The translations under genes were made by a program, and so were the position numbers. DNA of 63,902 nucleotides, the filler included, from an uncultured bacterium (GTDB taxonomy: Bacteria; DAOPZR01), in assembly GCA_964637655.1 (NCBI GenBank). It is 4 parts of 4 records of this genome, joined end to end, with 100 filler letters (N's around TTAATTAATTAA, not from the genome) between each part and the next. Parts side by side here need not be neighbours in the genome. Positions count along the whole stretch, not along the records: positions 32,652 to 48,681 come from CAZWUZ010000050.1; 3 more parts are not named here. One strand, written 5' to 3'. The notes under the pieces were generated by a model. That model searched no databases and was not told the origin of the DNA. It saw nothing but the letters and a program-made list of their open reading frames with translations. Positions 1 to 63,902 of the stretch are shown here, piece after piece. Within the stretch, counting starts at the first letter, position 1, and each line of letters begins with the position of its first letter.

Positions 1-1366
1 TGTCCGTTGCCACCGGTGCTGCCGCTGCCGCGACCGGAGCCGCCAGCACCGGGACGCTCCCCGTGCCGAAGCCGAGCATACCGCGCCACGCGGCGCGGTC
101 CTGCGCCCAGGTAATGACCTGCGCCGACGGGTCGAGATACGTTTCCAGTTCCGCCAGCAGCGCCGCCACCGCCGCGACCGAATCGGCTGTCGCCGCCGCC
201 GCCTGCCACGCCGCTGAGCGCGCTGCCCAGGCCGGCGTGAAGGACGCGCCCTGCAGGCCGCCGGCGAACACCGTCAGCCCCTGCGCCAGCCCGCGCGCCT
301 CCGCGGCGGTGGCCAGCGCCCCCGCCCATGCCGTGCGCCGCGCGAACCACGCATCCTGCTGCGCGCTCACCTTCAGCGCCTGGTCGAGTTGCAAAAGCGC
401 CGCGCGCACCGTCGTCTCCGTCGCCGCGTTCACGGCCACCGCGGGGATACTCACCGCCCCCGGTGCCAGCCACGCTTCCAGCGCCTGCAGCCACGTTTCG
501 CGCTCCTGCGGCCATTCCCTGCCGGTGGCCTCCCAGGCGAGCTGGTCCTCCAGTTCGCGCAGCAGGTCGAGTACTGCCGCGGTGTCCGCTGCGTCATGCG
601 TCCGCGCGCTCCAGCCGGCGATATCCCATTCGTTGGCAAACGCCGCGGGCAGACACGCTTCGCCGAGCTGGCGCAGCACTCCGCCCGTCAGCGGCTGCCG
701 CGTCGCGGCCAGCCAGGCCGCGCGCTGGCTGCGCCACGACTTGATGAGCATCTCGCGCTTGAGCGCCGCCTCCAGCTGCCGCACCAGTTCACCCGGTGCG
801 ACAAGTGCTGCCGCGGGTTCGCTTACCGACACCGCTGCCGGCGTAACCGCCGCCGCGTATTCACCGGCCAGCGCGCTCACCGCGGCCAGCCACGCCCCGC
901 TGGCGCGTTCCCACGAGTCGTCCATCGCGTCACGCGTCAGCGTCCAGGCGCGCGCGCGCAGCAGTTCCGCCAGCGTCGGCACGGTCGCGGCATCGCCGAT
1001 CCGCCCGCGCCACGCCGCGCGCTCCGCCAGACCGTCCGCGGTCAGCGCCTCGTCACGCAGCGAGGCATCGTAGTCGACAAGCAGCTGCCCCGCCTCCGCC
1101 GGTGTCGTCGCCCGGCGCAGTTTCCTGCCCCACTCGAGGCGCTCGATATTCCAGCCGCGGCGCTGCGCCCCGTAGGTGGTCTGCTCTTCGAGTTGTTCGA
1201 GCAGCGTGCAGAATTGCGCGACGTCCGTGTCGCGTGCCACGGCAGTATCCGCTGTCTGCAGCACGTCAGCCAGCACCTGCCCGAAAATGCCCCATGGATT
1301 GGCAGCCGTGTCCGCCGCGAATGCCGGCAGCGGCAGCAGCACGAGCAGCAGCGCGAGGTACTTCAC
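1..1366 (-). CDS. Secreted Trp-rich helical-repeat protein, 3' end runs off the window (not in ORF track)
   Basis: Manual translation from GTG at 1366 (GTGA overlap with the nitrilase stop) is open to position 1: MKYLALLLVLLPLPAFA signal peptide, then nine LxxLExxL...WxxxRxxW units. Confidence 0.8.
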   Translation of the reverse strand, partial: MKYLALLLVLLPLPAFAADTAANPWGIFGQVLADVLQTADTAVARDTDVAQFCTLLEQLEEQTTYGAQRRGWNIERLEWGRKLRRATTPAEAGQLLVDYDASLRDEALTADGLAERAAWRGRIGDAATVPTLAELLRARAWTLTRDAMDDSWERASGAWLAAVSALAGEYAAAVTPAAVSVSEPAAALVAPGELVRQLEAALKREMLIKSWRSQRAAWLAATRQPLTGGVLRQLGEACLPAAFANEWDIAGWSARTHDAADTAAVLDLLRELEDQLAWEATGREWPQERETWLQALEAWLAPGAVSIPAVAVNAATETTVRAALLQLDQALKVSAQQDAWFARRTAWAGALATAAEARGLAQGLTVFAGGLQGASFTPAWAARSAAWQAAAATADSVAAVAALLAELETYLDPSAQVITWAQDRAAWRGMLGFGTGSVPVLAAPVAAAAAPVATD

Positions 1367-2217
1367 CGCTTCCCCTTCGTCAGCGCGCCGTAGAGGCGCG
1401 GCTGCCGGTCGCGCCGCCAGTTCCGCCCCGGCGCCGTGCGCAGGTCGGCCGCATCGAGCGTCGCCAGCAGCAGCTGCTCCTGCTCTTCCGCCTGCGCCAG
1501 CACCTTACCCTGCGGCCCGATAATGCAGCTCCGCCCGAGGAAGCGCAGCTCCCCCTCCTCACCGCAGCGGTTGGCCGCGACGACAAAAACGCCGTTGGTG
1601 CAGGCGAGCGCCTGCAGTTCGCACAGCCAGCTCCCGGCCGCCCCCTGCGGGGTTGCCGACGGGATGATGAGCAGGTCCGCCCCCTGCAGCGCGAGTGCGC
1701 GCGCCGCCTCGGGGAAATGCCGGTCGTAGCAGAGCAGCAGTCCCGCTTTCATGCCGGCCGCGCGCACGGGCTTGAGCACTATCCCCGCGCGGAAGCACTC
1801 CTGCTCGCGCGCCGCGGGGAACTGCGGCAGATGCGTCTTGCGGTAGGTGGCGGCGATTTTGCCGCGCGCGTCGATGAGCACCGCGCTCAGGTACGGTTTC
1901 CCCGCCCCGGCCGTCTCCGCCACCGAGACCACCGCGGCAATACCGCACTCGCGCGCTATCGCCGCCACGTTGTTGACAAAGGGGCCGGGGACCGGCTCGA
2001 CATGCGCGCGGGGCGCCCGCCGCTGCCGCGCCGGGAAGTAGGGGGCGTTGGTCAGCTCAGGAAAAACAATGAGCGCGGCACCGCGCCGGGCCGCGCGTTC
2101 CATATGCCGCCGTACGCGCAGCAGCTGGTCGTAAATCCCCAGGTCGCCGCACGGGCATTGCGCCACCGCTATCGTGAGCAGTCCATCAGGTTGTGCGTGC
2201 CGCATCATGCCTGCCAT
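1363..2217 (-). CDS. Carbon-nitrogen hydrolase (nitrilase superfamily; amidase/N-carbamoylase-like)
   Basis: Glu-Lys-Cys triad motifs FPEL, YRKTHLP, LCYDRHFPE; start at 2217 chosen from the upstream promoter. Confidence 0.85.
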   Translation of the reverse strand: MAGMMRHAQPDGLLTIAVAQCPCGDLGIYDQLLRVRRHMERAARRGAALIVFPELTNAPYFPARQRRAPRAHVEPVPGPFVNNVAAIARECGIAAVVSVAETAGAGKPYLSAVLIDARGKIAATYRKTHLPQFPAAREQECFRAGIVLKPVRAAGMKAGLLLCYDRHFPEAARALALQGADLLIIPSATPQGAAGSWLCELQALACTNGVFVVAANRCGEEGELRFLGRSCIIGPQGKVLAQAEEQEQLLLATLDAADLRTAPGRNWRRDRQPRLYGALTKGKR

Positions 2218-2225
2218 AGTCGCGA

Positions 2226-2254
2226 AGTATACCCTATGACAGCGCGAAAGGCAA
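2226..2254 (-). promoter_or_regulatory. Sigma70-type promoter of the nitrilase gene (near-leaderless)
   Basis: Minus strand TTGCCT-N17-TATACT, 8 nt before ATG 2217. Confidence 0.6.
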
Positions 2255-2264
2255 TATAGTTGCA

Positions 2265-2293
2265 TGGACAAACAGGGTTGGTTGTGCTATCAT
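2265..2293 (+). promoter_or_regulatory. Sigma70-type promoter of the GT2 cluster (leaderless-type)
   Basis: TGGACA-N17-TATCAT with extended TG, 6 nt before ATG 2300. Confidence 0.6.
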
Positions 2294-2299
2294 TCCGCC

Positions 2300-3016
2300 A
2301 TGAACGCCGCGCCGCAACTGTCGCTCATCCTTACTACCTACAACGATGCGGGAGTGCTGGCTGCCTCGCTTCCGGTCATCGACAGTTTCTTCCGTCGCAC
2401 CGCCATCACGCATGAGCTCATCGTGGTCGATGACGGTTCCACCGCACCCGTGGCACTGCAGGCACTCGAACAGCTGCGCCGCGAGCGTCCCGACCTGGTC
2501 ATGCTCTCGCTGCCGCGGAACTGCGGACGCGGGGCCGCGGTCAAGGAGGGGCTGCGCCGCGCGCGCGGCGTCTATGCCGGGTTCATTGACAATGACCTTG
2601 AGATCCCCGTCTATTACCTGCTCCCCATGCTGCAGGTGCTGGAAACCGGAGCCGATGTCGTGCTCGCCAGCCGCGTCTATACCCTCACCCTGCGCAACAG
2701 CGTCCGCTACGTCTTGACCAAGGGCTATGCCGGCATGGCCAACCTGCTGCTCGGCCTGCCAGATCTCGATACCGAAACCGGCGCCAAGCTCTTCCGCCGG
2801 GAAAAGGTGCTGACGCTGCTGCCGCTGACCCCCAACGACCGCTGGTTCTGGGATACGGAAATCGTCTTCCAGGCCCACCGCGCCGGGCTCGATATCAGGC
2901 AGGTGGCCATCGCGCTCAACAAGCGGCATGATGTGCCGACCAGCGTCGATTTCCTGCCGGCCATCAGCGGCTACCTGCGCGACCTGCTGCGCCTGGCCTG
3001 GCGCTCACACCGCTGA
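2300..3016 (+). CDS. Glycosyltransferase family 2, polyprenol-phosphate sugar synthase-like
   Basis: LSLILTTYND, VVDDGS, NCGRGAAV, FIDNDL, DTETGAKLF, WFWDTEI motifs. Confidence 0.88.
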   Translation: MNAAPQLSLILTTYNDAGVLAASLPVIDSFFRRTAITHELIVVDDGSTAPVALQALEQLRRERPDLVMLSLPRNCGRGAAVKEGLRRARGVYAGFIDNDLEIPVYYLLPMLQVLETGADVVLASRVYTLTLRNSVRYVLTKGYAGMANLLLGLPDLDTETGAKLFRREKVLTLLPLTPNDRWFWDTEIVFQAHRAGLDIRQVAIALNKRHDVPTSVDFLPAISGYLRDLLRLAWRSHR

Positions 3017-3027
3017 CCGCTCCCGGC

Positions 3028-4374
3028 ATGCGCCGTCTCCTGCTGCTCTTCCTGCTGCTCACTGTCGTCAAGGGAGCCGCGCTCGACGCGCAGAGTTTGT
3101 GGATTGATGAAGGCCATACGTGGCATGATGCCGTAGCCGGCAACATCCTGCATCCCGAAGGCACCACCCCGCTCTGGACCGCGGTCTCGGTCCTGGCCCT
3201 GCACCTCGGGGCCATGCTTCCGGTGGAAACCGCGCTGCGCCTGCCGTCGCTGCTCTGCGGCCTGGCCGCGCTCGCCGTGCTGGCCTTCGCCTTCCCGTTC
3301 CCCCGCAGCGCAAGCCGCCTCTGGATTCTGCTGCTGACCGGGCTGCATCCCCTGCTCTACTGGCATGACCGCGATGCGCGTATGTACTCCCTGCTCTTCC
3401 TCTGTGCCAGCGTCATCGTCACCGTCATCGCCCGCCGTCTCGACGGCCGGCATGCCCCGTTCGCCCTTGCCTTCCTCGCCGCCGTCATCGGCACCTACGC
3501 GCACCCGTTCCTCCTCGCGCTGCTCGGCCCGCTGACCCTCTGGCTCTGGTGGCAGCCGGTGCTGCTGTCGCGTCGTGCCCTCGTCGGCGCCGTGCTCTGT
3601 TTCGTCCTCTGTCTGCTTCCCCTGCTCGCCGTCTATGGAGAAACGCTGCTCCGCTTTGGCACGCCCACTGCCCCGCCACCGTTCGCTGAACGGCTCACCG
3701 GTGCCGTCCATGCCGGGGCGCAGGCGCTCTTCGGCTACTCCGCGTTCTCGCGCCGCCATTTTCCCCTCTGGACCGCCGTCGGCCTCCCCCTCTGCACCGC
3801 CATCCTCCTCGTGCTCGTTGTCCGCGGACTGCGCACCCCGTCATCCGCCCGTGCGCTCTTCGTAGCCACGTCGCTCGCCCCGGCCCTCCTCACTTTGTGT
3901 GCCGGTGCCGCCGGTGCCGTGTTCGTCATGCCGCGCTATTTCATCATCTGCCTGCCGGCGCTGCTTGCCCTGCTCGCCTGCCTGCCCGCCGCCCGTTCCA
4001 CCCGTCTCATGCTCCTGCTGCTGATCGCCGTCTTTGCTTTCGGTTCGTCTACCGCGGCCACCGACCCGCGCTTCGCCCGCGAGGACTGGCGCGGCCTGGC
4101 GGCACTCATGCAGGAGACCGTTGCTGCCGGTGGCGAAGCGGGTTTCATCGGTGCCCCGCCCCACGTCTACCGCCTCTATCAGCAGGCCGCTCCGGCGGTT
4201 GCCGACAGCACCGCCTGGCTTGACACCGCCCCGCCCGGCACGCGGCTGCTCGTGCTCTATCACGCCTATCGCCGCCTCGCCGTGCCGCTGCGCGACGATC
4301 CGCGCTACCGGGTGCGTGACTGGTCACGCTTCGTGCTGGTGACACTTGACGCTAACACCGCCGGTGCTGTATAA
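3028..4374 (+). CDS. Polytopic GT-C fold glycosyltransferase (PMT/ArnT-like)
   Basis: SLWIDEG after TM1, ARMYSL motif, many hydrophobic segments, REDWR motif. Confidence 0.75.
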   Translation: MRRLLLLFLLLTVVKGAALDAQSLWIDEGHTWHDAVAGNILHPEGTTPLWTAVSVLALHLGAMLPVETALRLPSLLCGLAALAVLAFAFPFPRSASRLWILLLTGLHPLLYWHDRDARMYSLLFLCASVIVTVIARRLDGRHAPFALAFLAAVIGTYAHPFLLALLGPLTLWLWWQPVLLSRRALVGAVLCFVLCLLPLLAVYGETLLRFGTPTAPPPFAERLTGAVHAGAQALFGYSAFSRRHFPLWTAVGLPLCTAILLVLVVRGLRTPSSARALFVATSLAPALLTLCAGAAGAVFVMPRYFIICLPALLALLACLPAARSTRLMLLLLIAVFAFGSSTAATDPRFAREDWRGLAALMQETVAAGGEAGFIGAPPHVYRLYQQAAPAVADSTAWLDTAPPGTRLLVLYHAYRRLAVPLRDDPRYRVRDWSRFVLVTLDANTAGAV

Positions 4375-4382
4375 ACAGCGCC

Positions 4383-4934
4383 ATGGACAAGATTATCAGC
4401 GAGGTGCCGCCCAGCCGTCTCCTCCGCTATGCGCTCTACCGCTTCGTCAGCATCCTTTACCGCCTGCTCATCTTTTCCCCGCTGCAGCTGTTTTTGCTGC
4501 GCCTCTGCGGCGCCACCATCGGCCGCAACGTCGTCTGCGAGCCCTCCTCCTTCTACAACCTCTATGTCCGCGGGTTCCGCAATCTCGTCATCGGTGACAA
4601 CGTCTATATCGGGCCCGAATGTCTCTTCGATCTCGCCAACCGCATCGAGATCCGCGACAATGCCACGCTCGCCGCGCGCGTCAACATCGTCACGCATCTC
4701 AACGTCGGCTATAAGGACCACCCGCTGCAGCAGCGGATGCCGCGCCAGGACACTGCGGTCATCATCGGCGCGGGCGCGTTCGTCGGCACCGGCACCATCA
4801 TCCTCGCCGGCAAACATATCGGGACCAACACGTTTGTCGGGGCCGGGTCGCTGGTGCATCGTTCCACTGAAGACAACGCGCTCTATGCCGGCGTCCCCGC
4901 GAAAAAGATTTCCGACCTGACCGATGCGCTCTGA
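4383..4934 (+). CDS. Hexapeptide-repeat (LbH) O-acyltransferase
   Basis: GATIGRNV, LVIGDNVYIG, IIGAGAFVG, YAGVPAKKI. Confidence 0.88.
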   Translation: MDKIISEVPPSRLLRYALYRFVSILYRLLIFSPLQLFLLRLCGATIGRNVVCEPSSFYNLYVRGFRNLVIGDNVYIGPECLFDLANRIEIRDNATLAARVNIVTHLNVGYKDHPLQQRMPRQDTAVIIGAGAFVGTGTIILAGKHIGTNTFVGAGSLVHRSTEDNALYAGVPAKKISDLTDAL

Positions 4935-5943
4935 CGTCGCTCCCCTGGCCGGCCTCGCCTGGTCGCTCGCCGCTGATGGCTGCCTTACCCCGTCACGCCT
5001 CGCCACGCTCGCGCGCAACACCGGGCGCGGGCTGGCGCTCGATGAGCGCGCCGGCCCGCTGCCATCCGCGCTCGTCATCGAGCCGACCGATGCCTGCACC
5101 CTCGACTGTCCCGGCTGCGGCTACAATCTTTCCGTGCCGAAAACGCGCACGCGTCTTGCCTTCAGCGACTATACCCGCATCATCGACGAAGCCGCACCCG
5201 CCGCCATTGCCGTGCTCCTCTATCTTGCCGGCGAGCCCTTCCTGCATCCGGAACTCCCGGCCATGGTTGAGCATGCCGCGCGCCGCCGACTGGCGGTAGT
5301 CATCAGCACCAACGGCAATTTTCCCGCGCCCGCTGACTGGGCGCAGCGTCTCGCGCAGGCGCACTGCCATACGCTGATCTTTTCGCTCTCGGGACATGCG
5401 CAGGAGGTCTATGCCGCCTACCACCGTCGCGGTTCGCTCGCCGCGGTGCAGGAACGCATCCGCGAGGCGCTTGCCGCCCGCCGCAGCGGACGTCATCCGC
5501 GCGTGGTCATCCGCTACCTCGACACCGGCACCAATGCCGGCGACATCGCCGCGGCCCGCGCGTATTACACGAATCTCGGGGTCGACCGCTTCGAAGTGCG
5601 GCAGGCACTGGCGCAGTTGTCGGTCAGCGGCACAAACGCTGCTCCTGCCCCCTCCGGCAACAGCCAACCCGCCCGGCACAATGCCTGTTTCTGGCTCTGG
5701 AGTATCCCGGTCATCAAGGCCGACCTGCGCGTCATCCCCTGCTGCTACGAGTTTTTCGGGGTGCCGCCGCTCGGCTCGCTGCGTGACCGTTCGCTGGCGG
5801 AGATCTGGAACGGGCCGGCCTACCGCGCGTTCCGCGCCCGCGTGCTGCGCGAGCGCCCGACCATACCCTGCTGCGCGCAATGCCGCAGCCGCCTCGGCTT
5901 CCAGGACGAAGCCTTCGCCGAAAAGCGCACGGTCACGCTGTGA
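4924..5943 (+). CDS. Radical SAM/SPASM(twitch)-domain protein
   Basis: CTLDCPGC motif, GEPFLHP, C-terminal CFWLW..VIPCC..LAEIWNG..CCAQC. Confidence 0.88.
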   Translation: MRSDVAPLAGLAWSLAADGCLTPSRLATLARNTGRGLALDERAGPLPSALVIEPTDACTLDCPGCGYNLSVPKTRTRLAFSDYTRIIDEAAPAAIAVLLYLAGEPFLHPELPAMVEHAARRRLAVVISTNGNFPAPADWAQRLAQAHCHTLIFSLSGHAQEVYAAYHRRGSLAAVQERIREALAARRSGRHPRVVIRYLDTGTNAGDIAAARAYYTNLGVDRFEVRQALAQLSVSGTNAAPAPSGNSQPARHNACFWLWSIPVIKADLRVIPCCYEFFGVPPLGSLRDRSLAEIWNGPAYRAFRARVLRERPTIPCCAQCRSRLGFQDEAFAEKRTVTL

Positions 5944-6883
5944 CCCTCCGTTTTGCCCGCACCTGTCCGCGCACGACCAACGTGCTGCTCTTCTTCGCTG
6001 CACTTGGCGTCGCGCTCGCGCTCGCCGAGACCGTGTTGCGGTTCGCCTATCTGCGCAGCGACGCATTCGGCAATACCGTCGCCTCCCGCCAATGGCGTAA
6101 ACGCTACTGGCAGCCAATCAACACGCAGGGGTATCGTGATCAGGAGTGGGACCTGCGTCCCGGACGCCGGCGCATCGTGCTGCTTGGCGATTCGTTCTTC
6201 GCCGGGGCAGGTATCGAGGACATCGCCAGCCGCCTCGACGGTCACCTGCGACGCCGTTTTCCTGACCACTCATTTTCACCATAGCGCAGTGCGGCTGGAA
6301 CACCCCCGAACAGCTGCGTGCGCTGCAGTCGCTTCCATTCACCGTCGACCGTGTCATCCTCGGCTACTACATGAACGATATCGGCACACCGCGCGTGCCC
6401 CTGCCGCCGGTCAGCAGCGGCTGGTGGCTGGTGGAAAAATCAGCACTGCTCAATTTTGCCTGGTGGAGTGTCGCCCGACGCGATGCCGCGTGGCAGGCAT
6501 ACGCCGCCGCGACCCTCGCCCAGTACACTGAAGCCGCCACCTGGGCACGGCACCGCAGTGAAATCGACGCACTCCTCGGCGCCTGCCGGGCGTATCCGGA
6601 ACCTCCGCTGGTCGTCTTTTTCCCGATTCTGACCGCGCCGGACCATCCGGCGCACGCGGTTGTCCGCGCGCACTTACGCGCCACCGGCACCGGGTGCCTC
6701 GATGTTGCCGCCCTGCTGCACAAACACCGGTTCACCGTCAACGATAGCGTGGTCAATGCGCTCGACCCGCACCCCTCAGTCCGCCTGCTGACGCTGCTTG
6801 CTGACGAAGTAAGCGCCCGCCTTACCGTTGCACCTGATACATCCGCAAGCGCAGCGACAGTCCCAGCACCGACACTGAACTGA
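5940..6883 (+). pseudogene. Membrane-anchored SGNH/GDSL hydrolase split by a one-base frameshift near 6270
   Basis: First frame gives a TM segment, INTQGYRD and LLGDSF (block I) then a stop at 6284; the other frame from 6266 gives IAQCGWNT, GYYMNDI and DPHPS (blocks II, III, V). Confidence 0.75.
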
Positions 6884-8963
6884 GCGCCATTGCCAGCGCC
6901 GCGTACTGCGGCTTGAACGTAATTCCCCACGGCAGCAGCGCGCCCATCGCCGCCGGGATGAGCAGGATATTGTAGGCGAACGCCCAGAACAGATTGCCGC
7001 GGATGCGCGACATGACCGCGCGTCCCAGGCGTACCGCCGCCGCCACGCCGCGCGGATCATCGCGCATCAGCACCACGCTGCCGCTCTCCCGGGCAATGTC
7101 CGTGCCGCCCCCCATGGCGATGCCGGCCGCGGCTGACGCCAGCAGCGGCGCATCGTTGATGCCGTCGCCGACCGCTACCGGCGCCGCATCGAGTGCCTGC
7201 ACCTCGCCCAGCGCCTGCAGTTTTCCCTCCGGGAGCAGTCCGGCCCGGACGTTCTGTCTGGCGATGCCAAGTTGTGCTGCCACTGCCAGCGCCGTGCGTT
7301 CATGGTCGCCGGTCAGCAGCCAGACGTCGAGTCCGAGCGCGCGGCACTCAGCCACTGCCTGCGCTGCCGTCGGGCGCAGCGGGTCGCTGATGCCAAGCAC
7401 GCCAGCCCAGCGGCCGTCGATGACCACCCCGGCCACCGTCGCTGCCTGCGCACTCAACGCGTCCGTCTGCTGCTGCAGCGCCGCCGGCAGTATACCCGCT
7501 TTTTCCTGCAGCCACGCAATGCTGCCTGCCAGCACCGTGCGCCCGTCAACGTCCGCCTGCACGCCTTTGCCGGCAGCCACCTGTGCGTCTGCCGCGGCCG
7601 GCAGCACGATCCCACGCGCGCGCGCCGCCGCCACCACCGCGTCACCCAGCGGATGGTTCGCCTGCTGTTCCGCTGCCGCCGCCAGCCGCAGCATGTCCGC
7701 TTCCGTCATGCCGTCTGCCATGTGCAGCGTCGTCAGCGTCGGTTTCCCCAGCGTCAGCGTTCCCGTCTTGTCGAAGATCACCGCCTCCGCCTTTGCCAGC
7801 GCCTCGAAGGCCGCGCTATCGCGCACGAGTATCCCCGCGCGCGCCCCGACGCCCAGCCCGACCGTCACCGCCGCCGGGGTCGCCAGTCCCAACGCGCAGG
7901 GGCAGGCGACGGCCACCGTGGCGATAAAGATGCCCAGCGCTGCCGCGCCTCCGGCCTCACCCAGGTATGCCCCCGCGGCACCTGCGCCCGCCAGCAGCAG
8001 CACCAGTGGAATGAAATACGCCGTCACGCGGTCGGCAAGTTGCTGCACCGGCGGCTTCGAGCTCTGTGCCTCGCGCACGATACGCACGATATTCGCCAGC
8101 ACGGTCTCTTCGCCCACCGCGGTCGCTTCTATCCGCAACGTGCCGGTAAGGTTGCGCGTGCCGCCCGTCACCGCATCACCCGCGCGCTTGCGCACCGGGA
8201 GCGGTTCGCCCGTCAGCATCGACTCGTCGACCGTGCTGCTCCCCGCGGTGATGATGCCGTCGACGGGTACCGTATCACCCGCGCGCACCACCAGCGTCTC
8301 GCCTGCTTGCACCTCGGCCAGCGACACCGTCTGCTCCGAAGCGCCGCGCAGCACGATGGCGGTAGCCGGGCGCAAATCAAGCAGCGCGCGTATCGCCGCC
8401 CCCGTCTTCCCCTTCGCCCTGCCTTCGAGCCAGCGTCCGGCCAGCAGGAACCCCGCGAGCATCAGCGCCGCGTCAAGCAGTTGAAACTCCGCTGCCAGCA
8501 CACCCGTAGCCGCCAGCAGACCGGCCACTGCGCTCGTGCCGATGCCGAGCGCGTACATCACGTCCATCGTCAGGTGCCGTCCGCGCAGGGCGCGCCACGC
8601 GCCGGCATAAATTGGCCAGGCGCTGAACACCAGTGCCGCCAGCGCGACCGGCAGCAGGAACATCCCCGCGTCATGCAACACCATCAGCAACAGTGAAACG
8701 GCAAAAGCACCCCCGATGCGCGCGGGGAGCAGGCGGTCGTCGACCGGTTTTTGTTCTTCTGCCGCCACCCAGGTATACCCCGCACGCGTCACCGCCTCGC
8801 GTAGCATCGCCTCCGTCACGCTCCCGTCATGCGTGATGTGCGCGCTCCCGTCGAGCACATTGACCTGCGCCGCGCGCACCCCGGGCACGTCCTGCAGCGC
8901 CTGCTCCACCCGCGCCGCACACGCCGCGCAGTGCATCCCCCCGATGCGAACAGCGGTCTTCAT
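6822..8963 (-). CDS. copA: P1B-type heavy-metal (Cu+) translocating ATPase
   Basis: GMHCAAC metal-binding domain, [23 protein letters not shown] and MxxSS motifs. Confidence 0.92.
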
Positions 8964-10825
8964 TCGTGCATCTTCCCGCTGTTCTGCTTTCCCTCACCCT
9001 CAGGCAGGGACGCCGCCGCAGTTCCGTGTCTCCCCTCTCCCGCCGGGGTATGCGCCGCCGCAGTTCCGTGTTTCTCCTCCCCCGCAGGGATAGACGCCGG
9101 CGCAGTTTCGTGTTTTTCCTTTCCTTCAGGGAAAGGACGCCGCGTAGCGGCGGGTGAGGGTTGCGTCAGCGCACGCGCAGCAACAACGTTCAGCAACAGG
9201 ACGGCGGCCAGCCAGGCATACGCTTTACCGTCAAGCGGAAGGGAAAAGTGCGTGCCGACCCGCACCAGCGACGGCAGGTAGCCAACCGCCTGCGGTGCCA
9301 CGGTCTGCACGAGACGATTACGCCCGTCTGCACGTTCGTAGCGGAAGACCGGGGCGATGGCGCCAGCCAGGTAAAGCAGCAGCGAGACGCCAAGCAGCAG
9401 GGTGAGCAGCGTCCTTCCGCGCGGCGCGAATTGCTGCCAGAGGAAACCGGTCAGCAACGCGAGAAAAGGCGCGACCGGGGCGAGATAACGCCCGCTCACT
9501 GCCCCCACACCCCAGATACCGAACCAGCCGTGGAAGAAACTGAACCCTGCGACCACCAGCAGCGAAACACCACCTGCGAAAGACAACGCGCGTACGCGCC
9601 GCAGCGCCACGTACACCGCCAGCGGCAACAGCAGGAAGATCGGGGCGATGAACCAGAGGCCGTATTCCTGGTCGAGGAAAAAGCGCAGCACCTGTGACGG
9701 GAAGAGTTCCGGGAAAAGCGTTGCTTCACCGCCACGATGCCCGGGGGCCGACAGCAGCCGGCGATACCCGAGCATCGCCAGTCCAAGCACCCCCACGCCG
9801 GTCACCAGCGCTGCCGCCGCAATTTTCCGTGTGCGCAACCGCCAGAGCGCGGCAAGAAGCAGCGCCAGCGCAAGGTAGGCGTAGCGCGCATGCAGCCAGG
9901 GGAGCGTGCCGAGACAGAGCGCGACCGCCGCCACTGGCACTTTCTCGCGCAACAGCAGGCGCAGCGCAATGACCGTCAGCAGCGCGGCAAACAGTTCCGG
10001 GTAGATATGTGTCGCGAAAGTCGCTGCAGGGGCGCAGAGCGCCCCGCACAACCAGCTAAAACAGGCCGCGCCATGCTCCGCGAACACCGCCGTGCAAAGT
10101 TTCCAGAACTGCCAGGCCAGCACGGTTGCCAGCAGCAGTTGCAGGAACACCGCCCCGGTGTTCCCCGCCAGCGCATACCCCGGCAGCAACAACGCGCAGT
10201 AGGTCGGGAAATAGCCGGCATGGTGGCGGATGCTGCCGTCCGCCTGCGGCACCGCCTCCAGCAGATGGTGCAATGCAGGCGGCACATTGTTCGTCAGGTC
10301 AAGATCCCCGTCAGCCAGTACGCTCGCGCACATCCAGAGATAGTACGGCTCGTCGCCATGTACATCGTGCAGAATGATGGCGGGAAAAGCGCCGAGGTAA
10401 GCCAGCAGCGCGATGGCGGCAGCCAGAGCTGCCTTTCTCCGCGCTGACAACGTCGCCCCGCGCCACAGTGCACGCAGCAGCAGCGCTGCCGCGATCAGCA
10501 GCGTCCCCGCCCATACCGCGAGCAGCACGTACTTGTGCACGCCCAGCGCATTACGGAAAGCACCAACTTCAGCGATGAACCACCCGGGCAGGTGCAGCCA
10601 GCAGGCGAGCAACGGCAGCAGCACTACCCGCGGCCCGGTCTGCGGCAACAGCACATACGCAGCGCTGAACCATGCCCCGGCCAGTAGCGGGGCGGTGACC
10701 AGCAGAACGAGCATCATCGGTACGATATACGCGGCCGGAAAAACAGCTGACACATAGGCCCCCAGCAACAGCAGACCGGCGAACACGGCAATAGCAATGA
10801 TGATGTCAGGCAGCGTCTTTAGCAT
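8960..10825 (-). CDS. Polytopic membrane protein, GT-C-like glycosyltransferase
   Basis: GDEPYY...[13 protein letters not shown] loop, [18 protein letters not shown]; start 10825 supported by the promoter 7 nt upstream. Confidence 0.7.
8985..9160. repeat. Three degenerate 42-bp tandem repeats in the 3' tail of the GT-C-like gene
   Basis: CGCCG(C/G)CGCAGTT(C/T)CGTGT at 9011, 9053, 9095; translated as PxGExxHxTAxAxx. Confidence 0.8.
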
Positions 10826-10832
10826 ATCAGAC

Positions 10833-10897
10833 AGTATAGCCGCTCCGTACTGACTTGGCAAGTTCCTTTGACAATCATCTTTAGCGGATAGTATACT
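10833..10897. promoter_or_regulatory. Back-to-back sigma70-type promoters
   Basis: Minus: TTGCCA(10861-10856)-N17-TATACT(10838-10833), 7 nt before ATG 10825. Plus: TTGACA(10868)-N18-TATACT(10892). Confidence 0.65.
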
Positions 10898-10998
10898 CAT
10901 CGCCACGGCTACGGGTTCAACCTGCAGTCGCTCAACACGCCGTCCGGAGGATACCAACCAGTGATTTTTTTGTCCCGGCAGCAACTGCAGTTCCGTTC

Positions 10999-12717
10999 AT
11001 GCCCGCCGCATTTTCGTATACGTCCATTGCTCACCGCCACCGAGCAAGTACACCACTGATGAATTGGCACACTGCCTACCTGCTCAAGCGCGAAATCCCC
11101 CTGCTCTGCACACTGACATTGATTGCGTTAGTGCTCTATCGTTGCCGTGCGCCACGCTGGCTGACTGAAACCAAGCGGGCGCGTCTAGCCCGGCTTTTCA
11201 CCGCGTGCAGCACGGCAGGCATGCTAGTCGTCCTCGCCTCCCTGCTGCCGCTCTCTCCTGCGCGATTTTATACCAATAGCATGGTCTACGATGCCCCGTA
11301 CTGCTATCAGGGTAGCAAAGTCATGGCGACCGGTAGCGGCTATTTTTCCTCCGCCCTCGCCAGCAAGGGATTTGTGCGATCGACCGTTGATTTATCTCTG
11401 GTTGCTGACTACGGGAGTCTCTTACGCGAGCATCAGCCGTGGCTGCTCGCCCCCGTTTACCGCATCGTCTATGCGGTCTGCGGCTCGCACCAAGTGGTTT
11501 TCATCCTGGTACTTGTTGCTGCCGTCTTCGCCGCAGTGCCGGCCTATGTGCTACTGGTCAGTACGCGCTTTCCCGCGCAGGCGCGCCTGCTTACCGCCGC
11601 CTTCGTCCTCTCCCCTCTGCTACTTTATCAGGCGCTTGGCGATTATTCCTGGTATCCGTTCGGGCTCGCCACCGGGCTCCTTTTTGTTCACTGGTTTCTG
11701 CAGGAACGTTATGGACTTGCCGCCCTCGCCTCGCTAGCCGCCGTACTCGCTTTTGAGCAGTACATCCTTGTCTTCGGCCTCTTCTTCGCCCGCCTGTTTT
11801 TCCACCGGCAGGCACGTGCCTGGTCAGCAGGCATGCTCACGATCTATGCCGCGTACTACCTCTTTCTGAAGTTCGGTTTGCCGCGATGGTGGGGCGTCAC
11901 CTGGGCTCTCAGTGGTGGTTTTTCCCTGATGCATTTCACCACCGCATCGGTCTGGATAAGGTTTGCCCAAGTTTGGCTCTACTACGGCCTCTGTTTCCTG
12001 TTCCTCCCGTTCCGCAACCGCTTTGCACTCGCCAGCGTCACCGGAATCCTGCTGCTATACTTCGCTTCGGGTCGCGAACTGCGCTATGCTGAATTCCATT
12101 ACTGCTATCCCGCCATGGTACTCCCTTTTCTTGCCTATGGGCTCTGCCGTGAATTCCCGCGTCTGCGTCACCCGCTCCGTTTTGCCTTAACGCTTGTTGC
12201 GGTCAATCTCTGCTTACTATATGCCAAGGGACCTCTCCCACTCGCGCGCTCCTACCTGCTCCTGACCTCGCCCGGCAATATGCGCCAATACCTCCCGTCA
12301 AACCATGACCGCCTGCAAAACGCTGCCGCGCAGTATGCCTCCTCTCTTGCCTCAGCCGATTCCCTAGTTATCGCCCCGTTGCCCATGCTCTTCCCGTTAG
12401 CCGGCAGTTTCAACCAGGTCTATACGCTCTACACTATGAACGACAACGACTTCCATAGTGCCACTCTGATTATCTACGATGAGCATGATATCGGCCTGAC
12501 GCACTGCCCCCCCGGCGTGGCGGAAATTACCCGCGCGCGAATCGAACACTTGCTGCATGACCCGCGCTACCAGCTCTGCTGGTATGATGACGGGATTTAC
12601 CTATTCGCCCGGCAGCCTGTGAGTCATCCGCAACCGGCAGTCTTCGCACCACCGCCAGCGCCAGTCGACGAAACGGCGTTGGTCAGACGTTTACTGTCTG
12701 AGCGCGCATACCATTAG
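10999..12717 (+). CDS. Polytopic membrane protein, DUF2079/GT-C-like
   Basis: About 12 hydrophobic segments, HQPWLLAPVY and FHY motifs, soluble C-terminal domain; start may be 11059. Confidence 0.6.
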   Translation: MPAAFSYTSIAHRHRASTPLMNWHTAYLLKREIPLLCTLTLIALVLYRCRAPRWLTETKRARLARLFTACSTAGMLVVLASLLPLSPARFYTNSMVYDAPYCYQGSKVMATGSGYFSSALASKGFVRSTVDLSLVADYGSLLREHQPWLLAPVYRIVYAVCGSHQVVFILVLVAAVFAAVPAYVLLVSTRFPAQARLLTAAFVLSPLLLYQALGDYSWYPFGLATGLLFVHWFLQERYGLAALASLAAVLAFEQYILVFGLFFARLFFHRQARAWSAGMLTIYAAYYLFLKFGLPRWWGVTWALSGGFSLMHFTTASVWIRFAQVWLYYGLCFLFLPFRNRFALASVTGILLLYFASGRELRYAEFHYCYPAMVLPFLAYGLCREFPRLRHPLRFALTLVAVNLCLLYAKGPLPLARSYLLLTSPGNMRQYLPSNHDRLQNAAAQYASSLASADSLVIAPLPMLFPLAGSFNQVYTLYTMNDNDFHSATLIIYDEHDIGLTHCPPGVAEITRARIEHLLHDPRYQLCWYDDGIYLFARQPVSHPQPAVFAPPPAPVDETALVRRLLSERAYH

Positions 12718-12739
12718 CGTGCGGTCCGGATTTCCTGCC

Positions 12740-13846
12740 ATGCACCTAGGCGATCAGCACACAACATCATCCCCGGTCGAAAGCGTGACGCGCGACCGTC
12801 TTCCTTGGCTTGACGTGCTGCGCGGAGTTGCCATATTGCTGGTCATCATGCAACACGTTTCCCCATATCCGTGGTTGCTGCGCTGCGGTTGGATCGGGGT
12901 TGACCTTTTCTTTGTCCTCAGCGGTTTTCTCGTCGGTGGTCTCCTTTTCGCCGAGTACCGACGCTACAGTACCATCGATGTGCTGCGTTTCTACATCCGC
13001 CGTGGATTCAAAATTTACCCTGCGTTTTACCTTTTTTTGGTGTTATCGCTGTTAATGCAATATCAGATTGACCCGCCACGCGCCTGGTCATTTGTCGCTG
13101 CGGAAATCCTTTTCCTGCAAAACTATTTCCGACCGGTATGGACACACACCTGGTCGCTGGCCGTTGAAGAACACTTTTATCTCCTACTGCCGCTCCTCCT
13201 GCTGCTCATGCTGCGCCGGCGTTCCACCGGCAGTCCCTTTGCCACACTGCCGCACATCGTCATCAGTGTCGCAGGCATAACACTCGGATTGCGCGTCATC
13301 AACACCCTGGTCCGGTCAGCACACACGTTCGGCACCCATCATTTCCCCACCCACTTGCGGCTTGACGCCCTGCTGTGCGGCGTACTGCTTGCTTACTGGT
13401 ACCACTTTCACTGGGCAGCACTGCTTGCGTTTTGTACCCGCTGGCGAACGCCGCTGGTGGCGGCGGTTCCTCTGCTGATCATTCCGTGCACCCTCTATTG
13501 GCCTGACCACCGCTTTGTACATACCATAGGGTTCACCCTGCTCACCCTCGGTTTCAGTTCCCTGGTGCTCACCGTGCTGGGGCGCTCCCGTCCTGCTCCC
13601 CGCAACCCGCTCTGGCAACTGCTCTCGCATCTGGGGATTTATTCCTACTCGATCTACCTGTGGCACTACCCCGTGATCGGTTGGCTGCGGCTGTATTGCC
13701 CGTCCGTGCTAACCTCCGGCTGGCCGGGTGCCCTTTGGCTTGGTGCGTTGTCGGTTATCCCCGGGGTACTGATGGCGAAGCTGGTCGAGTACCCGCTGTT
13801 GCGCCTGCGCGATGTATGGTTTCCCACCCGCAGCCGACTGTTATAG
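12740..13846 (+). CDS. Acyltransferase family 3 (OafA-like O-acetyltransferase)
   Basis: LDVLRGVAILLV, GVDLFFVLSGFL, FYIRRGFKIYP, HTWSLAVEEHFY, SYSIYLWH. Confidence 0.93.
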   Translation: MHLGDQHTTSSPVESVTRDRLPWLDVLRGVAILLVIMQHVSPYPWLLRCGWIGVDLFFVLSGFLVGGLLFAEYRRYSTIDVLRFYIRRGFKIYPAFYLFLVLSLLMQYQIDPPRAWSFVAAEILFLQNYFRPVWTHTWSLAVEEHFYLLLPLLLLLMLRRRSTGSPFATLPHIVISVAGITLGLRVINTLVRSAHTFGTHHFPTHLRLDALLCGVLLAYWYHFHWAALLAFCTRWRTPLVAAVPLLIIPCTLYWPDHRFVHTIGFTLLTLGFSSLVLTVLGRSRPAPRNPLWQLLSHLGIYSYSIYLWHYPVIGWLRLYCPSVLTSGWPGALWLGALSVIPGVLMAKLVEYPLLRLRDVWFPTRSRLL

Positions 13847-13931
13847 CCGGCAGCAGCTAGAACGTTCCTGATGTTCCTCCCGGCGGTCCGGATAACTCGC
13901 GCGGAGGACTCTGGAGCATTCAGGCCACCGG

Positions 13932-13960
13932 TTGACAGGCATCAGCGTGCTGTATATACT
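13932..13960 (+). promoter_or_regulatory. Near-consensus sigma70 promoter of the molybdo-flavoenzyme operon
   Basis: TTGACA-N17-TATACT, then AAGGTGGTGA RBS before ATG 14014. Confidence 0.7.
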
Positions 13961-14013
13961 CAACGTATTGCATGGAAGCGTGGCTTCCTCACAGCGCCAA
14001 AGGTGGTGATCCC

Positions 14014-14823
14014 ATGAATTACGCATTTGGCTACGTAGCACCAAGGTCGCGGGCGGAACTCTTCCGCCTGCTGAGCAGCGCCGACGGCTGCGCCATACTA
14101 GCCGGCGGCACCGATCTCATCTGCGACATCCGCGGCGGCAATCGCACGCCGAAGGTGGTCGTGGATCTCAAGCAGGTCAGGGAGTTCAGCAAGCTCGCCT
14201 TCAGCAAAAAAGAGGGGCTCAGCATCGGGGCGGCCGTCACCTGCGCCGAACTCCTCGCCAGCCCGCTGATCAAGAAGCGTTTCCCTGCGCTCATCCTCAC
14301 CGCCATGCACCTCGGGTCCAATCAGGTGCGGCAGCGCGCCACCGCGGTCGGCAACGTCTGCAATGCCTCACCCTGCGCCGATGTCGGGCTCGCCCTCTTC
14401 GCGCTGCAGGCGGTCGCGCATATCGGCTCGCCGCGCGGCACGCGCGTTGTTCCCGTCACGCAACTGATCACCGGGGTCAAGCGCACCTGCCTTGCCGCCG
14501 ACGAGATTGTCGAACGCGTCGTCGTCCCCGCCGCCATGGCGGACGCGAAAGCGGGCTTCGAAAAACTCAAGCGCATCAAGGGGCATGACCTTTCTCTCGT
14601 GTCGGCTTGCATGGTAAAGAAGGGGAGAAAAATGTTCATCGCCATCGGCTCGGCGGCCCCCACCCCGGTGGTGCTCCCGGCACTTGCGTCGAATACGCCG
14701 CCGAAAAAGGCCGCTGATCTCGCCTGCAAAGCCGTCAAGCCCATCGACGACATCCGCTGTTCGCGCGAGTACCGCCTGACCATGCTGCATGACTACGTCG
14801 AAAAACTGGCGCGGGAGGTGTAA
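14014..14823 (+). CDS. Xanthine dehydrogenase family FAD-binding subunit
   Basis: ILAGGTDL, IGAAVT, ATAVGNVCNASPCAD, PIDDIRCSREYR. Confidence 0.9.
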   Translation: MNYAFGYVAPRSRAELFRLLSSADGCAILAGGTDLICDIRGGNRTPKVVVDLKQVREFSKLAFSKKEGLSIGAAVTCAELLASPLIKKRFPALILTAMHLGSNQVRQRATAVGNVCNASPCADVGLALFALQAVAHIGSPRGTRVVPVTQLITGVKRTCLAADEIVERVVVPAAMADAKAGFEKLKRIKGHDLSLVSACMVKKGRKMFIAIGSAAPTPVVLPALASNTPPKKAADLACKAVKPIDDIRCSREYRLTMLHDYVEKLAREV

Positions 14824-14825
14824 TC

Positions 14826-15320
14826 ATGGCCACGACCATTACCTTCACCATCAACGGCCGCAAAACGACGCGCAGCGTCGAGGATAACCGCACCCTGCTC
14901 CACTTCCTGCGTGACGACCTCGGGCTCACCGGCACCAAGGAAGGGTGCGGCATGGGCGAGTGCGGCGCCTGCACGGTGCTCTTCAACGGCAACCCGGTCA
15001 ACTCCTGCCTCGTCCTCGCCGTCGAAGCGGATGGCGCAAAAATCGAGACCATCGAAGGCGAAGCGAAGAACGGCAAACTGTCGAAACTGCAGCAGTCGTT
15101 CCACGAGCATCACGCGGTGCAGTGCGGCTTCTGCACCCCGGGGATGATCATGTCGGTGCGCGCGCTGCTCAAGCAGCATCCGCGCCCCACCGACGAGCAG
15201 ATCCGCGAGGCGCTCGACGGCAATTTCTGCCGCTGCACCGGCTACACCCAGATCATCGAGGCGGTGCGCGCCGTCAGCGGCCGCGCCAAGGACAACCGGG
15301 AGGATATCCGCTATGCTTGA
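14826..15320 (+). CDS. Xanthine dehydrogenase family 2x[2Fe-2S] subunit
   Basis: GTKEGCGMGECGACTV, NSCL, QCGFCTPG, GNFCRCTGY. Confidence 0.93.
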   Translation: MATTITFTINGRKTTRSVEDNRTLLHFLRDDLGLTGTKEGCGMGECGACTVLFNGNPVNSCLVLAVEADGAKIETIEGEAKNGKLSKLQQSFHEHHAVQCGFCTPGMIMSVRALLKQHPRPTDEQIREALDGNFCRCTGYTQIIEAVRAVSGRAKDNREDIRYA

Positions 15321-16253
15321 GAACATCCCGAAGAAAGACCTGCGACTCATCGACAAGGGGGTCGACCGCGTCGACACCGTGGAAAAGGTGACGGGAAGCG
15401 CGCTCTATACCGCTGACCTGCGCCTGCCGGGGATGCTCATCGGGCGCGTCAAGCGCAGCCCCTACGCCCGCGCGAAGATCAGAAAGATCGACACGCGCAA
15501 GGCGGCCGCGCTGCCGGGCGTGCATGCCATCCTCACCGGCGCCGACCTTACCGCCCGCGTCGGCCTTTATCTCGTCGACAAGTTTGTCCTCGCGCGCGGC
15601 GTCGTCCGCCACTTCGGCGAGGCCGTGGCCGCCGTTGCCGCGGAAGATGCCGTGACGGCGCAGAAAGCCGTCGACCTCATCGAGGTGCAGTATGAACCGC
15701 TCGAGCCGGTGCTCGACCCGGTCAAGGCGCTCGACAAGAAGGCGCCGCTCGTGCATCCCGACCTCAAATCGTACGAGCATGTTTCCGCCGCCTTCACCCC
15801 GATCCCCGGCACCAACATCGCCAACCACACGAAACTGCGCAAGGGTGACGTGGCGAAGGGGTTCAAGGAGGCGGATTACGTCCTCGAGCGCACCTACACC
15901 AACCCGAACGTGCAGCACGTGCCGATGGAGACACATATCGCTATCGGGCAATGGGGGGCGCGCGACAAGGTGACCATCTGGACCTCGGCCCAGTCGCCGT
16001 TCACCGTGCGCAACCTCTTCTGCTACTCCTTCAAGCTCCCGCATCAGAACGTGCGCGTCATCGTGCCGTACGTCGGCGGCGGATTCGGCGGCAAGGCCGG
16101 CATCGGTCTCGAGCCGCTCGCCTGCTCCCTGTCGAAAGTCGCGGGCGGGCGCCCGGTCAAGCTGCAGGCATCGCGCGAGGAGGAATTTTCCCTGCTCGCC
16201 TGCCGCAGCGGCCTGACCTACCGCATCAAGACCGGCATCAAAAAGAGCGGCAA
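15313..16253 (+). CDS. Xanthine dehydrogenase family molybdopterin-binding subunit, truncated by contig end
   Basis: KVTGSALYTAD, RSPYARAKI, HVPMETH, VGGGFGGK. Confidence 0.9.
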
Positions 16254-16353
16254 NNNNNNNNNNNNNNNNNNNNNNNNNNNNNNNNNNNNNNNNNNNNTTA
16301 ATTAATTAANNNNNNNNNNNNNNNNNNNNNNNNNNNNNNNNNNNNNNNNNNNN
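16254..16353. other. Artificial contig linker
   Basis: N44-TTAATTAATTAA-N44, which places stops in all six frames. Confidence 0.97.
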
Positions 16354-19300
16354 GATGGCCGCGGGGGTCAGTGTGGCGATGAAGGTGTCGCCGCTGCCGA
16401 GCTCGTCGACCGTGTCGGCGTCCGCCCAGAGGCGGAGGGTGGCGAGCGAGCGGGTGTCGATGCTGTACGGGGCGGCGGTCTGCACGATGACCGAAGTCAG
16501 CGTGTCCGCCACGCCTGCCGAGTTGGTGACATTGAAAGAGAGAAGCGGAAGTGTGTCACTTCCGTAGAAAGCGCCGTAATAGCAGGGCGTGTTGACGACG
16601 GCGTCGAGCACGGTCGATGGCGATTTGACGGCCTGGACGTACGGGTTGCTGTCCGCCGGCGTGCAGGGACCCGTGTCGGTACGCGCGAACGCAGTGCCGT
16701 AGGGGAAGGGGCGTAGTTGGATGGTGTCGCCCACTGTGGCGCTGCTGTCGATGCTGCTTACTACAAGGTATTGGGCGCTGTTATCCGGGACCCACGACGT
16801 CATCCCTGCTGCCTGCCACATATTGTGTGCCGCTGACCAGGACATGGCGGCGATGATGGTGTCGGTGCCGAGGGTATAGACGCTGTCGCTGTTGGCGTCG
16901 CGCACGAAGCGGACATTGAACAAGTCGGTGTCAGACGCGCTGCCAAGGTTCTGGGCGGTGAAGGCAAGCAGCGTGTCGCCTGACGGATAAGGGGTGAAGC
17001 GGACGATCAGCAGCACCTTGTCGGTGTCTCCCTGGCTCAGTTGCGCGGCGGGTATCGCGCCGGTGACGCGCACGTCCGCCCAGAAGATGCCTGTGCCCGG
17101 GGAGTAGGAGGAAGCGTCGCGCGTGTCCGCCGTTTCGTGTTGCGTCCAGATTCCGGCGCCGGAACTCTCCGGGACGCGCGTCAGCGACTGGTTGACGCCG
17201 CCCTCCGCGCCCCACTGCTTGAAATCGACGGTGTCAAGCGCGGTGGTGTAAAGGGTGAGCGAATCGTTGGTGTTGTTGAGCGTGAAACTGCCGTTGTTGC
17301 CGGCGAAGACCGGGTAGGGGACGAGGAACCCCGCAGTGTCGGTCGCGTAGGGGAACATTACCGCCCAACCGCCGGGGCGCAGGACGGTATTCGCGGGGAA
17401 GGTGCACATGGCGCCACCGCCGTCACGCAAAGACCAGCCGGAAATATCGACACTGCTCCCCCCGTAGTTGTACAGTTCGACGAACTCGTCCCCGTTGGCA
17501 TGCGATACGCCGTCGCCGTTGACGTCCCACCCGGTGGGTACGTCGGCGAGTATCTCGTTGATGACCACCGTATAGCTGCTGGCGATGGTTACGGTGCGGC
17601 CGCTGGTGACGCTGGCGATCGGGCCGGTGTCGCGCCCCGAGGTCTTGACCCCGTTGACCGGGATGAAGGCCTGGAAGGTGCTGCCCGGCGTGGCGCTGCC
17701 GGCGATATCAATGGTGACGAGGAAGGTGGCGCTGGACACCCCCATCTGGTAGGCGATGGTGGTGGTGTCCCACCAGCCGCTGGTGCTGTTCCAGTAGAGC
17801 TGGCCGACGTACGTGTCACCGCTGTCCCACGCGCTGTCGCCGTCATCCGCCCACAACTGCACCCGGGTGACGCTGCTGCTGTCAAGGGTGCCTGTGTAAT
17901 CGACGCTGAACCGGGTGACGGTGTCGCCGGCTGCGGCGCCGCTCACGCGCACGTACTGCGCAAGGATGTGGGTATCTCCGGCGGCGGCGGTGGTGTCGGT
18001 GAGCGTTCCCTGGTTATAGACGATGACATTGGCGGCCAGCTGGTATGGGCCGGCGGTGGCGAGGATCGACTCGTTGCCATGCGTGTCAACCGCACAGACG
18101 GCAAAATAGTAGTTGGTACCGGCTTGTAGCGGGGAACCGAGACCGATTGTGCGCACCGTGGCGGCAGTGCTGGCCTTGCCCTTGACCTGCAGTTCCGGGA
18201 ACATCCACTGGTCCTCATCGGAACTGCCATCAGCATCGTCATCGGCGGCCGCACCCGGACCGGCGGTGCCGGAGGGAAAACCGTCGGCGTCGCCAACGGG
18301 ATCCTCGTCCACGAGCCCGTCGCCGTCATCATCGATATCGTCACCGACACGGGCGGCGGTCAGCGCCTGCGTGTCGACCCATATAAAGTAGCGCGACACG
18401 TCGGTGGCGGCGCTGGCTGTCCACGATAGGTCGAAACTGGCGGCGGCAGGGGTGACGGTCAAACTTCCCGGGGCACCGGGATCGGTGGTCTCAAAACTGT
18501 CGGCGGCGCCTACGGTGTCGCTGCTGAGGCGGCCCATGACCCGGCGGTATTCCTGCAGGAAGCGGCGCGCCAGCCGGAAGTCGTGCACGACAATGACATT
18601 TTCATCGTTGCCGGTGGTGCTGGACAGCGCGGTGGAAGTGAGATTGGCGGAACCGGTGATGACGATGTCCTGGTCGACGACGAAAAACTTGTGGTGCATC
18701 TCGTCGCTGTAAAAACTGTCGGCATCGCGGCAGGTATGGTCGGCCTGCAAGTCGTTCTTGGTCACGGTACCGGTGCTGTAATCGTGATCGAGGCAACCCT
18801 CGACGAAGCGTGAGGAGTTGTAGAGGTATTGCACCGGGTTGGGCTGAAAATTGCTGCGGTCCATGTTGGTCTGATTGGTCAGGTAGAAGACAGACTCGGT
18901 CGCCTCGCTGATCACGCGGGTGACTACGCCCTCAACGTCGCCGCCGCTGCCGGTTAGCGCCTTGCCCGGCCCCGACCCGGTGGGAATATTGCCATGGTCA
19001 TCGGGACTGAAATAAATCTCGATGGTGTCACCGTTCGGCGAATAGAAGACGTAATTGGCGCCCGAAGCGGTATTATCGTGATAAGTGCCGGCGCGGAATT
19101 CCTCCATTTGCGAGGTGTAGCGGGCGATGACACCGGTGCAGGGGGCAAGGAGCACCAGCATGTTGTTGGGTTGCGACGAGTAGGCGCCGGCAGTCAGGTT
19201 GGCAGACCCGGTGACCACGCGCCGCCCCGGAATAACGATGAGCTTGTTGTGCTGTAAACTGGCGGTAGACGGATTCTCGGGTACCAGTACGTTCTGTGCA

Positions 19301-19665
19301 TCGGCCGAGAGCTGGGGCGGTCCGGCCGCGCCTTCAGTGATCACGTAATTGTTCGGTATGCCGCTCTTGGCGGTGGCTATCGCGTTGAGGCCGATGTTGT
19401 TGCTGCCGCCCAGCCCGCTGATCGGGTCATTATTGCCTGTGCCCCAGGTAAACGAGGCAATATAGACGGTGTCGCTGGTGGCAGCATCATTGATGGCAAA
19501 GGCCAGCCACCGTTCATACGACGGTTGCGTGCCGTCAAAAACGTCATCCCCTTTAGGGAATTGTGCCCACCACCAGGGGGCGGCGGCGGCCGGGGAGACG
19601 GGGAGCATGCCGGATACGGCTGCAACCGCACATAAGAGGACAAAATACGAACGGAAAAGACCCAT
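16354..19665 (-). CDS. Large secreted protein with two phospholipase D/nuclease half-domains, FN3-like region, lamin-tail domain and Ig-like repeats; C-terminus truncated
   Basis: Signal peptide; HNKLIVI..TGSAN and HHKFFVVD..TGSAN; LSWTAS..YYFAVCAVD; VVINEILAD..DEFVELYN..DISGWSL. Confidence 0.8.
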
Positions 19666-19817
19666 GTCACCCCGGTTCCTGCTGGTTTCGTAATTAGTGA
19701 ATCACTATAGCAATAGAAAAATACGTGCCAGAACAGGCTGGAAATTGTATCTGTATATCTGCTTGTATTACGTTACATTNNNNNNNNNNGCCCATGGCAT
19801 CGTATGGGGATCAAAAA

Positions 19818-19846
19818 TTGGCAGGGGAAAATATTCGTGCTATAAT
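19818..19846 (+). promoter_or_regulatory. Leaderless-type sigma70 promoter of the GT4 operon
   Basis: TTGGCA-N17-TATAAT with extended TG, 7 nt before ATG 19854, no SD. Confidence 0.7.
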
Positions 19847-19853
19847 CCGACCC

Positions 19854-20978
19854 ATGTCAGGGCAAAGGGATACGTTGCTGCTGCTGCTCAACAGCACCCT
19901 GTGGGGTGGCGGGGAAAACTATGCCCTGCGGATGGTGCAATTTGCACAACGTGTGGGGTGGCACGTGCGCGTTGTTGTTCCGGATGGCCCGCTGCCGGAG
20001 CGCTTTGCCGCAGCCGGTTGCGCGTTGGAAACTGTGAACTGGGGATGGCAGTACGCCAAGACGCGCGGACTTGGGGCATTGACCGAATTCCGCACCGGGC
20101 AGATGCGGCGCGATACCTCCCGCCTGCTGGCGGGCAATGAAGCGCGCACGGTGGTCTTCATGCAGTACGTGCGCGAACGCCTCGCACTGACGGAATTCCT
20201 GCGCACGCGTGACGTGCCGGTGCTCTGGACGGAGCATGGCGTACTGCCGCGCTGGCTGACCGGCAATCCCGTCATCCCGTCACGTTATGCTGCTGCCGCG
20301 CATCATGCTTCGCGCATCATCGCCATTTCCCGCGCGACGCAGGCGAGCATGGTGCGACTTGGTGTGCCCACCGGCCGTATTGACGTCATCTATAACGGTG
20401 TGACTGTGCCGGAGACGCTGCCGGCGCAGCGCGCGGACTATCCCGGCATGGAACCCGACACAGGACGCGTGCGCATTGGCATGGTCTCGTCGCTGTCGCG
20501 GGAGAAGGGGGTGCCCGACCTGCTGGCCGCGGCCGCGCGGCCGGAACTGGCGGCCGCTGCGGTCTACCTCGCCGGGCGCGGCATGGGCATCGGCACAGGG
20601 TGGCGGCAGGGGAACGCGCGCGGGCTCGGGTTTATCTGCGCAGTTGACCATCTCTACGACACGCTCGACATCGCGGTCAGCCCTTCGCGCGGGCGCGGCG
20701 AAGGCATCCCGCTGCGCGTGCAGGAGGCGATGGCGCACGGGCTCCCCGTGGTTGCCACCGACGTCGGCGGTATCCGCGAGATCATGACTGACGGCGAGGA
20801 CGGCCTTATCGTGCCGCCGCGTAATCCCGCGGCGCTGGCTCGCGCGCTGGCGCGGCTGGTTACCGATGAGGCGCTGCGCCGCCGACTCGGCGCTGCCGCC
20901 CGTACGCGCGCCCGGCGCGATTTCACACTCGCGCGCATGGAGCGGGAGACCATGGCGATACTGGAGTCGCTGCGGTGA
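19854..20978 (+). CDS. Glycosyltransferase family 4
   Basis: WGGGE, VIYNGV, EKG, EGIPLRVQEAMAHGLPVVATDVGG. Confidence 0.92.
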   Translation: MSGQRDTLLLLLNSTLWGGGENYALRMVQFAQRVGWHVRVVVPDGPLPERFAAAGCALETVNWGWQYAKTRGLGALTEFRTGQMRRDTSRLLAGNEARTVVFMQYVRERLALTEFLRTRDVPVLWTEHGVLPRWLTGNPVIPSRYAAAAHHASRIIAISRATQASMVRLGVPTGRIDVIYNGVTVPETLPAQRADYPGMEPDTGRVRIGMVSSLSREKGVPDLLAAAARPELAAAAVYLAGRGMGIGTGWRQGNARGLGFICAVDHLYDTLDIAVSPSRGRGEGIPLRVQEAMAHGLPVVATDVGGIREIMTDGEDGLIVPPRNPAALARALARLVTDEALRRRLGAAARTRARRDFTLARMERETMAILESLR

Positions 20979-22330
20979 AAATCGGACTGCTCAAGCCCGA
21001 GGCGGATGTCCGCTTTCTGCCCTATCCGCTCCTGTACCTCGCCGCGGCGCTGCGGCGCGCCGGGCATGAGGCGAACATCGCCTATAGCGGTGACAATGCC
21101 CGTGACCTCGCCGCGCTGCAGGCGTGGGGGGCGGAGGCCATCGGCATCTCCGTGCTGACGGGCCCCAACCTCATTCCGGCGCTGGCTGCCGTCACGGCCT
21201 GCCGTGTGGCGGGCATCCCGACGGTGCTTGGCGGAGTGCATGCCTCGCTGATGCCTGAGGTGGCGCTGACCTCGGGGACCGACTTCATCGTCGCGGGCGA
21301 AGGGGAACGCACCATTGTCGCGCTGGCTGACAACGGGTTTACGTTGCCGGCGGAGGGCATTCCCGGCGTCTGGTGCCTGCAGGGAGAGGCGGTGCGGCAG
21401 CGCGACCCGGGCCCGCCGGTCAACCTCGACGACTACGCGCTTCCCTGGAACCTTGTCGATCCGGCACGATTCCTCTACCGCGGGGCGGAGGGGAAGCGCA
21501 CGCTGCCGGTCATCACCTCGCGCGGCTGCCCGTACGCCTGCAGTTTCTGCTATTCGCCCGCCTTCCATCTGCGCCGCTGGCGTGCGCACTCGCTCGACTA
21601 TGTGCGGGCTGAGCGGGAACAGATTCTCACGCGGGTACAGCCCGAGGCCATCCAGTTCTTTGATGACCATTTCTTCGTCGATGCGGCGCGCGCGGAGGCG
21701 GTCGTCGCGCTCTGGGATCTGCCGTGGCAGGCGGAGGTGCGCGCGGACAAACTCACGCCTGAATTCGCGCGCTGGGCGCGGCAGGCGCGCTGCCAGCGGC
21801 TTTTCCTCGGTATCGAGTCGGGAAGCGACCGTGTGCGCGAAATGCTGCGCAAGGAACTGACGGCGGAACAGATCCGCGCGGCGGTGGCGGCGGCAGCCGA
21901 CGCGAAGCTGCCGCTTGACCTGAGTTTCATCATCGGCTTCCCGGGCGAGACGGAAGCGGAACGCGGGGAAACGCTCGCGTTCATCGACGAACTGCAGCGG
22001 CTGCATCCGCAGGCCAATGCCACGGTCAAGGTCTATACCCCCTACCCGAAGACCGCGCTCTGGGCGGACGCGCTGCATCGCGGGTTCGTGCCGCCTGACG
22101 ACAACGCCGGCTGGGCGCGCTTTTCGCGTGCGTGGGTGGAACTGCCGTGGCTCGACGCATCGCGCGCGGCGGAAATCTCGCTCGTCAGCCGCCACGCCTG
22201 CTGCACCGAACCCGACCTGTTGCCGCGCGGCCACGCGCTGCTCGGCGCACTGGCAAAGTGGCGCTGGCGCACGCGTACGTTCGGTTTCCCCGCGGAAGCG
22301 CACTTGTACCGGCTGGTGAAGGGCCTGTGA
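20975..22330 (+). CDS. Cobalamin-binding-domain radical SAM protein
   Basis: PYPLLYLAA, VLGGVHAS, GEGE, TSRGCPYACSFC, GIESGS, FIIGFPGET. Confidence 0.9.
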   Translation: MKIGLLKPEADVRFLPYPLLYLAAALRRAGHEANIAYSGDNARDLAALQAWGAEAIGISVLTGPNLIPALAAVTACRVAGIPTVLGGVHASLMPEVALTSGTDFIVAGEGERTIVALADNGFTLPAEGIPGVWCLQGEAVRQRDPGPPVNLDDYALPWNLVDPARFLYRGAEGKRTLPVITSRGCPYACSFCYSPAFHLRRWRAHSLDYVRAEREQILTRVQPEAIQFFDDHFFVDAARAEAVVALWDLPWQAEVRADKLTPEFARWARQARCQRLFLGIESGSDRVREMLRKELTAEQIRAAVAAAADAKLPLDLSFIIGFPGETEAERGETLAFIDELQRLHPQANATVKVYTPYPKTALWADALHRGFVPPDDNAGWARFSRAWVELPWLDASRAAEISLVSRHACCTEPDLLPRGHALLGALAKWRWRTRTFGFPAEAHLYRLVKGL

Positions 22331-23163
22331 ACGTCAGCGTCATCGTCCCGTCGTTGCGCGGGGCGGCGCGCGTGGCGCAGCAGGCGGCGCGGCAGCAGGG
22401 CGGCCCGTGGCGCATCGAGGTGGTCGAGGGCGTGCGTCCCAACGGCAAGGCGCGCAACGTGGGAATACGCCGCGCGCCGGCGGATGCGTATATCTTTCTC
22501 GATGATGATGTCACGCTCGAACGTGATGACATCTTTGCGACGCTGCTGGCCGGGCTGGAACGTGCCGTCATCAGCGGCTGCGTGCGCGCGCTGCCCTCCG
22601 ACGCGACGCCGTTCCAGCAGCGGGTCGGCGGGGAAGTGCCGCTGCAGGCACTGACTCCGCCAACGGAGTGGCAGGTGCTGACGCTCCCCGCGACGGGGCG
22701 CGCCTGGCTCCCGATCTCCACCACCTGCTGCGCAGTACAGCAGGAGGTATTTGACCGTGTCGGGATGTTCGATGAAACCCTCTGGCGCGGGGTCGATACC
22801 GAGTTCTTCTACCGTGCGGCGCAGGCGGGCTTTTGCTTCGCGGTGGCGCCCGGCATCAGCGTCGGACACTATCCGCCCGCTGACCTGCGCGCGCTGTGCA
22901 AACGCATGTACTGGACGGGCTGGGGTCATGCGGAGGAAGCGATGTGCCATCCCGCGCGCGGCATCGGCTACCAATTGACCAACCCGCTGCTGGCGCTCGG
23001 CTACCTGCTGCTGCGTGCCTGCCTGCTGCCGCTGCATGCCCTTACCACCTACTCACATTACGCACCATCATGGCAACCCGCCTGGCGCCCGCTCAAGGCG
23101 CTGGCGAGTTTTGCCGTCGCCTGCGGCTATACCCGCCGCTGGCTGCAGAAAGGAACTACCTGA
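22327..23163 (+). CDS. Glycosyltransferase family 2
   Basis: VSVIVPS, ARNVG, IFLDDD, GMFDE..GVDTEF; GTGA overlap start. Confidence 0.85.
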   Translation: MNVSVIVPSLRGAARVAQQAARQQGGPWRIEVVEGVRPNGKARNVGIRRAPADAYIFLDDDVTLERDDIFATLLAGLERAVISGCVRALPSDATPFQQRVGGEVPLQALTPPTEWQVLTLPATGRAWLPISTTCCAVQQEVFDRVGMFDETLWRGVDTEFFYRAAQAGFCFAVAPGISVGHYPPADLRALCKRMYWTGWGHAEEAMCHPARGIGYQLTNPLLALGYLLLRACLLPLHALTTYSHYAPSWQPAWRPLKALASFAVACGYTRRWLQKGTT

Positions 23164-24356
23164 TGCTGCAGGGCATAGCGGAAATACTGATTCTCGGGCT
23201 GCTGGCGGATTGGATCTGCCGGCAGGCGAAACTCCCCGGCGTGCTTGGTATGCTCGCCATCGGCATGCTGCTCGGGCCGGCCGGGCTCGGCACACTGCCG
23301 GCTGATTTTCTTACCGCCAGCACCGACCTGCGGCAGTTCGCACTGATCCTTATCCTGCTGCGTGCGGGTTTTGCCATTCCTTACGCGACCCTGCGGCAGA
23401 TTGGCGGGCAGGCGACAGTGCAGGCGGTCATTCCCGCCGCGCTCGAGGTGGCGCTGGTGGTGCTGCTCGCGCCCGCGCTGCTGGGGCTGACCGCGGGTGA
23501 AGCGCTGCTGCTCGGACTGGTGCTCACCGCGGCCTCCCCGGCAGTGGTGGTTCCGTTCATGATTCACCTGCAGCAGCAGCATCGCGGTGAGCAGCATCAT
23601 GTGCCGACGCTGGTGCTCGCGGCGACCGCGCTGGGCAATGTGCTTGCCGTGGTTGCTTTCGGTATCGCGGCGCATCTGTATCTGCGGCCCGAGATGCTGG
23701 CGCGCGAACTGGGTTTGCTTCCCGTCGGGTTGCTTGGCGGTATTGCGGTGGGTATCGCAACGGGCATCCTGTTGCGGCAGATCTTCATCGTCTATAATCC
23801 GCGCGCGACCAAGCGGGTGCTTATTGTCATCGCGCTGGCGGCGCTTTTCGTACGGATAGAGTCGGCGCTGGCGGAGTATGTGCCGTTTGCCGCGTTGCTT
23901 GCGGCCATGACACTTGGATTGACCATCCTTGCGCGTGACGAGGGCATGGCGCATGAACTGGCGCAGAAACTGGGAAAAATCTGGATCTTTGCCGAGATTG
24001 CGGTCTTCGCCATTGTCGGGGCACAGGTCGACCCGCGCGTGGCGCTGGCCGCGGGTGGTGCGGGCGCGCTGCTTATCGGCGGCATGGTGCTGCTGCGCGT
24101 CATTGCCGCGCGCCTCTGCCTCGCGGGCGGGAAACTGACACGCGGGGAGAAGTGGTTTGTCGCTTCGGCGGGGCTGCCCAAGGCGACCGTGCAGGCCGCG
24201 CTCGGGGCGGCGCCGCTGCTGCTGCTGGCAGGGACGCCGCGCGAGGCGGCCGGGCAGATTATTCTCGCGGTGTCGGTGCTCAGCATCGTGCTCACCGCCG
24301 CCCCCGGCGCCTGGCTCCTCGAAAAAATGGGGACACACACTTTCCGGAAACGCTGA
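23163..24356 (+). CDS. Cation:proton antiporter (CPA1, NHA-like)
   Basis: LPGVLGML, ILLRAG, ASPAVVVP, PKATVQAALG, ~12 TM segments. Confidence 0.85.
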   Translation: MLQGIAEILILGLLADWICRQAKLPGVLGMLAIGMLLGPAGLGTLPADFLTASTDLRQFALILILLRAGFAIPYATLRQIGGQATVQAVIPAALEVALVVLLAPALLGLTAGEALLLGLVLTAASPAVVVPFMIHLQQQHRGEQHHVPTLVLAATALGNVLAVVAFGIAAHLYLRPEMLARELGLLPVGLLGGIAVGIATGILLRQIFIVYNPRATKRVLIVIALAALFVRIESALAEYVPFAALLAAMTLGLTILARDEGMAHELAQKLGKIWIFAEIAVFAIVGAQVDPRVALAAGGAGALLIGGMVLLRVIAARLCLAGGKLTRGEKWFVASAGLPKATVQAALGAAPLLLLAGTPREAAGQIILAVSVLSIVLTAAPGAWLLEKMGTHTFRKR

Positions 24357-24445
24357 AATCAGCACTGCAAAAAGGGGACACACACTTTCCGGTACAGACC
24401 GTGCATGAAAGTGTGTGTCCCCTTTCGGTTGTCTGTCCCCTTTTT
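24329..24445. repeat. Nested GGGGACA...TGTCCCC palindromic element (REP/REPIN-like)
   Basis: GGGGACACACACTTTCCGG at 24329 and 24374; perfect inverse GAAAGTGTGTGTCCCC at 24407-24422; TGTCCCC at 24434. Confidence 0.8.
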
Positions 24446-24486
24446 GGTTGCAAAAGGGAGCGGCAATCTGATAGGATGACGGCATT

Positions 24487-25113
24487 ATGATCATCACACA
24501 CCGGAAACCGGAAGAGGAGGTCGCGCGCACGCTGGACGGGGTGCGTTCGCTCTTTATCGTCGGCTGCGGCCTGTGCGCCACCTCATGCCAGACAGGGGGG
24601 GCGAAAGAGGTTGCGGCGTGGACGGAAAAACTGCGCGCGCAGGGAATCACCGTCACCGGCAGCGTGGTCTGCGATTCCCCCTGTGACGAGCGTCTGGTCA
24701 AGCGCGATTTTGCCGCGCATAAGGAAACCATCGCCGCGGCGGAGGCACTGCTGATTCTCGCCTGCGGGGTCGGGGTGCAGGTAAGCGCCGACGTGGCCGG
24801 CAAGCGCGCCATCCCGGTGCTGAACACCACGGCACTGGCGAAAATCCAGCGCATCGGGGTCAACCAGGAGTACTGCCGTCAGTGCGGCAACTGCGTGCTG
24901 GCGGACACCGCGGGCATCTGCCCGGTGACACGCTGCGCCAAGGGGCTGCGCAACGGCCCGTGCGGCGGCGCGCATGACGGGCACTGCGAGGTGGAGCCGG
25001 ACCGCGACTGCGCCTGGCAGCTCATTCTCAAGCGATTGTCGCCGGCGGAGAAGGAGCGGCTGCTCGGGCTGCGGCGGCCGCGCGACCACCGCGCGCAGGG
25101 GCGCAAACCGTGA
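24487..25113 (+). CDS. metV: MetV-type methylene-THF reductase accessory Fe-S/Zn subunit
   Basis: GCGLCATSCQTGG, LACGVGVQ, CRQCGNC, GICPVTRCAKGLRNGPCGG, CAW; coupled to metF. Confidence 0.85.
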   Translation: MIITHRKPEEEVARTLDGVRSLFIVGCGLCATSCQTGGAKEVAAWTEKLRAQGITVTGSVVCDSPCDERLVKRDFAAHKETIAAAEALLILACGVGVQVSADVAGKRAIPVLNTTALAKIQRIGVNQEYCRQCGNCVLADTAGICPVTRCAKGLRNGPCGGAHDGHCEVEPDRDCAWQLILKRLSPAEKERLLGLRRPRDHRAQGRKP

Positions 25114-25988
25114 AACTGACGGAACTGGCGAAGGCGGGCAAGCCGCTGCTGACGGCGGAGATATTCCCCCCGAAAGGCACCAACCTGACGAAAGTGCTGG
25201 CCAAGGCGAAACTGCTGTCGCCGGCCATCGCGGCGTTCAATATCACCGATTCGCAGCGCGCGGTGATGCGTCTCTCCCCGCTGGCGATAGCGAAGGTCAT
25301 GCTCGACGCGGGCTACCTGCCCATCTGCCAGTTGACCTGCCGCGACCGCAACCGGCTCGCGCTGCAGTCCGACCTGCTCGGGGCGGCGGCACTCGGTATC
25401 GAGAACGTGCTGCTGCTGTCGGGGGACCATCCCAAGCATGGCGACCATCCCGAGGCTAAACCGGTATTCGACCTCGACGCAGCGCAACTGCTCGACGTGG
25501 CCAGGCAACTGATGGCGGGGAAAGACATGCAGGGGAACGTGCTCGACGGGGCGCCTGACTTCTGCCTCGGGGCGGTGGTCAACCCGACGGCGGAACCGAT
25601 GGAACATCAATTGCTGATGTTCCGCAAGAAGGCACTGCTCGGGGCGGAGTTTTTCCAGACGCAGGTGATTTACGACGTGGCGGTATACCGCGCGTTCCGC
25701 GACGCGGTGCAGGTCATGAACCTGCCGCAGTTGCCGCTGGTGCTGCCGAGCGTGCTGCTGCTCAAGTCGGCAAAAATGGCGGAGCGCATGGCGCAGGTGC
25801 CGGGCATCCGCATCCCCGAGAGCGTGGTGGCGCGCATGCAGGGAGCCGCCGACCCGCTCAGCGAAGGCAAGCAGATCTGCGCGGAACTGATCGATGAATT
25901 GCTCGGCCTGGCGCCCGGGGTGCATGTCATGGCCATCAACTGTGAAGAACTGATTCCTGACATCCTCGCCCGCTGCAAAAACCTCTGA
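25110..25988 (+). CDS. metF: Methylenetetrahydrofolate reductase
   Basis: AEIFPPKG, NITD, QLTCRDRNRLALQSDL, LSGDHP, KKALLGAEFFQTQ. Confidence 0.92.
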   Translation: MKLTELAKAGKPLLTAEIFPPKGTNLTKVLAKAKLLSPAIAAFNITDSQRAVMRLSPLAIAKVMLDAGYLPICQLTCRDRNRLALQSDLLGAAALGIENVLLLSGDHPKHGDHPEAKPVFDLDAAQLLDVARQLMAGKDMQGNVLDGAPDFCLGAVVNPTAEPMEHQLLMFRKKALLGAEFFQTQVIYDVAVYRAFRDAVQVMNLPQLPLVLPSVLLLKSAKMAERMAQVPGIRIPESVVARMQGAADPLSEGKQICAELIDELLGLAPGVHVMAINCEELIPDILARCKNL

Positions 25989-26007
25989 ACTGATTCTGCT
26001 GAACGTA

Positions 26008-26204
26008 TTACCGCGGAGTACACGGAACGCACGGAGAAAGTCGTAAAGGCGTTCACCGCCGAGCACACAGAGCACGCAGAGAAAAACACAGAGAAAAATG
26101 TAGAGACAGTACACAAGGGATGGCCCTGCGGGCGGCAGTACACCACAGGCAAAACAGCATCGCTATCGGCGGATCGCAGACGCTCCGCGTGCTCTGTGGT
26201 GAAA
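26008..26204. repeat. CAC(A/G)CAGAG-family inverted-repeat element without internal gene
   Basis: TTCACCGCCGAGCACACAGAGCACGCAGAG (26052) and inverse CTCCGCGTGCTCTGTGGTGAAA (26183) match the arms flanking GxxExxY. Confidence 0.75.
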
Positions 26205-26242
26205 AGATTTTCTGTTGCTGTGCCGTCCGGTGCTGCTGACGG

Positions 26243-26830
26243 TCAGGGCTTGGGCAGTGCCTCGTCGATGAAGGCGAACACTTCCTTGATATCGAGCGGC
26301 TTGGCGAAAATCTGCTCGCCCCCCGCCGCCTGGAACTTGGCGATCAGTTCCTTGTCGGCAACATGCGCGGTGATGGCGGCGATGCGGATGCGGCGTCCCT
26401 CGGGCATCTGGCGGATGACGCGGCAGACCTCGACCCCGTCCATCCCCGGCATCTGCAGGTCGAGCAGCAGCACGGCCGGGCGCAGCGTGGCGATGAGCGC
26501 CCCCGCCTCGAAGCCGTTGGCAGTGGTGTGCAGCGGCACGTCGGCATAACGCTTGCGAAAATGCAGTTCGAGCATCTTGAGGATGGAGGGCTCGTCATCA
26601 ACCGCGAGGACGGCGCGCAGCAGCGGGAGTTCCGTCCCCTCCATGGCACGATACGGGATGCCCTGGCGCGCGGCGAATTCCTTGAGGTCGGTCTCGTCGA
26701 TGCGGCGGTGTTTGCCCATGGTGCGGAACGAGCGGATTTCACCCGCATCGATCCAGCGCTGCATGGTGCTGCGGCTGACCCCGAGCCGCTCGGCGGCTTC
26801 CTGTGAAGTAAGCAGGCGATATTCCGACAT
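26243..26830 (-). CDS. Response regulator with N-terminal excisionase-like (HTH_17) DNA-binding domain
   Basis: LLTSQEAAERLGVSRSTMQRWIDAG..RTMGKHRRI, then VDDE, LLDLQMPGMDG, ITA, KP. Confidence 0.88.
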   Translation of the reverse strand: MSEYRLLTSQEAAERLGVSRSTMQRWIDAGEIRSFRTMGKHRRIDETDLKEFAARQGIPYRAMEGTELPLLRAVLAVDDEPSILKMLELHFRKRYADVPLHTTANGFEAGALIATLRPAVLLLDLQMPGMDGVEVCRVIRQMPEGRRIRIAAITAHVADKELIAKFQAAGGEQIFAKPLDIKEVFAFIDEALPKP

Positions 26831-26947
26831 GATGTCACCTCGTTGATTGAAATATACCCAATGATGACATCTTTGGATTTCTCTGTCAAGCGACCAAAGG
26901 TGTCAAGGTGTTAGCAGTTTTGTGAAAATGGCACTTTTCTGCTGCAA

Positions 26948-28060
26948 CTATTGGGGAGTATGGTGAGAAGTTCGCAGGCAGGAAGCGTTGTCAAGGGCGC
27001 GTTTGAGCGTTTGCCGACTGATGCGCCCTGAAGCAAGATGCGCGCGGATGATGTCCACAACTTCGGGCACTATATCCGGTTCATACATTGCGGTGTTGTT
27101 GGAAAATATCAACAGGTCGCATCCGGCATTGAGCGCCAACGCAATCGCTTCCGCGCGTCCGTACTGCTGCGTGATGGCGCCCATCATCATATCGTCAGAG
27201 ATGACTGGCCCCTGCCAGCCAAGTTCACCGCGCAGCAATCCGCCAAGCGTTGCCATGGAGAGGGTGGCCGGGTACTGCGTGTCGAGACGCGTATTGAACG
27301 TATGCGCGGACATCACGGCATCCGCGCGCACCTGCGCGTAGGGGAGCAGTTCCTCGCGCTGCCAGGTGGCGGTGACATCAGTCAAACCGAAATGCGAATC
27401 GGCGGTGGCACTGCCGTGCCCGGGAAAATGCTTGAGTGCGCAGCTGATGCCGCGCGCATGATGTGCCGCGATAAAGGCGCGGGCATGGCGCGCGACGGTG
27501 TCGGGGACGGCGCTGAAACTGCGCTGCACGGCGCCGATGGCAGGCGAGGCGGGGTTGCGATTGAGATCGACCACCGGGGCGAAGTTGAGCGTGATGCCGG
27601 CGTCGGCCAGCGCCTGCGCGGTCAGATCCGCCCAGTACGCCGTGGTCTCCGCGTCATCGAGGGTGCCGAGTGCCTGCGCGGAGAGGGTCGGGGGGAACCC
27701 GTACTCCTGCCTGAGGCGGTTTACGCGTCCCCCCTCCTGGTCGATGGCGATGATGAGCGGCGGGCGGCCCGCGTCGGCCGCGGCCTCCTGCAGCGCGGCC
27801 GTGAGCGCGCGCAGTTGCGCGGGACTGGTGACATTGCGCGGGCGCGACGACGACGGGGCGTCATACTCATACAGCACGACACCACCCAGTCCATAGTCGC
27901 TGATATCGCGGAAAACGTGATGGTCGGGCGCCAGGGCAACGCCGCGGAAACCGGCGATGAGCAGTTCACCGGCGCGTGCCGCGAGCGGATCGTAGGTGGC
28001 GGCATGCCACACGGCCGCCACCGCAGCACACAGCAGGAGGCCGATGAGCAGGCGGCGCAT
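26948..28060 (-). CDS. Exported GH3 beta-N-acetylhexosaminidase (NagZ-like)
   Basis: Signal peptide; DQEGGRV, NFAPVVD, KHFPGHG..DSH, ISDDMMMGAI. Confidence 0.9.
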   Translation of the reverse strand: MRRLLIGLLLCAAVAAVWHAATYDPLAARAGELLIAGFRGVALAPDHHVFRDISDYGLGGVVLYEYDAPSSSRPRNVTSPAQLRALTAALQEAAADAGRPPLIIAIDQEGGRVNRLRQEYGFPPTLSAQALGTLDDAETTAYWADLTAQALADAGITLNFAPVVDLNRNPASPAIGAVQRSFSAVPDTVARHARAFIAAHHARGISCALKHFPGHGSATADSHFGLTDVTATWQREELLPYAQVRADAVMSAHTFNTRLDTQYPATLSMATLGGLLRGELGWQGPVISDDMMMGAITQQYGRAEAIALALNAGCDLLIFSNNTAMYEPDIVPEVVDIIRAHLASGRISRQTLKRALDNASCLRTSHHTPQ

Positions 28061-28875
28061 CAGCGGCGGTGGTAGCGGCGGCGGCTGCGCTGGCCGAAGG
28101 CGCGCACGAGCGCGCGGCGGCAGAAGGAGACACTTTCCGCCAGGGTCGCGGCCACGCGGTCGAGGTCATGTCCGCCCAAAGTATGCGGGGCGAGTTCGAG
28201 CGACAGGCAGCCGCGGTAGCGCGTCTCCGCCAGCAGGGCGAGAAACTCCTCCAGCGGCAGCACTCCCTGTTGCGGCGGCAGATGCCACGTCTGCGCGTCG
28301 ATGTTGGACAAATGGATATGGGCAACCCGCGCACCATGCGCGCGCCAGAGCGCTGTCAGCCCGTCAGGCCAGGTGCCGGCATGCGCGGTATCGAACACGA
28401 GACGCGGTATCGGTTCCCATTCCGCCGGCGCATTCGCCTGCCAGCGCCGGTCGGGTATAGAAAAGAGCCCGAGTATCCTGCGCGTATGGCGCGGCATGGT
28501 TTCGAAGGCAACGGGAATACCGTCGCGCCACTGCGGGTCGGCAAAATCGATGCGCGCGTCACCGCGTGCCGGCGGATGTGCCACCACGAGGCGGGCGCCA
28601 ACCGCGCGTGCCAGCGTGCGGGCAAAAACAAGCCGCTCCGCCCACTCCGTTTCCGCCGGCGGGTAGAGTGCCGGGCGCGCGGTATGCACAACCGGAATGC
28701 GCAGGTAGAACTCCTCCATCAAACGGCGCAGGTAGGGGATCTGCCGCGTATCGGCACGATCGTCGAGTTGCAATTCCAGCCCGTCCACTTCAAGCCGTCG
28801 CGCGAGTTCGCAGACGCGGTTGAGTCCGTAATGATTGAGCGACGCAGTCGACAGAATGAGATCGATGGCGGCCAT
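28060..28875 (-). CDS. Sugar-phosphate isomerase/epimerase-family TIM barrel
   Basis: DGLEL, VVAHPP, AFETMP, FDTAH, HIHLSN, HLPP..G, SLEL. Confidence 0.8.
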   Translation of the reverse strand: MAAIDLILSTASLNHYGLNRVCELARRLEVDGLELQLDDRADTRQIPYLRRLMEEFYLRIPVVHTARPALYPPAETEWAERLVFARTLARAVGARLVVAHPPARGDARIDFADPQWRDGIPVAFETMPRHTRRILGLFSIPDRRWQANAPAEWEPIPRLVFDTAHAGTWPDGLTALWRAHGARVAHIHLSNIDAQTWHLPPQQGVLPLEEFLALLAETRYRGCLSLELAPHTLGGHDLDRVAATLAESVSFCRRALVRAFGQRSRRRYHRR

Positions 28876-28882
28876 GTTTTCA

Positions 28883-29086
28883 GGAGCGCCCCGGACGACC
28901 GGGCGCGGCAGCGAATGCCGGCAGAAGTTCGCGCAACATCCGGGAGCGCCCCGGACGACCGGGCGCGGCAGCGAACGCCGGCAGAAGTTCGCGCAACATC
29001 CGGGAGCGCCCCGGACGACCGGGCGCGGCAGCGAACGCCGGCAGAAGTTCGCGCAACATCCGGGAGCGCCCCGGATGACCGGGCGC
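28883..29086. repeat. 60-bp tandem repeat, about 3.4 nearly identical copies
   Basis: Units start at 28883, 28943, 29003 and partially at 29063; each holds two hairpins. Confidence 0.92.
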
Positions 29087-29123
29087 AGGAGCGGGCGACA
29101 GCAGGAGCAGGCACATACAGGGA

Positions 29124-29882
29124 TTACAAACGGACGGGGAGGCCCTGCGCGGCGAGCGCGCGCTTGACCTCACCGACGGTGGTCTCCTTGTAGTGGAAAA
29201 TCGAGGCGGCGAGCACGGCGGACGCGCCCCCTTCCTGCAGGCCGGCGCGCAAATGCTCGACCGTGCCCGCGCCCCCCGAGGCGATGACCGGGATGCCGAC
29301 CGCGTCGCTGACCGCGCGGGTCAACCCGAGATCGAATCCGTCCTTGCAGCCGTCACGGTCCATCGAGGTGAGCAGAATCTCTCCCGCGCCGCGCTGCTCG
29401 GCCTCGCGCGCCCACGCCACCGCGTCCCTGCCGACCGGGGTGCGCCCGCCGTGGATGAATACTTCCCACTGTCCGGGCGCGGTCTGCTTGGCATCGATGG
29501 CGACGACGATGCACTGCGCGCCGAACTGCGCGGAGCCCTCGCTGATCAGTTCCGGGCGCTGCACCGCGGCGGTGTTGAGCGAGACCTTGTCGGCGCCCGC
29601 GGCGAGCATGGCGCGGATATCGTCGACGGTGCGCAGCCCGCCCCCGACGGTGAAGGGGAGGAAGATGGTCTCCGCCACGCGCCGCGCGACGTCGAACATG
29701 ATGCTGCGGCGCTCGTGCGAGGCGGTGATGTCGAGAAAAACGAGTTCGTCGGCCCCCTGGCGGTCGTACTCCGCCGCCACTTCCACGGGATCGCCCGCGT
29801 CGCGGATGTCGACGAACTTCACCCCCTTGACAACGCGTCCGGCGTCGACGTCGAGGCAGGGGATGATGCGCGGGGCGAGCAT
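29124..29882 (-). CDS. hisF: Imidazole glycerol phosphate synthase cyclase subunit
   Basis: [51 protein letters not shown]. Confidence 0.97.
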
Positions 29883-30614
29883 TTACTGTTCCGCCACCGC
29901 GGCGAGCGCATCGGTGAGGGTGAAGGCGTTCTCGTAGAGCGCGCGGCCGACGATGGCGCCTGTCACGCGGTATGACTGCAGCTGTGCCAGCGCGCGCAGG
30001 TCGTCGAGCGTGGTGATGCCGCCCGAGGCGATGAGGTCACGCCCGAAGCACCCCGCGACCTCCTGCAGCCCCTCGATGTTGGGGCCGGCCATCATACCGT
30101 CGCGCCCGATGTCAGTGTAGATGAGCGTCTGCAGTCCCATCTCCTTGAGCTGCTTTACCGCGTCGGCGACAGTGATCTTCGACAGCGAAGTCCACCCCTT
30201 GATGGCGACGAAACCGCCGCGTGCATCGAGCGACACGGCGATCCGCTCGGCGTAGATGCCGAGCGCGGCGCGCAGCAGGTTCGGATCCTGCAGCGCGCTG
30301 GTGCCGAAGATGATGCGGTCGATGCCGCCGTCGAGGTAGGAGAGCATCGTCGCCCGGTCGCGGATGCCGCCGCCGATCTCGATCTTCACCTGCGGAAATT
30401 CCTTCCGGACAGCGAGGATCACCTCACGGTGCACCGGGGTGCCGTCCTTGGCGCCGGCCAGATCGACGAGATGCAGCCACTGCGCCCCCTGCTCGACCCA
30501 GCGGCGTGCGGCGTTGACCGGGTCATCATCGAACACGGTCAGGTCCTGGAATTCGCCGCGGCGCAGGCGCACGGCTTTGCCGTCAAGGATGTCGATGGCG
30601 GGATAGAGTATCAT
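29883..30614 (-). CDS. hisA: ProFAR isomerase
   Basis: [48 protein letters not shown]. Confidence 0.96.
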
Positions 30615-31237
30615 GCGCGTTTCACCTCAGTGACGAAATTCTCCAGCAGTTTGAGTCCCGCGTCCTGGCTCTTTTCCGGGTGGAACTGGCAGGCGCAGAC
30701 GTTCCCCTGCCGTACCGCGGCGGCAAAGGGGACACCGTAGTCGCAGGTGCCGATGGCGGCAGCGCTCACCGGAGCGTAGTAGGAGTGGACGAAGTAGAAG
30801 AAGGTGTCCGACGGAATACCGCGCCAGAGGGGATCAATACCGTCATGTGCGACACGGTTCCACCCCATCTGCGGGACGATGAGTTTGCGGCCGTCGGCCG
30901 TCGCGGCAGAAAATCGCGTCACGGTGCCCGGCAGTACGCCGAGTCCCGTTTCACCCGGCGCTTCGTCGCTGGCAGCGTAGAGCACCTGCAGTCCGAGACA
31001 GAGCCCGAGGTAGGGAATCCCCTGCTGCCGTGCGGCGGCGAGAAACTCCACCCAGCCCGCGGCGCGCAGACTCGCCATGGCGGCGGCAAAGTGCCCGACT
31101 CCGGGGAGGACGACCGCGTCGATACCGGAGAGCCCGTCGGGAGGCACACCCTGCACCGACACGCTCGCCCCGACCTTTTCCAGCGCCTTGGCGACCGAGC
31201 GCAGATTCCCCATCCGGTAATCGATCAGCAGGAACAC
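30611..31237 (-). CDS. hisH: Imidazole glycerol phosphate synthase glutaminase subunit
   Basis: GTG start; IDYRMGNLRSV, LPGVG, GLCLGLQ, YFVHSY, QFHPEKS. Confidence 0.95.
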   Translation of the reverse strand: MFLLIDYRMGNLRSVAKALEKVGASVSVQGVPPDGLSGIDAVVLPGVGHFAAAMASLRAAGWVEFLAAARQQGIPYLGLCLGLQVLYAASDEAPGETGLGVLPGTVTRFSAATADGRKLIVPQMGWNRVAHDGIDPLWRGIPSDTFFYFVHSYYAPVSAAAIGTCDYGVPFAAAVRQGNVCACQFHPEKSQDAGLKLLENFVTEVKRA

Positions 31238-31378
31238 CGTCGCACCGTCCGTTTCGCGCTTATTGTAGCACATTCGGGTGCGCCTGCGCCACCGGCCGGC
31301 ACGGTCTCTGACGGATATGCTATACTGCTGTTGTTTCCGTGCTCCAGCCATGTGCAGCGGAAGCCGGAGGAGGGAGCC

Positions 31379-32482
31379 ATGACGCTCCTGCCTGAGACCA
31401 GCACCATCCTGATCATCGACGACGTCCCGGAAAACATGCGCATTCTCGGCTCGGTGCTGGAGCGTGCCGGCTACCAGACCCTGTTTGCCACGTCGGAGGC
31501 CGAGGCGGTGGCGCTGCTCGCCCGGGAGACGCCCGACCTGCTGCTGCTCGATGTGACGCTGGCGGGGATGGATGGCTATGCTGTCTGCCGTCGGCTCAAG
31601 GAACGGCCGGTGACCCGCAACCTGCCGGTGATCTTCATCACCGCGCGCACGGCGGCGGAAGACATCGTTGCGGGGTTTGATGCCGGCGGCGTCGATTACA
31701 TCGCCAAACCGTTCCACGACCGCGAACTGCTCGCCCGGGTCAGGGTGCACCTCGGTCTGCATCGTGCGCAGCAGGTGCTGGCGGCAGCCAATGCGACGAA
31801 AGACCGGTTCATGACCATCGTGGCGCATGACCTGCGCGGTCCAATGGGGACGCTGGCGATGGGTCTCGAACTGCTGCAACAGGCGGGGCAGAGTGAAGCA
31901 CAGCGGCGCGAGTATGCGGGCAAGATGCATGCCAGCGCGCTGCGCCTGATCCGGCTGATGGAGGACCTGCTCGACTGGTCGCGTCTGCAGCGCGAGCAGA
32001 TGACGGTGACCCCGGTGTGTCTCGACCTGACGACGGCGGCGCGGCAGCAGACGGAACTGCTGACGGGGAGCGCTGGCGTCAAGCAGATCGGGGTGACGGT
32101 CAATGAGGCCGCTGTGGCGGTAATGGCGGATGCGGCGATGACCGCGACGATCATCCGCAACCTGCTGGGCAACGCCATCAAGTATGCGCGTCCGGGCGGC
32201 CATGTGGTGATCACCGCGAGCGTGGCCGGCAGCATGGCGGAACTCAGTGTGACGGACGACGGCGTCGGCATGTCTCCGTCGCGCTGCGCGCGACTGTTCG
32301 AACTGGCGGAATTCTCCAGCCGGGCCGGCACGTCCGGTGAGCGCGGCACCGGGCTGGGCCTCATCATGTGCCGCGATTTCGCCCGCCGCAACGGCGGCGA
32401 TCTCACCATCACCAGCGCGGAAGGCGAAGGCACGACCGCAACCCTTACCCTCCCCGCGGTGCCTGTCCCGGCAGTTTGCTGA
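31379..32482 (+). CDS. Hybrid receiver-histidine kinase (REC-HisKA-HATPase)
   Basis: ILIIDDVPEN, LLDV, DYIAKPF, AHDLRGP, NLLGNAIKY, DDGVG, GTGLGL; strong RBS. Confidence 0.92.
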   Translation: MTLLPETSTILIIDDVPENMRILGSVLERAGYQTLFATSEAEAVALLARETPDLLLLDVTLAGMDGYAVCRRLKERPVTRNLPVIFITARTAAEDIVAGFDAGGVDYIAKPFHDRELLARVRVHLGLHRAQQVLAAANATKDRFMTIVAHDLRGPMGTLAMGLELLQQAGQSEAQRREYAGKMHASALRLIRLMEDLLDWSRLQREQMTVTPVCLDLTTAARQQTELLTGSAGVKQIGVTVNEAAVAVMADAAMTATIIRNLLGNAIKYARPGGHVVITASVAGSMAELSVTDDGVGMSPSRCARLFELAEFSSRAGTSGERGTGLGLIMCRDFARRNGGDLTITSAEGEGTTATLTLPAVPVPAVC

Positions 32483-32551
32483 GAAAAATCGCAACGGTTC
32501 AGCCACCCACGCATCTTGCAGAGCGCCCCTGCGGGCCACCCTTACCTCTCC

Positions 32552-32651
32552 NNNNNNNNNNNNNNNNNNNNNNNNNNNNNNNNNNNNNNNNNNNNTTAAT
32601 TAATTAANNNNNNNNNNNNNNNNNNNNNNNNNNNNNNNNNNNNNNNNNNNN
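32552..32651. other. Artificial contig linker
   Basis: N44-TTAATTAATTAA-N44. Confidence 0.97.
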
Positions 32652-33083
32652 GTTGACGGTGAGCAGGCCTTCGGGCGAAACCTGCACAGTGAAATCGGTG
32701 CCGCGCACGCCCAACCAGGCGGTGGCGGTGGCAACGCGGTAGCGCTGCCCGTCGAGCCGCTCGACGCGCGACTGCGCCATTCCTTCGAATACCGTCAGTT
32801 GCACGGCACGGAAACGTTCGCCGTCAAAGCGGCCGTATGAGCGCGGCCCGAGGGTGACCGTTGAGCGGCTGAGCAGGCGCAGGGTGACGGAGGAACTGTC
32901 ACCGGTACGCAACTGCGCGCCGGCGGCAAGCGCCGCGCTGTCGTTCAGCGGCAGCCAGGGTGAGCCGGGGGCAACGCAGACCCGGACATCGCCTGTACGC
33001 GCGATAATCGCGGCGGCATGGGCGTGCGCGGCGAGAAGCAGGCCGAGCCCGGTCAGCAGGAGGAACCGCAGCAGCATAATCAT
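32652..33083 (-). CDS. Exported FecR-domain protein, truncated by contig end
   Basis: Signal peptide ending AHA; LRTGDSS, LGPRS, ATAWLGVRGTDF. Confidence 0.78.
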
Positions 33084-33163
33084 GGGCGGCAGTATATCAC
33101 AGTCATACCCTCTCTGACAGTCGTGCGTGATGGGCAGTTGCTGAAAACGCAAAACGACAGGCA

Positions 33164-33363
33164 TTTTACCGCAGAGGATACAGAGCATATTGAGCACACA
33201 GAGTACGACAACAGCGTTTTACCACGGATCACACGGGGACCACGGAGAAAATATCCGGGAAAAGGTCTCCGCCTGCGGCGAACAAACAGCCAAAACCGGA
33301 ACAACAGCATGACAAGGGGAAAACCCGGAATCTCTCCGTGTACTCTGTGTGCTCCGTGGTGAA
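33164..33363. repeat. CAC(A/G)CAGAG-family inverted-repeat element between divergent genes
   Basis: TTTTACCGCAGAGGATACAGAG..CACACAGAG and TTTTACCACGGA..CACGGAG on the left; CTCCGTGTACTCTGTGTGCTCCGTGGTGAA on the right. Confidence 0.7.
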
Positions 33364-33416
33364 TGCAATTGACTTGCATTGGTGTTCTGTCCCCGAATTC
33401 TGCTATACTTCCCGGC

Positions 33417-34238
33417 ATGACACTGAGGGGAAAACTGATCATCGGGACGGTGGCGGCACTGCTGCTGCTGGGCGGGCTGCTCTGGTGGCAGCCGCCGGCG
33501 GCGCGCGGCAACCGCAAGTACACACCCTCGCTGCTGGCGGGGTTCTCGTTCGGCGTTTTCTGGTTCGGGCTGGGGACCCGGTGGCAGCAGCGGCAGCGGA
33601 CGCTGGCAACGATGCCGGCGCGGCGCATCAGCAAAGCGGCGCGCGGACTGGTGGCGCTGCGCGGGCGCGTGGTGCCCCCCCGCGGCGTACAGTCGGCCCC
33701 GGCGACGGGGCAGCCCTGCGCCTGGTACCGGGTGGGGGTTGACCGCGAGATATTGAGTGCCCGCTATCGCGACTGGAGCGAAGCAGGGGCAGTGACAGCG
33801 CCGGTAGCGCTGCTTATCGAGGACGGGCACGGGCGGGCGCGCATCGACGGCGCACAGCTGGAACTCGACCGCGCGCCGCACTGGATCTCGCCCCCCTGGC
33901 GGGTGCCCGCTATCCCGGCGCACACGCAGGCGACGCTGGCGGAACTGCGGCTGATCGAGAAGAGCGTGCTGGGTACCGGGGAGAACGGGCGGACGCGGGA
34001 ATGGCGGCTGCGTGCGGGAGAGGAAGTCCAGGTCTACGGCACGGCGGTCGACGATCCTGACGGAAGCGCCGACCTGCTGCTGACCGATACGGACGGGGTA
34101 CTCATACTCTCGGCGAAACCGGGGACGGAACTGGCGGACGGACTGCGCGGCAAGGCGCTGGCCGGGCTCTGGGGCGGCGGTGTCATCACGGTGTCAACGG
34201 CGGTGGCGTTGGCACACAACTTCGGGCTGTTCGGATAA
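33417..34238 (+). CDS. Membrane protein with GIDE-like domain
   Basis: Two N-terminal TMs, GLVALRGRV, SAPATGQPCAWY, IEDGHGRARID, REWRL..G..V.VYG, C-terminal TM; TGcTATACT 7 nt before ATG. Confidence 0.6.
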   Translation: MTLRGKLIIGTVAALLLLGGLLWWQPPAARGNRKYTPSLLAGFSFGVFWFGLGTRWQQRQRTLATMPARRISKAARGLVALRGRVVPPRGVQSAPATGQPCAWYRVGVDREILSARYRDWSEAGAVTAPVALLIEDGHGRARIDGAQLELDRAPHWISPPWRVPAIPAHTQATLAELRLIEKSVLGTGENGRTREWRLRAGEEVQVYGTAVDDPDGSADLLLTDTDGVLILSAKPGTELADGLRGKALAGLWGGGVITVSTAVALAHNFGLFG

Positions 34239-34249
34239 AGGAGCAGGAT

Positions 34250-35461
34250 ATGCATTTCGCGATCAAGCCGCTGGGGTCGGCGCTGCACGGCGCGGCGACC
34301 ATGGCCAAACTGACGAAGACCGTGCAGGCGACGGTATCGCGCGCGGCGGGCGCCGTGGTGCCGGTAAGCGACGCGCCCGCACCCGAGGCCATCGTCCTGC
34401 TGGCGGTGCTGACGGGCGGCGCGGAGCGCGCGGGGGTGGCCTACATCCGCGCCGCGCGCCTGCGTTCCGTGGCGCTGCTCTGGCATGACACGCAGAACTC
34501 GCTGCCGGCGGCGCTGGAACTGGCCTCGTGGTGCGCGCAGCAGCGCATTCCCTGCCGCCTGCTCGGGGTCAGCGGGGCGTCGGCACAGCGCGAACTGCGC
34601 GGGGCGCTGCGCACGCTGCGTGCGGCGGAGGAATTCCGCGCGGCGCGGCTCGGGCTCATCGGCGGGGTGTCGGACTGGCTGGTGGGGAGCGGCATCCCGC
34701 GCGCCTTTCTCAAGCGGCAGGGGATGCACCTGCACGACATCCCGCTGCGCGTGCTGGAACATGCCTACCGGCGGCGGCTGCGCGTGAAGGAACACGCGGG
34801 GACGTTTGCGCAGGTGCCGCGCGAGATCGCGCGCGGCGAATGGGAAAAGGCGGAACTGCTGGCGGCGGCGCTGGCGGATGTCGTGGCGCACAAGAAACTC
34901 GACGCGTTCTCCATCCGCTGTTTCGACCTGCTCGGCAGCATCCGGGTGACGGGGTGCCTCGGGCTGAGCGCGCTGCTGTCGCGCGGCATCATCGCGGGGT
35001 GCGAAGGTGACGTGCCGAGCATGCTGACGCTGCTGGCGGCGCAGCGGGTGACGGGCGAAGAGCCGGTGATGCTCAACCCGTCGGCGTACGATCGCGCCGC
35101 GCGGCGGCTGGCGCTGGCGCATTGCACGGCCCCGCTGGGGTGCGTCGAGCCCGCCTCACGCGCGCTGCGCACGCATTTCGAGTCGGACGCCTCGGTGGCG
35201 GTGGCGGGGCGCATGCGCGCGGGGGTCTACACCCTGTGCAAGCTCGGCTTCGACGCTGACGGCGAACTGGCGGGTGTGCTGGCGGTGCGCGGCAAAGCGC
35301 TGCGGCAGCCGCTCTCGGTGCAGCGCTGCCGCGTGCAGCTGACGCTGCAGCTGGACGAACCGCTCGACAATTATCTGCGCCACCCGTACGGCAACCACCT
35401 GGTGGCGGTGCGCGGCGACCACCGCGCGGAACTCAACCACTTCCTGGAACTGATGAGGTGA
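34250..35461 (+). CDS. L-fucose/L-arabinose isomerase-like protein
   Basis: LTGGAE, RLGLIG..SDWL, IRCFDLL, GCEGDVP, AHCTAP, THFES, CRVQ, GNH. Confidence 0.7.
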   Translation: MHFAIKPLGSALHGAATMAKLTKTVQATVSRAAGAVVPVSDAPAPEAIVLLAVLTGGAERAGVAYIRAARLRSVALLWHDTQNSLPAALELASWCAQQRIPCRLLGVSGASAQRELRGALRTLRAAEEFRAARLGLIGGVSDWLVGSGIPRAFLKRQGMHLHDIPLRVLEHAYRRRLRVKEHAGTFAQVPREIARGEWEKAELLAAALADVVAHKKLDAFSIRCFDLLGSIRVTGCLGLSALLSRGIIAGCEGDVPSMLTLLAAQRVTGEEPVMLNPSAYDRAARRLALAHCTAPLGCVEPASRALRTHFESDASVAVAGRMRAGVYTLCKLGFDADGELAGVLAVRGKALRQPLSVQRCRVQLTLQLDEPLDNYLRHPYGNHLVAVRGDHRAELNHFLELMR

Positions 35462-35465
35462 GACC

Positions 35466-36383
35466 ATGTTGACCATGCATATCCGGCCCGACGTGCAGCA
35501 GGCACTGACGTCGGGAGCGCCCGTGCTGGCGCTCGAATCGACCATCATCTCGCACGGACTGCCGTACCCCGACAATGTGGCGTGCGCGCGCACGCTCGAG
35601 CGCATCGCGCGCGAGTGCGGGGTGACCCCGGCGACCATCGCCATCATCGACGGAACGGTTTCCATCGGTATCACCGACGAGGAACTGCTGCGGCTGGCGC
35701 AGAGCGACAACGTCGCCAAGGTGTCGCGCGCTGATATCGCGGCGGTCGTCGCGCAGCGGCGGATGGGGACGACGACGGTGGCGGGGACGATGATCCTCGC
35801 GGCCATGGCGGGAATCCGTTTTTTCGCCACCGGCGGCATCGGCGGCGCGCACCGCGGGGCGGAGTCGACGTTCGACATCTCGGCCGACCTCGAGGAACTG
35901 GCGCGCACCCCGGTGGGAGTGATCTCAGCGGGGGCCAAGGCGATCCTCGATATCCCCAAGACGCTGGAATACCTCGAAACGCGCGGGGTGCCGGTCATCG
36001 GCTACGGCACCGACAGTTTTCCGCTTTTTTATACGCGCAGCAGTTCCTACCGGCTGAATCTGCGCGCGGACGACGCGGCGACGGTGGCGCGCATCGCGCA
36101 GGCGCAGTTCGCCACCCCGCAACTGGCCGGGGGACTGCTCATTGCCAACCCCATCCCGGCGGAGAGCGAACTGCCGCCGGCGTACATCGATGACATCATC
36201 GCGCAGGCGGTGCGCGCGGCGGAGCAGGCGGCGGTGGCGGGCAAGCAGGTGACCCCGTTTTTGCTGGCGCGCATCGCGGAACTGACGGGCAAGAAGAGCA
36301 TCGTTGCCAACCTGGCGCTGATCGAGAACAATGTGCGTGTCGGCTGCGCCATCGCCACAGCCTACGCCGCACTGAAGAGCTGA
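35466..36383 (+). CDS. psuG: Pseudouridine-5'-phosphate glycosidase
   Basis: ALESTIISHGLPYP, PATIA, TTVAGTM, FATGGIGG, DISADL, GAKAILD, TPFLL. Confidence 0.95.
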   Translation: MLTMHIRPDVQQALTSGAPVLALESTIISHGLPYPDNVACARTLERIARECGVTPATIAIIDGTVSIGITDEELLRLAQSDNVAKVSRADIAAVVAQRRMGTTTVAGTMILAAMAGIRFFATGGIGGAHRGAESTFDISADLEELARTPVGVISAGAKAILDIPKTLEYLETRGVPVIGYGTDSFPLFYTRSSSYRLNLRADDAATVARIAQAQFATPQLAGGLLIANPIPAESELPPAYIDDIIAQAVRAAEQAAVAGKQVTPFLLARIAELTGKKSIVANLALIENNVRVGCAIATAYAALKS

Positions 36384-36398
36384 AAGACGGCAACGGCG

Positions 36399-37088
36399 TT
36401 CACCACAGAGCACGCAGAGCACACAGAGAACGGCGGAGGATGAGGGTGGCTCNNNNNNNNNNNNNNNNNNNNNNNNNNNNNNNNNNNNNNNNNNNNNNNN
36501 NNNNNNNNNNNNNNNNNNNNNNNNNNNNNNNNNNNNNNNNNNNNNNNNNNNNGTTCACCACAGAGCACGCAGAGCACACAGAGAACGGCGGAGGATGAGG
36601 GTGGCTCCCGCACGCGGGAGCGAAAGCATAAGGACAGGCGGCAGGATGTCTGAACCGGAGGAATGCATGGAAACGGAAGCCTATCCGGAACGGGAACTGA
36701 CTGAAAAGATTATCGGGGCAGCGATGGAAGTGCATCGCGAAGTCGGCCCGGGACTGCTTGAATCCGCATACGAAGAATGCCTTTGTCTGGAACTCGGTAG
36801 ACGGGGAATGCGGTACTCCCGCCAGGTTCCCCTGGCCTTTACCTATAAAGGGGCGCTAATTGATAACGGGTATCGCCTGGATTTTGTGGTGGAAGACACG
36901 GTTCTGTTGGAATTGAAAGCGGTGGAAAAACTGCTGCCGCTGCATCAGGCACAGTTGCTGACGTACCTCCGCCTCTCCGGTTTGCGGGTGGGAATGCTGA
37001 TCAATTTCAACGAAAAACTGCTTAAAAACGGCATTAGGCGACTGGTACAGTCATAGCGCTCTGCGTGCTCTGTGTGCTCTGTGGTGAA
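36399..37088. mobile_element. Putative element: GxxExxY gene bracketed by 30-bp inverted repeats
   Basis: Left TTCACCACAGAGCACGCAGAGCACACAGAG (36399 and 36554); right inverse 37059-37088, starting 2 nt after the stop. Confidence 0.6.
36646..37056 (+). CDS. GxxExxY protein (PD-(D/E)XK nuclease-like)
   Basis: IIGAAMEVH..GPGLLESAYEECL, RLDFVVE..LLELKAV, AQLLTYL, GMLINF. Confidence 0.93.
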   Translation: MSEPEECMETEAYPERELTEKIIGAAMEVHREVGPGLLESAYEECLCLELGRRGMRYSRQVPLAFTYKGALIDNGYRLDFVVEDTVLLELKAVEKLLPLHQAQLLTYLRLSGLRVGMLINFNEKLLKNGIRRLVQS

Positions 37089-37171
37089 AAAGAAGTTTGA
37101 CCGGAGGGGGCGGGCGGGTGTAGAATACCCTTTCGGCAAATACGGGCGGCAGCCCGCAACGGAGGCAGGCC

Positions 37172-37960
37172 ATGCAATCCCATGAAGTCGACTACGAGAT
37201 CTTCGGTGACGACATGCAGATCGTCGAGGTGGAACTCGACCCGAACGAGACGGTGATCGCGGAAGCGGGGGCGATGAACTACCTCGAGGACGGGATCACC
37301 TTCGAGGCGAAGATGGGTGACGGCTCCGCGGCGAACGAGGGGATCATGGGGGCGCTGCTCAACGTCGGCAAGCGGGTGCTCACCGGCGAATCGATTTTCC
37401 TCACGCACTTCACCAATCGCGGGCAGGGAAAGAAGCGGGTGGCGTTCGCGGCCCCCTATCCGGGCAAAATCATCCCGATGAACCTGGCACAGCTCGGCGG
37501 GGAACTGCTCTGCCAGAAGGATTCGTTCCTCTGCGCGGCACTGGGGACGAATATCGGCATCGCGCTGGCCAAGAAACTGGGCGCGGGCTTCTTCGGCGGC
37601 GAGGGGTTCATCCTGCAGAAACTGCGCGGCGACGGCATGGCGTTCGTCCATGCCGGTGGCACGATCATCAAGAAGGAACTGAATAACCAGTCGCTGCGTA
37701 TCGACACGGGGTGCATCGTCGCGTTCACCCCGGGACTGAACTACGACATCCAGCGCGCGGGAAACCTCAAGTCGATGTTCTTCGGCGGCGAGGGAATGTT
37801 CCTCGCCACGCTGTCGGGGACGGGGACGGCCTGGCTGCAGTCGCTGCCGTTCTCGCGCCTCGCGGACCGGATCATCGCGCACGCGCCGAAAATGGGCGGC
37901 AGCGCCAAGGGTGAGGGGTCGGTGCTCGGCACGGTCGGGCGGATGCTCTCGGGTGACTGA
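37172..37960 (+). CDS. TIGR00266/AIM24 family protein
   Basis: [51 protein letters not shown]. Confidence 0.92.
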
Positions 37961-37961
37961 C

Positions 37962-38531
37962 ATGGCCGACTGCGGCATTACGCGTGAGGCGGCGCTGGCG
38001 CTGCTGCGCGAGCACGTGCGCAGTGAAAACATGGTGCGCCACTGCCTGGCGTCGGAGGCGGTGCTGCGCGCGCTGGCGCGGCGATTCGGGGAGGATGAGG
38101 AGCAGTGGGGCCTGGCGGGGCTGCTGCACGATGTCGACGTGGAACTGACCAATGCCGATCTCAGCGTGCACGGCCTGGAAGCGGAGAAACTGCTGGCGGC
38201 GCGCGGCCTCGACCCGGTGATCGTCGAGGCCATCAAGCGGCACAACGAACTGGCGCACAACCTGAAGCGGGAGACGAAACTGCAGCACGCGCTGGCGGCG
38301 GGGGAGACGATTACCGGGCTGATCACGGCGACGGCGCTCGTCTACCCCGACAAAAAACTGGCGTCGGTGAAGGTAAAATCGGTGACCAAGCGGATGAAGG
38401 AAAAGGCGTTTGCGGCGTCGGTCAGCCGCGACATCATCCGCGAATGCGAACTTATCGGACTGCCGCTGGACGAATTCGCCGGGATTGCCTTGTCGGCGAT
38501 GCAGTCGATCAGCGGGGAACTGGGGCTCTGA
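37962..38531 (+). CDS. HDIG/HD-domain metalloprotein
   Basis: RHCLASEAV, WGLAGLLHDVD, H, AIKRH, KRMKEKAFAA. Confidence 0.88.
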   Translation: MADCGITREAALALLREHVRSENMVRHCLASEAVLRALARRFGEDEEQWGLAGLLHDVDVELTNADLSVHGLEAEKLLAARGLDPVIVEAIKRHNELAHNLKRETKLQHALAAGETITGLITATALVYPDKKLASVKVKSVTKRMKEKAFAASVSRDIIRECELIGLPLDEFAGIALSAMQSISGELGL

Positions 38532-38532
38532 C

Positions 38533-39711
38533 ATGCCGGTACGCGAACTGCCGCTCAGCCAGGCGCGCGAAGGACTGATTCTCGGGCGTACGGTGACAGC
38601 GCCGGACGGAACGCTGCTCGCGGAAAAGGGGGCGGTGCTGACGGGGCATCTGCTGCTGCGGCTGGCACAGTGGCGCATCGGCAGCGTGCCGGTCTGGGAG
38701 GATGAGGCGGTCAGCACCCCGCTGGAACTGTACGAGCGGGCGAAACTGACGGCGGAGAAGGTCGTCAAGCTGAACGAAGGACTGAAGCGCGGCGGCGAAC
38801 TGCAGGAGCAGATGACCAGCGTCACGCGGCGCATGCTCGACACGCTGCAGATGAAGCGCGAGATGGACTACCCCGCGGCGAAGGGCGTGGTGGAAAAACT
38901 GCTCGGGGAGGTGATCGGGCAGCCCGAGGTGATGTCAACGCTGCTTACCGTGCGGCATTTCGACACCTACCTGATGAACCACTCGCTGAACGTGAGTGTG
39001 CTGGCGGTGATGACCGGGCATATCATGGGGCTGGCCCAGGAGGAGTTGCGGGTCATCGGTGAGGCGGCGCTGCTGCACGACGTGGGGATGACGATCATCC
39101 CGTCGGTAATCTGGAACAAGAACGCGCCGCTGACGGACAACGAGCGGTTCGAGGTGCAGAAGCACCCGATCTTCTCGGCGGACATCGTCGACAAGATCTA
39201 TGGCATCGATGTCGCGCTGAGCCGCGTGGTCTACCAGCATCACGAGCGCGCGGACGGGAGCGGCTACCCCAAGGGGCTGAGCGGTGGGCGGCTGACGCGC
39301 AACGCGCGCATCCTCGCGGTGGCGGACACTTACGACGCGATGAGCAACCCGCGCCCCTACCGGCAGGCGATCATCCCGCACGAGAGCATCCGGGCGCTGA
39401 TTACGCTGGCGAACACGGCGCTCGATCAGGAGACGGTGCGCGCGTTCATCACCCACATGTCGTTCTACCCGGTGGGGAGCGTGATCCGCCTGTCGAGCGG
39501 GGAACTGGCGGTGGTGGTGCTCGCCAACCGCACCACCCCGCTGCGCCCGCAGGTCAAAATCTGCCAGAACGTGGACGGCAGGTACACGGCGGACGGCCCC
39601 TACCTGAACCTGGCGGTGGATGAGGGGCTGAATATCGCGGAATGCGTGAGCGACCCGGCGGTTATCGCTGACGTGTTGGATACCCTGGCCAAACCGGTGT
39701 CCCCGGCCTGA
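38533..39711 (+). CDS. HD-GYP domain phosphodiesterase
   Basis: HSLNV, LLHDVG, QHHERADGSGYPKG, VADTYDAM, RPYR. Confidence 0.93.
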   Translation: MPVRELPLSQAREGLILGRTVTAPDGTLLAEKGAVLTGHLLLRLAQWRIGSVPVWEDEAVSTPLELYERAKLTAEKVVKLNEGLKRGGELQEQMTSVTRRMLDTLQMKREMDYPAAKGVVEKLLGEVIGQPEVMSTLLTVRHFDTYLMNHSLNVSVLAVMTGHIMGLAQEELRVIGEAALLHDVGMTIIPSVIWNKNAPLTDNERFEVQKHPIFSADIVDKIYGIDVALSRVVYQHHERADGSGYPKGLSGGRLTRNARILAVADTYDAMSNPRPYRQAIIPHESIRALITLANTALDQETVRAFITHMSFYPVGSVIRLSSGELAVVVLANRTTPLRPQVKICQNVDGRYTADGPYLNLAVDEGLNIAECVSDPAVIADVLDTLAKPVSPA

Positions 39712-39725
39712 AAACCGCCCCGTAC

Positions 39726-39754
39726 TTGACAGCGCGGGGAAATCTGTTTATGGT
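39726..39754 (+). promoter_or_regulatory. Sigma70 promoter of the topoisomerase gene
   Basis: TTGACA-N17-TATGGT; AAGGAG RBS before ATG 39819. Confidence 0.6.
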
Positions 39755-39818
39755 ACAGCGCGTTGCGCCATGAATCAGGCGGCGTTGCGTGTGCGTATAT
39801 GCCGCTGAAGGAGCAGGT

Positions 39819-41945
39819 ATGCTGATTGTCATCGAATCGCCCAACAAGAGCAAAAAAATCGGGGCGCTGGCCAAGGCGCCGGTGGTCGCCACCGTCGGTC
39901 ATTTCCGCGACCTGCCGGACAAGGATCTGGGGATCGACCTGCAGACCTATGTGCCGACGTTTGTCTATACCGCGCGCGGCAAGAAGGTGGCGGGGCAGTT
40001 GAAGAGCGCGGCCAAGGGTGAGGACGTCTATATCGCGACCGACCCGGACCGCGAGGGGTATGCCATCGGCATGATGGCCTACGAGGAAGTCAAGAAGATC
40101 GCCAAGGCCTGCTTCCGGCTGGAAATCCGCGAAATCACCCCCAAGGGGGTGAAGGAAGCGTTCGCCAAGGCCATCCCGTTCGAGAAGACCAATTACGGAC
40201 TGTATGACGCGTTTCTCGGGCGGCGGGTGGGTGACCGCATCGTCGGCTACACCCTGTCGCCGCGGGCGATGCGCACCCTGCGCGGCAGTTTCAGCGTCGG
40301 GCGCGTGCAGTCGCCGGCGGTGCGCCTGCTGGTCGAGCGCGAGCGCGAGATTCGCGCCTTTGTCCCCGAAACCTACTGGAAACTGGCGGTACAGCTGCGC
40401 AAGGAGGAAACGTCATTCCTCGCGTGGCATACGGGTGACCGCTTCAAGGAGAAACCGGTCGCGGACGCCATTTTCGGGCGCATCACGGCAGCGACGACGG
40501 CGCAGGTCACGGACGTCAAGACGCGCGAGGAGCGCCGGCGCCCGAAGGCGCCCTTCACCACGGTCGACATGCAGGCGACGGCAAACGCGCAGCTGCGCAT
40601 GGCGCCCGAGTACTCGATGAAACTGGCGCAGGACCTGTTCGAACACGGGCTTATCACCTACCACCGTACCGACAGTGTGCGGCTGGCCGATGATTTCATC
40701 ACCGAGATCCGCACGTATGTCGAGGGCAATTTCGGGAAGCAGTACCTGCCGGCGGCGCCCAACGTCTACAAGTCGAAGAACTCGCAGGCGGAGGCGCACG
40801 AGGGCATCCGCCCGACGGCCCTGCAGCCGGTGGCGGAGATCGCCGCGCTCATGGCGGGCGAAGGACTGACGGACGAGCATCGCACGCTGTACGAACTGAT
40901 TTTCAGCCGCGCGGTGGCCAGCCAGATGACCGAGAGCATTTACGACGGCACGACCGTGCTGTTTGACGTGGCGGGCGAACCGTTCAAGGCGACGGGGAGC
41001 GTGCTGCGCTTCGACGGCTACCTGAAACTGTACCACGAACTCGAGGCGGAGAAGGAAAACGACCCCGACCAGGACAAGGCGGCCGAAGAGGACGCGGAGA
41101 ACCAGCAGCTGCCGGCACTGGCCGCGGGGGAGACGGTGGCCAAGGAGAAGGACCTGCTCGAAGAAAAGCAGACCAAGCCGCCGGCGCGGTTCACCGAGGG
41201 ACGACTGGTCAAGGAACTGGAAAAGCGGGGCATCGGGCGCCCGTCGACCTACGCGGCCATCATGCGCACGCTCAAGACGCGCGACTACGTCAACAAGCAG
41301 AAGGGGCGGCTGGTGGCGACGTGGAAGGCGGAGAAGCTGATTGATTATCTCGCCGCGCGCTACCAGTGGATTATCGACTACGAACTGACGCGCAGCTGGG
41401 AGGAGACCCTCGACCGGGTGGAAGAGGGGAAGGACCACTGGCAGGCGATGGTCAAGGATGTCTACACCAAGATCAACACGGTGCAGCCGGAATCGGCAAT
41501 CTCCGGGCCGCCACGCCCCCCGGGCACGCCCTCGCCCAAGCAGCTGTCGTATGCGCGGGCGCTTTCGGAGCAGACGGGCATGCCGCTGAGCGAGGAGCAA
41601 CTGGGAAGCAGCAAGCTGATCTCGGCGTTCATCGACGAGGCGCGGAGCAAGTCACGGTCAGTGGCGCCGCTGAGCGGCAAGCAGATGGCGGTGATCACCA
41701 AGAACGCGCCGCCCGAACTGGTCAAGCAGATCGAGGATGGCGACGTGCTGGCCGGGCGCGACTTTCTCGACACCTTCTTCGCGGAACTGAAGCAGAACCG
41801 CACGGCGCGCTACAAGCGCGGGCGCGGCGGCAAGGGCGCGGCGGAGAGTGCGCCCCCCGCGGCGGATGGCACCACCATGACGCCGGCGGTCAAGAAAAAG
41901 GCCCCGGCGAAGAAAAAGGCGGCAGTGCGCAAAAAAAAGTCCTGA
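39819..41945 (+). CDS. topA: Type IA DNA topoisomerase
   Basis: VIESPNK, ATVGH, ATDPDREG, GRVQSP, LITYHRTDS, AHEGIRPT, GIGRPSTYA. Confidence 0.92.
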   Translation: MLIVIESPNKSKKIGALAKAPVVATVGHFRDLPDKDLGIDLQTYVPTFVYTARGKKVAGQLKSAAKGEDVYIATDPDREGYAIGMMAYEEVKKIAKACFRLEIREITPKGVKEAFAKAIPFEKTNYGLYDAFLGRRVGDRIVGYTLSPRAMRTLRGSFSVGRVQSPAVRLLVEREREIRAFVPETYWKLAVQLRKEETSFLAWHTGDRFKEKPVADAIFGRITAATTAQVTDVKTREERRRPKAPFTTVDMQATANAQLRMAPEYSMKLAQDLFEHGLITYHRTDSVRLADDFITEIRTYVEGNFGKQYLPAAPNVYKSKNSQAEAHEGIRPTALQPVAEIAALMAGEGLTDEHRTLYELIFSRAVASQMTESIYDGTTVLFDVAGEPFKATGSVLRFDGYLKLYHELEAEKENDPDQDKAAEEDAENQQLPALAAGETVAKEKDLLEEKQTKPPARFTEGRLVKELEKRGIGRPSTYAAIMRTLKTRDYVNKQKGRLVATWKAEKLIDYLAARYQWIIDYELTRSWEETLDRVEEGKDHWQAMVKDVYTKINTVQPESAISGPPRPPGTPSPKQLSYARALSEQTGMPLSEEQLGSSKLISAFIDEARSKSRSVAPLSGKQMAVITKNAPPELVKQIEDGDVLAGRDFLDTFFAELKQNRTARYKRGRGGKGAAESAPPAADGTTMTPAVKKKAPAKKKAAVRKKKS

Positions 41946-41961
41946 ACAGAACATCCCGTGG

Positions 41962-41989
41962 CGGCGTCAGGAAGCAGTTCCTGACGCCG
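41962..41989. terminator. Perfect 12-bp hairpin between convergent genes (terminator or REP-like)
   Basis: CGGCGTCAGGAA-GCAG-TTCCTGACGCCG; no U-tract. Confidence 0.5.
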
Positions 41990-42028
41990 TACGTGTCTGC
42001 GGCCGCGGCGTATCAGCGGGGAGCGCGG

Positions 42029-42502
42029 TTATGAAGCGGGGCGGAGGCGGGCGCGGGCGGCGGCCTTGCAGCGGCCGTAGTCGACGGTGCTGATGCTGAG
42101 GGCGGCGGCGATTTTCAGCACGCGCTGCTCCTCGGCGCCGTCGAGATGCCCGTCGGCGGCAGCGACTTCGAGCAGCAGGTCAAGCAGGCGGAGGCGCTCG
42201 GGGTAGGGACGACCGCCCGCGACGGTGCGGACGAAGGAATAGCTTTCCACCGCCTGCGCGTCGGCGGTTTCGGCGAATGCCAGCAGCCCTTCGGCGTCAG
42301 TGGCCGGCAGGGCGAACTCCCGCTGCAGTATGGCGGCGGCGGCGGCGCGTTCAGCCGGGGCAAAATGTCCGTCGGCGGCGGCGGTTTTGAGCAGCAGGAC
42401 GGCGAGGGCCACCTCGCGCGCCTGCGGGTCGCGGGTCGGGGCGCTCTCGGCGAGCGCGGCGGGGCGCAGCAGCAGGTTGCGTACGGTATCAAGCAGGGCC
42501 AT
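42029..42502 (-). CDS. TerB-family protein
   Basis: Two AADG..xxE motifs (AAADGHFAPAE, AAADGHLDGAE). Confidence 0.85.
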   Translation of the reverse strand: MALLDTVRNLLLRPAALAESAPTRDPQAREVALAVLLLKTAAADGHFAPAERAAAAAILQREFALPATDAEGLLAFAETADAQAVESYSFVRTVAGGRPYPERLRLLDLLLEVAAADGHLDGAEEQRVLKIAAALSISTVDYGRCKAAARARLRPAS

Positions 42503-43199
42503 CAGTGTTCTCCAGCAGCGGGATGAGTTCCGTCAGCGAGTGCACAGTGTCATAGACGCCGCCGACGGGCACCTCGCTGTAGCGCCAGGCGGGGAAGATG
42601 CGCATGAGCACGGCGCGGCAGCCGAGCGCGATGGCCGGGGCGATCTCCCCGCGCAACGAGTCGCCGATCACGGTGACGGTGCGCGGGTCGCGTTCCCCGA
42701 TAACGGTGTGCAGCGCTTCCCCGGTTTTCTGCGCGACGATATGCACGGCGGCGAAGTGGCGGCGCAGGTCGTTGACGGCGATCTTGCGCTTCTGGATCGC
42801 CTGCACCCCGAGCGTGTAGAGGATCAGCTCGTATGTTGTCCCGAGACGTTCGAGCACGGCATGGGTATCAGGGAAGGCGCGCGGCACGTCGTCGTAGACG
42901 CAGCGCCCGAGAGCGTCGAGTTCCTGTTCGAGCGCCAGCGGGCAGGGCAGGTGCGCGCGACTGGCAACGCGGCGCGCGGTCTCGGTGAGCGACCAGGGGA
43001 AACGGTCGACAGCGAAGCCGAAGGCGGCAACCGCCTGCCCGTCGATCTCCTCCTGCAGGTCGCGGATGGCGGCGCGGTCCATGCCGGCATCGGGATACGC
43101 GGCGGCGATGCGGTCGACAGCGGCGGTGATGGCGGTCTCGTAGAGCGGCGCGGTGGCAATCAGCGTATCGTCGAGATCAAAGACCAGCGTGCGCGGCAT
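42489..43199 (-). CDS. HAD-superfamily hydrolase
   Basis: FDLDDTL, YTLG, K, IGDSLRGEI. Confidence 0.88.
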   Translation of the reverse strand: MPRTLVFDLDDTLIATAPLYETAITAAVDRIAAAYPDAGMDRAAIRDLQEEIDGQAVAAFGFAVDRFPWSLTETARRVASRAHLPCPLALEQELDALGRCVYDDVPRAFPDTHAVLERLGTTYELILYTLGVQAIQKRKIAVNDLRRHFAAVHIVAQKTGEALHTVIGERDPRTVTVIGDSLRGEIAPAIALGCRAVLMRIFPAWRYSEVPVGGVYDTVHSLTELIPLLENTDGPA

Positions 43200-43202
43200 G
43201 AA

Positions 43203-43784
43203 TCAGGCGCTGACCCGGTGCCCGCATTGCGGGCAGAACTTCGTGTCGCGCGGGAAGGTCGTCTGGCACTGCGCGCAGCGGTGGGGGGCTTCCGGTTGCG
43301 CCGGCTCGGCTTTGGCCGGTTTGGCCGGCGGTTTCGGCTTTTCCGCGGCGGCGGGCGGCGGCACTGCCCGCGGAAAGCGGTTGGCTTCGCGCAGGCGTCC
43401 GGAGAGCGAGCGGAGGATCTGCAGGACGATGGGGTTGGAGGAACCGATGATGAGATTGAAGTTCTCGCGCGCGATGCAGATGAGTTTCACCTGGGTCAGC
43501 GCGCGCGCGGTGGCGGAACGCGGGCAGTCGTTGAGCAGCGCCATCTCGCCGAAAAAGTCGCCGCGCTTGAGGATGCCGAGCGTCTGCACCCCGGTACCGG
43601 CGAAAAGGCGCGTGCTGCGGTCGAGTTCGAATTCGCGGTAGGTCTTGGTCACCTCGACTTCGCCGTCGAGAATGAGGTACATCTCGTCGCCGCAGGAGTC
43701 CTCCATGAAGATGACGCTCCCCGGCCCGTACTCGCGCCCGAACTTCACGTAGAGCTGCTCGAGTTTTTCCAGCGACAGTTCCAT
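43203..43784 (-). CDS. Cyclic-nucleotide-binding protein with C-terminal zinc ribbon
   Basis: GDEMYLILDGEV, GDFFGEMALL..PRSATARA; CAQC..CPQCG. Confidence 0.85.
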   Translation of the reverse strand: MELSLEKLEQLYVKFGREYGPGSVIFMEDSCGDEMYLILDGEVEVTKTYREFELDRSTRLFAGTGVQTLGILKRGDFFGEMALLNDCPRSATARALTQVKLICIARENFNLIIGSSNPIVLQILRSLSGRLREANRFPRAVPPPAAAEKPKPPAKPAKAEPAQPEAPHRCAQCQTTFPRDTKFCPQCGHRVSA

Positions 43785-43794
43785 GCGTTTCTCC

Positions 43795-44088
43795 TCAGAC
43801 CAGTCCGGCGTACAGCAGGTAGGCCCAGTTGGCGGTGAGCGCGACGAGCAGCAGCCAGCGGGCACCGGGGATGTGCGGGCCGTGTGGCCAGCGGCCGTTG
43901 CGGCGGTGACGGCTGATGCCCCAGGCGGCATAGGCGGCAATGCCCGCCAGCAGGAGCAGCAGGCCGGGATTGAGCAGCAGCGCGCGCTGCCAGTCACCGT
44001 GCAGCAGGGCCAAAACCGCACGCGTCCCCCCGCAGGACGGACAGGGATACCCCGTCAGCCAGTGGAAGGGGCAGGGGAGCGCGGGCAT
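43795..44088 (-). CDS. DUF2752-like small membrane protein
   Basis: CPFHWLTGYPCPSCGGTRA..LLHGD..ALLLNP. Confidence 0.8.
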   Translation of the reverse strand: MPALPCPFHWLTGYPCPSCGGTRAVLALLHGDWQRALLLNPGLLLLLAGIAAYAAWGISRHRRNGRWPHGPHIPGARWLLLVALTANWAYLLYAGLV

Positions 44089-44766
44089 TTACGCGGCCGC
44101 GGCGAAGGCGCCAGCACCGACGGCGACGACGATGATGGCGATGACCCCGCCAATAATGAGCAAGGTGCAGGTGCAGCCGATGAGCAGGTAGCCGACAATG
44201 GCCTGCCACCATTCGATCTCATGCATCTCTTTCAGGCCAATGATGGCGAGCCCGACCGTCCACAGGCCGCCGACAATGCCGCCGATAATGGGGACGACGG
44301 CAAAGCACATCGGGGCCTGCGCGTAGGCAACGGCGCGGAAGGTGGTCTCGAAGCCGCGTCTGGCGCCACCGACAATCAGCAGCCCGAGATGGGCCAAGGC
44401 GCTGGTAACAAAGAGCCCGAGGACGGCACCAACCGGACTGAAGATGATGGCGATGACCGCAAAGACGACGTTGAAGCCGCCCTGCATCATGGCGGTCTGC
44501 ACGGCTGCCTCCTCACCGCTGGCGGCGGTGAGGCCGGCGCTGGCGAGCTGCATGAGCAGGTTCCACAATTGGCCGAAGGCGATGCCAATGGTGGCGAAAA
44601 TGGCGCCGTAGTAGAGCGGTCCGGTGAGCCCCCCCTCGCGCGGGGTGCCGGCGAAGTAGGCGGTCGGCTCGAACAGCGATTGTTGGGCTGCGGCGAGCAG
44701 CGCGTTCCAGGTGCCCAGTGACTCGCGCTGTTCCCAGGGATTGACGGTTGCGGACGGGTTTTCCAT
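44089..44766 (-). CDS. YIP1-family membrane protein
   Basis: NPWE.R..LG, LFEPTAYF, FETTFRAVAYAQAP, GLKEMH; promoter TTGCCT-N17-TAGAAT and AGGAGG upstream. Confidence 0.8.
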   Translation of the reverse strand: MENPSATVNPWEQRESLGTWNALLAAAQQSLFEPTAYFAGTPREGGLTGPLYYGAIFATIGIAFGQLWNLLMQLASAGLTAASGEEAAVQTAMMQGGFNVVFAVIAIIFSPVGAVLGLFVTSALAHLGLLIVGGARRGFETTFRAVAYAQAPMCFAVVPIIGGIVGGLWTVGLAIIGLKEMHEIEWWQAIVGYLLIGCTCTLLIIGGVIAIIVVAVGAGAFAAAA

Positions 44767-44829
44767 GTGCCACCTCCTGCGGGGTATTCTACACGGTTGC
44801 GCGGGTGGAGGCAAATTGACTGCGGCCTT

Positions 44830-44982
44830 GCCCTCCATGGCGGCTGCGGCATGCATCGCCTCGTGCGATTGGCCGCAGCCTGTGCCCTCCATGGCGGCTG
44901 CGGCATGCACTGCATCCTGCAGTTTGCCGCAGCCTGTGCCCTCCATGGCGGCTGCGGCATGCATCGCCTCGTGCGATTGACA
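44830..44982. repeat. 54-bp palindromic tandem repeat, about 3 copies, between divergent promoters
   Basis: GCCCTCCATGGCGGCTGCGGCATGCA at 44830, 44884, 44938. Confidence 0.9.
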
Positions 44983-45005
44983 GGGGGGCACGGGCAAACT
45001 ACAAT
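44977..45005 (+). promoter_or_regulatory. Leaderless-type sigma70 promoter of the BMC-P operon
   Basis: TTGACA-N17-TACAAT, 7 nt before ATG 45013, no SD. Confidence 0.72.
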
Positions 45006-45012
45006 TCGCGGC

Positions 45013-45354
45013 ATGGAACTGGCCTTGGTTACGGGTACGGTCGTCTGTTCGGTCAAGGACGCCAACATGCCCGTGGAAAAACTGCTCCTGCTGCAGCCCC
45101 TGACGACCGCCCTGCAGGCGAAGGGTGACGAACTGGTCGCCACCGACGTGACGGGGGCGGGTGTGGGGGAAGTGGTGCTTTTCGCCAAGGGGTCGTCCGC
45201 GCGTCAGACCGCCGCGACGGAGAACAAGCCGGTGGACGGGCTGGTCATCGGCATCGTCGACGAGATGGAACTGCACGGAAAACTCGCCTTCCGCCGGGGA
45301 CAGGACGAGCCGACACTGGCCGCCATCGACAGGCAGCTGGCGGGGAAAAAGTAA
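45013..45354 (+). CDS. BMC vertex protein (EutN/CcmL, BMC-P) 1, with C-terminal extension
   Basis: MELALVTGTVVCSVKD..KLLLLQP..VATDVTGAGVGE..GSSAR..PVDGLVIGIVD. Confidence 0.9.
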   Translation: MELALVTGTVVCSVKDANMPVEKLLLLQPLTTALQAKGDELVATDVTGAGVGEVVLFAKGSSARQTAATENKPVDGLVIGIVDEMELHGKLAFRRGQDEPTLAAIDRQLAGKK

Positions 45355-45629
45355 TGCATCCCGCGAAAGTCATCGGGCGGGTGGTCTGCAGCCGCCAGTA
45401 CGAGACGCTGCGCCACGAGAAACTGCTGGTGGTGCAGCCGACGGACTGGACCGGGGCGGCGAAGGGTGAACCGTTCATTGCCATCGACGCGGTCGGGGCG
45501 GGCGCGGACGAGTGGATCATGTACGTGCAGTCGCGCGAGGCGGCGTTCCCCTTCAAGAAGATGCCGCCGGTGGACGCGGCCATCGTCGCCATCATCGACG
45601 GTGTCGAGTTCAGGAAGGAACTGCTCTGA
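45354..45629 (+). CDS. BMC-P protein 2
   Basis: AKVIGRVVCS..KLLVVQP..AIDAVGAG..SREAA..PVDAAIVAIID; TAATG coupling. Confidence 0.9.
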   Translation: MHPAKVIGRVVCSRQYETLRHEKLLVVQPTDWTGAAKGEPFIAIDAVGAGADEWIMYVQSREAAFPFKKMPPVDAAIVAIIDGVEFRKELL

Positions 45630-45925
45630 TGTTCACCTGCCGGGTGGTCGGGACGGTCTGGGCGACGCGCAAGCACCGCGCGCTGGAAGGCAAGCGCATG
45701 CTGCTGGTGGCGCCCGTGGACGGCATCACCGGCAAGACGGTGGCCGACCCGATGATGGCGATCGCGGGTAAGATCGACGCGGGGATCGGCGACCTCGTGC
45801 TGGTGATCGACGAGGGGAGCTCGACCCGCTACATCCTCGGCGATGACCATGCCCCCATCCGCACCAACGTGGTCGGCGTGGTCGACGCGGTGAGCGAGGG
45901 CGCACACACGGTGCGCTACCACTGA
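45629..45925 (+). CDS. BMC-P protein 3
   Basis: RVVGTVWATRKH..LEG..DAGIGDLVLV.DEGSSTR..PIRTNVVGVVD; TGATG coupling. Confidence 0.9.
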   Translation: MFTCRVVGTVWATRKHRALEGKRMLLVAPVDGITGKTVADPMMAIAGKIDAGIGDLVLVIDEGSSTRYILGDDHAPIRTNVVGVVDAVSEGAHTVRYH

Positions 45926-46227
45926 TGAAACTCGCGCGCGTTCTCGGCACGGTCATCTGCACGCACAAGGACCCGAACTTCACCGGCAAGAAACTGCTCG
46001 TCGTGCAGCCGGTGGATTCGCGCCTGGCGCCGGCGGGAAAGAAGGAAGTGTCGGTGGACACGGTGGACGCGGGCGAGGGTGACCTGGTGATGATCGTCAA
46101 CGGGTCGTCGGCGCGGCGCACGGGGACCAGCCGCACGCATCCCTGCGACAGCGCGATCATCGCGATCATCGACAGCGTGCACGCGGACGGGAAACGGACC
46201 TACCTGAAGGCGGAGGACCGCACGTGA
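45925..46227 (+). CDS. BMC-P protein 4
   Basis: MKLARVLGTVICTHKD..KLLVVQP..VDTVDAGEGD..GSSAR..PCDSAIIAIID. Confidence 0.92.
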   Translation: MKLARVLGTVICTHKDPNFTGKKLLVVQPVDSRLAPAGKKEVSVDTVDAGEGDLVMIVNGSSARRTGTSRTHPCDSAIIAIIDSVHADGKRTYLKAEDRT

Positions 46228-46511
46228 AACTGGCGAAGGTGACCGGGACGGTGGTGGTCAGCCGCAAGGACGACAACCTGCCGGGCGACCGGCTGCTCAT
46301 CGTGCGCAACCTCGACCGCGCCATGCAACCGCAGGCGGGCGAATTCATCGTTATGGACACGGTCGACGCGGGCGAAGGCGACATCGTCCTTTACAGCACG
46401 GGGTCGTCGGCGCGCATGACGAAGACCATGTGGGAGAAGTGCGTCGACGGGACCATCGTCGGCATCGTGCAGCACGTGACGCGCGGCGACCAGACCGTCT
46501 ACCGCACGTGA
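46224..46511 (+). CDS. BMC-P protein 5
   Basis: KLAKVTGTVVVSRKD..DTVDAGEGD.VL..GSSAR..VDGTIVGIV; GTGA coupling. Confidence 0.9.
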   Translation: MKLAKVTGTVVVSRKDDNLPGDRLLIVRNLDRAMQPQAGEFIVMDTVDAGEGDIVLYSTGSSARMTKTMWEKCVDGTIVGIVQHVTRGDQTVYRT

Positions 46512-46514
46512 CCC

Positions 46515-47633
46515 TTGCCGTCCGCTCCGCGTTCCATACCCCTCGCACCTGAAACCGCGCCGCCGGCTACGGGGCGCACACGACGCATCCTGCACATCGT
46601 CAATGCCCTGACCATTGGGGGAGCCGAGCAGACGCTCTGCGCTCTCGCGCGGCACCAGCGCGCGCAGGGACATGCCGTGCAGGTGCTGACGCTGGCGCGG
46701 CGCGGGGCGCTGGCGGACGGCCTCGCGGCTGACGGCATCGACATCAGGCACGTGCCGCTGACCGGCTGGTGGCAGGTGCATCGGCTGGCGGCAGTGGCGG
46801 ACGCCATCAGCGTCTTTGCTCCCGACAGCATCCATACCCACCTGTTTGCCGCGTCACTGACCGCGGCTCTCGCGGCGCGCGGTGCGGGGTATGCCGGCAG
46901 GTTTGGCATCAGCATCTACGAGACGGGCTACTGGATGCGTTCGTGGCACCGGCTGGCGGAGCGGTTGTGCATCGTGACGCGCGCGGACACGGTTATCGCT
47001 GACAGCCCGGTGCTGACGGAGATGCTGGTTGCCCGCGGCTATGACCGTGCGCGTCTCCACGTGGTTTACCCGCTGGTCGCCCCGGCGTATGAGAAACTGC
47101 CGGCGCCGGCGGCGGACAATACCGCCGCGCTGCTGCCGGCGCGGCTCGACCCGGTGAAGGGGCATGACGTGCTGCTGGCGGCGCTGGCGCGGCACGGCAA
47201 GGAGTTGCCGCGGCTGACGGTGACCTGCGCGGGTGACGGGCCGCTGCGCGCAGCGCTCACGGCCCGGGCCCCGGCGGGCGTGCGCTGTGCCGGCGACTGC
47301 CCCGACCTGCCGGCACTGCTGCGTGAGCATGCCATCGTGGTGCTGCCGTCGCGCGAGGAGACGACGCCGCTGGTGCTGCTCGAGGCGATGGCAGCGGGGC
47401 GCGCCATCGTGGCGAGCGCGCTGCCGGGGATCATGGCCATCCTGCGCGACGGGGAAGAGGCGCTGCTGGTGCCGCCCGACGACGCGGACGCGCTGGCGGC
47501 GGCGTTGCGGCGCCTGCATGACGACGCGGCGCTGCGGGCGCGGCTGGGGGCGGCGGCGCGCGCGCGCTATGCCCGGGAATTCTCCGCAGCGGCACAGCTG
47601 CGGGCCCTGGAGGGTATTTATGGCGCGCACTGA
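46515..47633 (+). CDS. Glycosyltransferase family 4
   Basis: ILHIVNAL.IGGAE, ARLDPVKG, ETTPLVLLEAMAAG; exact start uncertain. Confidence 0.9.
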   Translation: MPSAPRSIPLAPETAPPATGRTRRILHIVNALTIGGAEQTLCALARHQRAQGHAVQVLTLARRGALADGLAADGIDIRHVPLTGWWQVHRLAAVADAISVFAPDSIHTHLFAASLTAALAARGAGYAGRFGISIYETGYWMRSWHRLAERLCIVTRADTVIADSPVLTEMLVARGYDRARLHVVYPLVAPAYEKLPAPAADNTAALLPARLDPVKGHDVLLAALARHGKELPRLTVTCAGDGPLRAALTARAPAGVRCAGDCPDLPALLREHAIVVLPSREETTPLVLLEAMAAGRAIVASALPGIMAILRDGEEALLVPPDDADALAAALRRLHDDAALRARLGAAARARYAREFSAAAQLRALEGIYGAH

Positions 47634-48681
47634 ACAGCGGCCGGGGGTGCTCATGGTCTGCTGGCATTTCCCGCCGGCCGGCGGCGCGGGCGTGCAGCGC
47701 TCGCTGCAGTTTGCGGCCAACCTCGCGCGGCAGGGCGTGCGCGTGGTCGTGCTGACGACGGACGGCGGACACCATTTTGCCGAGGACGCGTCGCTGCTGG
47801 CGGCGGTGCCGGCGGCGGTGCGGGTCGAGCGGGTGCGCGGGTTCGACCCGGAGGCGCTGGACGCGGTGCGGCAGCTGCGGGCGCGGCCCGTGAACACTCC
47901 GGACGCGGCGCGCGGCACGACGTGGCAGGTGCTGCGGTATCTGAAGCGCTTCCTCTCCGTACCCGACACGAAACTTGCCTGGCTGCCGGCGGCGGTGGCG
48001 CGCGGACGCGGCCTGCTGCAGGCGGAACACCTCGATACCATCTACACCACGGCGCCCCCGTACACGGCCCATCTCGTCGGCTGGCTGCTGCATGACCTGA
48101 CCGGGAAACGCTGGCTCGCAGATTTCCGCGACCCGTGGGCGGACAGCCCGTACGCGACGTACGCGACGCCGCTGCACCGGTGGCTCGACCACCGCCTGGA
48201 ACGCGCGGTAGTGCGGGCGGCGGACGCGGTGATCGGGGTGAACGCGGCAGTAACGGCGGGGCTGCAGCGCGTGGCGCATGACGACAGGAAGTGCCACACC
48301 ATTTACAACGGCTACGTGGCGATGTCGTCGGCCCCGGCTGCGCGTGCGGACGGGCAGTTCACCATCGTGCATCTCGGCACGCTGTACGGCAAGCGCTCGG
48401 CAGCAAACTTTCTGCGCGCAGCGGGCGCGTTCCGGCGGCAGCGTCCGGCGGCGAACCTGCGCCTTGTCTTTGTCGGGCAGTTCGACACGGAGCAGGCGGC
48501 AGTGACGGAAGCGGCGGTGACGGAAGCGGGACTGGCGGACGCGGTGGAACGTACCGGGTTTCTGCCGCGCGCGGCGGCGCTGGCGCGGCTGCAGGCGGCG
48601 CACGCGGCGGTGCTCATCATTCACGGTGACGAGACCCCGGAAAAACTGTTCGACTACCTGCAGGCGGAACTGCCGGTGCTC
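47620..48681 (+). CDS. Glycosyltransferase family 4-like, truncated by contig end
   Basis: HFPPAGGAGVQR, TTAPPY..HLVG, ADFRDPW, IYNGY, HLGTLYG.R, EKLFDYL. Confidence 0.85.
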
Positions 48682-48781
48682 NNNNNNNNNNNNNNNNNNN
48701 NNNNNNNNNNNNNNNNNNNNNNNNNTTAATTAATTAANNNNNNNNNNNNNNNNNNNNNNNNNNNNNNNNNNNNNNNNNNNN
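48682..48781. other. Artificial contig linker
   Basis: N44-TTAATTAATTAA-N44. Confidence 0.97.
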
Positions 48782-49675
48782 GACCACGCCCTTGTTTTCG
48801 ACGCCGAAATAGGCGTCGTTGCCCTTGTTGCCGAGCAGGTCGCGCAGGTCGACGTTCTTCTGTTCGAGTGCCACCTGCTGGTCATGCAGCATCTGCCGCG
48901 ACAGGTCGCGCGCGAGGCGGCTGCGGCGGCGGTCGGTAACATCGCGGAAAAACCAGACGCGCCCGCGACAGGCATCGTCATCGCCGCGCATCGGCGCCGT
49001 GTAGCGCTCGACTATCCGCCCGTCGCGCAGCGTGATCTCGTCAGTGGCCGCCTCCTCCGGGTGCGCATTGAGGTGCTGCAGGCGGTCACGATAGGCCTCG
49101 GGCTGCGCCACCCGCTCGCACATCACCCCGCGCAACAGGTCAACATCGCGCAGGCGCAGCGTGGCCGGCGGAATATCCCACAGTTCCGCGAACCGCCGGT
49201 TATGCGACAGCACCAGCCCCTGCTCGTCGATCACGAGAATACCGTCAGGGGAAACCTCCTGCTGCGTACGCAGGATGCGGTTGCTCCGTTCGAGCGCGGC
49301 CTGTGCCGCCACGCGTTCACCGATATCACGCGCCACGCTGACAATGAGGTTCCGCCCGCCGGCAGTCAGCAGGCGGGCATGCACCTCGACCGGGCAAACG
49401 GTGCCATCCTTCGCCCGGTGCGCGCTGGTGAAAATGGTCTGACCGGTTCTTTTCAGTTCGCGTATGCGGTCAATGATGTGCGCGGCGGCATCGGGTGCGT
49501 CGAGTTCCGGAAGCGTCAGCGCCAGCAGTTCGCTGCGCGTGTAGCCGCCGGCGGCCGCCGCGGCGCGGTTGGCATACAGCATGCGCCCTTTCAGGTCGAA
49601 CAGGTAGACCGGGTCGGCGATGCTGTCGAGCAGTTCCGTTGCCGGTACCGATACGTGCTTCCCGGTGACAATCAT
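48782..49675 (-). CDS. Tandem PAS-domain sensor protein, truncated by contig end
   Basis: DPVYLFD..G..YAN..GYTRSEL..HRAKDG..ARDI; SPDGILVID..NRRF..GRVWFFRDVT. Confidence 0.85.
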
Positions 49676-49964
49676 ACACCCTCCGCGTCGATAGTACCAT
49701 ATAGCATTATGCACGGCAAATTCATGCTATACGCAGCCGTACCGCAACTGACACCCCCCCGGCATCAAGTCATATCATATCTAATAGCAGCACTATATGT
49801 TCACTGCAAGTTTTGACATATTTTGGCAGTATGCACCACGAATATCGTATAGTTATACTATATTATTTATACTCGCACATTGCCTCTTGGCAAAGCCACC
49901 GGAATGCGGTAAGGTAGGGGCGCGATACGCAGAAACTGAATAGCAACAGTTTGGGGGAGGGAAT

Positions 49965-50246
49965 ATGTCACACACGTTGCACACCCGTCTGGCCGACGAG
50001 GAGTACCACACGCTGGCACTGCTCGTCGGGGAGCATTCCGGCATCTGCCTGGGTGCTGCCGCCCGGGAGGCCGTCTGCACCCGCGCCCGGCAGCAGATGC
50101 ACGAGCATGGCTGCCGGCGCTTCGGCGACTACCTCGACCGTCTGCAGCACGACAGGGCCCATACGCTCCTTGCCGACCTTTGCGCCCCGCTGCACTGCCG
50201 CGCGCCACGTCTCTTTGCCGGCAGCGCGGTACGGTGCGACGCATGA
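49965..50246 (+). CDS. Small protein resembling a stand-alone CheR N-terminal helical domain
   Basis: LADEEY..L..LV.EHSGICL...R...M...G...F.DYL..L; GGAGG RBS; ATGA coupling to the next gene. Confidence 0.55.
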   Translation: MSHTLHTRLADEEYHTLALLVGEHSGICLGAAAREAVCTRARQQMHEHGCRRFGDYLDRLQHDRAHTLLADLCAPLHCRAPRLFAGSAVRCDA

Positions 50247-50650
50247 GCGCCCGGCGACAATCGCCACCGCTGGTGATGCTGGTGGATGACGACCCCGACA
50301 CGCTCACGTTTCTCACTGATTTCCTGCACAGCGAAGGGTTCCGGGTGAGTGCGTGGACGGACTGGTCGGACGCGGAGCGTACGCTGGCGGACGAAGTGCC
50401 TGCCCTGCTTGTCCTCGACGTGATGATGCCCGCGGTCAGCGGCTACCGGGCAGCGGAACGACTGCGTCGGCAGTGCGGGCGCAGCGTTCCCGTCCTGATG
50501 TACTCGGCCCTCAGCCGTGATGACGCGGTCGTGCAGGGCTTTGCCAGCGGCACCAACGCCTACCTGTGCAAACCGGCCTCGCTGGAGCAGCTGCGCGCGG
50601 TCATCGCGCACCTGCTGGCCGAGTCACGCGAACTGCAGCGTTCGGCTTAG
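50243..50650 (+). CDS. Single-domain response regulator
   Basis: VMLVDDD, VLDVMMP..SG, YSA, YLCKP. Confidence 0.88.
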   Translation: MSARRQSPPLVMLVDDDPDTLTFLTDFLHSEGFRVSAWTDWSDAERTLADEVPALLVLDVMMPAVSGYRAAERLRRQCGRSVPVLMYSALSRDDAVVQGFASGTNAYLCKPASLEQLRAVIAHLLAESRELQRSA

Positions 50651-51534
50651 CCGTTCCTCTCCGCCAGCCAGCGCGGGATGCCGACCGCCGGCTCGACCGG
50701 CTCGAAACCGTCCGGCGGCAACGGGGCGACGATGAACCCGCAGTTTTCCGGCCGCGGGATGAAATCCTTCAGGTCGCGCATGCGCATCATGTGCAACAGG
50801 CGCTCCGGCTGCGCGATTCCTGTCCGCTGCGCCACCATGCGGGCGAATTCGTAGCGGCTGATAACCTCGGGACAGCCGAGATGCCATATTCCCGCCTGTT
50901 CATTCTGTACGAGCCGCCAGATCCCCTCCGCGGTGTCAGCCGTGTGGATGAACGAGCGGAACTGGTCAGTAAAGAGGTTCTGCACCTGTCCCGCATGCAG
51001 CGCATGGTACAGGCTCTCCGCATAGTGCGGGTTGTGCGCAGGCCCCCAGCCGTAGTTGATGGCACAGCGGACAACGCAACCATGCTCCCCGAGTTCGCGG
51101 ATGAGCAGTTCGCCGCGGTACTTGGTCTCACCGTAGAACGACAGCGGGGCAGGTTGCGCCTCTGCTGCGTACGGTCCCTGCTTCCCGTCGAAGACCAGAT
51201 CGGTCGAGGTGTAGCAGACGCGTGCGCCGTTGTCTGCGGCCCAGTCGACAATGGTGCGCGTGCTGCCGACATTCACCGCCTCCGCGCGCGCCTTGTCCCG
51301 CTCGCACTCTTCCGCGGTCGCCATGGCCGCGGCGTGGATAATGGCGGACGGTTTCACGCGGTCAAGCAGTTCGCGCAGCGTCCGTGCATCGGCGATATCG
51401 AGGTGTGCGCCGTTCGCGCCCACGGGAAGATGCCGCCCGCCCACCGCGAACACCTCGACACCAAACGGTTTGCCTGCCAGCAGGTACTGCCCGATATGCC
51501 CGCTTGCCCCGGTAATGAGTACTGTTCCGGTCAT
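50647..51534 (-). CDS. RmlD-like extended SDR (dTDP-4-dehydrorhamnose reductase family)
   Basis: LITGASGHIG, IHAAA, STDLVFDG, YGETK, TDQFRS. Confidence 0.88.
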   Translation of the reverse strand: MTGTVLITGASGHIGQYLLAGKPFGVEVFAVGGRHLPVGANGAHLDIADARTLRELLDRVKPSAIIHAAAMATAEECERDKARAEAVNVGSTRTIVDWAADNGARVCYTSTDLVFDGKQGPYAAEAQPAPLSFYGETKYRGELLIRELGEHGCVVRCAINYGWGPAHNPHYAESLYHALHAGQVQNLFTDQFRSFIHTADTAEGIWRLVQNEQAGIWHLGCPEVISRYEFARMVAQRTGIAQPERLLHMMRMRDLKDFIPRPENCGFIVAPLPPDGFEPVEPAVGIPRWLAERNG

Positions 51535-51551
51535 AAAAAAGTCTCCCTACT

Positions 51552-51693
51552 GGGGACGGGTGTTAACAAACTTACAAACTTTCCTGAGCGTGCCTTATAA
51601 GCCACTTTCAGCCCCTCATCCAAGTCATTCGCCGTATAAAGGCATTATAAGGCCCCTGCACAAAAGTTTGTTAATTTGTAAACACCTGTCCCC
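51552..51693. mobile_element. 142-bp AT-rich MITE/REPIN-like element, copy A
   Basis: Imperfect ~30-bp terminal inverted repeats GGGGAC(G/A)GGTGTT...AACACCTGTCCCC; core identical to copy B. Confidence 0.8.
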
Positions 51694-51725
51694 TTTGTGC
51701 CGCCCGGTAATCAGTACCGTCCCGG

Positions 51726-52253
51726 TCATGCCAGCGACTCCGTCGCCATGCGGTGATACTCTCCGTTGCGGCTTTGCATGAGCACGAGTTCCTGCACGGG
51801 CATGGTGCCGAATACGCGGCGATCCACGCACACAGCCGACAGGTCGCGCCCCGCGCGCCGGCAGCGGGCAATGGTCACGTGCGGGTGATACGGACGCTCG
51901 TCAACGGCAAAACCTTCCGCGACCGCCGCCTGTTGCAGGCGCTGCTGCAAGAGCGTCACTGCCGGGGTATCCGCAATACCTGCCCAGAGCACACGCCCCA
52001 ACGCCGGCGCGGGAAACGCCCCAAGTCCCTGCAGCATCAGCGAAAAAGCCGGCGTGCCATGAACTGTTTGCAGCACCCGGTGCATCGCCCCCTCTTTGTC
52101 CGCCGCCTGCGGCCCGAGAAAGAGCAGTGTCAGGTGGTACTTGTCTGCCTGTTCCCAGCGCATCCATGCCGGCGGCAGTTCGAGCCGTCCTGTCAGTCCG
52201 CGCAGTCGCTCGCGCACTTCCTCAGCCAGCATGATACCGATAAACCAGTTCAA
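51726..52253 (-). CDS. thpR: RNA 2',3'-cyclic phosphodiesterase (2H phosphoesterase)
   Basis: Two HxT motifs (HLTLLFLG, PHVTIAR), GAFP..RVLWAG; probable TTG start with GGAG RBS. Confidence 0.88.
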   Translation of the reverse strand: MNWFIGIMLAEEVRERLRGLTGRLELPPAWMRWEQADKYHLTLLFLGPQAADKEGAMHRVLQTVHGTPAFSLMLQGLGAFPAPALGRVLWAGIADTPAVTLLQQRLQQAAVAEGFAVDERPYHPHVTIARCRRAGRDLSAVCVDRRVFGTMPVQELVLMQSRNGEYHRMATESLA

Positions 52254-52272
52254 AGGTAATACTCCATCACAT

Positions 52273-52414
52273 GGGGACAGGTGTTGACAAATTGACAAAC
52301 TTTCCTGAGCGTGCCTTATAAGCCACTTTCAGCCCCTCATCCAAGTCATTCGCCGTATAAAGGCATTATAAGGCCTCTACAGAAAAGTTAGTCAATTTGT
52401 CAACACCCGTCCCC
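52273..52414. mobile_element. 142-bp AT-rich MITE/REPIN-like element, copy B
   Basis: GGGGACAGGTGTTGACAAATTGAC...GTCAATTTGTCAACACCCGTCCCC; same orientation as copy A, 721 bp away. Confidence 0.8.
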
Positions 52415-52421
52415 AGCATGT

Positions 52422-52859
52422 TCAGGGGATGCTTTCCATCACGCCCTGCGCGAAGATGTAGCGGATGGTTTCGGCTCTGTCGAAATCGGAATCGTGCACT
52501 GACTGAAGAGTATAGTTGCTGCCGTCGCTGGTAAAGGTGTAGGCGTTGTCCCACGGGTCGGGCGTGATGGTCGCCATATAAGGGCCAGACCAGCCCGCGG
52601 CATTGTCGCTGTAGAGCTGCAGAAGCGTGACGGGAAACTGTTTGCACTGCACATCGACCTGGTAGAGCGCCAGCGCCGAATTGAACGCCCCGATATCGCC
52701 CGCCGCCGCCCCGCACATATCTTTCTCAATGGAACCAAAACGCGTGCAACGAGTGGGAGTTATTGCCAGTCCGCACACGAGCAGCACAAGGATGGTGACG
52801 GTCAGGCATCCCACCACCCAGACCGCCGGGTTGCCTTTGCCGCGCTCTTCGTCAGCCAT
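52422..52859 (-). CDS. GspG-like pseudopilin-domain protein with single TM
   Basis: ALALYQVD..FP..L..L, GWSGPY, DPWDNAY.F, YTLQS. Confidence 0.65.
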   Translation of the reverse strand: MADEERGKGNPAVWVVGCLTVTILVLLVCGLAITPTRCTRFGSIEKDMCGAAAGDIGAFNSALALYQVDVQCKQFPVTLLQLYSDNAAGWSGPYMATITPDPWDNAYTFTSDGSNYTLQSVHDSDFDRAETIRYIFAQGVMESIP

Positions 52860-52883
52860 GGCCACGCCTCCGCGCTGAATGTT

Positions 52884-53179
52884 CTACAGCCAGCCGGTGA
52901 AGACCAGTATGTTGGAAGTGAGGAGCGCGAGCAGAGCATTGACCACGGCCAGCGCGGTGGCCGCCACCAGCGCCACCACCCGCCGCTGCGGCGCGGTGAG
53001 CAGCGATTCCGGCATGACCAGCAGCAGCCAGCGCACCGCGACGAGCATGACCACCACCAGCAGCGCGGCACTGAGGAAATCGGCCGCCTGCTGCAGGGCG
53101 CCGCTGCGCGCATTCGCCTGCGCGACGACGGCGGCATGCTGCGCCACCAGCGCCACCGAGAGCACCGCCAGCGGGATTC

Positions 53180-53183
<4 letters not shown>
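52884..53183 (-). CDS. Small hypothetical membrane protein
   Basis: ATGA-coupled to the lepA stop; three hydrophobic segments. Confidence 0.5.
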
Positions 53184-54982
<1,799 letters not shown>

Positions 54983-55004
54983 TGCGTCAGTCCTACCATG
55001 TTCA

Positions 55005-56780
55005 TCAGGATGCGGCGTCGAGGCGGCAGACGCCGCCGACGCAGGTCAGGTGTGGAATCAGTTTGTGCAGGCGCGGGACGAGCACCTTGTGCGCGTACTG
55101 CTCGATGGCCCGGCTGCTGGTGAGCGAGAGCAGGGCATCGACGTGTTCCCGGCACTCCTGCACGCTGAGCGCCCGGACCAGCAGCTTGACCGCCGGGACA
55201 TTGGTCGCGCCGAGCGACAGGCAGTCAATGCCCAGGCCGAGAAAATAGACCACGAAGAGCGGGTCCCAGGCGAGTTCGCCGCAGACCGAGAGCGGCTTGT
55301 CCGCGCCGCGGGCGATGCGCGCCACCGCGGCAATGAGACGCAGCACCGCGGGGTGCAGCGGGCGGTAGTATTCCTCGACGCGACGGTTGCCGCGTTCCGC
55401 GGCGAGCGTATACTGCACGAGGTCGTTGGTCCCCAGCGAAAGAAAATCGACGTCGTTGATGATGGTGTCCAGCGCAATGGCCGCGGCGGGGATCTCGATC
55501 ATCGCCCCGACCGGCACGTCCTTGCGGTGCGGAATGCCGCGTCGCTGCAGATCGGCGGCGCATTCCCCCAGCGCCTTGCGCAGCCGGCGCACCTCTTCGA
55601 CGCTGCTGATCATCGGCACCAGCAGGCGCACGTCACCGAGGAAGGCGGCGCGCAGGATGGCGCGGAGCTGCGTGTGCAGCAGGTCGTGGTGGGCGAAGCC
55701 GAGACGGATGGCGCGCAACCCGAGGAAGGGATTCGCATCGGCATCGTCACCGAGGTCGAGCAGCTTGTCCCCGCCCAGGTCGCAGGTGCGGATGACCACG
55801 GGGCGTTGGCCGCACGCCTCGACCAGCGCGCGGTAGGCGGCAAACTGTGTCTGCTCGTCGGGCAGTTCCTCATGGGCGAGGTAGAGGTACTCGCTGCGGA
55901 AGAGCCCCACCCCCTCGCCGCCGGCCGCGACGAGGTCGGCCACCTCATCGGCAGCATCGACATTCCCCCAGACCGCAACCGCGGTACCATCGCGGGTGAC
56001 CGCCGGCTGCTGTGCCGCCGCGCGTTGCGTGACCGACGCGCGGCGCAGTTTTTCCTGCTGCGCGCGGTACTTCTCGATCACCTTCGGAGCGGGATTGAGC
56101 AGCAGTTTCCCCTCGATGGCGTCGAGAATCGCCACTTCGCCGTTGTGTACGCGCCCGATGACCCCGGCCGCACCGGCCAGCGCCGGGATACCGCGCGCGC
56201 GCGCCATGATGGCGGCGTGCGAGGTGGTCGCCCCGACCTCGGTGACGATACCGGCCACCTTGCCCGGCGGAATGGACGCCAGGTCGGACGGATAGAGTTC
56301 ACGCGCCACGAGAATGACCGGTTCGCTCAGCGTCCCGAGGTCGGGACGCCCCTTCTCCTGCAGCACGTGCATGACGCGCCGCCCGACATCGGCGATATCG
56401 GCGAGGCGTTCGCGGAAGTAGGTGTCCCCGATGGCGTTGAACTGCTCGGCCAGGTCCTCGAGCACCTGGTGCACCGCCCACTCGGGCGCCACTTTCTGCG
56501 AACGGATGAGTTCAGTTACCGCGCCGATGAAGAGCGGGTCATCGAGCATCAGCAGTTGCGCGTCGAATACCGCCGCGGTGGCCTCCGCCTCGGCATCGAG
56601 TTTCGCCCGCAGCGCGGTCAGTTCCTGCCCCGCCAGCGTCACCGCCTCGCGGAAGCGGACGAGTTCGGCCTCGAGGCGGTCATCGGGCAGCGTTTCGCGC
56701 CTGACCTGCACCTCCTCGACGTGGTAGACGAGGAGCGGACCGATGGCTATGCCGGTGCCGATGGGAACGCCCTTGAGCAC
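55005..56780 (-). CDS. ptsI: PTS enzyme I
   Basis: [48 protein letters not shown]. Confidence 0.95.
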
Positions 56781-56783
56781 GCC

Positions 56784-57059
56784 CTACTCTCCCTCGTCGA
56801 ACTTGCGGGCGAACAGGTCGGCCAGCGCGTCAAGCGCCGGCGCTGCTTCGTCGCCGTCAGCCGTCAGCGTCAGTTCCGTCCCCTGCACCGCAGCCAGGGT
56901 CAGGATGCCCATGATCGACTTGGCATTGATCGCCCCGTCGCCCCGCCTGAGCATGATGGTGCACGGGAAGCGGTTGGCCGTCTGCACCACCATCACCGCG
57001 GCGCGCGCATGCAGTCCCGCGCGGTTGTTGACCGTCACCGTGCGTGTCAGTTCCCCCAT
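56784..57059 (-). CDS. ptsH: Phosphocarrier HPr
   Basis: GLHARAA (His15) and NAKSIMGIL (Ser46). Confidence 0.95.
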   Translation of the reverse strand: MGELTRTVTVNNRAGLHARAAVMVVQTANRFPCTIMLRRGDGAINAKSIMGILTLAAVQGTELTLTADGDEAAPALDALADLFARKFDEGE

Positions 57060-57847
57060 AGGGCACCTCCCCACCCGGCCATCACGCTGACCGCGGCGGT
57101 AATGAACAGGATGCGGGTCACGCCCAGCCGGCGGACCAGCGCAAAGAGATAGGCGGCAAAGAGCAGCCAGGCCCCGAGCACCCAGTGCAGGAACTCGCTC
57201 TCCGTGAACTGCGGCAGCTGCCCGGCAAACGTCGTGGTGACGAGCGCGTCCGGCAGGTAGACCAGCAGCGCGCCGAGCAGCAGCAGCCCGACGCGGCGCA
57301 GCGTGCCGAGGCGCTCGCGGAATCCGCGCAGGTAGGTGCGGATGGCTGCCTCCCCTTCGTGCCAGCCGGCAAGCAGCCCGAAGCGGCGGATATGCAGGTG
57401 CGAGAGGTTGTAGCCGAGCACCGCGAGCAGCGCGCCCCACCACTTCAGCGCGGGGGGGGCAAGTTGCACCCAGCAGATGCCGATGAGCCCCCAGAGCGGG
57501 CGCAGTCCCTCCCAGAACCAGGCGCCGCCGGCCGCTGCCAGCGGGCCGAGCAGACGATCACTCTCCTGCTTGACTGCCGCCACCGCTGACGCGTCGTCCC
57601 CCTTCTCCGCCTCGATGCGGCTGAACACGCCGACCAGCAGCGAGACGAAATAGGGATGCGTATTGAAAAAGTCAAGATACTTGCGCAGGGCGAGACGCCC
57701 GGCCGTGCCCGTTCCGCGCAATTGTTCGACAACCGGAGCCATCATCATCGTCAGCCCGAGGTTGAGCATGCGCTCGCTGTTCCACGCGACCTGCACGAAG
57801 AGCGAGCGCCACCAGAGCGCGGTAACCGGAAAGCGGAATTCAGCCAT
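57047..57847 (-). CDS. PTS mannose/fructose/sorbose family IID component
   Basis: RSLFVQVAWNSERM, FFNTHPY, GPLAAAG..FW..LRP. Confidence 0.9.
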   Translation of the reverse strand: MAEFRFPVTALWWRSLFVQVAWNSERMLNLGLTMMMAPVVEQLRGTGTAGRLALRKYLDFFNTHPYFVSLLVGVFSRIEAEKGDDASAVAAVKQESDRLLGPLAAAGGAWFWEGLRPLWGLIGICWVQLAPPALKWWGALLAVLGYNLSHLHIRRFGLLAGWHEGEAAIRTYLRGFRERLGTLRRVGLLLLGALLVYLPDALVTTTFAGQLPQFTESEFLHWVLGAWLLFAAYLFALVRRLGVTRILFITAAVSVMAGWGGALWGN

Positions 57848-58638
57848 GGGCCACCAGCAGGCGGCGTGCGGTGATATAGACCAGTCCGCCAGCGAGCAGG
57901 ACGACCAGGGCCACCAGCGGCGGGAGGTGCGGCAGCAGCAGGCGCTGCGCGATGGCCAGCGCGGCGCCGGCCAGCAGCCAGCGCTTGAGCGACAGGCCGT
58001 CAAACAGGTTGGTGAAGACCGCCAGCCCGAGGAAGNNNNNNNNNNAACCCGGCAAAGGCCAGCCCGTGGCACGACGACTCGTCGAGCGCGACGTAGATTT
58101 GCGGCAGCAGCCAGAGATAGAACGGCGCGAAGACCGCGAGGATGACCGTATGCAGCGCCCAGTAACGCGGCAGCGGTTTGAGGTTGAGCCAGAAGAGACG
58201 GTTGAACTCGCCGCGCGCCACCGCGGCGGTGCATTCCCCGTTGAGCGAAACGATGGTACGCCGCAGGCGCAGCGTCCAGTGCTTGGCCAGATAACTGACC
58301 GGAATGCAGAACAGCACGATAAGAAAGAGTCCGGCGACGACAGCATACGGCTGCTCGCCTTCCCAGCCGCCCGGCCAGCGGGCGATGACGATGGCGCAGA
58401 GCACCCCGAGCACCGTCGATGAGGGGCGCTGCGTCTCCCCCAGCGGGATGACATTGGCCCAGAGCAGTTCGAGCATCGCGCCCATCAGCAGCGGGTGGAG
58501 CATGTCCCCCAGCAGCCAGCCGAAGATGGCGCCCGTCACCAGCGGGCGCGACAGCAGCCCCTGGAAGACAACATTGTTGTCGAGGAGCAGTGCGCCCCCC
58601 AGCGCGGCCGCGGCCAGCAGCACGGGCAGTTCGCTCAT
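57840..58638 (-). CDS. PTS mannose/fructose/sorbose family IIC component, spanning a 10-N gap at 58036-58045
   Basis: LD..FQ.LLSRPLVTG..G.LLGD...GAMLELLW..IPLG; the C-terminal part continues in another frame after the gap. Confidence 0.85.
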
Positions 58639-58825
58639 GGCCTGCTCCCGGCCGGACGCGGTGCGCGCTGCTCCCGCCGTCGCGCAGCGACGGCGGGTGC
58701 ACTCTTTTCAGTCAGCGCGGCCGCGGCCAGCAGCACGGGCAGTTCGCTCAGCATTTCCGGACCGCTCCGGCAGACAGCTGCCACAATACGTGCGAACCAC
58801 ATCCGCCCGCAGGATGCACCTCACA

Positions 58826-58857
58826 CTCTCCGTGTGCTCTGTGTGCTCTGTGGTGAA
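58826..58857. repeat. Solo arm of the CACACAGAG repeat family inside the PTS operon
   Basis: CTCTCCGTGTGCTCTGTGTGCTCTGTGGTGAA, near-identical to 37059-37088. Confidence 0.8.
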
Positions 58858-58871
58858 ATCTGCTGGCAGTA

Positions 58872-59384
58872 TCAGCCATTGCCGAGCATCTCGCTGAGGT
58901 TGAGCGGTTTGCTGCCGGGCAGGGGCATAAAGACCACCTCGGTACCCGCCGCGAGCAGATCGCGCGTTTCCTGCATTTCAGCCGCGCTCAGGTAGAGCCC
59001 GTCATGCAGTTTTTCCCGCCCGGGGCGGTGATAGAGCCCGCCGATATGGATGCGGCGCGGCGCGTCCTCGCCCAGCGCGGTCAGCAGGTGCAGCGCGCCC
59101 GCCACCGTCGCGGTCAGCGTCATCACCTCGTGACGCGCCCCGCGCCAGTCGCGGCGCAGCCACTGCGCCGCCCCCGGCTCGTCGGCAATCTGCAGCTCGA
59201 GCCCCGACGGCACGATAAGGCGGTAGAGTTCGCTGCTGTCCGGGTCGCGGGCCACCGTCGCCGAGGCGATGGCCAGCCCTTTGAGGTTGAGCGTGGTCAC
59301 CCAGCCGATGAGCACCTGCGCATGGATGAGCCGCTCGTCGATGCGGACGAGGAATTCGCCGCGGTTGCCGTACGCGCTGTTCAT
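58872..59384 (-). CDS. PTS mannose family IIB component
   Basis: RIDERLIHAQV..W, IHIGG, LP. Confidence 0.88.
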   Translation of the reverse strand: MNSAYGNRGEFLVRIDERLIHAQVLIGWVTTLNLKGLAIASATVARDPDSSELYRLIVPSGLELQIADEPGAAQWLRRDWRGARHEVMTLTATVAGALHLLTALGEDAPRRIHIGGLYHRPGREKLHDGLYLSAAEMQETRDLLAAGTEVVFMPLPGSKPLNLSEMLGNG

Positions 59385-59773
59385 GTCCCCTCCACCACCA
59401 TGATCCCCTTGTGCGCCGCCGCCTGCAGCTTCTCGACCAGTTCTTTGCACCCCATGCCGCAGGTGGCGCCGAGCTGCGCCTCGAGCATCGTGTTGAGATT
59501 GACCCCGGTAAGAATGCAGCCCGGGTGGTTCTTGAGAAAGCGCTTCGCCACCTGGAAGCAGGTGCCGCCGAAGATGTCGACGAGGAACAGGTACTCGTCC
59601 GCCGGCTGCTGCGCGCGCGCGAATTCCTCGATCTTCGCCAGCAACGCCTCCTGCCCCTCGTCATGCAGCAGGTTGAAGGAACTGATTCCCTCGCAGCAGC
59701 CGCAGATGAGCGACGCGGTGGAACAGAGTTCACCGGCCAGACGGTTATGTCCAAGCACCACGATGCGCAACAT
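59381..59773 (-). CDS. PTS mannose family IIA component
   Basis: VVLGH..LA, LVDIFGGT, TGVNL. Confidence 0.9.
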   Translation of the reverse strand: MLRIVVLGHNRLAGELCSTASLICGCCEGISSFNLLHDEGQEALLAKIEEFARAQQPADEYLFLVDIFGGTCFQVAKRFLKNHPGCILTGVNLNTMLEAQLGATCGMGCKELVEKLQAAAHKGIMVVEGT

Positions 59774-59785
59774 AGTCCACTCCTC

Positions 59786-61030
59786 CTACTGCCGGGACGC
59801 CAGCAGTTCCATGATCCGGTGCGCCAGCTTGGTCGAATCGTGGCGCAGGTAATCCTCGCGGCTGAGCAGGTCGGCGGCGATCACGCGCGCCGGGTACTGC
59901 GCGAGTTTGTCCATGTCAATGACCACCTGGTAGGCACCCTTGGCGCGGTAGCGCTCAACCAGTTCGAGCGGCGCGGTCGCGTTGTTGACCAGCACGTAAT
60001 CGACAAACGCGGCATCGCCGGTGTGATCCGCGATGGCCGCGAGATGACGCGACACCGAGTAATTGTCGGTCTCCCCCGGCTGGGTCATGACGTTGCAGAC
60101 GTAGGCAACGGGCGCCTTCGTCTCCTGCAGTGCGTGGCGCAGCCCGGCATTGAGCAGGTTGGGAATGACGCTGGTATAGAGCGACCCGGGCCCGAGCACG
60201 ACGAGGTCGGCCGCGCGGATGGCATCGAGCGCCTCGCGCGTGGCGATGCGCTGCTCCGGCTTCGTGCTGAGACGGACGATGGCCGCGGGATGCGCGGCGA
60301 TGCGCGTCTCCCCCTCAACCGTGGTGCCGTCCGCCATCTGCCCGACCAGCGTAATGGTGTCGAGCGAGGCGGGGAGCACGCGGCCGCGGATGGCGAGCAC
60401 GCTGGCCATCTCCTGGATGGCGAGCTGGAAATCGCCGGTGATGTCGGTCAGCGCGGCCAGGAACAGGTTGCCGAACGAGTGGCCGGCCAGGTCGGTGCCG
60501 CTGCCGAAGCGGTAGCGCAGCAGGTCGGCCATGAGCGACTCGCTGTCGGCGAGCGCGATGATGCAGTTGCGGATGTCGCCGGGGGGCGGGATGTTGAGGT
60601 CGCGGCGCAGGCGCCCGCTGCTCCCCCCGTCGTCGCCGACGGTGACAATCGCGGTGATGTTGCTGGTGAAATTCTTGAGGCCGCTGAGCAGCGACGACAG
60701 CCCGGTGCCGCCGCCGATGGCGACGATGTTCGCCCCGCGCTCGAGCTGGCGCTTGCGGTAGATGATGTCGACGATGGCACGGTTCTGCGGGATGACGAGG
60801 CGGAGGATGGAGCGGAAGGTCTTGTAGACCCCGTAGAGCACCAGGAGCGGCCCGATGATGAGCAGCAGCACCGGAACATAACCGGGAACCAGCCCCTCTT
60901 CGGTGAGCTGGGGCAGGACTTTGGACAGACCCATGCCGAACAGGAACATGCCCAGCCCGAGATAGGCGAGGTAGCGCTTGATGCGCATCCCCGGGTAGAG
61001 CCAGCGCCACCCTGACATCGGCGTGCCCAT
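59786..61030 (-). CDS. yvcK: YvcK/GlmR-family UDP-GlcNAc-binding gluconeogenesis factor with N-terminal TMs
   Basis: IGGGTGLS, VTVGDDGGSSGRLR, PPGDIRNC, GHSFGNL, GPGSLYTS, NVMTQPGET, RHD. Confidence 0.92.
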   Translation of the reverse strand: MGTPMSGWRWLYPGMRIKRYLAYLGLGMFLFGMGLSKVLPQLTEEGLVPGYVPVLLLIIGPLLVLYGVYKTFRSILRLVIPQNRAIVDIIYRKRQLERGANIVAIGGGTGLSSLLSGLKNFTSNITAIVTVGDDGGSSGRLRRDLNIPPPGDIRNCIIALADSESLMADLLRYRFGSGTDLAGHSFGNLFLAALTDITGDFQLAIQEMASVLAIRGRVLPASLDTITLVGQMADGTTVEGETRIAAHPAAIVRLSTKPEQRIATREALDAIRAADLVVLGPGSLYTSVIPNLLNAGLRHALQETKAPVAYVCNVMTQPGETDNYSVSRHLAAIADHTGDAAFVDYVLVNNATAPLELVERYRAKGAYQVVIDMDKLAQYPARVIAADLLSREDYLRHDSTKLAHRIMELLASRQ

Positions 61031-61040
61031 GCGTTCCTCC

Positions 61041-61913
61041 CTACCTCTTGCCGATGTCGCGGTGGGTGACCTGCACCTCGCACCCCGCCCGCGGCAGCGC
61101 GGCCGCCAGGTGTTCCGCGACCACCACCGAGCGGTGGCGCCCGCCCGTGCAGCCGATGCCGATATGCAGGTAGGCCTTTCCCTCCCCCAGCGCCAGCGGC
61201 AGGTAGTAGGCAAGGAAAGCGGTCAGGCGCTCGAGGTAGGCGGTGGTGGCGGGCCAGGTACAGACATAGTCGCGCACCTCTGCGTCAAGCCCGTCGCGGT
61301 CCTTGAACCGCGTTACATAGTAGGGGTTGGGGAGGAAACGGACGTCGAACAGCAGGTCCGCCTCCGCCGGCAGCCCGTGCTTGTAGCCGAACGACACGAG
61401 ATTGACCAGCAGCGTGCTCCCCTTGCCGTCAGGGCGGAAGCGCTGCTGGATCTCCGCGCGCAGCGCGGGGAGCGACAGGTCAGAGGTGTCGAGGACGACA
61501 CTCGCCTTCCCCTTGATCTCCTCGAGCAGTTCGCGCTCCGCGGCCACCGCCTGCGCCACGCTGCGCGTGCCGCCGGCCAGCGGGTGCGGGCGGCGCGTCT
61601 CGGAGAAACGGCGGCTGAGCACGTCATCGCGGCAATCGAGGAAAACGATACGGCACGGGACTGCGGCGGATGCCAGTTCCTGCAGCACGGCGAAGATGTC
61701 GCGGAAGTAGCCACGCTCGCGGATATCGACGACGAAGGCGACGTGACGGATGGGATTCGCGCTCTGCCGCGCCAGGTCGAGGAAGCGGGGAATGAGCGGG
61801 GGGAGCATGTTGTCGACACAGTAGTAGCCGAGGTCTTCGAGACAGCGCAGCACGACCCCCTTGCCCGCCCCGGACATGCCGGTGACGATGAGCAGTTCAG
61901 GCGCGCCGCTCAC
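61041..61913 (-). CDS. rapZ: RNase adapter RapZ/YvcJ
   Basis: VTGMSGAGK, LEDLGYYCVDN, RRFSETRRPHP, SFGYKHG, DVRFLPNP, IGCTGGRHRSV. Confidence 0.95.
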   Translation of the reverse strand: MSGAPELLIVTGMSGAGKGVVLRCLEDLGYYCVDNMLPPLIPRFLDLARQSANPIRHVAFVVDIRERGYFRDIFAVLQELASAAVPCRIVFLDCRDDVLSRRFSETRRPHPLAGGTRSVAQAVAAERELLEEIKGKASVVLDTSDLSLPALRAEIQQRFRPDGKGSTLLVNLVSFGYKHGLPAEADLLFDVRFLPNPYYVTRFKDRDGLDAEVRDYVCTWPATTAYLERLTAFLAYYLPLALGEGKAYLHIGIGCTGGRHRSVVVAEHLAAALPRAGCEVQVTHRDIGKR

Positions 61914-62863
61914 CGCGCGCCCCCGGTCGCCGAGCCCGACTTGATCCACTGCAGCAGCTGCTCGTTGAACTCGCGCGCGGAATGCACCCCCATCTGCCGC
62001 GCGCGCAGGTTGCGCGAGGCCACCTCGATGATGATGGCGAGGTTGCGCCCCGGGCGTACGGGGACCAGGAATTTCGGCACCTCGACCCCGAGAATGCTCT
62101 CGTGCTGCTCGTCGAGCCCGAGGCGGTCGTACTCGACCCCCTCACGCCAGTCCTCGAGGCGGATGACCATGTCGATGCGCATCGAGTCGCGCACCGCGCC
62201 CAGTCCGAAGAGCGAGCGGACATTGATGATACCCAGCCCGCGCACCTCCATGTGGTACTTGATCAGTTCCGCCCCGCGCCCGACCAGTTCCCCGTCGCCG
62301 AACGAGATGATGTCGACCACGTCGTCGGCGACGAGGCGGTGGCCGCGCTCGATGAGTTCGAGCGCGCACTCGCTCTTGCCGAGGCCGCTCCCCCCCGAGA
62401 GGAGCACGCCGACCCCGAAGACGTCGACCAGCACACCGTGCACGGTGGTGCGCGGCGCCAGGTAGTGTTCGAGGTAGATGTAAATCTTGGCGATGCACGG
62501 GGTGGTCATCTGCGGGGTCGCCAGCAGCGGGGTGCCCGTCTCCTCCGCCAGGCGCAGGATGTCGGGGGACACGGGGAGGTTGCGGGTGACGATCAGGCAG
62601 GCGATCTGCCGGCGGAAGATCTCCGAGAAGGTGTCGCGCACTTTCTCCGCCGGCAGGGTGTTGAGGAAGTCCAGTTCGGTGAGCCCGATGACCTGGATCA
62701 TCCGGTTCTGGTAGTAGTCGAAATGCCCGACGAGGGCCAGCCCGGGCCGGCTGACATCGGAGGCGGTGATGCGGCGCGCGAGCCCGGCGGCGCCGGCAAG
62801 CAGGCGCAGTCCGAGCCGCGGCCCGAGTTCGTCGAGCAGAGTGCTGACGGTTACGTCCGCCAT
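61910..62863 (-). CDS. hprK: HPr(Ser) kinase/phosphorylase
   Basis: RPGLAL, HGVLVDVFGVG, GGSGLGKSE, LVADD, EVRGLGII, RPGRN. Confidence 0.96.
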   Translation of the reverse strand: MADVTVSTLLDELGPRLGLRLLAGAAGLARRITASDVSRPGLALVGHFDYYQNRMIQVIGLTELDFLNTLPAEKVRDTFSEIFRRQIACLIVTRNLPVSPDILRLAEETGTPLLATPQMTTPCIAKIYIYLEHYLAPRTTVHGVLVDVFGVGVLLSGGSGLGKSECALELIERGHRLVADDVVDIISFGDGELVGRGAELIKYHMEVRGLGIINVRSLFGLGAVRDSMRIDMVIRLEDWREGVEYDRLGLDEQHESILGVEVPKFLVPVRPGRNLAIIIEVASRNLRARQMGVHSAREFNEQLLQWIKSGSATGGAR

Positions 62864-62873
62864 CGGCGGCGGG

Positions 62874-63335
62874 TCAGATGCGACGGTCCTCGTCGCGGAT
62901 GATGTCGAGGACCTCCTGCGCCGTCTTGGCATCGAGCAGCGACTGGCGCAGGAACTTGTGCTTGAGCAGGCGCGAGATGCGCGCGAGGGCCTTGACGTGC
63001 GGCCCCGACTCGCTCTCGGGGGTGATGAGCATGAAAATGAGATAGACGGGCTCGTCGTCGAGCGACTGGTAGTTGATGCCCGTGGTGGTGCGCCCGAAGG
63101 CGGCAACGAGGTGTTCGACGGCGTTGCACTTGGCGTGCGGGATAGCCACCCCGTCGCCGATGCCGGTGCTCATCAGTTTCTCGCGCTCGCGCACCGCGGC
63201 GAGCACCGCCTTCTTGTTGCTCAGCAGCCCGGCCCCGTCTAGCAGGTCGGTCATCTCCTCGAAGACCTCGGCCTTGGTCTTCGCGGTGAGCGCGAGATTG
63301 ATGCACTTCGGATGCAAGATATCCAGGATCTCCAT
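62874..63335 (-). CDS. ptsN: PTS IIA fructose/nitrogen-regulatory family protein
   Basis: REKLMSTGIGDGVAIPHA, HVKALARISR. Confidence 0.85.
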   Translation of the reverse strand: MEILDILHPKCINLALTAKTKAEVFEEMTDLLDGAGLLSNKKAVLAAVREREKLMSTGIGDGVAIPHAKCNAVEHLVAAFGRTTTGINYQSLDDEPVYLIFMLITPESESGPHVKALARISRLLKHKFLRQSLLDAKTAQEVLDIIRDEDRRI

Positions 63336-63350
63336 GGCGCGCGCGCCTCC

Positions 63351-63902
63351 TTACAGTTCCGGCACGATCAGGCCGTAATGCCCGTCATGCCGGCGATAGA
63401 GCAGGTTGAGTTTGTAGTTTTCGTTGAGGAAGAGCCAGAAGGGGCGTTCGAGCGTCTCCAGCTGCATGATCGCCTCGTCCACCGACATCGGCACCAGGTC
63501 GATCTTCTCCTCGAAGATCGACGCGTCGGGCTTCTCCTCGCCCGCGTCCGCCGCCGGGGCGGGTCTGCCCGCCGTCGCCGTTTCCACCGTCGCCGCCAGC
63601 ACCTGCCGCGACGCCGTCTTGGCGTAGTCGCGCTTCACCCGCGGCGAATGCGAGGCGAGCCGGTCCTTGTAGCGCCGCACCTGCTGCTCGAGCTTTTCCA
63701 GCACCGGGTCGATGCTGCTGTAGAGGTCGCCGGTGATCGCGCTGGCCGAAAAAGTGAAGCCGTCGGCTGCATGCAGCGTCACTTCGAGGCAGTGGCGTTC
63801 GCGTTCGATGCTGGCCACCGCCGTCGCGGTCGTGAAGTCGATTTTGTAGCGGGTGAGTTTGTCGAGTTTGTGCTGCAGTTCGTTGCGGAAGGCATCACTG
63901 AT
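63351..63902 (-). CDS. hpf: Long-form ribosome hibernation promoting factor, 5' end outside window
   Basis: DLYSSID..LEKLEQQVRRYK, PMSVDEAIMQL, F.LF.N, LYRRHDGHYGLI; frame open to the window end. Confidence 0.9.
   Translation of the reverse strand: MSDAFRNELQHKLDKLTRYKIDFTTATAVASIERERHCLEVTLHAADGFTFSASAITGDLYSSIDPVLEKLEQQVRRYKDRLASHSPRVKRDYAKTASRQVLAATVETATAGRPAPAADAGEEKPDASIFEEKIDLVPMSVDEAIMQLETLERPFWLFLNENYKLNLLYRRHDGHYGLIVPEL

Follow-up and report, generated by a model that had tools for sequence, protein, structure and literature searches.

An operon of five consecutive vertex-protein (BMC-P) genes, here named W1 to W5, occupies positions 45013-46511 of the window, i.e. of the whole 63,902-nt (64-kb) stretch of DNA analysed, which is built from contigs linked through N spacers; the operon lies on a 16-kb contig (32652-48681). 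Judging from its sequence, the array is a rare, expanded form of a catalogued three-gene vertex set, with two further copies of the expandable member, and it probably represents a satellite operon that supplies vertex proteins to a fragmented, FRAG-like microcompartment, its gene number reflecting copy number and not the positions of a pentamer. The original prediction had matched the five genes to the five positions of a pentamer. This found no support, W1-W3 being the catalogued triplet and W4 and W5 extra copies of one of its classes (T1). The genes and their flanking features are as follows:

44829-44990, no strand: three 54-nt repeats in tandem between the divergent Yip1 and BMC-P genes (100, 87 and 85% identity, spacing 54)
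44977-45005, + strand: sigma-70-like promoter TTGACA-17-TACAAT, 11 of 12 matches to the consensus
45013-45354, + strand: W1, BMC-P of class T1, 113 aa; PF03319 E 8e-26; GAGVGE and GSSARQT motifs
45354-45629, + strand: W2, BMC-P of class T2, 91 aa; PF03319 E 1e-25; REAA loop, without GSSAR
45629-45925, + strand: W3, BMC-P of class T3, 98 aa; PF03319 E 6e-20; DEGSSTR and P-I-R, one-residue insertion
45925-46227, + strand: W4, additional BMC-P of class T1, 100 aa; PF03319 E 9e-29; DAGEGD and GSSARRT motifs
46224-46511, + strand: W5, additional BMC-P of class T1, 95 aa; PF03319 E 4e-24; DAGEGD and GSSARMT motifs
46515-47633, + strand: GT4-family glycosyltransferase gene (Pfam Glyco_trans_1_4 and Glycos_transf_1), whose start lies 4 nt past the stop of W5

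The presence of five consecutive, divergent EutN/CcmL genes was confirmed. Profile PF03319 (EutN_CcmL) matched all five end to end (profile positions 1-83, 72-100 bits for a Pfam cut-off of 25), and each gene conformed to the definition of a BMC-P member, namely a single PF03319 domain above the gathering score in a protein of ~90-110 aa. From this domain identity, W1-W5 are predicted to be vertex proteins capping shell corners. Their pairwise identities ranged from 24 to 41%, W4 and W5 each being ~39-41% identical to W1 and 40% identical to each other. As originally described, stops and starts overlap at all four junctions (TAATG, TGATG, TGATG and GTGA, with overlaps of 1, 1, 1 and 4 nt). W5, the GTG start of which overlaps the W4 stop, is the more diverged T1 copy and displays IVQ instead of IVD. 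GC3 values of the five genes (0.83-0.94) were similar to those of host genes. Such tight coupling of the whole set is what one would expect if the products were subunits of a single complex, a point against the favored reading given below.

Of 80 related loci, retrieved with an alignment of W1 and its matches as query, 47 contained all three classes. Consensus loops derived from these 47 triplet loci (T1, GSSARqT; T2, ..REAa; T3, ldEGn.AR) agreed with W1, W4 and W5, with W2, and with W3, respectively. The loop motifs first noticed in the array, GSSAR in W1, W4 and W5, SREAA in W2 and EGSSTR in W3, were all confirmed, but the differences among them proved to be signatures of known triplet classes. 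Median BLAST scores against the 47 loci were 83 bits for T1, 50 for T2 and 49 for T3 with W1, 82, 65 and 56 bits with W4, and 67, 49 and 43 bits with W5, while W3 was clearly best against T3, its match to the T3 member at locus L002 reaching 107 bits at 52% identity. Trees placed W1-W5 relative to 12-15 triplet loci: W1 fell in the T1 clade (SH-aLRT 96), adjoining Elusimicrobiota T1 genes, with W4 and W5 also within the T1 clade, and W3 fell in the T3 clade (SH-aLRT only 83-92) together with Elusimicrobiota T3. The assignment of W2 to T2 draws both on a small BLAST margin (median 55 bits for T2 against 50) and on its position in the T2 clade (SH-aLRT 98), as sister of Elusimicrobiota T2. W1-W3 cluster with triplets from two Elusimicrobiota genomes and follow the usual T1, T2, T3 order of triplet loci.

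A BMC-P triplet has been described by Sutter, Melnicki, Schulz, Woyke and Kerfeld (Nat Commun 2021, 12:3809; PMC8217296), and the term was not found in the literature searched beyond this catalogue and its preprint. According to the accessible part of the catalogue, two triplet clades never occur alone, and other clades often give a locus its sole BMC-P; the former, the 'gray' and 'orange' clades, were equated here with T2 and T3 by assumption, and T1 was placed among the latter. W1-W3 thus defined combine two always co-occurring clades with a third from another clade. As far as the accessible text goes, the array shares with the published triplet its three classes, their T1-T2-T3 order and a multiplicity of unexplained role; it differs by two added T1-class genes and by the overlap of all five genes, where the triplet comprises exactly three BMC-P paralogues in a consolidated locus.

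Shell and cargo genes were searched around the array. The reported lack of BMC-H/T and aldehyde dehydrogenase genes on the 16-kb contig was confirmed, and BMC-H, aldehyde dehydrogenase and PduL-type genes were likewise not detected in the 64-kb window. A Pfam scan detected no shell or aldehyde dehydrogenase gene among the 16 larger ORFs of the contig, two of which had no family. A BMC-H profile made from eight such genes in related genomes had no match in any frame of the 64-kb window (best E 0.8), nor was there a match in it to AldDh, PduL-type PTAC or TIM from the locus of the nearest relative. The locus consequently has the make-up of a satellite locus, with a single shell Pfam family (PF03319) in contiguous genes and no PF00936-like ORF in 64 kb. 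Satellite loci with shell genes only are described in the accessible part of PMC8217296, as are FRAG types with shell genes at as many as six sites, every one with a triplet. In the parts consulted of this catalogue and of Axen 2014 (PMC4207490), FRAG and satellite loci resemble the array as shell-only loci, remote from enzymes, with a triplet; five genes are present here instead of three, and their distance from enzyme genes applies to the 16-kb contig.

Comparable separations were found in relatives. Tandem triplets without BMC-H within 7 kb occurred in all ten Planctomycetota genomes checked, tandem triplets with no BMC-H nearby were also seen in an Ignavibacteriota MAG, and triplets lay apart from BMC-H genes in genomes G003, G004 and G005. 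BMC-H genes were present in all five related genomes checked for PF00936. The nearest triplet relatives, from Elusimicrobiota, differ from the array by their location inside a main metabolosome locus, the core of which in L003 is ordered TIM, PduL-type PTAC, BMC-H, T1, AldDh, BMC-T, T2, T3.

In the reading that we favor, the operon consists of the canonical T1-T2-T3 triplet followed by two downstream T1-class paralogues. One promoter would drive all five translationally coupled genes, whose products would presumably all reach the shell. The facet (BMC-H/T) and cargo genes of this putative shell would sit elsewhere in the genome. The T1-class copies W1, W4 and W5 may provide alternative or mixed vertex caps, depending on how they oligomerise, and the presence of five genes would be a matter of copy number without one-to-one correspondence with pentamer positions.

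A survey of 1,204 genomes from four groups, 341 of them with BMC-P genes, gave the background for this copy number. Exactly three BMC-P genes were present in 268 of the 341 BMC-P-bearing genomes (61/65, 63/64, 87/142 and 57/70 in the four groups); since triplet-only genomes are the norm, the ancestral set presumably works with three kinds of chain. None of the 341 genomes had over three BMC-P genes in an uninterrupted row or over four within a single locus. Conservation of the five-gene order in relatives, the check initially proposed, did not extend beyond near-identical strains, the array being found in none of the 80 related loci and none of the 341 BMC-P-bearing genomes. A metagenome scan for related loci returned six distant loci only; the best of them (L085, 1,143 nt) contains a partial T1 60% identical to W1 and a T2 43% identical to W2, while the other ~690 nt, spanned by an open frame, hold no third BMC-P. 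Triplet loci mostly have ~2-4 kb between T1 and T2-T3 (a gap containing AldDh and BMC-T in L003), so that coupling of the complete set is no general rule.

The three quartet loci (G1129, G1171 and G319) combine, like the array, more than one T1-class gene with T2 and T3, i.e. two T1-class genes, T2 and T3 at one locus. However, BMC-H and BMC-T genes intervene in these loci, where at most three BMC-P genes follow one another without a break. Copy-number change was confined to class T1, with one copy in triplets, two in quartets and three in the W1-W5 array; varying copy number among relatives had been named beforehand as evidence against a five-position pentamer, and it was observed in this class. 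Exactly five PF03319 genes each, the number in the array, were found in 27 Planctomycetota genomes, but split 3+2 or 2+2+1 over two or three loci, and their extra pair is T3-like and located in the main locus, a class make-up unlike that of W1-W5. Neither copy-number change restricted to T1 nor such five-gene Planctomycetota sets were found in the accessible passages of the catalogue, the supplements of which may hold them.

The operon could alternatively pool the vertex genes of several systems, with W1-W3 assigned to one type of microcompartment, W4 and W5 to one or two others encoded elsewhere. Several BMC types per genome are reportedly common, and free trees put W4 and W5 into T1 subclades separate from the W1 subclade. 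The neighbor of W5 was the T1-class copy that lies upstream in the quartet loci (SH-aLRT 93), W4 belonged to the same 18-row clade as W5 and the quartet copy (SH-aLRT 88), and the DAGEGD motif is common to W4 and W5 where W1 has GAGVGE. However, AU tests did not reject a W1+W4+W5 clade (p 0.55 and 0.63), and the constrained trees exceeded the quick free ones in likelihood by 3.3 and 8.5 lnL units. Composition gave no sign of transfer and a second system was not visible in the window sequence. This explanation is considered unlikely.

Vertices of defined mixed composition, either a 1:1:1:1:1 ring or T2/T3-containing pentamers with W1, W4 or W5 slotted in, seem distinctly improbable. The closest experimental case concerns CsoS4A and CsoS4B of the alpha-carboxysome, for which, in the accessible part of the report (Sci Adv 2024, PMC11606499), co-expression yielded heteromeric pentamers, the authors leaving open their stoichiometry and their presence in shells. 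These are adjacent BMC-P paralogues as well, but only two of them, from another BMC-P clade, and what the array displays is translational coupling. No heteropentamer experiment on triplet-type BMC-P proteins was found in the literature searched.

The five-gene array was seen only in ~90-95% identical strains, from metagenomes of four studies. A 1,666-nt contig from a groundwater run of another study (X5) was colinear with window positions 44950-46614 and gap-free, differing at 77 positions (4.6% DNA difference), and retained the W5-GT junction. The pieces from two other runs (X7 and X8) were short, 248-392 nt, and covered four and three parts of the array, respectively; because of this shortness they indicate the presence of relatives and not of an intact array. 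Joints within the matching contigs, e.g. one in X5 skipping 45512-46153 with a short side of 21 nt, were set aside as cross-matches between paralogues or other organisms, joints with sides under 30 and likeness under 95 being prone to this. The W4 orthologue (P0160, on a 1,666-nt contig) was 97% identical, with about three residues in 100 differing, and the W5 orthologue (P0121, on a 4,036-nt contig) 99% identical; the next best matches were at 55% and 52%, among 45 and 56 candidates, respectively, so that more distant orthologues may have escaped these searches. Relatives of W1 were found at 93% (P0001, likewise on a contig of 4,036 nt) and 67% (P0002, on a 1,411-nt contig). W1 has a C-terminal tail of 18-20 aa, and the same tail is present in P0001.

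Protein identities of 97% and 99% to the orthologues found, one of them on a contig equal in length to the X5 contig with its 4.6% DNA difference, suggest purifying selection on W4 and W5, assuming that the differences are evenly spread. This has consequences for the view that they are redundant duplicates, surplus copies without a role of their own. They belong to the same class as W1, are distal in the operon and are known from one narrow lineage, as such a view would expect, but both remain intact and full length despite their ~39-41% identity to W1 and 40% mutual identity, and the identity levels of their orthologues point to selection. We regard redundancy as very unlikely.

Even less probable is an ordered heteropentamer, one asymmetric vertex built from one chain of each kind in a fixed order. 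Five overlapping genes behind one promoter do favor equimolar synthesis, and the whole array was kept gap-free in a ~95% identical strain. Additionally, CsoS4A/B show that BMC-P paralogues can co-assemble (accessible part of PMC11606499), and the fact that T2 and T3 are never alone in the accessible part of the catalogue (PMC8217296) is a hint of co-assembly. However, the three kinds of chain encoded by 268 of 341 genomes cannot occupy five places one each, class T1 alone varies in copy number (one to three), and the array was not found beyond strain level in the 80 loci and 341 genomes. In most triplet loci, moreover, T1 lies away from T2-T3, and the five-gene sets of Planctomycetota sit at two or three loci with another class make-up. 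Of the three arrangements initially put forward, interchangeable caps come close to the favored reading, whereas the 1:1:1:1:1 vertex has very little probability and the shell-independent ring still less. The latter, in which pentamers would act without a shell, e.g. with the downstream glycosyltransferases, could draw on the 64 kb without shell or cargo gene and on the GT4 gene 4 nt past W5 with no terminator predicted between them, but the 16 neighbor proteins include no conserved partner of the retrieved BMC-P loci, the five related genomes checked carry BMC-H, orphan triplets are a published FRAG pattern and the conserved loops of the family are kept in all five proteins.

Regarding the neighborhood, 13 of the 16 neighbor proteins had no match in the fetched related loci; HD2 and GT4a matched in one locus each and cNMP in three, at 30-34% identity (30% for the best GT4a match), and no conserved BMC-P partner emerged among them. 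LepA was 49-59% identical (up to 62% over one fragment) to its counterparts in ten genomes from diverse phyla, a protein atlas likewise pointed to mixed phyla, and Rfam yielded no hit. No + strand terminator was predicted within 44000-47700, and the GT4 gene is possibly co-transcribed with the array. The shell reading gives no account of such possible co-transcription of a gene starting 4 nt after W5.

Two papers (PMC8217296, accessible part; PMC11585597) note that the reason for the presence of several vertex paralogues in microcompartments, although twelve pentamers suffice for a shell, is not known. Melioribacter roseus, with seven BMC-P genes over five loci according to the accessible part of Axen 2014 (PMC4207490), likewise exceeds the vertex need, but over five loci where a single operon is present here. 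No five-gene BMC-P operon was described in the literature searched, judged by titles and abstract openings. The W1-W5 operon was the most compact and most extreme multi-BMC-P case of our survey, with all three triplet classes and two extra T1 copies in 1.5 kb behind one promoter, and it therefore offers a convenient single construct for addressing homo- versus hetero-pentamer formation. An asymmetric or tunable vertex, if true, would explain the several BMC-P paralogues per microcompartment. To this the survey adds copy-number change in class T1 only and a sizeable Planctomycetota group with exactly five BMC-P genes.

Upstream of W1, each 54-nt repeat unit contains 9-nt inverted arms GGCTGCGGC..GCCGCAGCC, and the 24-nt core of the repeats occurs in three copies in the window and nowhere else in it, with none expected. 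The third repeat overlaps into the -35 hexamer of the W1 promoter, and the repeats may constitute an operator array. The promoter originally attributed to the array was recovered as the sigma-70-like site listed above; two such sites were seen in the 3.7-kb region for a mean of 0.2 in shuffles. Since the end of its -10 hexamer lies only 7 nt 5' of the W1 ATG, the W1 mRNA is predicted to be leaderless or nearly so.

W1 to W5, the five BMC-P genes under study, were carried by the piece of the window spanning 32652-48681, the window's contigs being linked by N44-TTAATTAATTAA-N44 spacers. Five open reading frames were recovered where the original prediction had placed them, each matching PF03319 over the entire profile (5/5, E 6e-20 to 9e-29), and pairwise identities among them were 24-41%.

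Features of the array and its neighbourhood
Further upstream of the array: topoisomerase, HD proteins, AIM24 and others
Upstream of W1, - strand: Yip1-domain protein, DUF2752, cNMP-binding protein with zinc ribbon
45013-45354, + strand: W1, ORF, PF03319 over whole profile
45354-45629, + strand: W2, ORF, PF03319 over whole profile
45629-45925, + strand: W3, ORF, PF03319 over whole profile
45925-46227, + strand: W4, ORF, PF03319 over whole profile
46224-46511, + strand: W5, ORF, PF03319 over whole profile
46515-48681, downstream: two GT4 glycosyltransferases, the first beginning 4 nt past W5

The stop/start overlaps announced for the four junctions (TAATG, TGATG, TGATG and GTGA, from W1 to W5) were all present, and the operon's own promoter, also claimed, corresponded to a promoter-like site, TTGACA-17-TACAAT (11/12 matches), ending 7 nt 5' of the W1 ATG. 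The -10 hexamer is so close to the start codon of W1 (44977-45015), without an intervening Shine-Dalgarno sequence, that the W1-W5 operon may produce a leaderless mRNA. No terminator was predicted between W5 and the GT4 genes; their junction was retained in a 95% identical strain, and GT4 genes were not conserved partners in the other BMC-P loci fetched.

W1 was aligned with database hits and the best 80 related loci were fetched from species-representative genomes. Within the fetched flanks, three BMC-P genes were found in 47 loci, one in 31 and two in 2, none of the 80 holding more than three, and BMC-H was present in 71/80. Gene position in the 47 triplet loci defined the classes T1, T2 and T3, to which the window genes were compared.

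BLAST median bits of W1-W5 against the three classes
W1: T1 83, T2 50, T3 49; best class T1
W2: T1 50, T2 55, T3 41; best class T2, by a narrow margin
W3: T1 41, T2 40, T3 58; best class T3 (L002 gene, 107 bits, 52%)
W4: T1 82, T2 65, T3 56; best class T1
W5: T1 67, T2 49, T3 43; best class T1

Maximum-likelihood trees agreed with BLAST for all five genes, placing W2 in the T2 clade (SH-aLRT 98), W3 in the T3 clade (83 and 92) and the other three, W1, W4 and W5, within T1 (96 and 94). For each of W1, W2 and W3, the closest sequences were the genes of the corresponding class in two Elusimicrobiota MAGs (L002 and L003). The divergent loop motifs noted earlier proved real and identical to the differences between class consensuses: T1 reads GSSARqT, T2 reads ..REAa, and T3, which has an insertion of one residue, reads ldEGn.AR. 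W1-W3 are identified as the BMC-P triplet described in 2021 by Sutter et al. (PMC8217296), and the operon is read as T1-T2-T3 + T1 + T1.

Free tree searches placed W4 and W5 in T1 subclades separate from W1. In the quartet loci, which combine two T1-class genes with T2 and T3, the T1 copy lying upstream was the neighbour of W5 in the tree (SH-aLRT 93). A single W1+W4+W5 clade was not rejected by AU tests (p 0.55 and 0.63) and the constrained trees were slightly likelier than the quick free ones, on an alignment of about 98 columns. W4 and W5 may be old in-lineage duplicates, or may have been acquired from another system; GC3 of the array gave no hint of recent transfer.

Copy numbers were surveyed by PF03319 search in genome samples of four groups, and other phyla may differ.

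BMC-P genes per genome in the four groups
Elusimicrobiota: 301 searched, 65 with BMC-P; three in 61, two in 2, one in 2
Verrucomicrobiota: 301 searched, 64 with BMC-P; three in 63, two in 1
Planctomycetota: 401 searched, 142 with BMC-P; three in 87, four in 15, five in 27, two in 6, one in 7
Class of the Ignavibacteriota MAG: 201 searched, 70 with BMC-P; three in 57, four in 3, six in 1, two in 5, one in 4

Every match was listed for all 46 genomes with at least four. The 27 five-gene genomes, all Planctomycetota (including G316, G366 and G376), were arranged as 3+2 (23 genomes) or 2+2+1 (4 genomes), and none of the 142 BMC-P carriers of this phylum exceeded five. For ten 3+2 genomes both loci were fetched (L097-L116): the tandem triplet had no BMC-H within 7 kb, and the pair, flanked in the main locus by BMC-H and a tandem-domain gene, was T3-like and not a counterpart of W4/W5. 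Among four-gene Planctomycetota, 14/15 displayed a single gene separated by about 1 kb from a pair, together with a remote, mostly weak match (E 1e-5 to 1e-9 in 8 genomes, 1e-19 to 1e-23 in 6). These remote matches fell within reading frames of 86-511 aa on other contigs and may represent a diverged EutN-like domain of a larger protein. G1123 and G1164 were arranged as 2+1+1 and 3+2+1, respectively. In no surveyed genome did an uninterrupted run exceed three BMC-P genes, or a single locus four. The quartet genomes G319, G1129 and G1171 had a single gene, then 1.3-3 kb further a tandem triplet. Their extra gene was T1-class, so an extra T1 copy is a recurring theme, carried furthest in the window. 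Quartet order was T1-class, two-domain BMC-H-like, BMC-H, second T1-class, T2, T3 and lastly a tandem-domain gene with a weak match, in L117 and L118 (Ignavibacteria class) as in L119 (Planctomycetota); this near-identical architecture across two phyla suggests that an entire shell module was transferred.

The BMC-H profile (8 BMC-H genes of related genomes) found no match among all ORFs of the 64-kb window (best E 0.8), nor did the AldDh, PTAC and TIM proteins taken from the locus of the nearest relative; the absence of shell and cargo genes, claimed for the 16-kb contig, thus extends to the 64 kb, and the original observation is confirmed throughout. At 33363-35458, no Pfam family matched two ORFs (291 and 403 aa) with coding-like GC3. 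We somewhat favour reading the array as a satellite operon for vertex proteins, part of a fragmented set of microcompartment genes, in which the triplet W1-W3 would cap a shell encoded elsewhere in the genome and the added T1-class proteins W4 and W5 would provide alternative or mixed caps. Locus L003 (8202-13432) contains a metabolosome core (TIM, PduL-type PTAC, BMC-H, T1, AldDh, BMC-T, T2, T3) with a 5'-nucleotidase upstream, which we take to fit the sugar-phosphate type. Because the nearest relatives of the triplet sit in this core, an aldehyde-processing metabolosome would be the likeliest partner.

The original prediction likened the five coupled genes to the five positions of a pentamer, which suggested an asymmetric 1:1:1:1:1 vertex among other options. 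An ordered ring with one chain from each of W1-W5 would profit from translational coupling, which favours equimolar chains, and passages of PMC11606499 on CsoS4A/B heteropentamers indicate that BMC-P paralogues are able to mix. However, the norm is a triplet only, T1 is the sole class to vary in copy number, and the five-gene set lacks wider conservation in the loci and genomes searched; such a ring is very improbable.

The satellite reading has precedents in passages of Sutter et al. (PMC8217296), where two BMC-P clades always co-occur with a third from clades often providing the sole BMC-P, FRAG types carry a triplet and spread shell genes over up to six places, and satellite loci may contain only shell genes. 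The first three genes of the array are such a triplet, in what resembles a shell-only satellite locus, whereas the array holds five genes instead of exactly three; SPU loci are described in PMC11585597 as having "at least a triplet". The array exceeds all loci examined in BMC-P gene number and is an enlarged form of an already known pattern. No description of five tandem BMC-P genes was found in the literature searched, though supplementary locus diagrams of Sutter et al. may include one. The array is mainly of value as a compact system in which to ask why vertex paralogues multiply.

Among close database relatives, P0001 was 93% identical to W1, P0121 99% to W5 and P0160 97% to W4, the longest contig being 4,036 nt for both P0001 and P0121, and P0160 lying on a contig of 1,666 nt; next-best identities were 67% for W1 (P0002) and at most 55% for the rest. 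Words of the stretch were present in 17 public runs from 11 studies, and contigs from 4 of these runs were aligned to the window. A 1,666-nt contig from a groundwater run of another study was colinear with 44950-46614 (77 differences, zero gaps), covering all five genes and both flanks. Short pieces of about 87-97% identity spanned the W1/W2, W3/W4 and W5/GT junctions in a biogas run, and W2/W3 and W5/GT in a landfill run. The closest result of the metagenome scan was a T1-T2 fragment (60% and 43% identity). These relatives and matches indicate that the array is kept in one narrow lineage across several habitats; its five-gene order was intact in the groundwater contig and occurred in none of the 80 loci. 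The few amino-acid changes, against 4.6% DNA divergence, suggest purifying selection, assuming evenly spread differences.

Three 54-nt tandem repeats with 9-nt inverted arms each occupied the divergent Yip1/W1 promoter region (44829-44990), their core being confined to these copies within the window and the third overlapping the -35 hexamer. Related-strain assemblies broke at these repeats: metagenome runs X1 and X8 gave short pieces inside them and the groundwater contig (X5) began at 44950. Residues 95-113 of W1 (45295-45351) formed a C-terminal tail, RGQDEPTLAAIDRQLAGKK, outside the PF03319 domain, common to P0001, partly to P0002, and tails also occurred on some other T1-class genes. At 46458-46466, W5 carried IVQ in place of the I/V-I/V-D of the other four genes and the class consensus, a motif which presumably makes hexamer contacts in the Haliangium shell.
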